From assembly GCA_036172245.1 (NCBI GenBank), contig JAYWIR010000013.1:1-64000 (forward strand): 64,000 nt of DNA. The letters run 5' to 3'. Source of the stretch: Raillietiella orientalis. Its lineage: Eukaryota. The notes beneath the pieces were generated by a model. The model did not search any database. It was not told the DNA's origin and was given only the letters and a program-made list of their open reading frames with translations. Positions 1 through 64,000 of this stretch are shown here, one piece after another. Numbering within the stretch: the first letter of the stretch is position 1; each line of letters begins with the position of its first letter. The translations under genes and the position numbers were made by a program.

Positions 1-230
1 AACAACAGTCGGCACTGCTGTTCCCGCTCCCTCCCCAGTTTTGTTTATTTTTCGTTTTTTTTTTTGTTAGATTTCCCCTCCCCTCTGCTGCCGAGGTCAA
101 CCACGCCGGTCTGCGCACCGATAGCCCGGCAAGCTGATACTTTCTAGGGCGTGGCTGGACTACTGGTCCAGTCACAGTGTAGATAAGTTTATTTGCAAAA
201 ATAAACGTCCCGGCGCAACCGGGATTAAAT
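1..230 (+). mobile_element. 3' UTR/terminus of an L1/Tx1-like LINE (cut by the window edge)
   Basis: T/C-rich tract ending in AATAAA(200-205)-CGTCCCGG-CGCAA-CCGGGAT, nearly identical to the terminus at 2021-2050 that follows a recognisable LINE ORF2 C-terminus. Confidence 0.6.
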
Positions 231-344
231 GAAACCCTCCGTGAGTGCACGGTGGCACTGGAGCGCGTCGCCGTTCCTGAGGCTGTCACCCGTTGTGAAG
301 AGCCTCCCGTCGCCGTTTTCGCCGCGCCTGAGGACTCCGGTTTG

Positions 345-960
345 TATTTAGGGTATAGGGCATAGTTCCCTGTGACTTTGGTACATATGTTCAGGTCAAA
401 GATTTCCTTCGAGGTTCTCTGCTGGATACGAAGAAGGGTAGGGCAAGGAGAATAAGGGTTGATGTATATGTCGCTGGAAAATTTTATAATTGCTGTACAT
501 AGATGCACAGAGATCGCGGTAATTGTTCTTTGAGGGATTGCGAGCAATTTTAGTAGCCTATCATTTTCGGGATCCCATGAGCTGAGCGCACCAATTAGAA
601 ATGCTTGGTTGATGGTACGCAAGACTTGAGTCCTAAGGACGCTCTCGATCTCTGCGTACTTCAGGATCTTGGTTTTCCTTGCACGCTGTAGCGATGATAT
701 ACGATTTTCAGATGAGATGACAACGTGGACGCATTCTTCGCAAAAATATTGAAGGGATTCAACATATCCATTTGGCGATCCTTTTGAGCAACGGGTCATC
801 GAGGGGAGAGAATCATGATCAAGGTATCGACAACAACATTGAGTCATTGAATGATCATTGTCCCAAGATAAACTGGACAGTGACACAGGACATGCGCCAA
901 TGTTTCTTTTGCACATCCACATCATCATTTCTTTTACACAGCCACATTTTACATCACCCA
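345..960 (-). mobile_element. C-terminal fragment of an RLE-type non-LTR retrotransposon (NeSL/Utopia/R2 group), degenerate
   Basis: Minus-strand translation gives a zinc-knuckle remnant CAKETLAHVLCHCP, then RKTKILKYAEIESVLR...AFLIGALSSWDPENDRLLKLL...IKFSSDIY. This matches the K..KY, GALGSW.P.ND and SRDIY motifs of restriction-like endonuclease domains. Frameshifts and stops are present. Confidence 0.7.
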
Positions 961-964
961 CATT

Positions 965-2052
965 CCGTACTGTACGGTGGATGAGGTCTGGAACAGCCAG
1001 AACGCCTGGCTGCCACGTTCTTCGTCGAAACACTGTCTGCCCTCGAGGTTCGAGAAGAGAGTAGCCAACCGGCAAGGTGGAAGTTCTCCTGCACCATCGC
1101 GGGTAGAACGAGACGCATCCGCGAATAGGACACGAGCGAGCTGGCGGATGCCGCCACTCCTCGTGCTACAGCAGAGGGATTACTTCGGTGGGGAGAAGCT
1201 CTTGTTGTTGCTCTTGAGAAACTGATAGTTCCTCCCTGCTGTTTGGACGGTTCGGTGTTTCCCCTTGCATGGAAGCAAGACGTCCTGCTCTTCTTGTACT
1301 GGGGCTTGCGTTACAACGAGCGGCGTCACCGAGTTTCCGGTGGGGTGGCTTCTCCCTACTGTGCCCGGTGCGGGGCGACGGAGTCGTTCCCGCACCTTGT
1401 TTTGGACTGCGGTGCCCTCTAGGAACTCCGGCGGAGGTTGGCAGTAGCACTCCTACCACCGGAGGACACCGCCCGAGAAGTGCTGCGACGGTTTTTCCAA
1501 CCGCAAGGACTTTCGACGGCTGCGATGATTTCCACAGTTGGTTGCATCCGCGCCATCGTCACGGTCCGAGACGTGCTGGAGAAAACTGGCCAGCGATGCT
1601 GTGTCACCAGGAAGGCAGCCGACTTCATCATTGCGGCAGCTAAGTGGCGACAATTGAGCAAAAACGTAATGGAGGAGCTCATCGGCATCCATCTTAGGAT
1701 TAAGCACGGTTTGGAACGAGGAACCCGGTGATCCACCCCTATTCCCTTTAACTCGATTTTTGTTCTCGCGTCCCTCCTACCATTCGCTCCGTAGTGCTTT
1801 TGGTGCTTTTCCTCTTTGTTTTTACCGGTGACTGCGGAGCGCCACCAAAGTCCCCTGGCCCATCCCTCCCATTTCGACATTTCTTTTTTTGTTGGTAGTC
1901 CCCTCCTCCCCCGTTCGTTCAGGTCCTTCCGTTTTCCTGGCCAGTGCGCCAGTGGTGTATCTCCGTTGCTGGTTGTTGTAGTCGTTGGCTGAAAACGGCT
2001 GTTTCCAGCCAGTTTATGTTAATAAACGTCCCGGCGTAACAGGATAAAAAAA
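965..2052 (+). mobile_element. 3' part of an L1/Tx1-like LINE (ORF2 C-terminal zinc finger + 3' UTR)
   Basis: SPYCARCGATESFPHLVLDC (C-x2-C-x7-H-x4-C) near 1350-1410; C-terminal ORF 1438-1731; pyrimidine-rich UTR; AATAAA at 2021-2026, then a hairpin and an A-run. Confidence 0.7.
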
Positions 2053-2081
2053 TTTAATTTTCGCCTTCATGGGAGACGGAT

Positions 2082-3400
2082 GTGGATTCGTGTTGCTCCG
2101 TTGATCCGCTGTTTAATTGTGCTTGTGCGTCCCACTGCCTAGTCCTGAGGATGAGCAGTGAACAACGCAACGTGGAAGTTGTCGAGCCAGTGGTTCAGGA
2201 ATTTCCCACTGCGGGAACGATGGCGACAACCTGTGCGAGCCCCGCGACACCGGCCAGGAGCTTCGCGGACCTGGCTGCATCTGCAGCCGTACAAGGACGC
2301 CTCCTCGAGCAGGCGGAGTTGCAGGCATATGTAGCCCAGGGCTACAAACCTACTCTCCGCTATAATGTAAGTGGGGTAGGCAAGGCTGGAGAAGAGTTCG
2401 CGGGCGAACTTTTCCGTGTGGGAGTGCGAGAGGAGGACCTCATAGCACTCATGCCTGTTCCAGCATTGGGCTATGTAAAGGTCCGATGCAAGCAGGCTGC
2501 CCTTGTGCAGCGGCTCCTCCGCACTCCTTTGTTCATCCGCGGGAAGAAAATATTTTTCACCGCGATGGACGAGTCTTTTGTCGTTGTTCTCTCGGACATC
2601 GAAACGGAGATCAACGACAAACAACTGATCACTCACGCGGTGTGGAGGAAGAGGAGTTCCTACAAGAAGTTTCCTCCTGTCCACACTGGATTTGCTTCCA
2701 TTAGAATGACCGTCCCTAACCTTCGCACACTGCCTGCTACTCTACAGGTCAACGGCACGGTCGTTCACCTGTGGATCGCAGGTAAGGTTCCCACGTGTGG
2801 GCAATGCGGCAGGGAAGTGCATCGAAGAAAACAATGCCCTTTCGCGAAGTGCCGCTATTTCAAGGAGCCCAGGAACGATCCCAGGCAGTGGCCGGATATT
2901 GAAACAAGAAGGAGAAGGCTAGATTTCGACGCGCGAAGGGGAGCGCAGGGGAGAAAACAGAAGCCCTTTAAAAACAGATGAACACGCGAAAGCTCGCGTA
3001 AACCCGGTCCGGTGGCCCCTCAAGCGGCTTCCTCTGCTGCGAAGCCCCGAAAGGGCAATCGCTCTGCCGGGAAGCCAGTTAAGAAAGGGCGCGGGGGCCC
3101 TTTCTTAACTGACAACTCTGCCGAAAGCGGAATTTCCGCTACGGGAATGTGGTCATTGAAGGCCGATAAACCGTGCAACAACGCGAAAGGAGGACAAGGG
3201 GATGGCGACAACGCGGTAACCGTCTCCATTAGTCCGTTTCTATTTCGGGGGCTTCTATGGCCACCCCCAAATAGAACGCTGGAAGCCCGGAGAAAAAAGT
3301 CGGAAAAAGCGGCGGCGCGTCGCTTAAGCACACGCCGCAACCAAGAGTGGTTTTTCCAAAGCGGCAGTTTTCTCCCTGTCCCACTTGCGGAGAGGAGAAT
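2082..3400 (+). mobile_element. ORF1 (gag-like; RRM-type region + CCHC knuckles) of an L1/Tx1-like LINE, 5' part only
   Basis: 299-aa ORF 2082-2981 with an SFADLA motif, CGQCGREVHRRKQC knuckle and a second degenerate knuckle (KCRYF..), followed by basic low-complexity sequence. Confidence 0.7.
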
Positions 3401-3427
3401 TTATTTATGTTTACACTTTGACAATGG

Positions 3428-3510
3428 TTTCTCACTTTCAGTACTTACACTTTTTCTCACTTTTCTCACTTTCAGTACTTACACTTTTTCTCACTTTTCT
3501 CACTTTTCTC
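3428..3510. repeat. Short tandem repeat: 34-nt unit x2 plus TTTTCTCAC subunits
   Basis: TTTCTCACTTTCAGTACTTACACTTTTTCTCACT at 3428-3461 and 3462-3495. Confidence 0.9.
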
Positions 3511-3519
3511 AACGTTTTG

Positions 3520-5375
3520 GAATCCTTTGCAAGATGTGATAGTATATCCAAGTTGGAATCCCTATACAGGTTCTGATTTCAATTTCCCTTTTGAGAAGAC
3601 CTTTCAATATTTCCATAGCAGGCACCTGGCTCATTCCTGTCCGCATTTTGGCCCTCCTTATCACCATACTCTTGAGAAAGAGGGCGATGGTAGTGCGGAC
3701 CATCGGGTTGTATCGTGGAACGTTGACGTCCCCTTCAAACATGCCAGCGAAAATCTCCATCTTTCGCAACGACTGCAAGTCCATCACCTGCTTTAGACTA
3801 GCCCAGTCTTGGCGCAGAGATGGGCAGGTGAGTACGTGAAGTTAATTTTCTCTGATTCCACAGGCATTGCACTTCTCCTCCTGCGGTTTTCTGGTCAAGT
3901 GTTTGGTCCTAGTGCCGCTCAGGGTGCCACCGTGATGAAACATCAGTAGCTCATCCTGAGTGTCGGGTGGTAAGTCGCTCATCCAGACCGTGGTTCCAAC
4001 CGTCAGCAGTTCCACGTGGCTGCATCCGTATCGGTTGGCGGCCGCAGACAGAGCGTTGTCGTCGTCTGGTTCCTTCATTATTGCTTCCCGTATGTTTTTC
4101 CTGGTTATCAGGAGCCAGCAGCTGGATTCTTGATTGGTCCAAACCTCTCGATATTTGTGGATGAATCTTCCCATTCTCTCCGTAGTTAGCCGATACAGCC
4201 GCATTTTTTGGCGATTGCCACTTAATGAGAACTGCTCGCAGTCCTTTATCGTGATCCTTGGATTCTCGGATATCCACTTCCTGGTGTCCTAAGGGACGTG
4301 TAAAAACCACGGGATAATCCTAAGCATTTCGCTCTCCCAAATTCCTTACTTCTAGGCACTATTTTGAGGTGATGGGTGTTCACCAGTGCATGTTTCCGCA
4401 TCCAAGTGGGTCGATGTTTCTCCACTGTCCTTGTTTGCCTATTAGGGCGAACATCAGGCCTTTCGAATTGTTGACCAGCTGAGAGTAGGCTCTGTGCGCC
4501 GCATAAGGCCAGGCGTCCCATTTGGTGGCAAGATCCAGGATTTGTCGCACGTCCAGCAGGTGGACGGACCGTTTGAGCGATTTCATCCCGGTCCCGCCTT
4601 TGCCTTGCGGTCGGCACAAGAGTTTCAGCCTGACCCGCGGCTTAAACTCCCTCCATAGGATTCTCCGCTGCAGTTGTTCCACCTGCTGGCACGTTCCTTC
4701 GTCCACTCGACAAAAGGCTGCTCCGAAGAGCACCTTAGGAAGGAGAACTCCGTTCCACAGATTTGCCCTTTGCTTCAGGCATAAGTCGAGTCGCACGTAT
4801 TTTGCAGTCTCTTCTCTTGTTTTCCCCAGGATTCCCTTCCACATTTTCTGCAAAGCCGAGGCATCGCCGATGTGGACTCCCACGCACTTGATGTTATCCA
4901 CTACTCGGAATCCTGCTTCCGCTAAGGCGGTAAGGTCCAGGATTCCGATGGACAACAGCTGGGATTTCTGGGCCTTGATCTTCAAGCCCAAACCATTCTC
5001 CATAGATTCGACGACACCAAGGAACGCATGATGATCCTTGCCTTTCTTCAAGAGCAGATCATCCGCATATGCCAGGTGCATCAATCGGTCGTCGTCAAGG
5101 CGAATTCCTTGGATACGGCCGCCATGGTGGACCAGTGACGAACCGCTTCCATAGAAACTACGAACAGCATCGGACTAAGGGCGTCTCCCTGACTGATTCC
5201 CCTTTCCATCCTGATGTCTGCCATATCATTTCTGTTGATTCTTATCTTACAGTACTGCCATTCGAGATTCTTCTCCACATAGTCGGCGAAGTATTCTGGG
5301 TAGCCCAGTTTCCTCAGAACCTTCATCAACATTCCATGGTTCACGGTATCGAACGCCTCTAACGCAGCCCAGCAC
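3520..5375 (-). mobile_element. L1/Tx1-like LINE ORF2 remnant: reverse transcriptase through C-terminal zinc finger
   Basis: AFDTVNH, GISQGDALSPMLF, LAYADDL, ILWREFKPRVRLKLLCRPQGKGGTG and KCNACG in successive frameshifted minus-strand ORFs. The 5' side is broken off by unrelated sequence at about 5375. Confidence 0.88.
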
Positions 5376-5929
5376 GAGATTGTCGTTGTGCGCGTGTGCG
5401 GCGTTGCCGCTGTGCGATTGGTCGCTCCGTATGCTGCGCACGTGCTTCCGACGTCAGTCGATCCCAGCGTTGTTTCGCCGCGGTTTTCCGCGTTTGCAAA
5501 GCGTGCTTCCCGTTGGTGTGTGCGCCTTAGAGCTTGTTCGTTTGGTTTTGCCTCTTTGTCTACTTTTCCTGCCCAGCTTCCTTTCGCGTGTCGTAGGTTC
5601 GATGGACTGTTCTCATCGTGTTTCCGCTTGCTGCTTGTCAACGTTTGTCGCTAACCACCGGTTCTGGAAATTGTGCACTGCTTCCGGCTGTCATCTCGTT
5701 CACGTCTTCGATGCAGGCGCTTTCCTTTCGTCGTTTCCGCCTCCTGTCCTGCATTTTCCCTGCAGGCGGCCTCTTACGTGAGGGAGTAGCTCCTTTACCC
5801 GTTCCTTGGTTAAGTTTGCGAAAATCGTCGTGTGTTCGCGTTGTTTGCAGTTGAATACAGGCTGGAGAACAGGCTGTTAGAAGCAACATTCGTTTCTTGG
5901 CTGAGTTTGCTGACGTCGCGACCATGCCA

Positions 5930-6400
5930 CACTTTACTTCTATGGCATTCTTTCATTGACCTGTATAAGAGAACAACCACTCAGAAACCTTCTCTCCCGT
6001 CCCTAAGCAGTGCTGCTAGGGTGCGATCATCAAGCCGGATAGTCTGTAAAAGACGGCTCCAGCGGTTTCACGCTCAGGGAGAGACGGTATGCCTCGTCAT
6101 CATGGCTGTGCTTTCTCCGAGATTGGAGGAGTTTCGTGAGAATCACACTCTATCAAAGATCCTGATGAAGTATGATTTCACAGATTTAACCTTCTTTCAG
6201 CTGCAAATGGTAGTTTATGTCCTTTGCTGTAGTGTGTAATTATAGATGTTGATGTATTTTGGATCCTTGTTTTTTGTTAATTTGCATATTTTTTGAAATT
6301 TTTTAATGATTTTGCATATATAAAATTTAATTCTCTCTTGTTTTTATTGATTTTTGTTATCTTTTTGTTTTCTGTTTAGTTGAAGTGTTTCGAGTGAAAT
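5930..6400 (+). mobile_element. Possible LINE C-terminus with T-rich 3' UTR
   Basis: Open frame ending near 6240, followed by a long T-rich tract like the other LINE 3' UTRs here; no diagnostic motif. Confidence 0.25.
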
Positions 6401-7559
6401 AATGCTATTGTCCCTCTTTTGTTCGGTTGAGGAACTAGATCTGAATGCTGCATTTCATTACGTTGAGATGGCGCTGCGATTTCAGAACTGCGATGACTGC
6501 TGCACGTTTACTTTTCATCTGAGTAACTCAAATGGCAAGCCACTGCATGTTCCTGTCAATAGATTCACACGTGTATAGGCAGTCTTGTTGATCATATGTC
6601 TTGTTTTACGTATTATTCCTGCATTAATTTTTCCTTCCACGTTTGTCATCTGTATACTTTTATACCAAGTGAATACGTGAATTTCCGTCATGCTACTCAG
6701 GGGCCTTGTCATAATGTCCCATGTTGAATTTAACCTCTTTTTACGACGCACGAGTGGAAAAGGAAGTCTCTTTGAGATTTTTTTGTTTTCTTGGTATAGT
6801 TTATACATCACTAATATTTACTTCGTCTGCAGTCTTTGAGACTGCAATGCTTGACGGCTTTATGATTGGGGAAACGAGATGATGGAAACGACGATACATT
6901 TGGAGATCGGCACGCTCCGTAGAAGAAGGGTGGTCGAGGAAGTGCTGTTGCGGACGCGGAATCCCGGCAGAACGAGACGTCTGCCACAGATGCCAACTGC
7001 TGCCCTCCCGTGTTCAAGGATTGATGACGACCGGGGGAGCAGTGCGCCTGCGCGCTTTTGGAGGCAGCCGGTCGGGTATTTATACAGCGGAGGCGGTGCA
7101 GGTGTCGAGCGCGGAACGCGAGCTCCCTGCCCAGCTTCCACCGTGTGCTCCAGGCTCTCGACTCTCCTCAGAGGATCGTTCTTGAACTGAGGAAGTGGAC
7201 AAGGTCTTGCGGCGAGCATACCAAGACCTCGGACTCCAGAAAGCGAAGGGGAGGGCGAACACGCCGCGGCCTATCTTCGCGGCGCGTGGAGGACACGACA
7301 GGAGCCTGCGTTCCTCCCGTGGACTGCTTTATTCCCTAGTGGGACTGTCCATCCCTGCTCCCTCATTCCTCCGCGACCCATTCCACCCTCTTGCTGACGA
7401 CAGGACCGTCCTCCTCCCCTTTCCCCCTGGGAACCGGCTCGCGGGGAAGACCGTTCCCCCCTTCCCCTCTCTCTTCGTGCTTCTCGGATGTTTCCTGCGG
7501 GAGACTTTGCTTCTCTCGATCGATCGCTGCGTTTCCCCTACCTCTTCCCTAAAGATCCC

Positions 7560-9320
7560 TTAGAAAGTGCTCCTCTTCCAGAACACTCCTGCACCGGACG
7601 AAGGAGAACGCCAGTAACACGCCGAGCTGTTCCCGGGTCACAAGCGGAGAGCAGGGGATCCTTGTGATGCTTCCCGTCCTCGTCTTCGCAAGGAAGGTCT
7701 GGAGCTGCTTCTGCGCCGCTTCCTGCACGCGTCGGCGGCTCGCCCACCCTCGCTCGCACCGTTCGAGATCGTGCAGACGCGGTCGGTCCTTTCTCGTTCG
7801 CAGTTCTGCCAGCGAACCTGGGCAGGTCCGCGCGGCTTCCAGGCACGATGTATCCCCACCTGGATGCGCGGGATCCTCGGAGGGAAGCCGCAGCTGCGGG
7901 TCACCACCCCTTCCCGTCTCGATGAGGGAGAGTGACCGCTTGAGATCGGAACGCCGTCGGTCCGCCGCCACTCCCGGCCGGTCATGGATGCCGCCGCGAA
8001 ACCTCCTTGCGCACACGTGCGGGAGGATGACGGCGCGGGAGACGTAGGGCTGCCTCTTCCTGGACGCCCCTGCCCTCTCCGCCCACCGAACGTGGACGGG
8101 TATGGTCCACTTCGGAAGGAATGCGCCTCTTCATCCGAGGGTGGCCACCCCGTTCGCTCCGGAAGACGCCGACAAGGGCGCTCCGCTTCGATTGTACTTG
8201 GGCGCCAAGAGCGGGACCCTACCCTCAAGGGACGTTTCCCTGCTACGACGCTACAGCTGGGCCATTCGGTCGCGCTGAGCAAGCCCTGTTCGGTGATCAC
8301 TCGGGGGCTGCAGTGCCCTCCCACGCGGACGTCACGCGAGATCTGAGGTGACCCTGGGCGAACCACTGATGGCGCCAGAGCCGTGGGATGCGCATCGGCG
8401 CATTCCGTGGCTCCGGAGAGCCCTTGACGTGCAGATCTGAGCGTCCGCGTGGCGGCCAGTCAACCCTCTCGGGCACCGCCCGGCAGGCTCCTTGGCAACC
8501 AGTGGAGACGTTCCAAAGGCGGATCTCATCCGTTCGCCGCCAACACCCCTCCCACAGAAACGCCTCCCGTGATCCGGCTCGCAGTGCCGTCGCCTGGCAA
8601 CCGGATGTTCCGCCACGCCGAAGCGCATCTCTGCTAGCTCCCCGGAGGAGCATCCGGCATCGCCCGCGCCGTGCATCCTACTACCTTGGACACAGGCGCA
8701 ACGCAAGGTCTCCCCACCCGTCCGGCGAAGTGGCCAGCACCAACAAGTCCAAAGGCTGCTCACCACCCGGTCCACCCCTCCTCTCACTCGGCAAGTGGCG
8801 TGCTTGCTAAAGACGTGGCCCGCGAAGACGTTCCGGTCCTCGAGGGGTGCTCGCCTGACACTCTCGGCGCACGCCGACGGACGGTGCGAGCCGACCACGC
8901 AGGGAAGGCGGTGCCCTGCACCCTCGCCGCCACTCCCCCGACGAAGATACCTGACCCGGGTGCCCCAGGCGGGACGCCCCCTGCGCTGCCGCAAGCCCCA
9001 CCTGCACCGACGGGCTTTCCCGGCACAGATCCCGTGGACAGCCTCACGAACGGGCGCGACCCGCCCTGCCAACAGTCCTCCCTCGCCGCGCGCGCAGCAG
9101 CCACACCTCGCTGGCGCGTGACATCATCCCCCCCCTCCTTCTCCTCTGACGCCGCTGCTTGTTCCCCTAGCGCGCTCTGCGACTCTGTCCGCGGGCGATC
9201 CCGCTTTCCGTAGACCCCAAGAGGAAGCCCCGAAGAGGCGCACACGAGGGAGGAGTCTGCCTGCTCCCCCCCCCCCCACGGAGAGGGTGGAGGCGGCGCC
9301 CTTCCCCCTTTTAGGGGGAG
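7560..9320 (-). mobile_element. Possible highly decayed LINE ORF1/endonuclease remnant
   Basis: Cys/His knuckle-like remnants near 8560-8710 and linker-like peptides near 7560-8000; weak. Confidence 0.25.
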
Positions 9321-9599
9321 CAAGTTCAAAAAAAAAAAAAAAAAAGAAAAGACTTTAGAATTCCCGACTCGCTCGCGCTAGGGAGCGGAAAGGTCAGAGT
9401 GCGGGGATCGTCGAGGGACTTCCTGTCTGCGGCCGTGCTGGGAACCGGGGGAGTGAATGGAGCCGGGGAGCTTCCGAGAATAGGGGCAGCGCTCCCGCTT
9501 CCAGCTGTTGCGATTTCCCCGCGGGACCCCCCGACTCCTACGGTTCTGGTAGACCAAGTCGCAGCTTCACCGCCTTCTGGCGGACGGGTCTCCAGCTAG

Positions 9600-10750
9600 A
9601 AGGCGGAAAACTACGGGCGACCCCTATTCCAAGAGATTTCCCTTTGCCCTCCTCATCGACGTGCGGCTTGCCACTCGCGAGGGGCGTCCAGGAAGTCTGT
9701 CTGAGTCCTCGGAGGCCGTGCTGCAAACCCGTATCCTACAGGGGTCCTCTGGGAAGGTTCTTCCATACTACACCGCAGGGAGCGAGGTGGTGCGAACATG
9801 GGGAGGGCGTGGCACCACGGGGATGCCTCTTCCTCAGCCGAAAAGTCCTTGGACGGAAGGAGAGGGGTGGCTGCAGCAGCGCGAGGAGGAAGTCGCCCTC
9901 GGGCCGAAAATCCGCTGACCTTCCCTCAGGCACATCCCTCGATCTACCGCACCTGCCCTCCGGCTTCGGAATCACGGAAGGAAGCAGAGCGTCCTAAACG
10001 AAGCCCCCGAGCTCCTTGAGCGCTTTTCGCTTGCGTGAACGGGAAGCGCGTGTCGAGGAAGGAAGCGGTTCTCTGGAGCGAAGTCGCCAAAGAGGATGCA
10101 GATCGATAGCGCCTTGCCGCTGCCGGCCTCTTGCCCCCAAGCCTGGCCCTTCCCGAACCTTCCGTTGGAAGGGGGCCGGTCCATCGCATCCTACGATCGA
10201 GGTGCAAGAGATGGATGCTTCCTCGCTCGTCCGCCTTTGTCGGCTCCACGCCCAGGAGACTGAGCGGGAAACACGGCCTACGGTCGCGTTGGCGGCGGCA
10301 GAAAAGCTCGAAAGAGCGGTCGCAGTCGATGGAGCATTTGCTGCTGGCGCGCGGCTGGCGATGCCCCCCGTGACGAATTTTTCTTTTTTTCCCGTTTTTT
10401 TCCCGCAACTGCTCCGATCCGCTTTCAGAGAAAATCCTTCGCCGTTGGCACCTCCCAGTGAGGCCGGCGGTACTCAGCGGCAGGTGTTCAGCTGGGGCTA
10501 GGGATGACGGGACGGCATGGCGCGCTCCTCGCTCGCCGCCATCCCTTCCAGCGAGACTGCGTACGTTCCTGCCATCTACGATCGATCCAACGAAGCAATC
10601 GGAAGCCAAGCGGAAGTCGCGCAGGCATTCGTCGCGTCTTGGCAAGCAGAAGGGCAGCGACAGGAGCACCTCCAAGCGACGGCGCAACGAGATCCTCCTA
10701 AGTGGCAACAACTGTCTTCAGCTTCTAATCTCCCGGAGTCGCAGCTTGTC
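9600..10750 (+). mobile_element. Possible decayed LINE ORF2 endonuclease/linker remnant
   Basis: VQEVCL (QET-like) motif and AIYDRSNEAIGSQAEVAQAFVASW, which resembles the EN-RT linker; many frameshifts. Confidence 0.3.
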
Positions 10751-11149
10751 AGGGGGAAACTTGCACAGGCGCGCGTACTTATTGCGAAGAGGTTCGATAT
10801 CTCTGCTCACGCGAAATGGCCGAACGTGCTCCGCGTGCTTCCGAGACGTTTCCTGCTTGCCCCGGAGCGATTTCTTTCCCTTGTCTCGCATATCTGGCTC
10901 CATTTTGCGCCCTGCAGGGAAACCGCCCCGAGATTTCCGGCTGCGCTCGCCTCGCCATCTCGTAGAAGAACGAGCAACTCCTCCGGGTTCCGAGTTGGCT
11001 GCTCTGCACTTCATCTCCTCTCTCGCCGTGTTCGGTTGCTTCCGCTTGACCGAGCCTTCCGTACTTCCTACACGCAGCTCCGGGGGAGGAAGGACGGGGA
11101 GAAATCGCTCCTCACATTCTCAATCCTTCAACCCTGAACCTAGGATCGG

Positions 11150-13670
11150 GAGGCGAGCCTCCTCGGCGACCACCGCTCCAGGCGGCGCTCACCTTAACCA
11201 CAACGCCGGCAGCAGCTGTCTTCTCTCTTTTTCCATCGTTCGGTCTGAGAGGGAGGGGCAGGGGCGGCTCTCTCTTCTCGCTCTCTGCTTCTTGCCGAAT
11301 CTCCGAAGCCTCCAAGATGGATTGTCCTGCTCTTCTCTGGTCTCTCCTCCAAGCCTTGGGTAGAAAGTGGGGAACGTTCGACGGAAGGAAGAAGGAAAGA
11401 CGGCCATCAATAAGTGATCGTTGAGTCTTAAGAAGGCCCTTTCACATAATCGCATGATCCCCTGTGGGCCTGGAAGGACGCTGCGAAGGGGTCAAAGGGT
11501 CTTTCCTTGAAGGGTCAGGGACGGGAGAAGAAAGGAAAGGGAAGAAGAGTGAAGCCACGAGGAGGAGGAGGATCTGCGCTAAAGAACTTCCTCCTTTCCA
11601 TCAAGAGGAGGAGCCGGAAGATGGAGGAGCGTCGATCATTGAACGATCACTCCTCTCCCGAAGGTCTCATGACGCAGTCAGGGATGGAGGCTGCCCGAAG
11701 TCTCCCCGAAACATTGGCGTGAAATGGGCCCTACGACCTTTTGCAACACCCCTAAGAACCCCTAAGAGCAGACTCTCCGCCTCCTGGTGGACTCCCCCAC
11801 CCCTCCGTTTCTGGACTAGCAGAGCTCTCGATCTGATTTCTCCGAAGCTTCACCAGTAGTTGCCTGCTACCCGTGGGTGAATACGGTGATGGCACCACAG
11901 CAGCCTCCTGGAGCGTAAGCATCCCCTCTCTATAAGTGATCTCCCCAAGGGTCCGTTGACAGGTGACCTCGTTCGCACGAAGACCTCTCCGAACTGGGGT
12001 CCGTGAAGGGTCCGTCCCAACAGAATTCCTCCTCCCCCTCGTATCTGGAGCTCAGGTTCCCAGTTTTTCCCGATTGAAAAAGAGAAAAAAGAAAGAAAAA
12101 ACCTTTCATGAAAAAAGCGGCTGGAGCGAATTAGGTATGTGACGACCTTCGGTCGCCCCTCTTCTTCCCTCCCTCCAAATTTCGCTCCGTGGCCTTGAGC
12201 ATCCCTGCTCTGGAGAAGGCGAGGCTAGTTAATCGCCCTTCCCAAGGCCAATCCAGCCAGCATCCTCCTCCCGGAGGGCGATTGCTAATTCAGTCTGCGG
12301 AGGGGAGAGAGGGGAAGGATGACCTCTTCTTTCCGCACTGTCCCGATCTCTTCCACTAAAGGGAAACCTACCTTACCCTCGTTCCTCCTTCCAGCTGCCG
12401 GAAGACATTGCGAAACCACATCACGAGCGCCGCATCCCAGATAATGAGCGTAGGGGCGGGACATCGACGGCTTCTCGGAACCCCTTGACTCTTCCAAGGT
12501 TCGCCGTCGAGTTGTGATCCAGCACGTCCGCCTCAAGGGCCCGGCCCTGTCCATTGGAAAGAGTAAGGGTGCGTCTATCTTTTTTTTTTTTTTTCTGGTC
12601 ACCAACCACCCGTTGGGGCATTCGCCGATGAAATGGCAAGATGACCCTCATCGTTATTGTCACAGCCGTTTCTACCACTCCTATCACTTCTGCTTCTGTG
12701 GTTGCCTCTTCTAGAGCCGCCATTTCATTCATAGCAACTGCCACTTTTGGAACCACAACTGCTGCTTTAACACCACAACTGCAAGAATCTTTGTTCCTCC
12801 TTCTCTGGCTTCAACCTCAGCAACAACTGCCGCACTTGCTACTGTGGGTACTCTTTCTCATTGCTTCCTATTTTGCAGTTCTGAGCTTCATTGACAGTTC
12901 TTGTTCGGCATGAACAGAGACTCGTTTTTACCCTCTGGGCACACGAGGGCCGCTCTTGGCGAAGTTTTGTACACTCATTTGGTTCGTGCCGCGAATGCCA
13001 GATGGCCTCTGTGCATCTCTCCTGTTCTCTTCCTTGCCCCACTGAAACTCTGCCCCAGTTTCCCATTGCAACGCTTTCCCTCCACCGATGGAGAAAGCGG
13101 AGGAAACGAAGACACTAAGCAAAACCTACACGTGGGTCCATCGATTGGCAGATATCTGAGGAAGAGCCTTGCGGAGGTGCCCGTGCTTTTTGACAGGTGC
13201 ACTTCCCTCATTTTAACGGGGCATTTCTCCTGGCAGCTAAGAACACGGTAGGATTTGGACTAAACCCAACTGAGGAATGTCACAATGGGTGTAGGTTCTT
13301 TCCGAGTCATTCCCATCTGCAGACGCAGGTCGTCCTCAGCGTCGCTACGCAAATGAGTCGAAGCAGCAAAGCGTAGATTTCCAGATCACCACTCTCCCAA
13401 TTACCTGGGTCCGAAGGCAGATTTGATTTTGAAACCCCGAAGCATTTGGAATATGAATTCGAATTCTACCAATGACTGATTGAAAACTTAAAGAGCATTC
13501 GTCAGCGGCAATGACACGCTCATGTGAGCAGTCAATTTGGTTTGGCACGTTGGGAGCTTTGAAAAGTTTTTTAAAAGAAGAAATGAGTCCTTTCAGGATC
13601 TGCTTCGATAGCAGCAGTACTTCCAGTCCTAAGCTCTCGCTGATATTCGTTTTTAATGATCTAAGCACTG
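11150..13670 (-). mobile_element. Decayed LINE: ORF1 remnant (about 13670-12600) then APE endonuclease remnant (about 12560-11200)
   Basis: Knuckle remnants (KCTCQK/HGHLRK, PTCRFC), then EN-like motifs in the expected order: AYAP (about 11915), FRGDF (about 11705), NDH (about 11420). Confidence 0.45.
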
Positions 13671-16289
13671 TTGTATATTATTACTTGAAGTTATACTATT
13701 AGTGATTCTTGCAGAATAATAATGGAAATTGGATATGAAGATATGGCAGTTTTGATTTATCGGCTTCCAGTTCGTGATAAAAAAATTTTTTTTACCTTGT
13801 ATGTAACATTCTCATATCATAATATACTTTGATTCTAGCTGACTCGTATGAATGGTTGGTTAAACTACTATTTGTGGTCAAAATTTCCATTTAGAATTGC
13901 TTTTAGAATCTTTCCAGTCATATTTATCATGCAGTAATGTTGAATGAAATGCTTCAAACACCTGTATGTGACAGTTGTATGTCTGATATTTTTACCTTGC
14001 TGATAGCAACTTTTATCTGTTATGTTTTTCGCCAGTTTTTTCTAAAAAAAATGCAAGAATTTATAATGTTAAAATGTAATGTTTACAGTAAGTTTGTTGC
14101 TTTACGTAAAACGAAGAGCAGGATACCCAGAGATAGAACCAATTTAATCAGTTTTTCATCTTCTTCAAGTTGTTAGTCAGTCGTAAATAATAAAAAGATA
14201 ACTGAAGATTGAAAACATTAAATTGTAAATTTCTGCAAAACGATGCTGAATTATACAAAGAACTTGTATCGTGTTTCAAACCGAAATCAGCTGAAATGGC
14301 GATTTGTAAGACTGCGAGCGAACTTGGAAGATGCACTGGTACCTCAGATTCAGCTTCAATTTAGAAGACATTCCCAAATTTTCCGCAAAAGTTATAACCT
14401 TTAGAGTTTGTTTTATTAATAAGAAAGCATCTGTCAATGTCGATTCGTGTACCGTGTCAAAGAGTACCGTTCGTCATCTAGCACATTTTCCATAACAACG
14501 TGCAACGGAAGTTCACTATGACTTCCGTCTGTGTCATCAATGTTTTGATGTGATGTGCATGCAAGTCATGAGTTGCAGCAAAGGACAGTATTTTTTTATA
14601 TTACGTTTTCAGGTCTAGTGAACGTTTGTTGCCAAGTTTTGGCTGTTCCTTCAAGATGCATCGAAATTGATTCATAAATCAGTTTCCTGAGTTTAATGTA
14701 GGGATGCATGCCGAAACAAAAAAGCTGAGACGTTCCCAAACTGCACCCAAGTTTTGACTTCGAAACGGCAGCATAAGTAATGAAAGGATGACTTTGTGAC
14801 ATGTGCACATATAAATCGGGACTTGCGTGAATTCAGTTCTGAAGGTTTCCAAAATGCTGAGAACATTTGTGAAGTTATCCGATTTCATCTATTGTGGTAT
14901 GCATGCCTTCGAAAATGGTGAAACAGCAATTTATTTTGGGGAACAGTTTTCTGATTATTGGTTTGAAAGTAGTCAGGGAACTTAGGTTCCTTTACATATC
15001 TCATGTAAGCATTTAAGGGAATTTCACTAGAACTTTATCTGCTTTGATCACGTTCATTTGATAGCATATTACGGAAACATGAAAAGCAAATCAAAGAGTC
15101 TGTTGCATCAGTCTTACAGATGGTATTTATGAAAAGGAAAAACAAGGATCACTTGTGCGGATTGTGAGTAACCCTATTATTAATATGCATGACCGTTCTA
15201 ATTTGATGAATGAAATTATTGAATTTTCTTGAAATTACAATTTCGCCCCTATCTGAGAATTATTTGTGACCAATCCCAGTATGGGTATAGGTTGTGCTGT
15301 TATTCATTGATGCTTTTTCAGTATTTATCACTAAGGCAGTTTCAACTGAGAGAGAAGTATTCTTTGAATTTAAAAGTGGTTGGCTCCAGTTGTGTTGTTA
15401 ATTTCCACCAGAAGTATTAGTAAGTTGCCTATTGTTGTTAGTAGAGAATATGATGTTTTTCCATTTCATTTTTTTTCATTCGTTTTAACATTTATTTAGT
15501 ATGAATTTCAAACAACTAAGATACCATCCAAGTGTTAAAACCAGTGTCTGTTTTCTCAAAGTAATGGATGATAATTTGATACGTTTGTAATCTCAGAGCA
15601 TACTTTTAAGTTGATCTGACAAATTTTTTTGTGATTCGTTTTTAAAAACTCCATTTGCTTCAAGTAGGGAATGTAATTTTCTAAAAACTTGCTAAATGAT
15701 GTGTAATCATAGTTTTAGGTTTGTTGTAGCCAAATTGAGCCATGCTTGTGGAGCAGTTCTCAGGAAAGCAAAGTTTCTGTATTTCTAAGTGTTCTGGTGC
15801 AAAGCACTGGAATGCTTAAATTTATAAAGTGATTCCCAAGTTGGCATGAGGCTGTTTAGATATGCATTTTTGAAAATAAATTTTCTATTGCTATTATGTG
15901 TGTATTTCATTGAAGCAAAGTTTTGTAAGGAATTGGCCTCATGATGTGCACTTTCATTTGTGTACTCTTCTTGTCATGGATACAAACCAATTTTCCTGCA
16001 TATGCCTGTTTTTTTTACATCTCTTTGGGATTCTTGAGTCAGTGTTAAGTTTAAAGTGATAAACAATTTATGAGGATGCTCATCTTGTTAAGGACATGAA
16101 TAAGGACTTCTGCTATTGGATGCTTTGCAACCTTTTGAATCATTGACAAAGCATTCAAGTGGCGACTTTAAAAATGTTTACCTTTTGGAAACAAGGTTGA
16201 ACCTACAAAATAATAATGAATCCAAAGTTGAAACTGTTGCACGTGTGTGTGTGTGTTTTTTCCAATTACTAATCATGAAGTTCGCAACT

Positions 16290-16800
16290 ATGTGAAGATT
16301 GCCTGGAATGCAGTCACTGATGTAGCATGGTAGTGCAGTGGCTGCAGTCCCAGATACAACATTCCAAGGATTGGAAGTATCCGCACCAGAAGCCTGTGGG
16401 ATGGATGATTTTGGTTTTGTTTCCCTATTCTACCCCACTGAATCGTTAGATCTTCATAGGTGATCAGCAAGTTTGCCATTGGTGTGAGAGCCTCTTGTGG
16501 CTCCTTGGCAGCTAGACAGTCCAAGGGAAGTGAAGTTACAGAGGATGCTGGCAACTCGAATGGGGATGAGTAGCAAGGATGCTGCGAGAGGCCTAGCTGA
16601 TCGATGGGTTTACTACGTGGCTCCTTTTCCATGGGGAAGAGAGTTCTCCAGAATGTGGCAGCTGCCACAGTGGTGAACTCCACCACCTTGTACATCAGGA
16701 TTCCCCCTATCATCCACCCATGTGAAGTCGAAACCATGAAATGGCTCGACAATTTCGTGGAACCCTTTAGATACTGCACCATCCGATTGTGGCTCGCTTT
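16290..16800 (-). mobile_element. Possible LINE ORF2 post-RT fragment
   Basis: GWMIGGILMYKVVEF..AATFWRTLF resembles the GGLG...W.WR segment that follows RT in L1/Tx1 ORF2. Confidence 0.3.
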
Positions 16801-19518
16801 GGCATGGCATCGCCCTTCACAGAAGCACGTGCTGTCACCTCTTTGCTCTCCATCTGCCATGGCTCTTCCTCTGCCTTCGCCTTCTCTGATCCACGAGGCA
16901 TGGTGTGGTTCTTCCCACTCCCCTTTCCTCTTCATCCTGACGGTTCTCTTTTGGTGCTGCCTCGAGGAATTCCTGCGTTGGAAGTGCAGGGACGCCCCTT
17001 GCGTGTGCGTCTCCTGGAAAAAGCGCATCTCGCCCTGTTGGGGGCTGCACGCATCTGATTGCGGAACTGTTGGCGCTGAAAGAAGAGAGAGGAGGGGTCG
17101 GATGGCGAAGTCTTGCGATTCGTCAGCCAATTCGTGGGCGGGAAGAGGTGACGTGGGTACCCCTGCATCGCTCGAGGTGGATGGGTTGGCGGCCCCAGGA
17201 AGAAAGCGGAGCGAAGGAGCTGCTCCTGGAGGGAATCCTCCTATCTTGATGGAGAGTTCCGATCCACGCGCGTCATCGTCTGGCGTTGTCGACACTTTCC
17301 AGTGGAGTTAGGAGCGGAGCTCATTCTCGCGGCTCCGGAAATTTCCCACAATGGTTACCCGTCGGGAGGGCAGCCTGGGTCCCGCTGGCGACGCAGGCTT
17401 TTGGCTAGCGGTGACGCTTTGATGTTTCGCTGCTTGTTGAAGAGGCTCCTGTACCAGTCTTCTTCAGGGTATCCCCTTGCTCTCCTCCTACCCTCCCAGC
17501 TTGAGGTGAGGGCACCCATGAGAAATGACGTGTTTCGGGGGTTCCTTCGGAGAGGAGCTGATGAAAAGATGCTGGTTCCGCGACCCTAGGAGGGCTTCTG
17601 AAGACCCTTTCTGCCGCTCACCTCCTTTCTGGTTTCGTTGGCGCCTGCATCCGAGTTTCTCCCCTTGCGCGCCCTCCTCTTCCACGACTGCTTCTCCGTC
17701 ACACGCGCAACGCTCCCGAAAGCAGATTACTTCTGGAAACCTTCAAGTCCGGAGGGACGTCGGCAGACCGCCAGACCGTCTCCACGGTGAAAGGATCTCC
17801 TCCTCCTCCCTCTCCTCCCCTCCCTCTCCATCTTGCCTTCCTTTTGTTCTCTCCTCTCCCCCTCCTCTCTCCCTGTGCTCCTGGGAGCACGCCGGTGTTC
17901 CCGGATCTGCGAAGCCTCATTCTGCACGGCCGCCGCCTCTAGTTCGCTTTCCGCCGACCCAAAGGCGCATCCCAAACCGTTCTGGAGATCTCTGGCATGC
18001 TCCCGCGTCCTCTCGGTGATAGCGCGATGGTCTTAGAGTCAGGGGCAAAGACACAAAACAAAAAAAGAGAGAGAGAACAAGCACGCCGTCACCTGTCCAT
18101 CCCACGTGCATCTTCCAAGTTGCCTTACTTTCTCATTTTTTTTTTCTTTCTTTCTTCCCCTCCTTCCTTGCAATGGGCTTCGGAAAAAGGAGGGGCGGGA
18201 CACCTTGCTGGGAGACTGGGGCCTTGCCTGTTGAGCTGCCACAAGTGGGTGAGTGCTACTCGTCGTGAGAAGGCGGGCGAATCTAGGCGGAGGTTTCGTT
18301 GAGGAGACTGCCTGCTACCACACGAAGGTGAGGCAGCAAATGCGAGGCGGCCCGTGCGGCTGCCGGAAGCTTCAGACAAAGGAAGTGCCCAATAAAGAAA
18401 TGCGAGGTGGTCGGCCAATCGCTCGCAACAATCGATAGAGCGCGGAGGGGAGCACATTGTTGTGGGGCGCACAACAATGCCGGCGAGCATCTGTTACTCG
18501 CCAGCATTGTTGTGAGCGAGGGCACGGCTACCAGCGGCAACGCCGCCGCCTATCTTGCGACGACGGCTGCCGCAAGGCAATGGCAGCACATCTCTGTTCC
18601 CGGAGTTCCGTTTGTCAGTGTACGAGGGCGGGTGTTAGCCAGCGGGTCCTCCCGTCCCGGGAACGCGTCGCTTTCCACGGCGGCGGGATCTCGGGAATCT
18701 CGGATGCACGGTTGTGCGGGTGGGAGGCGTGGGGAAGGGGGAAAGAGCAAGACGGGCGCACCCGGAGACTATCCGGGCCACGACCTCCCTTCCCCGCTTG
18801 CCTCCCCCTTCTCCGGAGCTCCGATTTCCCCTTCGAGGACGTACTGGGGCCGGTCTCCGAGTCCGGCCACACCCCGACGGTCCAAAGGACGCAATTCTTG
18901 GGCGGCGCGGACTTTATGCTTGGGCACGCGGAACGTGCTGGAAAGTGGGAAGTGCGGATGGGGGTGGATCGACGGACCCTCTCTGAGGAGCATTGCCCTC
19001 CTCCGCTCGTGAAACGGAGGACGTGCGAGACGGCAGAGGCCGCTTCTGCCTTGCTGGGCGTCGTCTCCTTCCCCCATGTCCATCGCGCGCGCGCTGCGCT
19101 CCCTGTCGATCTCGACTCGCGCGCAGGGGCGTGCGAACCCGCGCGGCTCGCGCCGATCAGTGGCGGAGCGGAGTGCGCGCATGTCGGCTGAGCAGCGCGC
19201 GCGGTGCCTGTCGTCGTGCGTGGTTGCTGCTGTTGTTGCCGCGTGGCTGCTGCTGTAGCGCGAGGGCGGACGCACGTATCCTCTTCGGTCGACGCTCCCC
19301 TTCATCCCCAAACCGATCCATCGGACCGGCCGTGCTCGCACCCATCACGGCGGAGGAAGCTGACAGTGAGCCAGAGGGACTTACGCGTGTGCCGCCGCTC
19401 CCAGACCTATTTCCCCAGCCCCCAATCCACCTCGTCCTCTTCCCAATCCGGTGTCCCAAACCGGGATACCCCCCTTCCTCTCCTCTCCCCCCCCCGCTAC
19501 TCTCTTTCCCCCAGGACC

Positions 19519-22500
19519 ATGCTGATCTGCTGTTGGTGTTTCCTGCTGGCCGCAGGCCGCTTTGCCATGACAGGTGCGTAATCCCTGTTCCTTGAGATTT
19601 TTGGTTGGGGGTCCGAGTCGGGAGGAGGAGGCTCTCCACCGCAGCTGCTGCAGCACACAGAGAAGGAAGGGTGGTCGCGCCTCTTCAGGGTGCGCATTTC
19701 CCTGTAATCTCGTCCGTGGGAAAGACGAGAAGGAAGGGGGGCGGAGAGGTGGAAGAAAGGGGAAGGCGATCGCTCCACTCATTTTCCCATGGAGGCCCTT
19801 CCTCCTTGGGGATTGCCCCCTCCCCCACACGTCGCCCTTCCAGGTCACGGTTGACTGGTGGACGAAGGAGCAGCAGTCGCGGCAGAAAAGGAGGGGGACG
19901 TCGGAACTCTGGGATTGGAAAGGAGACGCCCCCGAAGAGACGGGCGGACTCGGGGCCCGCGGGCTCCCTGCCCGTCGGTGCAGCGACAACCCTGTCTCCC
20001 CTCCCCCTCCTTACCGAAGTCTTCCTGGCCCTTGGTGTGTGTCCGACGACGTCCCGCTATCTCGCCTGGAAGATGGGAGCCGCCTCCCTCGTTTGTCTAC
20101 GCCTACCCCTCGCCCCCCTTCCCGATCTTTGGCTCCGAAACTGGGAACAGCTCAGGGAAAGGTGGAGCGGGAAGACTGGCGCCATCTGTTCCCCTCCCCT
20201 CCGTTGCGGGAAAAGGGGAAGGGAGCGAGTGAGCCCGCTGGCACCCCCCGGAGGCTGGAGAGGGAGAGTCATAGGAAGTAGAGGCCCTGGGGGCGCTCCG
20301 CGCTGCCAGACAGCGGGCAGCCTCTACGCCCTTCGCTCGGCGGCGGCACTTCTCGCCCGGGGGAGTTCCGGGTCACTCAGAAAGGGAAGGGAGGCAATGA
20401 GGCGAGGGCCGCACGGGTTCCACTCGCGGGTCACCGCCACTGCTTTTTTCTCATATCTCCGTAGCTTCTGCTCTGCCTGGGGCGTGCGCCAACCCCGGGG
20501 CCAAAGGAGGATCACGGGAACGCGTCGGTCCTCCCGCGACCCCGAAATATCTGCTTCCACCGCTGTAGGAAGGCAGCGCCCGCGAGGCAGCCCGCTCCAA
20601 AATGGGCCCCCACGCGCGAACGAGGGAACAAGAAGAGCACTACACCCCATACCCCCTCCCACAGCGCCAGTGCGCGCGCGCGCGCCTCCGGAGGCGAAAT
20701 GGGCATCCCTCCCCCCCCCCTCCCTGGGATGGCCCGAAGCCAATGGGGGGGGGGGGACGGAGGAAGAGGGCGGGTTCGTCGGCAGCGGCGGGGATCTCAC
20801 GCATCATCCACTTTGACCAGACTCCGACCTCCCCCCGAGGCCGGACGGGCCCCATCACCTTGTGCAAGCGCGCCACATGGGCTCCCTCCACCTCATTCCT
20901 TATACGGAGGATCGCCCGATCACTTCCGGGATGCTGCGGGGTGGAGCGCTCTCTCCTTCAAAAAAGGGGGGGGGACCCCGCCGAGCGCACCGGCGCGTGG
21001 GCGGGTGCTGCTTTTTGTCCACGAGGGCCCGCCAAGTGTTAGGAGGCGTTGCCGCCACTGCCGCACCTGTCAGCCGATCCCTCTCCCCTTCCCGGGGGAG
21101 CGCGTCCCGACAGAAATTGTCGGAGCGCCCCCGCTCGCTGCCTCGTGAGGGTCGCAGGGGCGGAGGCACCTGATCCTCCCCCCGCTCCCCCCCCTCCTTC
21201 GTCCGCAGCGAGGCGCTCGCGAGGTAAACGCAGCGTCTCAAAGGCCCTAACCGCTGGGAGGGGGGAGAGAGACGGGCGCGCCTCCGAGACTTGCGGAGGG
21301 GTCCCGGGGGCCCCCCGGTCGAGCTGGGCCCTTCGGTCGCGCACGGACCCAGCAACCCTGCGATCGGTCGAATCTGCCCCGTGCGCGGCCCGCCGCCGAG
21401 TGTCGGGAGGGAGGCGGCCCTCAGCTTTCTTCCCCAGCGTGCTGCTAGGCAGCCCCTCCCCCTTCCGGCGAGAGACCCCCCGCAGCTTGCCGTCCTCGGG
21501 GACTTCCTGGAGGGCTCCCGGGACAGAAGGAGCTCCAGAGCCCCTGAGCACCCCTTCGCCTCTCGAAGGCGGCGGCTTCTCTCCCGGCCTGCTCCTCTCC
21601 CCTTTTCCAGGCCCCCTCCTCGCCGGGGCGGAGGAGGAGCCCGCGGCGGTAAACCCTCACTGCCTGACCAGGAGTGCCTGCCTCGAGGGCCGGCGGCCAA
21701 GCGTCCCCAGCGATTTGGACAGGATCCGCGGGCTGCTCGAGCAGAGGTCCCTACGGGACGTGCATATGGGGGCCTTCCTGATCCCCAGTGAGGACCACCA
21801 CCAGGTAGCCCGCGCGATCCCTGGCGCGAGTCACTCCCTGACCCCGTGACCCCGCAGATGCAGTCGCTGGATGAGTGCGACGCCAGACTGAGGTACCTCA
21901 CCGGGTTCAGCGGAGGCCTCGGGCTGGCGGTGGTGTCTCCCGACCACGCCCTCTTCTGGACCACCGGTCGGCACGCGGCCCTGGCGGACCTGGAGTTGCC
22001 CTGCGAGTGGACCATCTGTGTCTCCCCGACCACGGTAGGCGCCTCCTTCCTTAGGAGGGAGAGAGAGAGGTGGTGATGGTGTTCTTCCCCCCTCTTCCCT
22101 CCCCCTCCTGCTGTTGCCTCCCCACCCGCGCGCTCCACTTCCGCCCGGAAGGCCTGCGGAGGAGCGACCGGTCGCGTCCGGCGCCGGTATGGCGCGCCGC
22201 AGACTCCGCCGGAGGGACGGGGTGGGAAAAGACGGCCGCTCGCGAGCAGAGGTCTGGCCGACCACCGGTGCGATGTCTCCCACCCCATCCACCCGCACCC
22301 TCACATCCCCCCCCCCTCCTGCGCGCACGCGATTCCCAGGCTGCCTCGCAGCCGGGAATCGCTCCGATGCTGCTGCCGCCTGCCGTCCGTTTCGCGCAGA
22401 TACTCTGGGAAGGAGGGATGGAAGGGGCGGATGCTGCGTTGCGACTGAGCCCTTCCTTGCTTTCCGTTGCCTACGATCGAGACTCCTCTTCTCGCCTCCT

Positions 22501-25500
22501 CCTTCTTCCTGAAGGTTGAGCAACGAGAATCGTAGGAAGAGCCAAGAGGGGAGAGGAAGTGGGAACGAGCAGCAAGGTGGGGGAAGGCTCCCGCATTGCC
22601 GTCGCTCCCGGGTCAGCGGTTCCGACCCGGATCCCGGCCCGCCCCGGCAGTTGCTGTCGTCAGCAGCTCTGCGTCACTCCTCGTTCATTTCGAGGAGCCA
22701 TTGGATCACTCCCTCCCGCTCATCACTCGGGCCTTTCCTCCCGGACCCGGGGCCCGCTTTCCCTCTGGATTCTTGAGAGGGAAAGGGGCGGCGAACGGTG
22801 GTGGCCCCGAAGGTTTCGCGACCCACCGCGCTGGGTGGGGCGGCTTTCAGGAACAGGAAAAGACCCTCCCTTCTGGGGCCACCGCCGCCTCCGCGCGCCT
22901 TTCGGCTTCCCCCTCGGGCGTGGGCGCGGGGAGATGCCGCGGGTTCGAACGCTCCCCGGTAGCTCCGCTCGTGGCTCACCGAGATCGCTGCGGGGTGGGT
23001 GGGGTCCGTCGCCTCGAGCAAGACCGCCCGCGAAGGACGCTTCATCGCTCGGAGGACGCGCGGCCTCGGAAAGCGTTCCTTGCCCTCTTCTGTCCTCTCC
23101 CCTCCCCGTGCCGCTCTGGGCAGCACTCGATCGTTCGACGGGCCGCCTCCCCTCCCTCCGGTCCCGCGACTGCGGCGGATTGCCGCGACTGAGGAGGGGG
23201 AGGACAGGGATGCGCCCTTTCGTCGGGCGTCCTTTCCGCCCGGGAAGCGTCTCGGCGCCTCGCGCGCGCACGCCGCGGTGGACGCCCCAGGCACCTCCTC
23301 CCGGGGGTCCTGCGCTGCTTCCCTTCGTTCGTTCCGGCACAGCTGCTGCTCTCGTGGCGTCTCCTTGCGAACCAATCGGGGGAAGAGGCGGACCGGTGCA
23401 GGATGGGAGAGCCTTCCTCCTGCTGCCGGGGACAGATGATCCGGAAGCTCGGGGGAGCAAGGCAGTGAGAACAGGGACATCCCGGATTAGCATTTTGCAG
23501 CTGCTTGCGACAGCCTCCGAGAGGCTGCGTGGTCCTCAAAGAAGCTCCGTGTCGTACCGACGTGCCAAGGGAAGAACAGGAAAAAAAAACGAAAACAAGG
23601 GCACGCTCGGGACTGTTAGCACGGAAAAAGTACTACCGGGTTTCTTGGCGACGCGATGGCGAGAGTGGGTTGGTGATCGGGAGTTTCGTCTCCTGCAGAA
23701 AGCTGCAATGCCGTTTGCACGCTTCCGTCGAAGTACTGCGTTTTATTTTCGTCAAAGATTGCATTTGCTTGCACCGGCTTGCCAGGCGGAAGAAGAATCC
23801 GCAGCTGCTTTTCTTAGCTTTTGCGTTCTGCGTTCTGCCAAGCTGCCTTCCACTGCGCACGCAGATCGTCCAGCTATGTCGTTTCGGCTGACAACAATTA
23901 CCGCGGGGGTACCAATCAAACGCGCGCTAATAAGGAACATCCATCGTGACGCAACACTTGCTGTCAACCGAGCGAAAGCACGTTTTTTGAGCTAATTTAA
24001 GCCGTGATTTCCTGCCCCCCCCCCCCCTTCGGTATTGCTGCCAAATCGGCAGTGAAGCATTGTTGCGAAAGCGGGAGCTTTTCAACAATGGTCGAGACAT
24101 CGTCGCAGGATTGGCGGAGGAGATTTTCGCCTTACGGAGTAACAACTGGAGCACACGACACGCACAGGTGCACCGTTATGGACGTACACGTGCATATATG
24201 CTGCTGTGAAATTCCTCGTGAGCACGTGATCGCGGCACTTGCTCTCGGGCAGCGCCCACTTCACCGAAATCTCTCACACGGAAACGCAGCTTCAGAAATA
24301 ACCACGTCGCTCACGCCGGCTGAGAGGCGTCAATTGATTCCAGCCAATAAATTTTTCTCTCCGTGACTTATGAGGGCTTTCTGTCTTCTCGCGTGCGCTT
24401 CTCCTCTTTCAGGCAGTCGTCATTTTACTCCTACCTGCTCCTGCCCCAGTTCCTTTGGCATTCTTTTTATGTTTGTTCTGCTTTCATGCCGCCTGAGATT
24501 TCGCTCTGGCATGAATGGCGTATTTATTTTAAGGTACGAATGCGTTCTCGCTTTTGTTTGACCTTGACGCTGTACCGTCGCTCCCACGTGAATAGCGAGG
24601 TAATTTTGGCTCCTGTTTCTCTTTCTTTTTGCTTTTTTTTCTTTCTTTCTTTGTTTTGCTTTTCACTCGCCTTCTTCCGAAGTCGCGAGAGGGACATCAC
24701 CGATGTTCCAGCGTCTCGAAGACATCCTCTTGAGCTCCAGAACCCTTTCGTTTCGGGGGACGGAAAGGCGAAAAGGGCAGTCGCGTGCGTGTGCGTTCCG
24801 TACCGTAGAAATTCCGCTCGCGCGGAATCGCGCCGGCCAACTGGATTTCGCGCGGCGCGCTTCATTGCGCGCAGGACACCTTGAAGCAGCGTCCGGCCGC
24901 CGCTGGACGGCGCTTTGGCCGACAGGCGAGGGCGCGGCGGTGGTCCCTGGGAGCGGACGAGCTCTCGGCGTCTGCGAAGCGCCCGCTTCCTTCCCTCTCG
25001 TCTTCGCGGCTAGAGGAGGGCTCGCCCTCGGGCAAGCACGCCTGCGGGATTTCTGCGAACTCTACGGAGAGCGCGCGCGCGTGGCGTTTCCTGTGTCGTT
25101 TAGCCTCAGGCGTCAACCTTGACGACGACGTTTCCACCTCTGGGAAAACGCAGTTTTCTGCATGGGACGCGCGCCGCCCTCCCCCCTAGTCCACGTTTCC
25201 TTTCTTCGGGAAGAAGCGCCGCGTTGCCGGGAGAGGGGGAGGTGACAGACTTCACTAATCGCTGTTCCTCCCTCTGCTGACCAATGCCGACTGCTCGCAG
25301 GTCATCTTCCCCCTCCTCCCACTTTTCATATCGGAGTGAATGGAGGGGTGGGTAAAGGAGTCAGGAACAATTTCGCTCTGATCCCAAGCAGGGTAGTAGG
25401 GGTAGGGTGGGGATTTGTTCTCCGACCCAGAGAGCAGACAGGGGCCGCTCCCCATCGTCCGAGTCATGACTACCCTTCTTCGTTCCAGGGCAGCTACTTT

Positions 25501-28500
25501 TCGAGGCAGAGCGTCGAGATCACGCCGTGGCTGGAGAAGAACTTAGAGAAGGGATTCAGGATAGGCGCCGACCCCTTCCTCTTCGATCACCAGACGTGGA
25601 TGAGATGGAAGGAGCACCTGGGTTCGTTCTCCCGAAAAGAGCGCCACAGAGAGACCGCACGCTCTCCCCCTTTCCTTTTTCTATTTACTTTCTTCCCCTC
25701 AGGTGAACGTGACTTCGGGCTGATTCCCCTGAATTTCCACCCGGTCGACAAGATCTGGGAGGACCGCCCGCCGTGCTCTAGCAACGCTATCTACCCTCTG
25801 GATTTGAAGTACACAGGTGACTTTTGAGATGGCAGCACGCACCGAGCTCCCCCGTTCTCGTAACGCGCTCCTGCCTCTCTCTGCGTATCTCGTCGGCGAT
25901 GGTGGAGGACGGGAGAAAAGAGGGGAAGGCTCGAGTCGTGCACCAACCCCCTCCGCACCATCCCGCACCCCGCCTGTTGCCACGGCTAACAGCGTTGTGT
26001 GCCGAGGCACAGCAACAGCACTGCCGCCTCTCGTGCGCTTCCTTTTGGAAGGGGTGGCTGATTCTTTTTGCCTTTCCCCGAGAGCGTCCTCCCCTCGCCG
26101 TCGATCGCAGCTCTCCGGATGAGCGACGCTAACGAAGGGCAAGAGTTCTCCCTCTCTCCCTCATCCTCCCCACCATCGCGGGCCGTCGGAAACGCTTTTC
26201 GCGAGGCACTCTTTGCAACTGTCTCCTTCCCCCCATTCCCTTCCGCCCACTGACCTACCCTTTCCCTCTGGCGCAGGGGAAAACTGGGAGAAGAAGATAC
26301 AGAAGCTAAGGAGGTATATGGAGAGGCACAAGGTGGACGTGGTGGTCCTGAGCGCCCCCGACGAGATCGCGTGGCTGCTGAACCTCCGTGGATACGACAG
26401 CGTGCGCCTGCCTCTGTTCAGGTAAGGGTCAGAGGGCAGGCCGAAGCCGCGCCGCCCCTCTCCGCGGGAGCCCACAGCCGTCCTTCTTCTTCAGGGGATA
26501 CGTGATCGCCGAGAGGAACCGGACCACCCTTTTCGTCGACCTGGAGAAGGTCACCGACGAGGTCAGGCGCTACCTGGACGCCGACAGCTGCCTCGCGGAA
26601 GGGAGCGTCAGCTGCGTGAGGTGCGCGGAACGGGAATGGGGAGAGGGGAGTCTCACCATCCTTCCCCCGCCCCTCCATAAAGGATCCAGGCCTATGGAAG
26701 GGTCCTGAAGTACCTGGACGACAACGAGGTCTACTGGAGGAGGATCTTGTTGCCTGGAAAGCAACATCTCCACGGGGGCACCAGCTTCGCCTTTTACTCG
26801 TCGGTGCGTGAGGTCGCGCAGCGCGAGGTCACCCCGCGCCTTTTCCAGGTCAGAAGCAAGGAAAAGGTCGTGGTCCACCGCTCTCCCGTAGCCCATATGA
26901 TGAGCATCAAAAACCCGAAGGAGCTGCAGGGGATGCAGCGAGCCTCCGTCAAGGACGCGGTTGCCTTCTGCGACTTCATGGCGGCCCTTGAGAATTCCGT
27001 AAGCGGGGGCTCCCGTCCTTCCCCATCCCTCGATCCTTCCCCTCCCTCCCTCCCCCAAGAAGGTCGTAAGACCGAGGGAGGAGGGCGGCGGGAGTGGAAG
27101 ATCCCTTTGTGGCCTCGGCGGCTGGCGGACGGGTGGCCATTTCTTCCTCCTGGCTGCTCCGAGGGGATGACCTCCTCTCCTCCGCTCTCAGATCTCCGGC
27201 GGGGCCGCATGGAGCCATCAGGACGCCGTCGGCGAGCTGAAGACCAGGCTGGCGGTTCAGGAGGACTTCATGGGATTCAGCGTGAACCCCCAGTCGGCCT
27301 CGGGGAACGCCTCCGCGGTGCCAGGGCGCAGCCCGGACAGGTTGCCCGTCGACGGGGGATCTCTGTACCTGCTGGACTTCGGGGCGCAATACAAGGGTAC
27401 CGACACCCTCCGGGGACAGCTGCGGGAGTCTTCCCCTCCCGCTCTTCTCCGCCCGCAGATGGCACCACCCGCGTAAGCAGGGTCGCGGCCTTCGGGAGGC
27501 CGGAGCCCCTTCAGGCGGAGATGTACACGCGCGTCCTCATGGGACTCATCGACCTCGCCAACCTGACCTTCCCCCTTCAGACGCTGGACCGTGAACTGGA
27601 CCAAGTGGCCCGCAGGCACCTGCACGAGGCCGGGTCGAACTTTCCGCACGCCACGGCTCACGGCATGGGGACGTTTCTGACCCCTGAAGAAGGTTCGTGT
27701 TCCGGTCCCTTCCCACCCCCTCTTCATCCCTGTACGCTTGCAGGGAGCCTGCTCGTGGAGGCTAACGGAGGCAAGGGCACGCCCCTGGAGGAGAACCAGG
27801 TGCTTCTGGCAGGTAACGGAAGATGGGGAGCTGGCCGGACAAAAGCAGGGGTGGGGTCCCCTTCCTCCCCTCGGAACATAAGGGTGTGTGTGAGCGGAGG
27901 AAGTGCGGAGAGAGTGAAGCACAGAGCGGGAAGGGCGGGCCGCTTCCTCTCCCTCCCTTCCCTTCTCTTTTTCTCCACTTTCTCTGTCGTCCAGAGCCGG
28001 CCTACTACGACCAGCCAGCGGGGTTCGGCATCCGACTGGGCAGCACTCTGAAGGTCGTCAAGGTAACCGAGGTCCTCTGCTTTCCTTCGCTCCCCTCCCC
28101 TCTGCCCCTCCAGAAGGCGAAGGACTTCCTGGGCTTCGAGATGCTGACACTGGTCCCGTTCGACCACCGGCTGCTGCAGGTGGAGCTCATGACGTGGGCG
28201 CAGGTGAGTACCCCTGGCCTCTCCCGTCTTTCCCCGACCCCCTTCCCTCCCCTCGGGATGGCAAACTCCACTCCCGACGCGCCTTTGGGTCTTGCAGACG
28301 CGGTGGCTCAACCAGCACAACGCCAGGATCCGCATGCAGGTCGGTCAGGAGCTCAAGCGCCAAGGGAAGACCCGGGCCTTCTCCTGGATGATGTCCAGGA
28401 CAGGCCACGTCTACAGAAACTGCAACGGAGCCAATTTGGCGGACAGAAAGACGACCTCTCTTCTGCTGCTGCTGCTGCTGCCCGCCTTCCTGGCGACCGC

Positions 28501-28516
28501 GGGTTTCCCTCCCTAA
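19519..28516 (+). CDS. Aminopeptidase P family (M24B), XPNPEP2-like secreted/GPI-anchored protein, 699 aa, probably catalytically inactive. Exons: 19519-19573, 21611-21804, 21858-22034, 25489-25621, 25703-25816, 26277-26421, 26495-26620, 26683-26803, 26849-26998, 27192-27396, 27459-27692, 27744-27812, 27995-28062, 28114-28203, 28298-28516
   Basis: All 14 introns are GT-AG with compatible phases, giving 2100 nt with no internal stop. Family motifs: IPSEDHHQ, YLTGFSG, DEIAWLLNLRG, KNPKELQGM, YLLDFGAQYKDGTT, EPAYY..FGIR, FEMLTLVPF, WLNQHN. N-terminal signal peptide MLICCWCFLLAAG (exon 1 is the least certain) and a hydrophobic C-terminal tail LLLLLLLPAFLATAG. Confidence 0.9.
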
Positions 28517-28649
28517 CGACGGCGTCTGAAAGAGCCGCCAAGTCCTTTCCCTCGGGGGGTCCACTCGCGAGAGGCAGTAAACCTCAAGTCAGCGAAGGGT
28601 GTAAACGTGAGAAGGGAGTAAGGGGGTCGCTAGATCGGGATGAGATGGG

Positions 28650-31600
28650 GCACGGGGACGAGAGGAATGGATAGGCGGCTCTTTGCCCAAGTCCCTGCGT
28701 GGTTGACTCTCCGCCCGCAACCCTTCCTTCTGCGGAGGCAGGAGTAGGCGCTCCCCCTCGGGCAAGGAGGAGGGTCACGGCGTCTACGGAGGTGAGGGAT
28801 CGGTGCCGCCTCCCTTCCGCTCTGGTGAGGTGGCTCCTGGCCCAGCTTCCCCTTGGGAGGACGAGAGGAGCAGAGTGGCTCGAAGAAAAGCTACAGAGGC
28901 CCTATTTTGAGGACGATGACGAGGATCCGTTCGACCTGGCTCCCGTTCCTCCGGGATGGCGGCAACGCCGGTCATCGGAGAACTTTGCCGGTCTCCTGCA
29001 GCGGTTGCGCAAACTTCGTTTCCTTCCCTGATCCGACTGGCGGCGGATCAACTCGTTCGGAACACCGCGTGCACGTCAGAACCGAGCGCGCCTGCGGATT
29101 CAAAGTCCGGAGCCGCGGTCCAGTGTTGACCACCTAGTGGATCTCCACGCACGTCTCGACTCGCGCTCGCTATAACCATCTGCGAGTTTTTGCAGGATGC
29201 GCCTGATCTTACAGGCAGGCGCCCTTCGGCGGCCGACGCTGGGTTGCAACATTCTTCCTTGGCACGATTTCCAGGACTTCTGCTACTGCCATATCCTTAC
29301 CTCGGCGCTGTTTTCGTCTTGCCACGGTGCTCGTGATGAAGAAGTCCACTGCTGCTGCTCTTGCCAAAGGGTTGTGCGCAAGAGCCTCTCTGGGAAAGAC
29401 TTCCTCTAAGGATCTCCGTCCTCGTGTTGCATCCGGGGCCACAGTTTCCTCTTATTCTGCAGTCGCGTGCCAGAGCTCGGTGGGCGAACGTGTGAAGCTC
29501 GGTTTTCCTCGCATCTTCCCGGGTCGCGCTCTGAGCACCGGCTTGGGGGCCATCATGCGGGAGACCCTCCGCTGTCAAACCAGTGGGAAGAGCTCATCCC
29601 GTGTTTGCGATGGCAGATCCGCCCTGCAGACCACGTGCTGATCGCTCTGCATTTGGTCCGGGAGCATCCGGCTGTGAGGACTTTTCCTCCATGTCTCTTC
29701 CCAAGCTGCGATCTTTCCGTATCGCTTCCCGGACTCTGCGCGTTTGTTCTCACCTTCCTTTCGGGGGCTTCCTGGTTTCGCAGATGAACTTTCCTCTCGA
29801 GGTCTCCATGAGCCGTGATGGCCTCCTCTAGTTTACGCTCCCCCTCTGAACGAACCGATCGCCGCCTTCCGGTCTGCGACGAATGGAACTGACCTGCTGC
29901 TGAAAGGTGGGACAGGAAGCAGGAAATCTCCAGGGACAACGGAAATCCTCTCGAGTACTTTTCTGATTCGCTGCTTTCCTTCCAGCTTTTTTTTTGTTTT
30001 TTTCTTGCGGGTTTCGGTTACTAAGGTACTACTGAAGCGCCCGAAAGCTCATGAAGCTCTTGAGTGCTCTCCACGCCGCTCGAGGGTGAGTCTTCACTCT
30101 TCAAGTTACGGAGGAGGGACAACCCCGGAAGGACCACCATATGAATCAAGGAAGACTCCAGAGGAAGGAGTCCGTTCCTCTAACGCTTAATAAGCATCCG
30201 GGGTTTCCGTCTTCCATCAGTGCCGCTCTAGAAACACACTGGCCAACCAGTGTCGTCCTGCGGTGGAACTCGTAAACCCATGTCGCACCCATTTCTCGAC
30301 GTCAATTTTCCAAGTGGGGACTCGAACCCACAGGACGCATTCATTGTTTTTCAGGGGGGGAACAAGCAAACCCTCAAAAAATGCCTTGCTGCCCAGGATA
30401 GTCTGTGCAGATTCCGCAACACCGCTTTCTTGTGTGAGGTCTCTATGCGTTTTCACCAACAAGAGTTGAACTCTTCCGGACCAGCTCCACTTTTGTGTCC
30501 CTCCCTCCCCTCCCGATCACCAGCGTCCCCTTTCTTCTGCTTCTCGCTGGAGCAGTTGGGCATGCCTTTTCCACTTGGGGGCTCTGGCCCGACCTCACAG
30601 TTCTCTCCTGGACGCAGCATCTCCGACCGCACCACCACGTAATCGCGCTGGATGGTCTTCACCATTCTTCCTGGAGCGGTGCCCTCTGACGTTCCTCGCG
30701 CTCCTGGCAAAAGGGGAACCTTCGCATTTTTCGTCTGGTGGTCTCTCCTTCAGCTTCCTCTCGGGAGGCTGCCGTTGCCTCCCGTTCGCGCCGCTCGCCC
30801 TTCTTTCACGTCACCTTTTAGACTACGCGCCGAGGCTCTCGCTGTCTTGGTCAGCCTAGGGAAGCGTTGTCCTGGGTCTGCCGTTCGGTTTGGAGTGGTG
30901 CCCGCCGTGGCCAGGCGTGTAGGAGAATGCGCATCACGGGATCGGCTTTTCCTGGCTCCTTCTTCCCGCTCCTGCTCCCGGTCTTTCCCACTCCTCGGCT
31001 CTAGAGGGTTCACCCAAATGCTGCTTGATTTGCCCGTTACTTGTCGCAAGACGACCCGCCGGCGTCTTCAATGCAGGCTGCCCCTCCTCTCCCCTCATCG
31101 CCTCTTCTTTCCGCTCCGAAGAACTTCGCCTCCCTGGTAGCGACTTTTTCCGTCGCAGCTTCCCTCCTCGTCTCTTCCGGCTCGCTCGCTGGCGGAAGGA
31201 TGATCTCCGGAGGGATGGTCGCTGGACTTACTTACCGCCATTCTCTTCGAGTGAGGCTTGACTCCTCCCGCTTCACCTTTTTCTCTATCTTACTCTCCGA
31301 TGGGGAGGGCATTGTCGCGCCTTCCACTTCCGCGAACGAGCGCCGCTGCGGTTTCCGTTAGTTTCACTTAAGCGCTTTCCTCGTTAGGCTGCAGAAGCGT
31401 CACTGCTGCGCAGGGACGCACGCGGGAAGTGACCCTGCTGACCACAACGACAGCTCCTCGCCGTAAGGCGAGCCCCGACTCTGTGGCCTAACCACATTAG
31501 TTGCACCTCGTATAGAGGATTCTCCGGCAGTGGTGCGTGGAGGAAGCGAGTAAACGCGCGCTCACAGCAGGCATATGGATGTCCACCCGGGAGAAAAAAG

Positions 31601-31750
31601 CTCTTTGCTTGTTGACGCACGAAAGGACTGTTTGTCTGATCCCTTCCAGAGAGAGATCCGCCTTATAAACATCCGTCCTGCCGCTCATTGATGTTCGACC
31701 GCTGCGAACTTGCGATCCTCTTACCCCCTCCCCATCGTAAAGTCAGCTGC
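28650..31750 (-). mobile_element. Decayed L1/Tx1-like LINE (ORF1 about 31750-30600; ORF2 remnants to about 28650), interrupted by a SINE-like copy
   Basis: ORF1 knuckle SCRCGQQGH (about 31430-31460), then an R/S-rich region, then degenerate RT motifs in order: DFESA (about 29100) and TSVDAVTLL (YADD-like, about 28780). Confidence 0.5.
29938..30340 (-). mobile_element. SINE-like repeat copy (B-box head joined to tail; internal deletion)
   Basis: GGGTTCGAGTCCC B-box, second box GAGTTCCACCGCAGGACGACACTGGTTGGCC, then GAGGAACGGACTCC...GATTCAT...ACTTGAAGAGT...A-run-GCTGGAAGGAAAGCAG...GGATTTCC, all shared with the other copies. Confidence 0.75.
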
Positions 31751-31789
31751 GGAAGTCCTTTGACTTGCATCTTCGTGAGTATCCGGTAT

Positions 31790-32045
31790 GAACTGCGAAT
31801 ACATCTGCCAATGCATCATGATATCTGCCAAGAATATCTGGGCACACATCATGGCATCTGCGAATAGGTCACGATATCTGCAATCAATATCTGCGAATAC
31901 ATGACGATATCTAAAAACACGTCATGATATCTGTAAACAGGTCATGATACCTGCAAGGAATATCCGAGCACACTTCATAATATCTGAGAATAGATCACAG
32001 TACCTGCAAGCAATACCTGCAAATGCATCGCAGTATCTGCAAATT
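31790..32045. repeat. Minisatellite of ATATCTGC-headed 20-nt and 13-nt units with a 126-nt higher-order period
   Basis: Units start at 31801, 31821, 31834, 31854, 31874, 31887, 31907, 31927, 31947, 31960, 31980, 32000, 32013 and 32033. The block starting at 31821 recurs at 31947. Confidence 0.85.
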
Positions 32046-32099
32046 TCGGTCGGCTCAATTTTCTGTAAGATTATTCTCTGGGATAGCGAGATAACCCAG

Positions 32100-32720
32100 T
32101 AGCATTGGTGACATCTGGGAAGGGAAGAATTCCACACTTCACGCTGTCCCTTGTTACTATAGGATGTCAACAAAAGTGAATTCGAGAATGCGGACGAGGG
32201 ATCACTGGCTCCAGAAGCTCCAAGACTTCTACTGGCAAATGGGCACGAGAGAAAAGTCTGGATGAGAAGCGAAACGAAGTTTGTAGCTTAGCATTGCCTT
32301 GGTACAGGACTCTTGGTCTTTCATTCCAACAATGTGATGAGATCACTTGTGCAGGAGGGCTCAAATACTGCCACACTATTCGTAGGAGCATCTGCGGAAA
32401 CAGCGTGGAAATCACGAAATCCTTGCTACCGAAGTTGCTGGGGCGCTCAGCTTGCCATCATCCCCTTCCTCTCATGTCCTCTCGCAGCTCCGTAGCAGAC
32501 TTGGTGAACCGAGATATACGCGTCTTCACAGGAATAGCGGATCTTCGATGCTGTATTCACCCAGGTTCGGAAGATCAGTGGACCGCTGTAATTAAAGAGA
32601 GAAAGATTCCATGATGGAGGATGGTCACTCTTTCCCTCCCGACACGACGAGGTACCTCTGGTCATTTCAGCGAAAGACAAGAGTGCCACACAACGGGAAA
32701 CTGATCTGACGATCACATCT
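32100..32720 (+). mobile_element. LINE ORF2 post-RT fragment
   Basis: WYRTLGL (KYLG-like)...SLLPKLL...WRMVTLSLPTRRGTSG (L.LP...GG.G-like). Confidence 0.35.
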
Positions 32721-33195
32721 CAGGCACCCTTGCAGTGAATTTTGCAAATGCTCTTTTCCAGCTTCTGAGAAGCACCATCTTCCGTCAAGTGATGGTGCTT
32801 CCTTGGCTGCGTGCTCCTGTATGAGGTACAGCCGTGCTTCACCTCCCAGAGCAGTGTACCCTGATGAAGAAAGAACGGAACACTATCCCAGAACTGCACT
32901 CTATAAGGAGAGAAGCTGGTGAGCAGCACTCGCAGTACCGGTCCCTAACCCCATATCATGTTCAGTGAAGCTCGCCTGGAGATGGACCGTTCCAGGGTGG
33001 GAGGTGGATTCAAGTGTTCCGCAGAGGCAAGACGACCGCATCCGAAAGAACGTAACCGACCGCAGGATCTTGAGTTTTCGGACGGAGGTCGGCATCCGGA
33101 GATATCAGTACAGAGGAAAATGTACCAAGTGTACCCAAATGTACCACTGTCCTCCAAGGAACCAGGAAGCCGGTCTCCTTCAGGGCTCCACCCCC
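32720..33195 (-). mobile_element. LINE ORF2 C-terminal zinc-finger fragment
   Basis: PTSVRKL...SSCLCGTLESTSH resembles the LPT..RL...C..CG..ES..H signature. Confidence 0.4.
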
Positions 33196-33199
33196 TCCA

Positions 33200-33735
33200 G
33201 TTGTGAAAATGGAGCCGTTCCATGGAGCTGGTTGGAATCTCCTTCGGGGGGTTGCTTCTCCAGAGTGCAAGAAGCGCTCTGCTCCTTTCGAGGATCGCCC
33301 TTCAGCGAAATTGGGAAGCGTCCCTTCGAGATTCTCTTCAAAAAAGTGGACAACAAGGAGCGCATCCTTTCCGATGTCCCTCCGAAGAGAATAACGAAGG
33401 AGATTCCCTTCGGAGTTCCCTTCGAAGACAACCAGGGCGAGGGTTCCATCAGGGTTACCCTCTCAAGCGTGAGAGGAATAGACTCCTTCTTCAGGATTCC
33501 TTCCTGGATTCATAGGGTGGTCCCTCAGGCGTTATTCTTCTACTTGAAAAGTGAACACGCACCCTTGGGTGGCGGGAAGAGTGTTTAAAGAGCTTTGTTA
33601 GTCCCTCCTAAGGAAGTCAACGGTTCTTCAACACTTTGCAAACCAAAGATAAAAAAGAAAACTCGAAAGAAAAAAAAAAAAAGGCTGGAAGGAAAGCAGA
33701 GAAAGCAAACAAACCCAAAAGGATTTCCATCATGA
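33200..33735 (+). mobile_element. SINE-like repeat copy (body + tail)
   Basis: Collinear similarity to 45975-46500(-) and 41040-41460(+); ends A-run-GGCTGGAAGGAAAGCAG...CCCAAAAGGATTTCC. Confidence 0.8.
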
Positions 33736-33799
33736 GGTTGGACAGCCGGCGTTATTCACCCTAAAGCTACAGTGCTGCCATCAGTATGCCATCGTGTGA

Positions 33800-35900
33800 T
33801 GAACAGGGAATGTGTTTTCATTTCATCATTCTCACAAGAGAGGTAGACACTCTCAAGTACGTTCGGCTCCGATCCTTGTCATGAGAAGGCTGTTCGGAAT
33901 TTTAAGTTGCTGAAGCAAGGGAGGGTAACTTTTCAGACGTGAGCCGTGGTGCAGGGTTGACTAACTAACCTTCACGAAAAGGCACCCCAATTTGTCCTGA
34001 TTATCAGCTGTCATTGCATATCTCGGAACGATAACAGCTGAGGTGGGCATGGCGACTGCCAAATCAATAGTTGATTTCGTCATCACTCCCTGCAGTGCTT
34101 ACGATCTTTGGTTGTGCTTTGCAGAATACTGCAGCGAAGGAACGGACCATCCAGCCTTCTTCCTCGTTTGCACTGCTCCATCAACGACGTTTTGTTTGAG
34201 TTAAACCGGCTCGTTTTGCTTCCCTTCTTCCAGCTTTGCCATGGGAGCCAGAGGCAGCTCTACAATTATCGAAGATCTCTGCCTTGCACCCAGTTTTAAT
34301 GTTGGCTGTTTGGAGGCTCTCACATCGCCAACCAAAAAACTTGACTCCCTTTGTTTTCACTGCACCGTAAACATCGATGATTGCCAGAAAACAAAGACAC
34401 CCAAACCCAGGCGAGTCTGAGCAGTGCCGATGCCACAGTGTCAATGCCTCTTCCATTCTTCGTTTCACTTTAGCATTCCCTCTTCGTTTCACATGCAGTG
34501 TGGCATTCATAGTACGAGAACTTCTTAAATTCATTTTGGTTTTCCTACAGGAACTCGGCCGATTTCTGGACACTCAGAAGTGCTTTGGCAACAGTCTCCA
34601 TCAATTACTGCGCCATGGTGCCCGGTCTCAGAGGTGTCACGAGATCACCTCAAGGAACGCAGTGATAAAATTCGCCTTCCTCCTCCAACCACAGACTTTT
34701 GAGTCATTCTCCGGTCTCATTTTGCCATGTGCGGACTCCCAGAGGCACATACCAGGACCTCGTCTTCTAGAGAAACTCTCGTGCGTTCCCTCGGTGATTG
34801 CTCGCATCACTGTCCAAGCGGTCCAGCTTTGTTCCTGACACGAAGATCCCTTGCTTCGCCAGCGATCTTCTGCTTACTTGTGCGAACACGCTTTCTCCAG
34901 CTGATCGGCTGCGCGCCTGCGATGGTTTCCCGCGTCTGCGAGAACGGATTCAAGATGGGGAGCGTCGTCGAAGGTTCGTGGAAGGGCGAGAAACTTCCGC
35001 TCGCCTCTTTACTACCCCTTTCTCGAGTTCGCTCCCTCGTCTTAGCCGTCTGCCGCTCATTTTGCGATTCGAGAAGATTTCAGCTCTTTTTTCTGACTCC
35101 TGCTGAAGAAATCTCCTCTCGTCGAATCTCTGTCGAATTCTTTCTTTTCTTTTTCCTGTTTCCGGTTCTGAAGTACTTCCGGCAACGGAGAAAGATTCAA
35201 TGCAAGCAGCTCCATTTTCTTCTGCGACTTGAAAGTGCAAAGGATGTTTTGAAATGTCTTCGTTGGCATGTCTGTTTCAAGGCAAAAGAGTTCTGGAGTG
35301 CACATGAAGAGGATGGGAGTTCCAGGTGAGCACGTGGGATCAAAGGCTGGATCTAGTGAGAGCGATAAAGGAGTTTTCATTATCGTCGTTCTTCGAACTG
35401 GTGGAGTGGAAAGGGTTTCGAAACGACACTCCTCCATCAACCTGCGATGTTTCGTAGCTCCTCAGTGCCATCTATTCAAAACCTTGGGAAAGCTTCTTTC
35501 CCGCCATTTTTACAATCCATCTAAAAGAACGGAGTTTGATCCTCTGAGTACAACGAGAGGTGCTTGTTTGACTCGAGCTGTTGTTGCTGCGGACTTCGTC
35601 TGAATGCTCTATCCGGCTGTTGGACACTCAGAGGGTGCGCGTCCACTGTGTCTCGTGGAGACTCCGTTTGCTGGAACTCAGGTTCACACGTCTCGCGCCC
35701 TGCCCGAGCACGTGCAGGGGAGCTACCGTAGGGCTTCGCCGCTTCTTGAATTTTAGCAGGTCGACAACCAGCACTCGGATTGATGCTGGTGCTGCTCTGG
35801 AGACAAATAGGCGACCGGTTCTCAGTGTTTCATCTCCCCCCTCGTCTAACCTCCTCGAACGTTGTCGCGGATTCTTCGGAGGGACGGAAACATCGACAGT
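33800..35900 (-). mobile_element. Decayed LINE ORF1 + APE endonuclease remnant
   Basis: AIIDVYGA (NVYAP-like, about 34375) and KSTIDLAV (S.ID-like, about 34070) downstream of a charged, ORF1-like region. Confidence 0.4.
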
Positions 35901-35959
35901 GTGCCCAGATCCTGTTAAAGTTTCGAGTGAACCCCGGGATCGACTAACCGCAGTCACCA

Positions 35960-36465
35960 GCTCTCACTGCTTCCAGGACCTCCACCTTGCAATTTGATCC
36001 ACCAGAACGTCGTGTCTCTGAACTATAAGGATTGAATTGCGCACTGAGTGACAGCAAGAGTGGACCGTAGCATACCATCCCGTACCACTCCCCTTCCGCG
36101 AGTACGATGCACACCCTTTTCTTGCGAGCAGCGCTCTCATAGCTTTCACGGTGGAGCGTGTGTGAAGTGGTGGTCTGAGAATTGCATGCGCTCAGCGCAA
36201 GGTGACTCGAGACGCAAGGCGTTGTGCCATGCAGGAGATGCCTGACTGAGGTGTTCGACGAGTTATTGCCATGGCTACCCGCACCGGAGTCTACGGGTGC
36301 CCGGAGGTGGATTCATGTCTCTCGTAAGGCAACGGCTCTCCGGCTCGCCTCGACTGCCGTCCAAGCGTCTGTGCATGCAGCCATCGCTCGATGCCTCAGG
36401 TCGTGGAATCCGGCGGATGATGAGATCTACGGACTGTTGGCGCATCAATGGGGAATGCTGTAACC
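35960..36465 (+). mobile_element. Second RLE-type (NeSL/Utopia-like) C-terminal fragment
   Basis: ASVHAAIARCLRSWNPADDEIYGLL aligns with NQAFLIGALSSWDPENDRLLKLL of the 345-960 fragment. Confidence 0.4.
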
Positions 36466-36479
36466 ACGAGGAAACTCCA

Positions 36480-37085
36480 CGCCCGTGCTGGATGCCATGT
36501 GGCTGCGGTCTCCAGCCGTGGCACCACCAAGCATCACGGCCTCGAATACTCGGAAAAAATCGACGCCGAGAGAGGAGGGGGGGAGATGCGTCCTGGGGTT
36601 CGAGTTCTTCTCGAAAGATGACATTGGTTGGCCACCATTCATTCGGGTGTCATTGGTAGAGGTTCAAACCGGATACCCCCGTTAACTGGCTGGGATTGGA
36701 AGGTTGGCCCTTTGGCGTCCTTCCTGGAAACAGAATCAATGAGTCCGGTTTCCTTTGAGGTTCCCCCCCGGTTGTGCAAAGGAACCGTTCCTCCTCCCTC
36801 TCTCGTGAATGGACCTTCATCTCGTACCATGGAGCTGGTGCATTCATTGGTGATGTCTCTCCAAAGTGCATAAGAAGCGCGCTGCTCTCTTCAGGGAGCG
36901 CCCTTCTGAGAAATTTCGGAAGCCACCATTGTGTCTGGAATCCCATTTTCGGTGTCCCCTTCAGAGGAGGTGGAAACAGGGGGCGATCGTTCCATTGTGA
37001 GTTCCCTCCGTAGAAGAAACATCCGAGCAGATCCCTCCGGGTAGAATAACGAAAGAGATTCCTTTCGGAGTCCCCTTCGGATTTT
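36480..37085 (+). mobile_element. SINE-like repeat copy (head + body, 3'-truncated)
   Basis: GCCATGTGGCTGCGGTC...CTCGAATACTCGG...GGTTCGAGTTCTTC...GATGACATTGGTTG head, continuing into the body shared with the other copies. Confidence 0.8.
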
Positions 37086-37089
37086 GGCA

Positions 37090-38450
37090 TCTGCGGCTAC
37101 GCAAGCCAGCTGGGACGTCTGCTGGTCTCATCATCTCGGTCAGATAAAGAGCATAGGTTCTCATTTTGACCTTGTTCCAGTCAAATGCATCGACGCCCAA
37201 GACGGAGACGTGGCTGCCACAGGTAATCCAGGAGTGGACAACAGAGCATAGTCTGGCACTGCTCCACCACCGACCTCGTATTAATGAAGAATGTGAAGAG
37301 CCCCCAATTGGTACTCTGAGTCACCTCTAAAAGAATGCCAACAAGCAAAATCTGCCCTTTCATCAGCTTGTGATGTCTGATGTGCCATCCATCAGAACAC
37401 TTTCTGGAAGTGGTACATTGGAGGTGAAATCTCCAGGCGAGATCATTTTGAAACAATCCCGCTTGGATGCACATCGATCCTGGATTCAACAGGAAGCTTT
37501 GAATCCCTCTGTGTGCAGGTATTTTCGCAGGCCTAGGCTCCAGAGAAACATCGCCGAACAAGAAAACGTCACGGACGCAAACTTTCCCCCCAGGGTGTGT
37601 GGTCCGTGGCGGAAGGTGAAATCCATCGAGATGCTCAGAACTGCTCCAAGGTGGTGGTTTGGCTTCAAGGGGAGGCGAGGCTCAATCTCTCCTCCTTTGA
37701 AGCTCCCACATCTGGCGGGCGTTCTCTTGTGGAGTTGGAAAGTCTGCAATCGCCCGCCATTTCGTGGTGGATCTTCCTGTCGGGGGAGAAGGAAGAGGAA
37801 GAGGGGAAGAGTACATTTCATTTTAATGAGGACAGATAATCTTTCAACGGATCGATGCTGTTCTTCCCAGCATCATTTCCTCGGTGTTGGGTGGGAAAGG
37901 TGGACATTTGGAAGCTAGTGTGCTTTTCTCTTCAGCGGATATCTTTATGCATTGGCAGGAGCACCCGAACCAACTCCGTTGCAGAAAATAGCTAGAGGTT
38001 CCATCCTCTGAACTGCGATGCTTCAGACTGCACCTCCACTTCCATTTCGGAGTCTCATTAGTCATCCATTTTCTTTTTTTTGCCTCGACAAGTACCCACG
38101 AACCGCTGCTTCACCCCATGGGGGCATGGACAACGTCGTCGCACAACATGACGTTGCCTGCCAGGTGAACTCATCTTCCAGAAGACGCTAGGAAGGAGAT
38201 CTTCGGCATCCAACGCCGGTTCTGAAACATAGGAACCGCACAAGCCAAAGACCTCTGTCTCCGCCCCCCCATATTTTTAGTTATATTTTTGATATATTTA
38301 TTTGTTGTCCCTTCTGTCCCGTTCCGGACTTTCAGTTTTACCGACCTGCGTGTCGGAGTTCCCTCCTTTCGTTCTTCTGTACTCTTCGTCTGGGAACTTT
38401 TGTTCTAGGATAGTTTTTAAATAAACGCCCCAGCGCACCCGGGTGGCAAA
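37090..38450 (+). mobile_element. 3' part of an L1/Tx1-like LINE
   Basis: Degenerate post-RT peptides, T-rich UTR, and AATAAA(38420-38425)-CGCCCCAGCGCACCCGGGTG terminal hairpin. Confidence 0.5.
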
Positions 38451-38689
38451 CAACGTTGTCGCATATGGGCCCATAAGTCTCCCCACCCATGTCCCTAGGA
38501 GTGTGTGATGCGAGTGGGGGAGGGGAGAAGGGTCCACTGCCAATTCCCAGCTATTCAAAGGGGCATCCTGCAGCGGACGCTTAGCGCATCCTGTCGATAC
38601 ACACCCGAAGCACGGTCCATCCCAGCACCATCGTGCGGGAAGTCTCGAAACTCATGACGCATCCAACTCGGCGTCGATACTTCATTTTC

Positions 38690-40400
38690 GTCCGGAACAT
38701 TTATTGTAAAAAAAAAAATATTTACAAAAAAAAAGTCCTATTTTATATGACTTTTTTTTTGTAAATATTCTTTAAAAAAAAAATGTCCGCCCTCGTAGTG
38801 GCTTCACATCACCACCGAGAAGGGAGATGCCGCCTCGGAGGCTCTGCTTCTCGTGAGCAGCTCCTCGATGAGGTCCGCACAAGAGGAAAGGAGGAAAGGG
38901 TGAACAAAAACAAAAAAACACACACACAAAAGTTCAGTTTGAAAAATTTTTGGGGGGAAGGGGAGGGGATCGCGTTGTCCTAGCATCCTCTGGAGGATGT
39001 TGGCAACTTCCTCCTTTTGTTGGCAGGGATGCGGCCATCCTGTCGTCTTCCTCATGAACGAGTAGACGATTGGGATGACCTCACCGTTCGACTGGTCTCT
39101 TTTGGAGCGGATTCTCGCCGCCACGATCCCAGCTCAGGCAGTGCGGAGCTGCAAGGGAAGCTGTAGGCGACGTCGAGTCGCGCGCTAAGAGGCGCCACAT
39201 GACTTCCCTACCGTTGCCCATCGGGATGGGAGGGTCGCAGCGAAGCGTTCCCCGACGCTCAGGAGCACGACACGATCGGGGATCAGGGAAGGTTTTACCG
39301 TTTCCCCTCACCTGGCATAGTCAGGGGTCGCACTCCCCCTCGTCGAGTGGTGGACTCGCACCTTGCATGGGATCGCCTAGTGCAGCAACCGCAATGCCGA
39401 GTCCTGCTACTTCAAGGGCAGCGCGGAGATGCCCCACTTGGGGTATTCCTGTCTTTTCGAGAGGAATGCCCAGGAGTTCCACCCGGCGACGAACTCCCTT
39501 GGGGAGGGCGGCGGAGGTGCATGCGCCAGCCAGTTAACGCGCCGTCTAGCATCCCAGATGCTCCCTTTTTCCCGCGATCTCGCAGGATGCTTCCCATCTC
39601 TCATGGTCATCTCTATTTCCATCTCGCGTCGATCCTCTACGGGTGTTCGAATCCGCGGCGCCTGGGGTCGCGCGCTACATCGTGGACGCGTGTTCTCCGC
39701 TCGTCCTGTACAAACTCCCTAATAGGTCTGGACATCTCGTATTGGGTGCAGTGGTTCAGCTTTATGGTTGCCTCCGTCCCGTGAACAGGCAGCGTTGGCG
39801 AGAACACACGGCATTGGAATCGTCACGCAGCACCGACTTCTGTGACCAAGGACAAGTGAGCACTGATGAAGGTAAGAGCGCGCCCAGGAGGGGAAAGAGA
39901 GCTGTTGACCGACACCTCGATCACTGGGAAACGATTCGGCAAATCTTTCCTCTTCCTTCCATCTTCCTCTTCTTTGTAAGCGATGGGGGACTCTGTGGAC
40001 AACTCTTTGCCCCCTCTGGAGTTTCTCCTTACACTGCCTCTGGAGGAACGGAAGCGAATCTTCGCAGATTCCTCAGGTTTGGAAGGCCCTCAAGACCTAC
40101 TCTACACGCTCCCTACTCTTCGATCAGTGCCTCTCATTCTGACGGCGCATCGATCTCCACAATCGACGCTGACTTCAGCATGGAGAGGAGGGGTGGGAAG
40201 AGATCTTCTAAGCTGCATCGGAAACTCTGTCACTCAGGAAGCGGAGGAGTCAGGTTCTTTGGCCTCTTCGCCAATCCGTAAGGTTGAGCTCAACCGACGC
40301 TCCCCTGCTGCAAGAATGGTGCGCACAGCCAAGCAAACTGAAGCTGTGAAAGACTGCGGCGGAAAGCGGTCCGCGAGCAGACGCGGGGATCCTCATCCGG
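38690..40400 (-). mobile_element. Possible 3' part of a LINE, tail-to-tail with the previous element
   Basis: Minus-strand AATAAATGTTCCGG (AATAAA at 38705-38700) preceded by a T-rich UTR; weak ORF2-like peptides upstream. Confidence 0.35.
38717..38769. repeat. Perfect 21-bp AT-rich inverted repeat with 11-nt loop
   Basis: AATATTTACAAAAAAAAAGTC (38717-38737) / GACTTTTTTTTTGTAAATATT (38749-38769). Confidence 0.92.
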
Positions 40401-41039
40401 AAGAGAAAGAGTTTCGTTGAAGAAGAGCGCACGGGAAGAGAAAGCGATGTCGCCAGTTCGTTTCCGATTCCAGCACTGCCTCTGGTGCCACGGTTCCAAG
40501 CACGTGCACCTACACAGGGTCGCTTTTGGGCACGTCCCACTGTGCACCTACACAGGGTTCTCCTCTGGCTGCGCTGGCGAAAGAGTTGCTCGAACACTTT
40601 TCTTTTTCGACGCGGAGGGAGCGCTGCAAGGAACCGTGGTACGGCCGGCGTCGCCATGGCGTTTCAGTGGCATCGAAACACGACTCTCGTATTCTGGCGC
40701 GCACCACCTCCGGTTCGTGCCTGTGGCTCCTCCTTCCCCGGTGCCCTCAGCGTGCCACGAAGCTCCGAATCGCCTTCAGGGCACGCATCGTCCCAGTTTC
40801 ATAGGCTAGTTCCAGTTTCTATGAATGGAAAGAGGAAAAATTATCGGGGAATTTCAGTGCCACTTCAGAGTTGACAAAGAAGGTAAGAGGGTGGTCAACA
40901 GCACTTGATGACGTCGAAAAAACACTTGGTGATGATGAGGCACCCGATGGTAGCTTCGTGCATCCGGCGACATCTATGCAGACGGACGCTAGGTGCCTCG
41001 CGCGGACCCGCGTCGGAGACCATGTGACCTCTGTGAGAC

Positions 41040-41460
41040 GGAGGGTCCCCTTCGGGTGGGATCCTCCCTCTCGTACCATGAAGTAAGTGTGGTACTTCTT
41101 CACAGTGCAGAGAAGCGTGCTGCTCCCTTTGGGGAGCGCGCCCTCCAGAGAAATTTGGGAAGAGTCCCTTCGGGTTCTCTTCAGCGGTTTCCTTCCCGGG
41201 AGGTCCCTCCGTAGAAAGAATAAGGAAGAAGAAATATTAACGGAACCTTTCTGGATTCCATTCGGAGAAGAAAAATGTAGCGGACCCTTCTGAAGGTCCC
41301 CCCGGAGAGAATAACGAAGAAGATTCCCTTCGAGATTCCCATCGGAGACGAACAGGATGGAGGTGATTTCCATTTCCGAGAATCCCTCCTCAGGCGTGAG
41401 AGGAACGGACTACGAGCGCTTCCTGGATTCATGGAGCCCTTCCTGAGCGGTTCCATCCCG
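41040..41460 (+). mobile_element. SINE-like repeat copy (body)
   Basis: TCTCGTACCATG...AGAAGCGTGCTGCTCCC...AGAGAATAACGAAGAAGATTCCCTTCGAG...GTGAGAGGAACGGACT...CTGGATTCAT, shared with the 33200, 36480 and 45975 copies. Confidence 0.8.
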
Positions 41461-41469
41461 GAACAATGC

Positions 41470-42895
41470 CTATTTTTTGATCCATATTTTTAACGAACCT
41501 CCTCACAATCTCCCTATGGGGCACAGGGAGGCCCCAAGTTCGCCTGAAGACTTGTGCGCTCCCCGTCGCGACGGTGGACTCGGCCTCCTGACGTTGGAGC
41601 GCCTAAAGCGGCAGCTCTAGTGGAGGACGCTTGCCCTAGTAAAGAAGCTTTGGAGCACGAACTGAAGCGAGTCCGCACGATAACTGGTCAAGCGAACCAC
41701 CGGCTATGAGGGACTGTCTTGTTTCTTGGCGGGCGGCTCAGACGCAACGAGTCCAGCTGCGGGATGGAGCTCCGGCGAGTGACCAAGCTGACCAGGGAGA
41801 ACATTTGGATCTCCTGCTGGCCTGCGAACGGTAGTGCCTGATTGCAGGAAACCGTTCGTATGTGGGCCCAGAAGAACGAAGCGAGCCTGGAGATGCGGCA
41901 GTGACTACTGCACTCCTTCTACAACAACCGCTCCCTGCAGGACGTCATCGTGCAGTCCACCACGTATGCGTGGGAGCAAGGAACCTTCCTAGCCGCGGCA
42001 CTGCCCTTCCTCAGGGAGCACCTGGGCAGTAGTCAGCATGCCAAATGGGAAGTCCGATGTACATTAGGTCTTCGGACTAAGGAGCTACCACGAGTCAGCG
42101 CACGGACGCTGAGACCCAAAGTGCCCCACCGAAGGGAATATTGAGCTGAGGTGAGCTGCTGGGAATCCTACAAGACCTCGAATGGTCCCAAGAGCTGAAG
42201 AACAACCGGACCTTCCCCCTGAAGTGGCAAGGGTCGACGTTGATACTGTTGCACTGAGGCTTCCCATGCACCGCCTGCCGCTCTCAATTGACCTGGGTGG
42301 CTGTGGCCCCGAACTGATGCAGGTGCGGGAGTTAGGAATCCCTCTCGCACCTCCTTGTAAAATGTGTTGCCTTATATCCCCTGTTCTGACGTTTGGTGCA
42401 CGGCCCTTGGTGCACCGACGGACAATCCCAGAGACGTATTAAAGCGACTCTTCGTGCGCGATGCCCTTTCACCTGCCTCATCTCCAGCAGCTCTTTTCTG
42501 CTGTCTACGTGGGATTGTGATGCCCTGGAGCTACGCGGGAGGAGGACAGCGGGATAGGGAAGCCATCTGCTTCGTCCTGCGCTACCTGAGGACAGCAGCT
42601 AGATAGCCCCATCTGGGATTCATACTCGGATGGAACTTGCAGGTATCCTGGAAAGGATGCAGAGGACGTCCTCCATCAGTGATCGTTTCCCGTGTTCCCC
42701 AGAGTTGTTTTTATTATTGATTTTTATTTATTTTTGTTTGTCCTTTTCCCCTCCTTGCTGCCGATGCGAACCTCGTCGGCCTGCTTGCCGGTTGCTTGGG
42801 AAGTTGCAAGCATTTTCGGACAATGTAGGGTCGATGACCCTACACATGTATGTTTATTTTTTATAATAAACGTTTCGCCGTGACCAGGTGATAAA
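41470..42895 (+). mobile_element. 3' part of an L1/Tx1-like LINE (post-RT, C-terminus, UTR)
   Basis: DLCAPRRDGGLGLL, IWISCWP and SFYNN peptides; Cys cluster near 42350-42400; AATAAA(42865-42870) + TCGCC/GGTGA hairpin. Confidence 0.7.
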
Positions 42896-42914
42896 TCCTA
42901 TCTTTGACACTGTT

Positions 42915-43075
42915 CCACGCCAACCGAAGGTGCGTGCAGCAGTGTCAAAGAGCTGAGTGAGCTTCCAGGCGTGCGAAGGCTCTTCCGGTACTCAGCAAAA
43001 CCAAAAAAGCTGAATGGAAAGCAGCGCAGACGGAAAAGAACCCAAAAGGATTTTTATGCACTGGCTGGCATGAGC
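42915..43075 (+). mobile_element. SINE-like repeat copy (tail only), abutting the H2B stop codon
   Basis: AGTGTCAAAGAGC...AAAAAAGCTGAATGGAAAGCAG...CCCAAAAGGATTT matches the tail at 33580-33730. Confidence 0.7.
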
Positions 43076-43080
43076 ACAGT

Positions 43081-43453
43081 TCACTTCCAGCTCGTTAACT
43101 TGGTCACAGCTTTCGTGCTTTCCGAGACGGCGTGCTTGGACAGTTCTCCGGGTTGCAGCAGGCCCACCGCCGTCTGTACTTGCCGGCTGGTAATGCTTCC
43201 GTACACTCGTTGTAGTAAGGGCAGGGGATGGGTGCTTCTGCTGCGATACGCTCGAATATGTCATTCACGAAAGCAGTTCATAATCGACATGTCCTTGCTG
43301 GAGACACCTGTATCTGAGTGCACTTGATTCCAAAGTCTTTATAGATGCAGATGGCATAACTCTCCTTCCTGCTGCATTTGTCTCCCTACGTGATGTTCTC
43401 TGAGCCTTACCTGCCATCTTCACTGCTTTCCCACTACCAGACTTCGGTGCCAT
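43081..43453 (-). pseudogene. H2B: Histone H2B pseudogene (full length, intronless, multiple frameshifts)
   Basis: ATG at 43453. [56 protein letters not shown] and QTAV.LL.PGEL.KHAVSE.TKAVTK are spread over shifting frames. TGA at 43083-43081. Confidence 0.93.
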
Positions 43454-43504
43454 CGCGAATCCACACAGCAATACCGCTCATTACACCCTTCAGACATCTA
43501 TGCC

Positions 43505-43710
43505 ACATGGTCTTCGATGCGGGCCACGTGGTTGCGGTCCCCGCGAGTGACAACACCAAGCGTCGCGTGTTCGAATACTCGGCAAGAATCGGCATCGAGA
43601 GATGGGAGGTGCACCGCAGGTTTGAGTTCCTCCCGCAAGATGACACTGGTTGACCTCTGTTCGGGTGCGGCACCGGAAGCAGTTACAACCGGCGCCCCCG
43701 TTGATTGCCG
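43505..43710 (+). mobile_element. SINE-like repeat copy (head only)
   Basis: ATGGTCTTCG...GCCACGTGGTTGCGGTC...GTGTTCGAATACTCGG...GGTTTGAGTTCCTCCCGCAAGATGACACTGGTTG. Confidence 0.78.
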
Positions 43711-43749
43711 AGCATTATGGGAGACAGGAAGTGTAGATCAATAGGTGTG

Positions 43750-44900
43750 GCAGAGGCTCACCCAGACAGAAAATGATTCGGAGAAAATTTCAGACACTGC
43801 ACGAAACTGAAGGACTCTGACGCCGCTCGTCGTCCTTTGCCACGATTCCATGAGACAGAGAGAGAAAAGGAGTCATTGGATGGTGGCTCCCAGCGAAGAG
43901 CGAGGACGAGGAGTGCACTGGCCGACCCGTCCACTCAGTTTTCTGAGATTCTTCCCGGTGTGGAAACCGCGTGCTTAAGACCTCTCCCCCCCTTCAAGGT
44001 GCGGAACACTAAGATGGGGTTTTGCTCCCGCCTGAGAATTTTTCTGTAAATCAGCAGTGGGAAAGTTTCGTCTGCTTGGTCTGCGGTGCATCCGCTGAAG
44101 CCACGCACCGAGGAACGGCATGCTTTATTCACAGGGCGCGGAGAGTGCGGAAGGGAACCTTGCCGCTGGTTGGTTACGGTTCTTACGTATCCCCTCTCGA
44201 ACAGTCTGGTTCCCGAGCTGCGAACGGGGCAGTCGAAGAGACCTTTGCTTTCCTTCTTTTTCTTGGAAACCATCCTCGGTACCAGTAGCTAGCGAAAGAG
44301 ACCTGTCCAGGGGAATTCAGACCTCAACCGAGAGCCGCGGAGTCTCTAAACTACTCGTTATGAGGAGCATAACGAGTAGTTTAGAGACTGCATCATGGCA
44401 TCTATGTCCATGCCATGATGCGCATCCGGGAAGGTGCCTGTGTAGACCATGCTACCCTCGCATGGAAAGGAACAGTTCGCTTTGCGATCCGGCGTTCCCG
44501 ATGGATACGCAGGTGCTCAATGCTCCCGGGAACAAACTTCCTGTGGACTGCCTCTGGCCTGCTCGTTCCCGTTTGCCCGCACCGCCTCTAAATGGGAACT
44601 CCCGAGCACCAGGAAGTCTTGCGGTCTGGGAACACGGAATTTGGGGTCGCCTACCTACGAACTCGCGACCCGGCCCGAGTGTCGACGCGATAGCAATGCT
44701 ACCTGCAGCCGCAGCTGCCGACCTCGCGAGGTCAAGGTGAATTTCCCCGCAATGCCCGACCCGTCGGGAAAGGGCGAAGAGATCTGCATCTCCTGTCCGC
44801 GGCATCTCTGGAACGGAGGAAACGCGTAGCTGGAAACACGGCTTTCATCTCGGGAAGATCCGGATTCTTTGCAGTGCCGTTCGTCGTGCCTTTCTCGAAG
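43750..44900 (-). mobile_element. Decayed LINE RT/post-RT fragment
   Basis: IYRKILRREQNPILVFRTLKGGRGLK near 43975-44055; degenerate RT-like peptides upstream. Confidence 0.4.
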
Positions 44901-45123
44901 GGTGAGAGGAGCGCCAACGCAAAGAAAAGGGCCGTTCCTGGAACGAATTCCCTAGTTCTCTTGCGAGCCGCTCTTCCTGGCTGCTTGGACTACGCCCTCA
45001 GCACGTGTCCACGGATGGCCGCGAGGGATACTCTAGTGGTAAATTCTTCGAGCAGGACTCCTGTGCGGCATCTGCGAAAGCGCTCCAGCCGTCTGTTGAG
45101 CCTCTTGCTCATCTGCGGAGCGC

Positions 45124-45129
45124 TTTATT
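45124..45129 (-). promoter_or_regulatory. Polyadenylation signal of the aspartic protease gene
   Basis: AATAAA on the minus strand 40 nt after the TGA stop. Confidence 0.65.
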
Positions 45130-45169
45130 CTGGAAGGGGCCGACTGGCCTCAGCCGCAGCGAGGGACTG

Positions 45170-48100
45170 TCATCTTGGCGTGGCGAATCCGACGCGTAGG
45201 TTGCCCACGTCGAACTTGGTGTAGTACTTCCCTAGAAGTACGTCTCCCAGTATCCAGAGCTGCTCTTCAGAATTGCGAAACTGGAACGGCTGGATCCCGA
45301 TCACGCAGAAGTTAATCTGGTTCTTCGAGAACTGGCAAGGGAAGAAGGATGTAGAGAGCAGAGCGGAGATCGCTGTACCTGGATGATGTAGTCGTCCGGT
45401 TCCAGGGTCAGCTCCCCGTTGTCCATTTGGAAGTGGATGTTAGGCAAAGATGGCTTATTTTTGCACTCAGTCTGTCCCGGAAGGGTTCATCTCGTTAGCG
45501 TCCTCCCTGCCCCGACTTACGACAAAGAGTTGGTACTGAGGCAGAAAGATAGAGTTCGTGTCCTTCAGCAGCTTCATCACGCTGGCCAAGGGAGCAGCAA
45601 CGAGGCTCGTTCCCGTGTCCACGATCGCTCTGCATTCTTTGGCACACACGGAGACATTGTTGCCGAGGATGCTGGAACGGGAAGCCGTTAGGTCACTCAC
45701 CTCCACCAGGGAATCTTCCTCCCCCCGAAGACGGACTCACGAGTTCAGCTGGATTTCCCAGTAGAAAGGTCTCACGACCTTGGCGTACATGAATTCACCG
45801 GTGTACCTACTTGGGTTCGCTCCTCCCAAGGTCAGTTCACCTCCGACGTCCGACAGCGGGTCCCTGGAAGTGGATACACGATCAATTGCAATGGATTGTG
45901 TGCACTCATGGTCCTGGTCAGAATCATGGGGTCCACTCAGAGAGACGCTGGTCGCGCAGAGACCTGCAGGCTGAGTTCAATAGCCTCTCATCAGCCATTC
46001 ATGGAAACCACAAGCCAAGCGAACTTTCCAATCGCCTTCCGTTCTTCATGCATTTTGAGGGGGGGGGGGAAGAGGGGGAGATCTTTTTTTTAGGATTCTC
46101 AAGGAGTGCTGAAGAACCGTCGGCCTCCTTACGAATGAATCACAAAGCTCTTTGGCACCGTCCATGCCACCCCAGGATGCGTGTGACTCTTCAAGTTATG
46201 AAGGGCAGCCCTCTAAGTACCACACTATGAATCCAGAAAGGGCTCTGGAGAAGGGAGTCCGTTCCTCTCACTCCTGGGGAGGGATCTCCGAAGGGAACCC
46301 GGAAAGGATTTGCTCATGAAATAATTTCTTTCTCCGGAGGTAACCTTCAAGGGAACCGCTCCTTGTTACTCTCCGAAGAGAACCCCTAAGGGCAGCTGCC
46401 CAGTTTCTCTGAATGGCTCTCCTCGGAGGGAACAGCGCACTTCTTACACTCTGGAGAGCTATCGATCCGCAATGGATGGTCACCCCCTGAGAGATGAGGC
46501 GGCTCTATTCTCAGCCGGTGGGAAACCCAGAAGAAAACCGACTCCTTAGATCCTGAGAGGACCCCGGAGAGTCAGCTTTCAATTCCAGCCAGTCAACTAA
46601 GGCATCCATCTTGCACCATTACTGCGTCCGAAGCCTACAGACCAACCAGCGCTAGGGGAGGAACTCGAAACCGGTGACGTGCTCCTCATTTCTTGGCGTC
46701 GATCCTTCCCTGGATGGGATTCGAACCCGCGACGCTGGGTGCCGCTCGCAGTGACCGCAGCCACACGGCTGTTAACGAAGGCCATCCACGTGAGCCGGGA
46801 CCCTCCGGGAGAGACTGGGTGTGGTCACTGCGCCGATCTCGGGAACGCCGCGCCTCGGCGTCCATGGGATCCTCTTAATCCGGGGATGTCTCGTTCCGAA
46901 AAGCTGCTGCCTTCTTGCGCTGCCGCGACCAGGAGATGCGCAGGAGCAACGCGCATGCACCCTCCCGTGCCGTCTTAGAAGGGGTTCCGCCCACCACCAC
47001 AGAGCATGTTGCCCCCAGGGTGCCCAAGTATGACGGCCCTCCCAAGGCAGCGGAGCATCACCACTGTCGATGGCTCCAGGGTCGCCCTCCCTGCCTTCTG
47101 AACATGCCGGTAGCCGGGAGCGTAAAGCGCGCTGCTAAGGTAACGAAGAAGCATGATATTTGAAAGAATCAGGAAGGCCGTTTCGGCCTAAGAGTTGAAA
47201 AGGGCTGCAGGAAAGTCTGCTTTAGTCGTTCGTACCTGTTGAGGTAAAAGGAAAATATCGGTTCCTTCAGGACTCTGTGTCTTATCAGGTTGTGGATGAG
47301 AGGATAAGTGAAGGATGTCAAATTAGGGAATGCCATTCCCAGCAATCCTTCGTTCCCCGGATTATCGAAAGCCTGGCCATGGAATATTATTCCTTCAGCA
47401 AAGGTCTGTATCCTGGCAGTGAGTCCGCCAATCTACAACAGAGAAAGTTCATCATCAAACTCTTTGACGTCTTCTGCGAGTTGCAGAGGAGGCGTATTTG
47501 GGAGCATAATCATCTACAGGCAGGGATGCTGGATCCGTACGCACGGAGATCACACCGGTAGCGCGTGCCGCAGAACACGCCGTTTCGCCAAGGGCACATG
47601 CTCAGGGAACGGTTCGTTTCTCCGGATCCCCGTCCGGATGGGAACGCGTCGGCAGAGGCTGCATTCCTATTGTCTGGTGAGAGAAGCTACGGGAGGAGTC
47701 GACACCCGGCAACGAGACAACCAGACAAGTAGGGTGGAAAGGGAGATCACTTGCGCCGACGGTGTGATTGCGAGGGTTCAGAGTCAGGTTCACAGGGATC
47801 GAAAGGACACTCGAGAGTGCACAAAAGGCAACACTTCAAGCTCGAGGGCCTCTCGTGGCAAGTGAAAAGGATAGTGTTCACCAGGAATAGCTTCCTCCGG
47901 GCAGTTCCCCGGTGCCATTTCGTGGGATCGCTGCTTGAGGCGCGTTCGAAATCTTTTCCAGAACCACCCTTGAAAGACGCAATTGATCACGGAAGGCAGA
48001 GCCGGTGTTTCCGTCCGCTGCAAACGTGGCAACCACTTATCGTCGCGGTTTCTGTCCCTGAGCTCAAATCCATTCCGGTTGCTGCGTTACAAGCGGCTCA

Positions 48101-51100
48101 TTTGCTTTTCCAGCCGTTCCATAGCTTTCCCATTCGTCTGAATGGGAAACTTACCAGTTTCTGGTATCCCTTCCACACATACTTCTAGGAGATTTATTCG
48201 CGAAGGAAAACTCCACGTTTATGAGCATTCCGACAATGAGAAAAGGGAGACAGCATAGGGATCGTATCGGGACTCACAGGAAGCAGACGCGCGTTTCACT
48301 CCGACAACTTCCTTTGTGCAGTTCACGTGTCCCCTACCGTCCCTGGTGCCCACCTCGGCAGTAAGCATCCAGACGTGCGTTTTCCCGATGATTCCCTCCT
48401 TACCGAATGTCCCAGCAGCCGGCGCAGCAGCAAGCGATCCCTGGGGCACCGTCTCTGGCAGCATCGTTCCCAATCTAGGAACCTCCGCTGGAGTCGGAAA
48501 GACCGCCGCTTCGCCGATCCGAATCTTCGCTCTTTCCAGCGTGCGGACTCCTCGCACGATCCCGCTCCCATGCTGCGCTCGCAAAGAATGCCAGAAGGCA
48601 GGTCAGGAAGAACAGGCGGTGCCACTGCCGCGACGCTTCGTCGACGCTTCCCTTTCTGTCCGCTTGACCAACGGGCTCACGCGCTCCCTGCGTGCACGGT
48701 GACCGTTCTTCCCGCGAACCAACGGAGCTTCTTCCTTCCGCTGCTCGGCAATTCGCAGACGTCCGAGACTTTAGGTCTTTGTCTCCAGTTCGTAAACTGC
48801 CCACGCCCGCAGCATCCCGAAAGATCGCTTCCATCTCTTCGTGCCCGAACGCGTTCCAACGTGCGTGGGGCAGCTGCGAGCCTGGACGGACGGGGTCCTC
48901 GCCCTTCTCTGCAATCTTCCATCGGTCCTCTGTCTCCTCTCCGGGGATGCTGGGTTTCCCAGCACGGCTCTCCTTCAGCCCCCATTCCGATCACGGGTGG
49001 GTGCGAAGTCCTCCCTACTGACGAGAAATGCCGAACATCGCCTTCTTCGCGTCTTCCCTGCTGTCTCCCGCGGAGATGGTCCCTCTCCTGCTTGGAGCAG
49101 GGAGCGGTTGCGAATCCGCCTGGAGCGGGAGGCTGGCTCTGGGACATTCCAGGAAGCCCAGGCAGCGCGTTTCAGAATCGCTCGCGTCCCTTTTGCATGC
49201 AAATGGGGGCGTGGGAACATGTGGCCGACGTGTCCGTGAAGGGTGCTCCATCCTCATGGTTTCCGCACGGAACAAACGCGTAGGATGCCTTTCGTTTCGC
49301 AGCGGGGTTGTTGTCACGGAGACGGTTCGAAGGAACGCGCGAGAAAGCGTCCGCGTGAGGCGACGGAGCCGCCTCCCGGTCGCGCAAGCACTTCCTCCAA
49401 CATCCAGAAAACGGGTACTCACTGTGACCGAATCCTGAGAAAGAAAACCCGACATCGCTCCTGAGCCATACTGAATAAAAAACGGGTAGCCAATTTTTTG
49501 GTAGGTCAATGACTCGTCGCCATGGAATCGCTTGATGTAGGCTGAAAGCATGAAGAACTTTGTTGAAGGATGTTGTACATCTGATGTCTGTTACCACAAG
49601 ATTCTTGAAATAGGAAGCAGTATTTTCCTCGCAACCACAGGTCGGAAGAGCCAGTGTCCAGCAGCATATGGAATGTCTGCGGTGGTGTTCCCACCTGAAT
49701 TATCCCGGTGTAAGCGAACTGAATTGAGAGAAGAAAAAAAAAGAAACAATTAGTTGGTGGGAAGTTCCAGCTGCTTTGCATTTATTTAATGAGCAACAAC
49801 ATCCACGCCTTGGGAATCCTCACTGCTTCCTGCATTGCAGTGGGCCTCAAAGCCAACTCTGCAGTAAACTGTGAGGTGTCTTTTAATTTCGCTCACACCA
49901 AATCTCGAGATGAAACTAGTCTCACTCTATGCTAGCAAAGAAGGTCAATTTTAAATTTTGAACCAACTCAGAGTTTGTCCCAGTCTTCTTTGTTAGCCCA
50001 CAACCACCACAACAAAAGTTTAAAGTGTCTGATTGGCCGTCCAATTTCAGCAACGGTATGTTTCTCTTACGTTTTGGTTATTATGAAGCACGATGCTCCC
50101 TGCGAAGCTGGTGGAGCTCCTCTCCTGATGCGTGACTGACATTTCGATCCCTCTGTGGGAGTACCTGCTCCTCTGCAGCAGCGCCATCCTGTTCAAGTGC
50201 TCCAGCGTCTGCACGCCCTTTTTGGCTCTCGTCAGCGGGATGCTAACGCTGGGGGTGGACAACAGGCAGAGTGTGACGCCCTGTTCCCGTAGCGCGTGGG
50301 TGTCGGAAACGGAGAGGACCACGCACCCCGCGTCTGTCGCTCGCCATCTCCACATCGCGCATGCCCGGGGCGCCGGAAAGGGGGTCGACCGGGGGGTGGG
50401 CGGCGACGAAATGGTGGAGTAGTTCTCGCACCACCTTCCAGCACAGCTCCCAGCCCACCGCTCTGCCGAGCTGCGAGTCGGACAGCGCCCCTCCGGATGC
50501 GCGTGAGCCGGTGTGGTGCGGTTTGGCGCTCACGTGGTTCCGGACCAAACGCGGCGCGCTCCCTTCCACGACCACGCCGCCGAGACTCCGGTGCACAGAA
50601 AGCTACACCGTCTTCACGGGACTCGCCGCGTCCCGACGTCCGCGGAGGGACACCTCGCGCGTCCGTCGTCGGAAACGCGTCGCTTGCTTGCTCGTCGTCG
50701 GGACAACGGGATCGCGGAGCACCCGGTGCAGAGGCCGACAGCGGATGGCAGGAATTTCTGCACGGCCGGCGGCAAGCGGAAAAAGTGGCGGAGAAGGAGT
50801 CCGTCTTCCCGGTACGCAAAGGAGCGCCTTTGCGTACCGGGAAGAGAGACGTTTCGGCGACCGACGCGACCTTCCTGCATCCGCAAAGCGTAGGATGCTT
50901 CGGAAGTGCCGAGGGAGCGCCCGGATTCCGGCCGGAAGTGCTGTCTCCGTCAAGCGTCGGTGGTTGCCGGGGAAGCACAGCAGCGTCCGTCGCGGGCGCT
51001 CGGGTATTTCGAGCGTCAGGAATCGCGCGCCGGCCGCGCGGTAGGAAGGAGGAGGGGGGCACGAAGGTTTACCTGACTCCAGCATGACGACCGTGTGCCC

Positions 51101-51173
51101 GGGCCCAAGCTGCTGTGTTCATGAGAGCTACGCCCAAGACGAGGACGACGCCGAGTAGGTGCGAGGCAGCCAT
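45170..51173 (-). CDS. Pepsin-family (A1A) cathepsin D/E-like aspartic protease precursor, 415 aa. Exons: 51173-51073, 50248-50071, 49718-49595, 49541-49423, 47432-47236, 45863-45741, 45671-45521, 45471-45379, 45331-45170
   Basis: All 8 introns are GT-AG with compatible phases, giving 1248 nt with no internal stop. Signal peptide MAASHLLGVVLVLGVAL; propeptide SIPLTR; GTPPQTF.MLLDTGSSDLW; flap QYGSG; GLLGMAF; GGELTLGG; AIVDTGTS; WILGDV; RVGFA. Confidence 0.93.
45975..46792 (-). mobile_element. Most complete copy (about 0.8 kb) of the tRNA-headed SINE-like repeat, in intron 5 of the aspartic protease gene
   Basis: Head GGATGGCCTTCGTTAA...CGCGGGTTCGAATCCCA (A/B-box spacing like long-variable-arm tRNA-Leu/Ser), second box GGTTTCGAGTTCC, then body and tail collinear with the other copies. 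Confidence 0.8.
47520..48200 (-). mobile_element. LINE post-RT/C-terminal fragment in intron 4 of the aspartic protease gene
   Basis: KYVWKGYQKLVS...GKLWNGW and a downstream ECSLC. Confidence 0.35.
50804..50845. repeat. Perfect 19-bp inverted repeat with 4-nt loop in intron 1 of the aspartic protease gene
   Basis: TCTTCCCGGTACGCAAAGG-AGCG-CCTTTGCGTACCGGGAAGA. Confidence 0.92.
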
Positions 51174-51959
51174 GCCCTGAAATGCAACAGAGGTTGGGGT
51201 TTGAGTCCTCCCGCGAGCATCCCGCATCCGGGAAGACGTGTCCTCTTTTCCGAGCACGGCATCGTTCACGAGGAATTTTTCCGCTCCCTGCCGCCCCCGT
51301 GCTTTGATGTCCGGCTGCCTGCGGTCGAATCTCCATGGGCTGCTTGCGACACCCTCACGCCCTTTAGCAAGGAGCAGGCGATGCACTTTTCATGCTACTG
51401 TACACGGTTTTTGGAGACTCGGAAACGCCAGGATTCTCTCACGACTGAGATGCACATGTGTTCACTTGCGCTGTCTTCGGGGAGGATCCCGAGTTTGCTC
51501 ATGCGGACGCCACCGCGAGTCGTGGCGCTCGCGCTCGACGCGCTCTTTCGCTGTTTTCATCATTCGATTCTTGAAATCCAGGGATACGTCGTGCCTGAGT
51601 AGAAACAAAACAAAAAAATGAGGTACCTTGAACGGAGTTTCTCCAGGATGAAATGGCAACTGAAGCGTCTTCGCTACCACTGCAAAGTCCTGAGTTCGTC
51701 TTGTCTCCCGATTTCTTTCCTTCTGTCAGGTGTAATGCGAAACATCTGAGATGAATTATTGAGATGTCAAGCTGGGTTTTGATGTTATTCCTACAAAATG
51801 CGTCACTCTGCGAAATAGACAGGGAAAAAAAAATGAAATAAAATAAAAAAGAAGAAGAATGTGATCTTCTCAGCAGATTGAAGGAGTTTCTGTTTTGCAC
51901 ATCGTCCATTCTCACGCCTACGTGTTATTCGTGAGGCTCGCCATTTTCTCTCCGGCAGC

Positions 51960-52750
51960 AAGGATATGACGGCGAGGTGCTGACGTCATGTTTCGGTGGA
52001 AAGGCTCCTTGCAAGCGACTAGAGGGCTCTCCCATCTGTCCACATCTATCGAAAGGGAAACGGCGAAAACGGTGGGCTCTCTCTTGAGGCAACCGGACGT
52101 GGACTCTTTGTCGCGGATGCGCTACCCATCCACTTCCACCTGTGTTCCGCGATTAGAGTGTACGCAGCTTCGCTGTTGGATGGATCAGATCAGGTTTGTT
52201 CTTTGCAAAGAAACCGCATCGCGCTTTCTGGTGCCGTAAATCCTCTCTTGAGGGGGATGGCGTGGTTCCGAAATGTGGATGGAGGCTGCCTTGAGCATCG
52301 TCGATGCATCTCGTGAGGCCTTTCGAAATGGACTAGCGCATGTGCGCAGGGCTGCTGCTGACTGATGTTTCCGAACGCACCCTTGCTACTGTCGATCTCA
52401 TCCAAGTGTGCACTCGTTCGCGGCTCCAAGGAACACTTGGGGAGTGTTTCGGCGTTGTGGGAACACCGAACACATGCAGGGGAAACACACATCCCAAGAT
52501 GCGTTTCTCCTCGTAACGAGCTCCCTTCCCGCCAAAGTGAAGTGTCCGCCATTTGCCCACGAAGTCAAGTTCCTTGCGATGGTCCGACCGAACCCCGTGG
52601 CCCCTGGCGTGCATTTGCACGCCTTCCACATGTTGATGCCCTATGATCGGCCCCTCCTTGCCGTCACCATCGTATCGGCACTCGTCTCAAGTGTGCGAAG
52701 AGCTCCCTCACAGATGATTCCTCCCATCTCTGTCACACTCCGGTGATCGG
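51960..52750 (+). mobile_element. Possible LINE post-RT fragment
   Basis: FRWKGSLQATRGLSHL (F.W.G motif); weak. Confidence 0.25.
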
Positions 52751-53034
52751 AGAGCATGTGTTTTCGGTAATCGCAGTCGAGCCTCCGGATCCGAGTCGTC
52801 ATTGGCAGCGGGCATGAGCAGTTTCGGGAGACCCGTGCCCTGGCTCTTTAGATTTTTCGCATCGCAACAGCTTACGCGTTCAAAAACCCGCGCTCCCATC
52901 TACACGGGTTATCGCGATAGGGCATTTGAGAGTTGCGCGCTGCATTCCGTGTTTCAAATGCACACGTTAGCGAAGTGACGTTGCGTTTGCTGGGTCTCCT
53001 TGGTTTCGGGAAATTGGCGGCATCTGTCTGCACG

Positions 53035-53100
53035 ATGCGGCGGGTCCCGTATAACGCGAGGGGTGCGTTGCGCGTTATCCGAACCCGCGTTATACGAGCG
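53035..53100. mobile_element. Possible pogo/Tigger-like DNA transposon terminus
   Basis: 11-bp inverted repeat CGTATAACGCG (53048-53058) / CGCGTTATACG (53086-53096) around GGGGTGCGTT, resembling Tigger-type subterminal palindromes; no partner end found. Confidence 0.35.
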
Positions 53101-53449
53101 CTACAGATGACACTTACGGAAAATGCAACACGTGTCTTAAGCGCAATGGCAGTAGAACATTTCACTTTAAGGCAAAAAGGGGAAAGGTTGAAAGCGTTCG
53201 CTTGTTATCTCACTTCGCGCAGAGGAAAGTTTTCCGATTCTTGTTGATGTTTTACCAATTCAAGCAATTCCATAGCTCTATCGTTGTCGTTGCATATCTC
53301 GAACCACTCCATCCACGAGAATTCTGGAAAAAATTGAATGCAACCTACTTTAATCGTGCGTCCAACTGAAATTCATCCGCCACCGTGTGGGGGGCTGATT
53401 AATCGCGCGCCATGTGAGGACCGCCGCCATTTTTCCGTCGCACCTTAAC

Positions 53450-54150
53450 AGGGCGAATCTCCAATGCGCGAATCTCGCGTGGGGAATGTCGAAGTAGCAC
53501 GTGATCGGAGGCAACTTCTGCTTGCAGGTGGGCTTGTCCACCGAATCTGTAGCACCGGGCCGCCGCAGGTGGGCTTTTCCCGCGTCGGTGAATCCGGTGC
53601 CCTGGCAACGAGAGGCGGCCTACCTGCAGTAAGGGCACCCTGACGAAGAGCACCGCCCCTTCGATCCTTCTCGATGGAGTCTCAGGTTCGGCCCTGGCTC
53701 AGAGTTTTCGCTTTGGTTGCCCGTCATCTGCTCCACTCTGTCCCTCGACGGAGCAGGGCGTGTGCTCCGCGTCGTCGTCGTCACGGTGCCAGTGCATGGT
53801 CCGGTGATCTGAAGGGTGGCTGGGAGGTCTCCGAATCAAACGCTCCCATTTGAGACTTCGCACAGCACAGCCATTCCGTGCTTCTGCTCTGTGGGTGGCA
53901 GCTGGGTTTCCTCCTTCGAACTGCAGGTTGCCACATGACTGAGGTGAAGGCAAGAGATCCGACCAACCGCGCCACCGGGCACATGATGAAGTCCCGCTTG
54001 CTTACCCTGCGGACGAGAATTCTCACCGGCTGCAGTAACTTGTCCGCGGCTGAATTGCAGTGAGGAGGGAGGGAGAAAGGGAGGGCATGTTTGAGCAGAA
54101 ACCTTCACGGTCCTTTTCCTGCTCAAGACCACAGAGCCATCAACAATTTC
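53450..54150 (-). mobile_element. Decayed RT fragment of a non-LTR element
   Basis: GAFDS (about 53840) followed by LRQGAL (about 53640), in the RT motif order. Confidence 0.3.
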
Positions 54151-57100
54151 CCTTGCATTTGTCGGAGGCGAGCGGATGGCCGGGTGACACAGCTCATCTG
54201 GTGTCTAATGGCGGATCTCGAATGGAATGACCGACCATCTTTCACTAGTTGGCCCTTTCACAATTTCAAGTAGCGCTGTGAGTTTGCAACCGTACAGAGC
54301 ACTCGATTCAAAGACTACTTTAGCAATCCTGATGACTATGTAGAGTGGAGAATGGTCATAAAAGTGGATAGTATGCCACACGAGGACACAGAGAAAGAAA
54401 GCATCCTTCATAAATACCGCATCCGAGTTTCCCCAAATGCAAAGATTACTTAAGGTTAATTAATTATTTCCACGGAGAGCTGGATTAGTCCCAGGACATC
54501 TGGATACCAGAAGAAACAAAAAGAAGTCCTATGAGAAGACAAGTCTGAAGCGAGAAAGAAGAAAAATAAAACTCATCGTTCTTTTCATCCCTCACATCTT
54601 TACAAGAAAAACCCCTTTGGCACCAGCCATGACCTGCAGCTTTCTATTCGAAAAGAGGCACCACTGATGAAGGTGCCAAATGCGAATATGCTCTTCACGA
54701 AGAGCAAACCAAGAGAGAGTAAGTAAGACAAGGAGCATTATTACCGCTCGTGAAGGAACCGTAAAAGGGAACAAGACGCCCGCGGGTGCCTCAGATGCCC
54801 CTTTCCGATGCGAATCTAAGGCAGCACCGAAGCAACCAGAATTTTCCAATCGTCACGGACGGACAGCATCATCTCGCTCGCAGATTCTTCGAGCAGACAT
54901 TGCTGTCATCAAAATGGTGCTCGAGTCTCGTAAGCTCCGGAGAATCTTCGCCGTCATCACCTGCAGCTCGAAGGAGAACCGAAACGAGCAGAGCGCTGGC
55001 TCGCCGGAGGGAAGGACGCTCCGAAGCGACCGTCCGCTGCAGAGAACCTTACGCTCCTCAGTCGAGCACAGGCATCTCCTTGAACCGTCCAATCCTCAGC
55101 AGTTCCGCGGACCTTTGCGTCCCAAACAGAGCAGTCAGAGGCACGAAGCAGCCTTTCGGTGCGTCGCCACCGCTTTCGCCAATGGGGACTGCGGCACAGG
55201 AAAAGTCGCGGGGCGATAGGACAGGCCACCGGAGAGGGTCATCTAAGCAGGTGGCGCTTTTGACTTCGGTTGGCGTTCCTCCAGTCATAGCGGCAACAGG
55301 AAAGAGAACAAAATCAAAACTACAGCGAAAGAGAGCAGCCGTGAAGAGGGCACTCGAAGAGTAGACGGATTTCTGGAAATGGAACTCAGCACCGACGTGG
55401 CTCCTTTGTTTTCTCCGTCCTCTTCGGTTCTGCCACGGAAATCCACCCTCCACTACACAAGGAAGGTTTATCTCTCTCGTGCCCTCTTTTCCCTTGCGGC
55501 TTCTTCCCGGATGTCGACACCCGAAAGGGCGCGCGCGCAAAGTTGCAGGCCACGCTCCGCGCATTGCATCAGCGTGCAGCGGGGGTTTGCAACACGTCAA
55601 GGAGCAGAGACCGCAAGTCGGAAGTGCGCATGCGCTCCCCGTGGAACAAACGACGCAGTTGTCATACCGATGCCAGGAAGACTCGTTCGGTGAAGGCAGG
55701 CAGCAATGGGAAACAAGCCTCACGCTCAACATGACATCCGTGTCGTAACAGAGACGCGAGGTGCTTTCAGAGACAACTCGTCGATGCTGCAGATACCGCT
55801 TGTCTTCCAGTTCATATTCTTGCTTTTTGGAAAAAAAAGAAAAAAAAGAAAAGGTTTGGGCCAGACCTCCGAATTGGCGGCACTTCGGGTCCTCTCTTCA
55901 GCTGCCGTTGGGTTTTATATTTTGGTCCACCTCTCTTTCTACATCGCGCTCTGCACGCATGACCGCGCAACGATACCCGCGATCTTCCGTGGCCAAGCTT
56001 CATGCACCCATTGCTAGATGGCGAGCGGCATCTCTACCATTCTCTCCCCAATGCAACGCTTTGGTGCTTTCAGACTTTTCCGTGCGCTCATGAGCGCCAA
56101 TTCGCTAGCGAGCTGTTGATTTTTTTCCTGGATCCGATCCGGAAGTGGTTCCCAGGAAGGCAGCCTTCCTCTGTCCTAGGATTCACGCGCTTTGCGAAAG
56201 CCGCCTTCTTCCGCACTGAGAGCCGGACGACCTCTTCGCCTACACCTGGCTGTGCTGCTCGTTCCGAAGGACTGCGTGCAGGACGTCTCTGTCCAAGTGC
56301 GAGCCCGGCACGGTCCTTCTCCCAAGCATTCAGAGCGGTTGCGATGAATCAGCCACTGGTTCCTCGTGTTCATTATGGGCGCTGATTGCGACCTTCGCTG
56401 GAAGCAACTGCTGCTGCACATTGCCGAGTATGCGGAGGCGAAAAGTTTGGAGAGAGTCGCAATTTTGCCATCCATGCCAACAGCGTCGTCAAGCTCTGAC
56501 TGCTGCGACACGGAAGCCGCCGACCGTTCGGCTGCGGATCCGCAGGGGTTCGACTCGGATGCGAGGAGCACGCGAACGACCGACGTCCGAAACTGCCGCG
56601 GTCTTGCAGGGGACTCGTGACGCGAGCTCGTCCTTGCCTCGAATAGGTGCCGTGACGCTGCTAGGGAAAAGTTTGCGCTCTTCGTGAGGCTGCAAGGCAG
56701 AGCTTCCGTCCTTTTCTGCGCTTGTTGCCACGAGCAACGCGCTCGTCCCAGGAGGCTCAGAGGGAACGAGAAACGAGGTTCCGATGTCTGCAGCCCCACC
56801 GAAGAGAAGACGACGAGAGCTTCCTTGCCTCCCGGAAGCTTCCCTCCATTGCGAAGAGAGCGGTGGTCAAGGTTTGGCGATCGCCGAGCTGGAATCCCAA
56901 AGGCCCTGGGTCGAACGGCGCGTCTCAGCCCAAACGGTGTGGAATGGCGCCTACCCTCCGGTGGCCTCGGACCGCTCATCGTAGCGGTGGATCCACAAGG
57001 ATGGTGCTGCAGCCCTCGTAGCATCCGTTGCATCGTCTTCTCTTTCCCGAAGGAAGCGTCCAACCGTCACTCGTGGCCAGGGGAGGAGGAGCGTCTGAAT

Positions 57101-58274
57101 GCCTGGACGGAATGGCTGCACTTACACGGAAGCGAGGCGACCCCACTCGTCGTGGGGGTTGCCGGATCCCGCTGCGGTCGCCTGTTCTCGGAGCGTCGTC
57201 ATCGGCGTCACGCATAAGCACGCATGGCGCCTACGCTTGCTTATGCGTGGATCCATGAGCGACGCATCCATGCGCGGCTTAGTGGCTCCCCGTCCGCTCC
57301 TTCAACGCAGGCGAGGGAGGGCGCTCCGTCCGCTGCTTCCGCATCTGCAATGCGAGTGCTCGAGTTCCTTTCGCCCGAAGCACAACTTGACCGGATTTGC
57401 AAGTCGAAGAGCGACTCCGGTCTTACTGCTAAGAGGACGCGGAAGGAGGCTCCTCCGCTGTCCGCGAGCTCCGATGGCGAAACTTGTCGCTGTCCTCGGG
57501 TCGCCCTGCTTCCCGTCTGTTGAGCAGCCCCGGTCAAGGAGACGCGGGTTCTCGAGAGGAGCGGAGCCTGCTGCAAGGGAAGCAGGGCGCGACCTCAGGC
57601 AGCGGCTAGCATGGAGACCGGTCATGGGCATGGCTCCGTTCTTCAGAGCTGGTGAAGGTGGGAGGTGGCGACCTTGCCGCTCGCGAGCGCTGGAGTCCAC
57701 CTGCATCATCCTGCCGACAGTCAGCGTGCTTCTCGGTTTGAGCCGCGCTCCCTCCCGGTCGGGCGATGGGGAAGGAGGGAATCGAGGAGACGACGGGTCG
57801 CTCCATTAGGACCCTCGGGAATACGCAGGCTCCGTTCTCCCGTGGGCAGGCTGCTGACCATTGTGTCACTTCAGCCTGCATCCGCGCCTGCCGAGTGTGC
57901 AGTGGGCTGCCACTCCTGGATGCAGCGGGGAAGCGGCGTGCGTTCGGCTTGGGCGGGCGGTGGCGGCCTTCCTGACTGGGGGATTCGGAGAGGATCGGGC
58001 GAGCCGCGCTCCCAGGGAGCTCCTCCCGCGATCGTGGCGACCGCGACAGGGAGGGAGCGAGTGGAGGAGGACGTAATACATCGTCGCGACAGGTCGTTAG
58101 CGGGTCAAATGCGAATATGTGCTTCATGAAGCCGCGCTCTCCCTGCGGGCGCCAGAAAGAGGCGCCTTGCTCCCGCTTGGGTGCGAACAGGGAGAACGAA
58201 TCTCCCAACCCGTTCCCGTTCGGGAAGCGTCTCTGCGGGCGGAACACTGCCGCCCTCGGTCTGCAAGTTCGAAG

Positions 58275-59322
58275 CCGGTAACGCCGGGTCCTTTATTTAT
58301 GCAATAAACACACAAGCATCCTTGCAGTTAGTGAGTGATTGTGCGGGAGGGAACGCCTCCTCATCATTGTTCTCGGTGGACAGGGTAGGGAATGGGTAGT
58401 GGGGATACTTCTGCGGGCTGCTAGCCTGTGGGACCAGAGGGACGGTGGGCAGCCCGTGGAAGAGGGGGGGGGGGAATCGGGGGGTATTGACTAGACCGGC
58501 TCTTCTTCGGTTGAGATTCTGCAAGATTTCTGCCGGATTGGTCCGCGTGGTGGTTGGAAGCAGGGAACGCCTCGTCGCTTGACGATGCAGTGGGATAGCA
58601 GAGCACCACGCGGATATTTTCCGCTTGTGCAGTTCCAGGCTTGTTCTAGCGCGTACCAGGGGCCACAGCACTGCTGAACACACTTCACTGCTGCGTCGGG
58701 AAGCCCGCTACGCATAAAAAAGCGCCGCAAGGTGCCTCTGGCTTCGTCACTTGGCAGGTTAATTGCTCCCTACAGGCGTCTCCATCGGAGTCGCTTTCCT
58801 TGGCAATCTAACAGCCCACGCTCCATGCTTTCCTTCTGGCCACAGAAGCGGCAACTCGGGGAAACCCTTCCTCCAGTTTCGCGCGACAATCCGGCGTTCG
58901 AGTGGAGACCCTAGTGTAGGGACAGGAGGGTGATGTGCCTCGTCAATACGGACAAAGAGGTGTCCGCACATCGCTGAGGGACTTGAAAGTTTTCTGAGGG
59001 GATGCCTAGGAGGTCAGCCCAGCGGCTTAGTCCTTCCGCCATCTGTGTGGATTCCGCGAACGTTGCTAATTGACTAGCCCTTAGTGCCCTTAGCAGGGGC
59101 ACATGCCGTTCATGGATCCAGCAGAGCGTATGCCGTGCCGCCTTCTGTTAGCTGTCCGTTGACTACGCCAGAAGGAGACTAGGGAGGAGTTCCCCCAGCG
59201 GCGTGCTCTTTCCGCGGCCACCATGAGCTCCCCGAGCGGCATTTTTTCCATGAACGCTGGATGACGAGGTAGGGTGTTCTGATCCCCTTGGATACTTCAC
59301 CCACTGTACCCCGTCATTGTAA
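58275..59322 (-). mobile_element. 3' half of the L1/Tx1-like LINE split by the NUMT
   Basis: CRFCGQKESMERGLLDC zinc finger (about 58800-58853), C-rich UTR, and AATAAA(58297-58292)-GGACCCGGCGTTACCGG terminal hairpin. Confidence 0.72.
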
Positions 59323-59515
59323 ATTTTTCATTTACATTTATGGGTTGAGGAGATGGATGCTATAATGTTTATTAAGACATCAGTTAATGTATGGTAGCAT
59401 GCGTAGGTGGTAATTGATGAGCGGTGGATGGGGTTGCTAGTAAGGAGAGTATTAGTTATCGTTGTAGGGATATTTATGGTGTATGTCGCTATGCATCATT
59501 TGAGATTTTCATAGA
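59323..59515 (+). pseudogene. Possible 3' end of mitochondrial nad5 (opposite strand to cox3)
   Basis: GT-rich frame with a hydrophobic end (WMGLLVSSVLVIVVGMFMVY) and two in-frame stops. Position fits the arthropod layout; no diagnostic motif. Confidence 0.3.
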
Positions 59516-59620
59516 TGACTTTGTGCAAAGTTAAAGTTAGGTATCTCGGAATCCTAATGGAATGAAATTTGTAATTTTGTGCTGAGTTATATCTCTGGGA
59601 ATGCTGTGGTTTAGCAGAGA

Positions 59621-59670
59621 AAGACGAATTTAAGGTTAGGTCGAAACCAACTGTGTTGCCACTTTTGTCT
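59621..59670 (-). tRNA. trnR: mt tRNA-Arg(UCG), T-armless (NUMT copy)
   Basis: Acceptor AGACAAA/TTCGTCT; D-arm GTG/CAC; anticodon stem GTTGG/CTAAC; loop TTTCGAC. Confidence 0.75.
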
Positions 59671-59671
59671 A

Positions 59672-59955
59672 AGGGTATTCATGAGATGGAGCCGGTATGA
59701 AGTTCATATTTCAATCCTGAGATCAAAAAATGAATTAATGACGTCGGTGGAATAGTTGCGGAAAGTGTAAGGGATAGTGGGAGGAGGGGTAGCGGGAGAA
59801 GATTGGCTGATTCAGTATCGAAAATTAAGATGATTGTAGCTACGAAGAATTGGACAGAGAACGTGAAGCGCGCATTGTTTTTTGGATCAAATCCGCATTC
59901 GAAGGGAGTTCAGGTATTGTAATTCAATTGGGATGTAGTTTTTTTAATGATTATT

Positions 59956-59986
<31 letters not shown>

Positions 59987-60020
59987 AGTGATAAGAAAAA
60001 GAGATGGTAAAAGTACTATT
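59672..60020 (-). pseudogene. nad3: mt NADH dehydrogenase subunit 3 pseudogene
   Basis: [21 protein letters not shown] and GLKYE..GSISW motifs; frameshift at a (TC)n run at 59956-59980. Confidence 0.88.
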
Positions 60021-60030
60021 CCTTAATAGA

Positions 60031-60084
60031 AGGGACAAAATGGTACGCCACTGTTGAGGGATCAGAAGTCCCTGATGTTGTCTC
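60031..60084 (-). tRNA. trnS1: mt tRNA-Ser1(UCU), D-armless (NUMT copy)
   Basis: Acceptor GAGACAA/TTGTCCC; anticodon stem AGGGA/TCCCT; loop CTTCTGA; T-arm AGTGG/CCATT. Confidence 0.75.
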
Positions 60085-60130
60085 ATTGTGTGGAGTGCAG
60101 CTCTAAGATATTGTTTGGAATTATTAATAA

Positions 60131-60180
60131 AATTAGAAATTTTTGTTTGCAAAACAAATGTTATTATTTTGAGTATAATT
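60131..60180 (-). tRNA. trnA: mt tRNA-Ala(UGC), T-armless (alternative reading: Cys on +)
   Basis: Acceptor AATTATA/TCTAATT; stem TTTGT/ACAAA; loop TTTGCAA; D-arm poorly paired. Confidence 0.45.
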
Positions 60181-60184
60181 TTAA

Positions 60185-60243
60185 TTGTCTTTTGAGTTTA
60201 TGTAGAGCGAAGCGTTGAAAGTGCTTAGGAAATAATGGACGGT
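60185..60243 (+). tRNA. trnF: mt tRNA-Phe(GAA), T-armless, opposite strand (NUMT copy)
   Basis: Anticodon stem AAGCG/TGCTT; loop TTGAAAG; D-arm GTTT/GAGC; wobble-rich acceptor. Confidence 0.65.
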
Positions 60244-60253
60244 TGATAGAGAG

Positions 60254-60307
60254 TTTGAGTTGGGGTAATTTTTATCATTAACAGGGATATGCTCAGGCTG
60301 AACTCAA
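60254..60307 (-). tRNA. trnN: mt tRNA-Asn(GUU), T-armless (NUMT copy)
   Basis: Perfect acceptor TTGAGTT/AACTCAA; stem TATCC/TGATA; loop CTGTTAA. Confidence 0.65.
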
Positions 60308-60360
60308 ATTCGTAAAATTTTTATCTTGAAGGGATAATGTGTTGTTTACACTAAAAGAAC
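60308..60360 (-). tRNA. trnE: mt tRNA-Glu(UUC), T-armless (NUMT copy)
   Basis: D-arm GTGT/ACAC; stem TTATC/GATAA; loop CCTTCAA (U33 apparently mutated). Confidence 0.6.
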
Positions 60361-60415
60361 TACTCTTTATTTCTTAATAATTGGAAGCTATTTGTACTGC
60401 ATGTACTAAAAGAGT
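60361..60415 (-). tRNA. trnG: mt tRNA-Gly(UCC), T-armless (NUMT copy)
   Basis: Acceptor ACTCTTT/AAAGAGT; D-arm GTAC/GTAC; stem AATAG/TTATT; loop CTTCCAA; TV-replacement loop. Confidence 0.82.
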
Positions 60416-61002
60416 ATGTTCATAAGTATATGAATAAAAATAGGAACAATCATACAATGTCTACGAAATGCCAATGCCAGAGGGGGAGTTCGAATGATAG
60501 ATGATGAAGGTGAGTGATGGAGAGTGTAAAAATATTTGGGTTATGGATGAAGTAAGGCAGATAAGTCCGGCAAATCCGTGTAAACCGTGGAATCCTGTTG
60601 CGATGAAGAATGTTGAAGCAAAAATTGCATCTGTAACAGAGGATTCAAGTATGGAGTATTCTATGGCTTGAGTTGTGAGAAATATTAATCCAATTGTGAT
60701 AGTATTAAGTAGGGATAAAAAGGAGGAGGAATCATTTTTTTTGAAGAGAGAGTGATGTGTTGATGTTACTGAGATATCTGATCTTCGCAGGAGAATGGTG
60801 TCAAATAGAGGCACTTCTATGGCGTAGGGTAGGGCAAGATTGGGTGGAGGTCAGGAACATCTAAATTGTGGATTGACTCTTAGTATAGAACGGAAGAACG
60901 ATCAAAAGAAGGAAACGAATGAAAAAATTTCCGAGATAATAAATATGACTATAGTTTTCATTATTTTTATTGGGAGGATACCTATAAATGAGGATTCTCA
61001 TC
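60416..61002 (-). pseudogene. cox3: mt cytochrome c oxidase subunit III pseudogene (5'-truncated)
   Basis: FIISE..F.SFFW, WPP, PLFDTILL, QAIEY, STFFIATGFHGLH and WHFVDIVWLFL; frameshift near 60480. Confidence 0.93.
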
Positions 61003-62940
61003 CATGTGTCTAGGGATTCCAGTTTCCAAGCCTGGAAGTTCCTTGGTCTGCAGGAGATCCAGCTGCATCTCCCGATTGGACTACGCAGCTGTGCGAGGGG
61101 ATGGTCGGCGTTGCGGCATTGGGCTCTTGTACGCGTAGTGGACCACAAAGAAGCCAATCCTTGGCTGCACGTAGTTCTCCTCAGGAGTTCTTTTGTCGGG
61201 CAACACCAATGTTCGTTCCACCGTCGATGGTGGTGCATGAACGCCCGAAAGAGGATCTCATTCTGCAGGGTTCTGAGCGATTTGACGCCCAGACCGGCCC
61301 TGTTCTTTGGGGCACAGATGCTTTTCAGCCTGACCCTGGCCCGGCCTCCTCCCCACAACAACTTCCGAATGATGTGGTCTTCCCTCCGTTTAGCCTTCGC
61401 CGTGGGGGGGCATGAGAACAGGAGGGGTCGTAGTAGGGGAACGGCGTATGCGCTATAGATGAAGGCCCGCTCTGGCAGCATGAACCTGCCGCCTCTGAAC
61501 GGTGCCAGCGCCTTTTCTACACAATCGAGGCGTTCGGACCAGGCCTTCTCACCCGGAAAGTCTCCCAGCGGAATCCCCCGTACCTTAGGTGCTTCCGTAC
61601 TGGGATACCTAGGCGAGCCCAGTTTGAACGCCCGACCAACGATGAGTCTGACGGAACCACCGTCGACTTTGCTTCGTTGATTCTCAGGCCCGCCCTTCCT
61701 GAATGAAGTCGAAAAACACTTCGATCCTCTCGGTTGGTGTGGATTGAGGCATGAAGACGAGCAGATCGTCAGCGTAGATGGATGCACAAGCACCTTGGGA
61801 TGGAAGCTGTAGAAGGGCAATCCTGTAAGCCTTCAGTACCAGCTCAAAGTATACCGCAAAGAGCAGCGGACTGGGGCTGTCCCCTCTCGTCGAGGGGCGG
61901 ACGGGACTCCGCGCGCGCAACGGATTGGCAAAGGAGTCATCGTTCCCTGCACCTGGAACTGGCGCGCCTTGCCCTGAGTCCCGCCTTCTGGTCGCACGTC
62001 CGGAAGACTCTTTCCGGCGGTAGCGAACGGCGGACGGCACTGGCTGCAGGAAGTGGGCGGGTTCTGAGGATGCTCATTGGTTGCCTTCTGTCGAGCGGAG
62101 TGCGGGAGGCTCCGCCAATTGGAGGGTGTACTCCTGCGCTACTCTCGCGCGGTCCCCTCGGCAACGCGTCTTCCGCCGTGAGCATTTCCCATTCCCTCCC
62201 GCAAGAACGCGGATGATGGAGTTCGTGGATGCGCCCGGGAGCTCCGTCCTAGGTGGGTGCCACGGCTGTCGGGGCGCTCCCGTCCGCTGACCAAGGTTAC
62301 GCCTTCGGTTGCGGCGCGTCAACATCTTCCGTTTTGTCTTGCGGCCGCCTCGGGATGGATGCTGTCCCTGGACCCACCCTGTGTGCACGACCGGCGCTGC
62401 CTGGTGCCTGCAGTGAAGGAGCGTGAAGGGGAGCCAAGGAAGCGCGCCGTCGCGGTTCTTCGGAGCAAGTGCACCCTTCGCCCACTTGCGGCAGCGCGGT
62501 GGCCACGCACGCGACCCTGCAACTGCTCCACTAACGGCAGCGGGGACAGATGGAACGTCGGAAGTGCCTCGGAGATATGTGTGGGGGTGCAACGCCCTCG
62601 GCGACAGCGACCTGGAAGTGGCAGCAGGGGGGCATCCTCACGCAGCCGCTGATTCACCAGAAGGCTGCGCCCGACTTGCCTGTCTGGAAGAAGGTACTTG
62701 GGGACGCACCTCTTAGGAGCATCGTTCCCGACGGTGGGATGGGGCGCGGTGAGCGAACGCCTTGGAATTGATCCCGGCCGAGGGCATCGCCCCTCGGGGG
62801 ATCGCGGGATCGCCGAGGTCGCGAGGCTGGAGACCTGGGAGTTCTTCCCGTTGGGTTCCTCGAGGAGGGCGCTGGAGACTCCAGCACGGCAGGGATGCTG
62901 TCCTGCAACGCCGACTTATGCGTTCATATGCTTTTTTAGT
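61003..62940 (-). mobile_element. 5' half of the L1/Tx1-like LINE split by the NUMT (RT and post-RT)
   Basis: GDSPSPLLFAV, IYADDLLVF, IRKLLWGGGRARVRLKSICAPKNRAGLG and SWISCRP. Confidence 0.85.
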
Positions 62941-62949
62941 TGGCCCAGC

Positions 62950-63700
62950 GTTGATTGACAGCTAGTTCCGTCTTGCTGCACGGATAAACCTATAATCTTC
63001 AAATCTTGGATTCCATTTGTGTAAAAAAAGCTTGAGACAAGATGACAAAATGTCGAAAGTCGGACACATATCCCCCGGGGGCTGCATGGCCGGTTCCATT
63101 CCTTGACTGTGCCTTGTCGTTCTGCCTGGTTGAGAGATCGTTGCAAGAGATCTGCAGGATAGCGCGTGAAACCCTGAGTGTATGCAAGTGCCACAGTAGA
63201 CGCATAGTTCGCTTGGTTACAGGGGTTTTGCAAAGTTGCGGGATGAAGAGGTGTGTGAATCTGCAAGCAGGTCGTTGGTGAATCACTTCTTCTGACATCA
63301 GCCTTTCGCAGTCTGGTACCTGTCCTTCCATGCCCTGCATATCGACCGAATGTTTTCACCCGATTTTTGTTTCCGCCGGCTCGGCGATGATGCCCATTGC
63401 CAATCTATCGTGCAACTCCAACGCGCACGCAGTTTGTGGGGCTCGAACGAACCAGCGGATGGCTGGAATGACTTCGACGCTGCCGCGCCGAGTTACCGTC
63501 GCGGAGTCGGATTCCGACTGGGATGCCAGAGCAGGCTGCTGTCCAAGATCAATTGCCGACAGCAGACGCTGAGCCTAGAGCATCCCACCTACAGATTGCA
63601 GACCCAAAGTTTAAAGGAACAAGCTGTAAGGTTATCTTGGAAAACGAACTAAAAGGCAGCAACCCTCAGATGAAAAGATGTTTTTTTGGAGGTTTCACGG
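62950..63700 (-). mobile_element. Decayed RT fragment of another non-LTR element
   Basis: KTFGR (AFD-like), YTQG..YP, GYVSD (YADD-like) and IGLSV in RT order. Confidence 0.35.
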
Positions 63701-64000
63701 CGATGTCCGGATCCTTTGCAGGAGTAATGCGGTCCACTGAACTGGAGGAGCTACAGAATGACTCACTGCTCTTCACCCACTGTACTACTCGTAAGCTCGT
63801 ACCATTGATTCGCGCCACTGTCTATCGAGACGGGCAGATCTCGATGAGGAAGCTTCCAGTGCTGAAATCCGCGTCAAGAGTGCACACCAGAGGGTCCCCA
63901 CAGCTACAAGCAGATTGCATAGGTCGGCAATCACCGGAAAGAAACACCGTGATCGTCTCTGTATGCGATTCCGATGGTTCAATCCACGTTGCTGTCAACA

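Follow-up and report, generated by a model that had tools for sequence, protein, structure and literature searches.

What lies at this locus of Raillietiella orientalis? The window, by which we mean the whole 64,000-nucleotide stretch of DNA that was analysed, carries a gene on the + strand at 19519-28516, with 15 exons and a coding sequence of 2088 nt that encodes 695 aa with no internal stops. All 14 of its introns run from GT to CAG with a pyrimidine-rich tail, bearing out the open 15-exon frame with intact splice sites that the first-pass annotation had described. The parts of the gene, and the evidence for each, are as follows.

19519..19573, + strand: predicted exon 1, carrying the start codon and a hydrophobic N-terminus that resembles a signal, MLICCWCFLLAAGRFAMT, and closing on a split Gly codon
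21611..21804, + strand: exon 2, the N-terminus of the mature protein and the first part of Creatinase_N-like domain I; phase-consistent AG/GT, P0005 tblastn match
21858..22034, + strand: exon 3, domain I; Pfam Creatinase_N E 3.5e-4, tblastn matches from 6/6 homologues
25489..25621, + strand: exon 4, after a 3454-nt intron; tblastn matches, colinear alignment
25703..25816, + strand: exon 5; tblastn matches, alignment
26277..26421, + strand: exon 6, where domain II (Creatinase_N_2) begins; Pfam PF16189 E 1.9e-15
26495..26615, + strand: exon 7, domain II; Pfam PF16189 E 0.0024; donor TGC/GTGAGG set by frame
26690..26803, + strand: exon 8; alignment and model
26804..26848, + strand: predicted mini-intron of 45 nt, GTGCGT...TTCCAG, in frame; retention would add 15 residues
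26849..26998, + strand: exon 9, start of the catalytic domain; aligned to PDB 3ctz residues 312-349
27192..27396, + strand: exon 10, Gly at the H243/H395 equivalent and the kept Asp of the D260/D415 equivalent; Pfam Peptidase_M24 E 4.9e-5
27459..27692, + strand: exon 11, Arg at the D271/D426 equivalent, two kept His, Glu at the H361/H498 equivalent; phmmer against 3ctz residues 423-497, E 1.1e-08
27744..27812, + strand: exon 12, whose final base opens the codon of the kept E383/E523 equivalent Glu; model, alignment
27995..28062, + strand: exon 13, EPAYY (usually EPGYY) and Gly at the E406/E537 equivalent; alignment columns, codons
28114..28203, + strand: exon 14, first part of Peptidase_M24_C; Pfam PF16188 E 1.3e-5
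28298..28516, + strand: exon 15, remainder of M24_C, RNCNGAN, LADRKTT, hydrophobic tail at 28457-28513 and stop TAA; PF16188 E 7e-5

Exons 2-15 gave colinear tblastn matches with six homologue queries, and this was the only M24B gene that the queries revealed in the window. No additional exon was found inside the 3454-nt intron, and the alignment is colinear over the exon 3/4 junction. Exon 1, for which tblastn and alignment gave no homologue support, was chosen by sequence logic alone, as the top of 72 upstream ATG...GT phase-1 candidates on hydrophobicity and its donor, CAG/GTGCGT. Because the 45-nt intron lies in frame, 14-exon and 15-exon forms are both open; its retention gives a product of 710 aa, and its excision removes a gap seen against 7/7 aligned homologues. 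Elsewhere in the window, the 226 ORFs outside the gene (225 of at least 100 aa plus one of 91 aa) produced only reverse-transcriptase, aspartic-protease and COX3 matches in Pfam. There were no tRNAs in the window and no tandem repeats in the gene region.

To which branch of the family does the product belong? Its Pfam domain order over successive exons—Creatinase_N, Creatinase_N_2, Peptidase_M24, Peptidase_M24_C—is that of a three-domain M24B aminopeptidase P (APP). Since the domains are interrupted by introns, several of these matches fall under the curated cut-off; that of exon 3 to Creatinase_N, for example, scores 21.5 bits, slightly below the 22-bit cut-off. In blastp, alignments of the model protein with homologues run over its full length at 30-35% identity, the closest being P0008 (35.2% identity, 662 residues, E 4e-126). 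The split between XPNPEP2-like and XPNPEP1-like sequences has a support of 99 in both of our trees (FastTree, 59 rows; IQ-TREE quick, 35 rows), and the model falls beside the annotated XPNPEP2 P0024, with supports of 91 to 95 making its placement within the XPNPEP2-like side less firm. The best solved-structure matches are cytosolic APPs (human XPNPEP1 3ctz, C. elegans APP-1 4s2r and P. falciparum APP 5jqk), whose motifs GTT(D)VTR and H(G)T(G)HG align with the model position by position. These proteins differ from it in lying on the opposite side of the tree, in being without its putative signal sequence and its tail and in having intact metal sites. The nearest named homologues of the gene are from arthropods, and the CpG observed/expected ratio ranges from 0.66 to 1.15 across every 2-kb bin; on both grounds an origin from a vertebrate XPNPEP2 was rejected.

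The two sides of the tree also differ in their termini: the XPNPEP2-like side has a hydrophobic C-terminal tail in 20/28 rows and a hydrophobic N-terminus in 17/28, as against 0/31 and 1/31 on the XPNPEP1-like side. In the model, the predicted exon 1 supplies a candidate signal, the hydrophobic stretch LICCWCFLLAAG, with a Kyte-Doolittle mean of 2.38 (12-residue range 2.38 to 2.57). The C-terminus ends in the tail SLLLLLLLPAFLATAGFPP, preceded by RNCNGANLADRKTT, and has a GPI-like pattern: RNCNGAN, rich in small residues, then LADRKTT as polar spacer, then the tail, with a hydropathy of 1.83 over 19 residues. The earlier assignment to a GPI-type homologue fits this tail pattern and the position on the XPNPEP2-like side in both trees; judged from these sequence features, the gene product, which belongs to the XPNPEP2-like branch, is probably secreted and GPI-anchored. 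With the XPNPEP2 type, such as P0024 of Varanus komodoensis, it shares the three-domain architecture, the tree side (support 99), a predicted hydrophobic N-terminus, a hydrophobic tail and, in the N-terminal half, the positions of conserved Cys. Identity to P0024 is only ~31%, however, and with 2/5 metal ligands and both extra His replaced, the model is without the enzymatic feature that defines the type.

How much of the active site is left? We placed the site columns by alignment to human XPNPEP1 3ctz and by MAFFT alignment of 126 homologues, and verified the codons. Over eight site columns, the pattern H D D H H H E E is found in 102/126 homologues, and in its place the model has G D R H H E E G, four of the eight being replaced: H by G, D by R, H by E and E by G. 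The H243/H395 equivalent is G (GGG, 27324-27326; H in 115/126 homologues), the D271/D426 equivalent R (CGC, 27470-27472; D in 121/126), the H361/H498 equivalent E (GAA, 27686-27688; H in 118/126) and the E406/E537 equivalent G (GGC, 28039-28041; E in 115/126). Kept are the Asp of the D260/D415 equivalent (27375-27377), both His of the H350/H485 and H354/H489 equivalents (27647-27649 and 27659-27661) and the Glu of the E383/E523 equivalent, in a split codon (27812 and 27995-27996). The metal ligands of the model are thus D, R, H, E and G in place of D, D, H, E and E. R or G occurs at the two changed carboxylate columns in 0/126 homologues, and the two lost carboxylates (D271 and E406 equivalents) are, we take it, those that bridge both metals. 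The first-pass annotation had called these same four losses, at D271, E406, H243 and H361, with the D260, H354 and E383 equivalents remaining; the comparison with 3ctz and the 126 homologues confirms the losses as R, G, G and E, and the alignment columns and codons agree on the residues that remain. In the E. coli enzyme, according to mutagenesis cited in PMC10377022, changing D260 or D271 leaves the enzyme inactive and H243A abolishes activity. As read from its sequence, the model protein cannot build a normal two-metal centre: a dinuclear arrangement appears impossible because one site would keep His and Glu and the other a single Asp.

Could the replacements be an artefact of assembly or sequencing error, or of a wrong exon model? 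Exon 1 is indeed a prediction, as is the 45-nt intron, but the exons that bear the site were matched directly by tblastn with six homologues, and the flanking motifs align gap-free. To reach any of the four replacements from a codon for the usual residue takes two or more base changes, which single-base sequencing errors would not produce, 24 further conserved columns also differ, and no nearby alternative splice site restores the canonical residues. We regard an artefact as highly improbable.

The description of these changes as "four targeted losses", by contrast, does not stand, as the whole pocket is eroded. Among near-invariant columns, 23/67 are changed in the core versus 3/28 in the N-terminal domains (kept: 44/67 versus 25/28; Fisher p 0.023). 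Other core changes include HATAHG for HGTGHG, EPAYY for EPGYY and a Y replaced by R adjoining the lost His. The model retains 72/100 conserved columns, the lowest value among 127 sequences, and its terminal branch is the longest, at 1.43 versus a median of 0.87 in one tree and 1.27 versus 0.74 in the other. Low column retention and a long branch are the pattern also expected from relaxed selection. The GARP content is 28.9% versus a median of 23.4%, and the GC-rich composition may inflate the apparent divergence.

Might the protein nevertheless be an active, remodelled enzyme—a mononuclear or metal-free hydrolase, or one with other chemistry, working through the Asp, the two His and the Glu that remain? 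The equivalents of D415, H485, H489 and E523 are in place, and for PID-5, a C. elegans protein with an APP-related domain, binding of one metal at the His and Glu site is argued to be possible in PMC10377022. Set against this, both bridging carboxylates and both substrate/proton-shuttle His are lost, and the second-shell motifs are degraded too, in keeping with the changed core columns. A remodelled enzyme therefore seems to us quite improbable.

Is the gene maintained, or is it decaying? Its coding frame has 0 stops versus 29 and 9 in the other two frames, and shuffled versions of the coding sequence had a mean of 19.7 stops and were stop-free in 0/2000 shuffles. GC by codon position is 0.61/0.44/0.85, and intron GC is 0.635. 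When neutral change was simulated up to 23/67 core changes, which took ~0.2 substitutions per site, there were 8.5 stops on average and 0/1000 sequences remained stop-free; the simulation is crude, starting at the present sequence with a simple substitution model and an ancestor assumed to have carried the consensus residues. Long neutral decay is unlikely given the absence of stops, the 14 intact splice pairs, a GC3 of 0.85 versus 0.635 in introns, the retention of 25/28 N-domain columns and the lack of stop-free simulations. The usual marks of a pseudogene are missing in all three respects (0 stops, 14/14 GT...CAG introns and a GC3 that is not at the intron level). The earlier argument that an open frame with neither stop nor frameshift speaks against a decaying pseudogene is supported as regards long-term neutral decay.

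A rival history is more recent: the gene could have lost its function fairly recently and be a pseudogene in the making, its frame open from shortness of time. The lowest conserved-column retention and the longest terminal branch fit such a history, as do the searches for an orthologue. A representative protein search with a 456-aa open frame over three exons returned 2265 hits, the best at 106.5 bits, with none at E 1e-30 or better and none above ~50% over the matched stretches; no orthologue is therefore present among the representatives. Metagenome scans likewise yielded no orthologue, only two loci with 18- and 32-residue matches. A word-based protein search with two exon-bearing pieces of the gene gave no orthologue at E 0.001 or better, a weak result since the search is word-based, and the neighbouring aspartic-protease exon, used as a query in a word-based search, likewise had no match at E 0.001 or better. 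Neither AATAAA nor ATTAAA occurs within 3 kb downstream of the stop, which also fits recent loss. Against it, the erosion of the pocket is old and extensive (23/67), yet no stop, frameshift or splice-site loss has accompanied it; neutral simulation of equal change left 0/1000 stop-free; and GC3 stands at 0.85 without drift toward the intron value, with 25/28 N-domain columns kept. We consider recent loss unlikely. A two-step history, with a long constrained pseudoenzyme phase followed by very recent loss, may also apply.

How does the gene compare with known non-catalytic relatives of the M24 peptidases? The N-terminal domain of Spt16 has a pita-bread fold in a non-catalytic role. It and PA2G4/EBP1 resemble the model in using this fold for non-catalytic roles, and differ from it in belonging to other subfamilies (M24A-like or single domain) and in being intracellular. 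PMC3888471 describes LmaPA2G4 as a non-peptidase M24 pseudoenzyme.

The only catalytically dead aminopeptidase P that we found in the literature is the cytoplasmic PID-5 of C. elegans. Its APP-related domain is judged inactive and co-purifies with APP-1 according to PMC7849312 and PMC10377022, which report that a His and one Glu are kept, that the last Glu is Gly and that the H243 equivalent is Ala. PMC7849312 proposes that PID-5 either binds proline N-termini uncut or forms a pair with active APP-1. Compared by description (PMC10377022), PID-5 and the model are alike in the loss of metal ligands and of the H243 equivalent, in keeping a His and one Glu and in reading Gly for the last Glu. The two are unlike in that PID-5 is cytoplasmic, of XPNPEP1/APP-1 descent, fused to eTudor and located in germ granules, whereas the model is a stand-alone protein of XPNPEP2 type with putative secretion and anchor signals and has Arg, not Asn or Gln, in place of Asp. 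An eTudor fusion is absent from the model, whose four M24B-type domains fill the 695-aa product. Dead aminopeptidase P domains are thus already known from PID-5, and the present gene is a real, modestly novel case.

What, then, might the protein do? The explanation we favour, and think fairly probable from the sequence evidence, is that the gene encodes a non-peptidase "pseudo-APP" maintained because it serves the cell surface in some way other than catalysis. Such a protein would have kept the three-domain pita-bread scaffold and lost the two-metal centre and proton shuttling. It could bind Xaa-Pro N-termini and leave them uncut, or it could pair with an active APP subunit, perhaps through the dimer surface of the catalytic domain, by analogy with the proposal for PID-5 and APP-1. 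The binder, decoy and partner roles put forward in the first-pass annotation may each apply, and that of partner has a precedent in print in PID-5 and APP-1. A more specific version, which we offer only tentatively, is a GPI-anchored protein that would serve, without metal, as a "reader" of proline N-termini. The Arg in place of the bridging Asp would lie in the emptied two-metal pocket, as the first-pass annotation had suggested it might, salt-bridged to the surviving Asp and Glu; the protein would act as a surface receptor, decoy or partner and would represent a conversion that recurs in invertebrates.

Substituted sites are also found in 16/126 homologues. Those of Asterias (P0088), Dinothrombium (P0039), Anopheles nili (P0045), Apolygus (P0016) and Amblyomma (P0017) lie on the XPNPEP2 side; each has 1-5 of the eight site columns replaced, and most begin with a signal-like segment and end in a tail. 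The pair R and G at the bridging positions occurs in none of these five. Nine degenerate-site rows, which include four XPNPEP1-side rows and omit P0017, require at least 8 changes on the tree. Because the replacements differ and scatter on the tree, the losses are independent and do not form one family with the model gene. The proposal of a metal-free reader, for its part, cites degraded sites in starfish, mite, tick, bug and mosquito homologues. As far as sequences can indicate, these patterns suggest that loss of catalysis is recurrent in the animal aminopeptidase P family, and that public "Xaa-Pro aminopeptidase" annotations may overstate activity.

Membrane aminopeptidase P works at cell surfaces, where it inactivates peptide hormones that contain proline. 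The gene alone, as one sequence, is a modest addition; a copy with scaffold and anchor but no chemistry could bind such hormones and leave them intact, or modulate an active partner. If the reading as a metal-free reader of proline N-termini were true, a peptide-cutting ectoenzyme would have become a receptor, decoy or regulatory partner for kinin- or tachykinin-like Xaa-Pro peptides, and the gene would exemplify a change from membrane aminopeptidase P to surface pseudoenzyme that recurs in invertebrates and has so far gone undescribed.

How well does the genomic sequence support the gene model at 19519-28516 (+)? Pieces of all domains of a three-domain aminopeptidase P (APP) occur in stop-to-stop frames of this region, several scoring below Pfam cut-offs because introns divide the domains.

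Pfam domains in plus-strand frames of the APP-like gene
21.6-28.5 kb, plus strand: Creatinase_N (E 3.5e-4)
21.6-28.5 kb, plus strand: Creatinase_N_2 (E 1.9e-15 and 0.0024)
21.6-28.5 kb, plus strand: Peptidase_M24 (E 9.5e-09 and 4.9e-05)
21.6-28.5 kb, plus strand: Peptidase_M24_C (E 1.3e-05 and 7e-05)

Three frames were read and exons joined by phase, giving a first model of 14 exons and 710 aa with GT-AG at every intron. Aligned with seven homologues, it carried one private insertion of 15-16 residues, edged by GTGCGT and TTCCAG, so that the simplest explanation is an in-frame intron of 45 nt (26804-26848; the shortest other introns are 51-53 nt). Its removal yields a 695-aa product from 15 exons (hereafter the model), the number proposed in the first-pass annotation; the choice between 14 and 15 exons leaves the active-site finding unaffected. 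All 14 acceptors are CAG, each preceded by a pyrimidine-rich tract. Tblastn with six homologues matched exons 2-15 in order, found no other M24B-like match within the 64-kb window and gave no homology support to candidate exon 1 (19519-19573), which ranked first of 72 upstream right-phase ATG...GT combinations by both hydrophobicity and donor quality. Neither AATAAA nor ATTAAA lies within 3 kb after the stop (28517-31500), though the organism may use another polyadenylation signal; one TGTAA occurs 84 nt past the stop.

The window is GC-rich eukaryotic sequence, with a GC content of 0.57-0.69 across 18-30 kb, and no 2-kb bin shows vertebrate-type CpG depletion (observed/expected 0.66-1.15 throughout). 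Genes are sparse in the window: among 226 open frames outside the APP gene (225 of at least 100 aa and one added frame of 91 aa), Pfam matched only the retroelement, aspartic-protease and mitochondrial items below.

Other features of the window
4383-5650, minus strand: decayed retroelement immediately upstream of the U3 gene; two overlapping open frames match reverse transcriptase (RVT_1, E 3e-07 and 9e-04)
5976-6179, minus strand: full-length U3 small nucleolar RNA gene (Rfam RF00012, 93.3 bits, E 3.1e-19, Rfam model positions 1-219)
14001-16000: AT-rich block, GC 0.34 (0.47-0.69 elsewhere in the window)
49018-49781, minus strand: A1 aspartic protease resembling cathepsin D, seen as exons with the DTGSS active-site motif (Pfam Asp E 1.3e-13 and 7.7e-07; cathepsin D the best solved match)
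about 59680-61010, minus strand: mitochondrial DNA within nuclear-looking sequence, cox3 (Pfam COX3 E 1.1e-34 under table 5) then nad3 (E 2.8e-11)

The mitochondrial piece, which reads better under the invertebrate mitochondrial code (AGR = Ser), is probably a decaying nuclear insert; the last 40 COX3 profile positions lie in another frame, so cox3 carries a frameshift, and ARAGORN found no tRNA. The better-fitting code, the undepleted CpG and the nearest homologues, which are arthropods, all point to an invertebrate as the source.

Where does the model fall among aminopeptidases P? Compared over its full length, it is no more than 30-35% identical to any homologue. Source names, present for 16 of 20 homologues looked up, are mostly those of arthropods (ostracod, scorpion, mirid bug, water flea, bee, mosquito, shrimps, tick, damselfly, sea louse and mite), the others being two echinoderms, a horsehair worm and a monitor lizard, whose protein is annotated XPNPEP2, the membrane-type APP. 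A FastTree phylogeny of 59 rows (the model, the 55 best blastp hits with alignments of at least 520, and three added degenerate rows) separated an XPNPEP2-like side from the rest with support 99 and joined the model to the homologue P0025 with support 95; a quick IQ-TREE run on 35 rows recovered the split (99) and grouped the model with tick, scorpion and P0025 (91). The XPNPEP2 side thus holds the model in both trees. Its position inside that side is soft, and its terminal branch is the longest in each (1.43 versus a median of 0.87 in FastTree; 1.27 versus 0.74 in IQ-TREE). A hydrophobic C-terminal tail is found in 20 of the 28 rows on the XPNPEP2-like side, model included, and in 0 of 31 on the other; for a hydrophobic N-terminus the counts are 17 and 1. 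Hydropathy therefore supports a membrane-type reading of the model, whose C-terminus runs RNCNGAN, LADRKTT and then SLLLLLLLPAFLATAGFPP—small residues, a spacer and a hydrophobic tail, arranged as in a GPI signal and pointing to a putative anchor. The model also contains three N-X-S/T sequons and 13 Cys.

Could such a protein be an enzyme? In a phmmer search of solved structures, exon 11 aligned to residues 423-497 of human XPNPEP1, the cytosolic type (3ctz, E 1.1e-08); in the numbering of that alignment, GTTD426 reads GTTR in the model, H485-G-T-G-H489-G reads HATAHG and V-H498-E reads P-E-E. We then used a MAFFT alignment of the model with 126 homologues (124 of 150 listed representatives, the 26 shorter than 450 aa being omitted, plus two cluster members). 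Across eight site columns—the equivalents of E. coli H243, D260, D271, H350, H354, H361, E383 and E406—the model reads G D R H H E E G and 102 of the 126 homologues read H D D H H H E E, bearing out the dismantled site of the first-pass annotation. In human XPNPEP1 the counterparts of H243, D260, E383 and E406 are H395, D415, E523 and E537. The remaining homologues differ by gaps only (8/126) or by substitutions (16/126, two of them isoforms of one tick gene); Arg in the second Asp column and Gly in the last Glu column are each absent from all 126. The codons at the four replaced columns (GGG, CGC, GAA and GGC) are each at least two base changes from the usual residue. The second Asp and last Glu are presumably ligands common to both metals; if they do bridge them, one site is left with His plus Glu and the other with just one Asp. 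As predicted from these residues, no dinuclear metal centre is possible in the model, and the earlier suggestion that the Arg could fill a metal site is plausible chemistry. PMC10377022 gives the E. coli numbers D260, D271 and H243, splits the metal ligands 'DEEH / DDE' between two sites, and cites mutagenesis in which a change of D260 or D271, or of H243 to Ala, inactivated the E. coli enzyme.

The damage is broader than the "four targeted losses" first described, with 23 of 67 conserved core columns changed. Of 100 conserved columns, each with at least 80% agreement among homologues, the model retains 72, the lowest of 127 sequences; the next-lowest are mostly other proteins with substituted sites. 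Losses are concentrated in the catalytic core (44/67 retained) relative to the two N-terminal domains (25/28; Fisher p 0.023). They include a Tyr, replaced by Arg, beside the lost His, the two Gly in HGTGHG, the single Gly in EPGYY, the Thr residues within GTTDVTRT and, further upstream, a nearly invariant Glu (99%) and Arg (95%). Constraint has been lifted from the pocket as a whole and not from the remaining scaffold.

Is the gene simply decaying? The coding sequence has no in-frame stop, as against 29 and 9 in its other two frames and a mean of 19.7 in shuffled versions (0/2000 stop-free); with every intron GT-AG, the gene is intact, as the first reading held. GC at codon positions 1/2/3 is 0.61/0.44/0.85, against 0.635 in 6.9 kb of introns—a coding-type signature, unrelaxed. 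In a neutral simulation, about 0.2 substitutions per site were needed to change 23 of 67 core residues, at which divergence a mean of 8.5 in-frame stops had accumulated and 0 of 1000 runs were stop-free. By this simulation, simple and crude yet conservative because indels and splice-site damage were left out of the count, the pocket cannot have eroded while the whole gene drifted. Its erosion took place while selection went on keeping the frame open and spliceable, and this concerns past selection only: a gene abandoned very recently, after a long life as a pseudoenzyme, would show the same picture.

M24 includes a recognised class of non-peptidase homologues, among them LmaPA2G4 (PMC3888471). 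We found one direct precedent for an inactive aminopeptidase P in the open-access literature, the aminopeptidase P-related domain of C. elegans PID-5, and no description there of a GPI-type one. PMC7849312 describes that domain as likely catalytically inactive because its zinc ligands are unconserved, reports APP-1 (the cytosolic-type APP) enriched with PID-5, and proposes that PID-5 locks proline N-termini or forms a heterodimer with APP-1. PMC10377022 terms it a 'pseudo-APP' that retains the His and one Glu, with Gly for the last Glu and Ala at the H243 equivalent, a pattern strikingly similar to the model's. However, PID-5 is cytoplasmic, fused to eTudor and of APP-1 descent, whereas the model is stand-alone, secretion-type and on the XPNPEP2 side. 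In our protein library, starfish, mite, tick, bug and mosquito all have XPNPEP2-side proteins whose sites are degraded and whose ends are of the surface type. The starfish case, a single 90% cluster (P0088 and P0155-P0157) from Asterias rubens and A. amurensis, reads R D Q H N H G T at the site columns and has signal-like and tail-like ends; annotated 'xaa-Pro aminopeptidase 1-like', it is a candidate conserved echinoderm pseudo-APP labelled as an enzyme. Degenerate rows are scattered on the FastTree tree, requiring at least eight changes for nine labelled rows (four XPNPEP1-side rows included, the tick omitted), and loss of catalysis in the XPNPEP2-side branch therefore looks recurrent.

We consider it somewhat probable that the gene encodes a noncatalytic surface protein. 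The first-pass interpretation holds for the intact gene, APP descent, membrane-type ends and missing dinuclear centre, and gives way to pocket-wide erosion on the extent of loss. The gene would have been retained for binding, either of Xaa-Pro N-termini without cleavage or of an active APP subunit as a partner. Such wide erosion of the pocket weakens the former, and the latter has a published analogy in PID-5/APP-1; present data do not rank the two. The finding is ordinary in kind, as pseudo-peptidases abound and an inactive APP has already been published; its new aspect is the surface-anchored form, with a putative anchor, and the gene would be one more, unusually thorough, case of catalysis loss.
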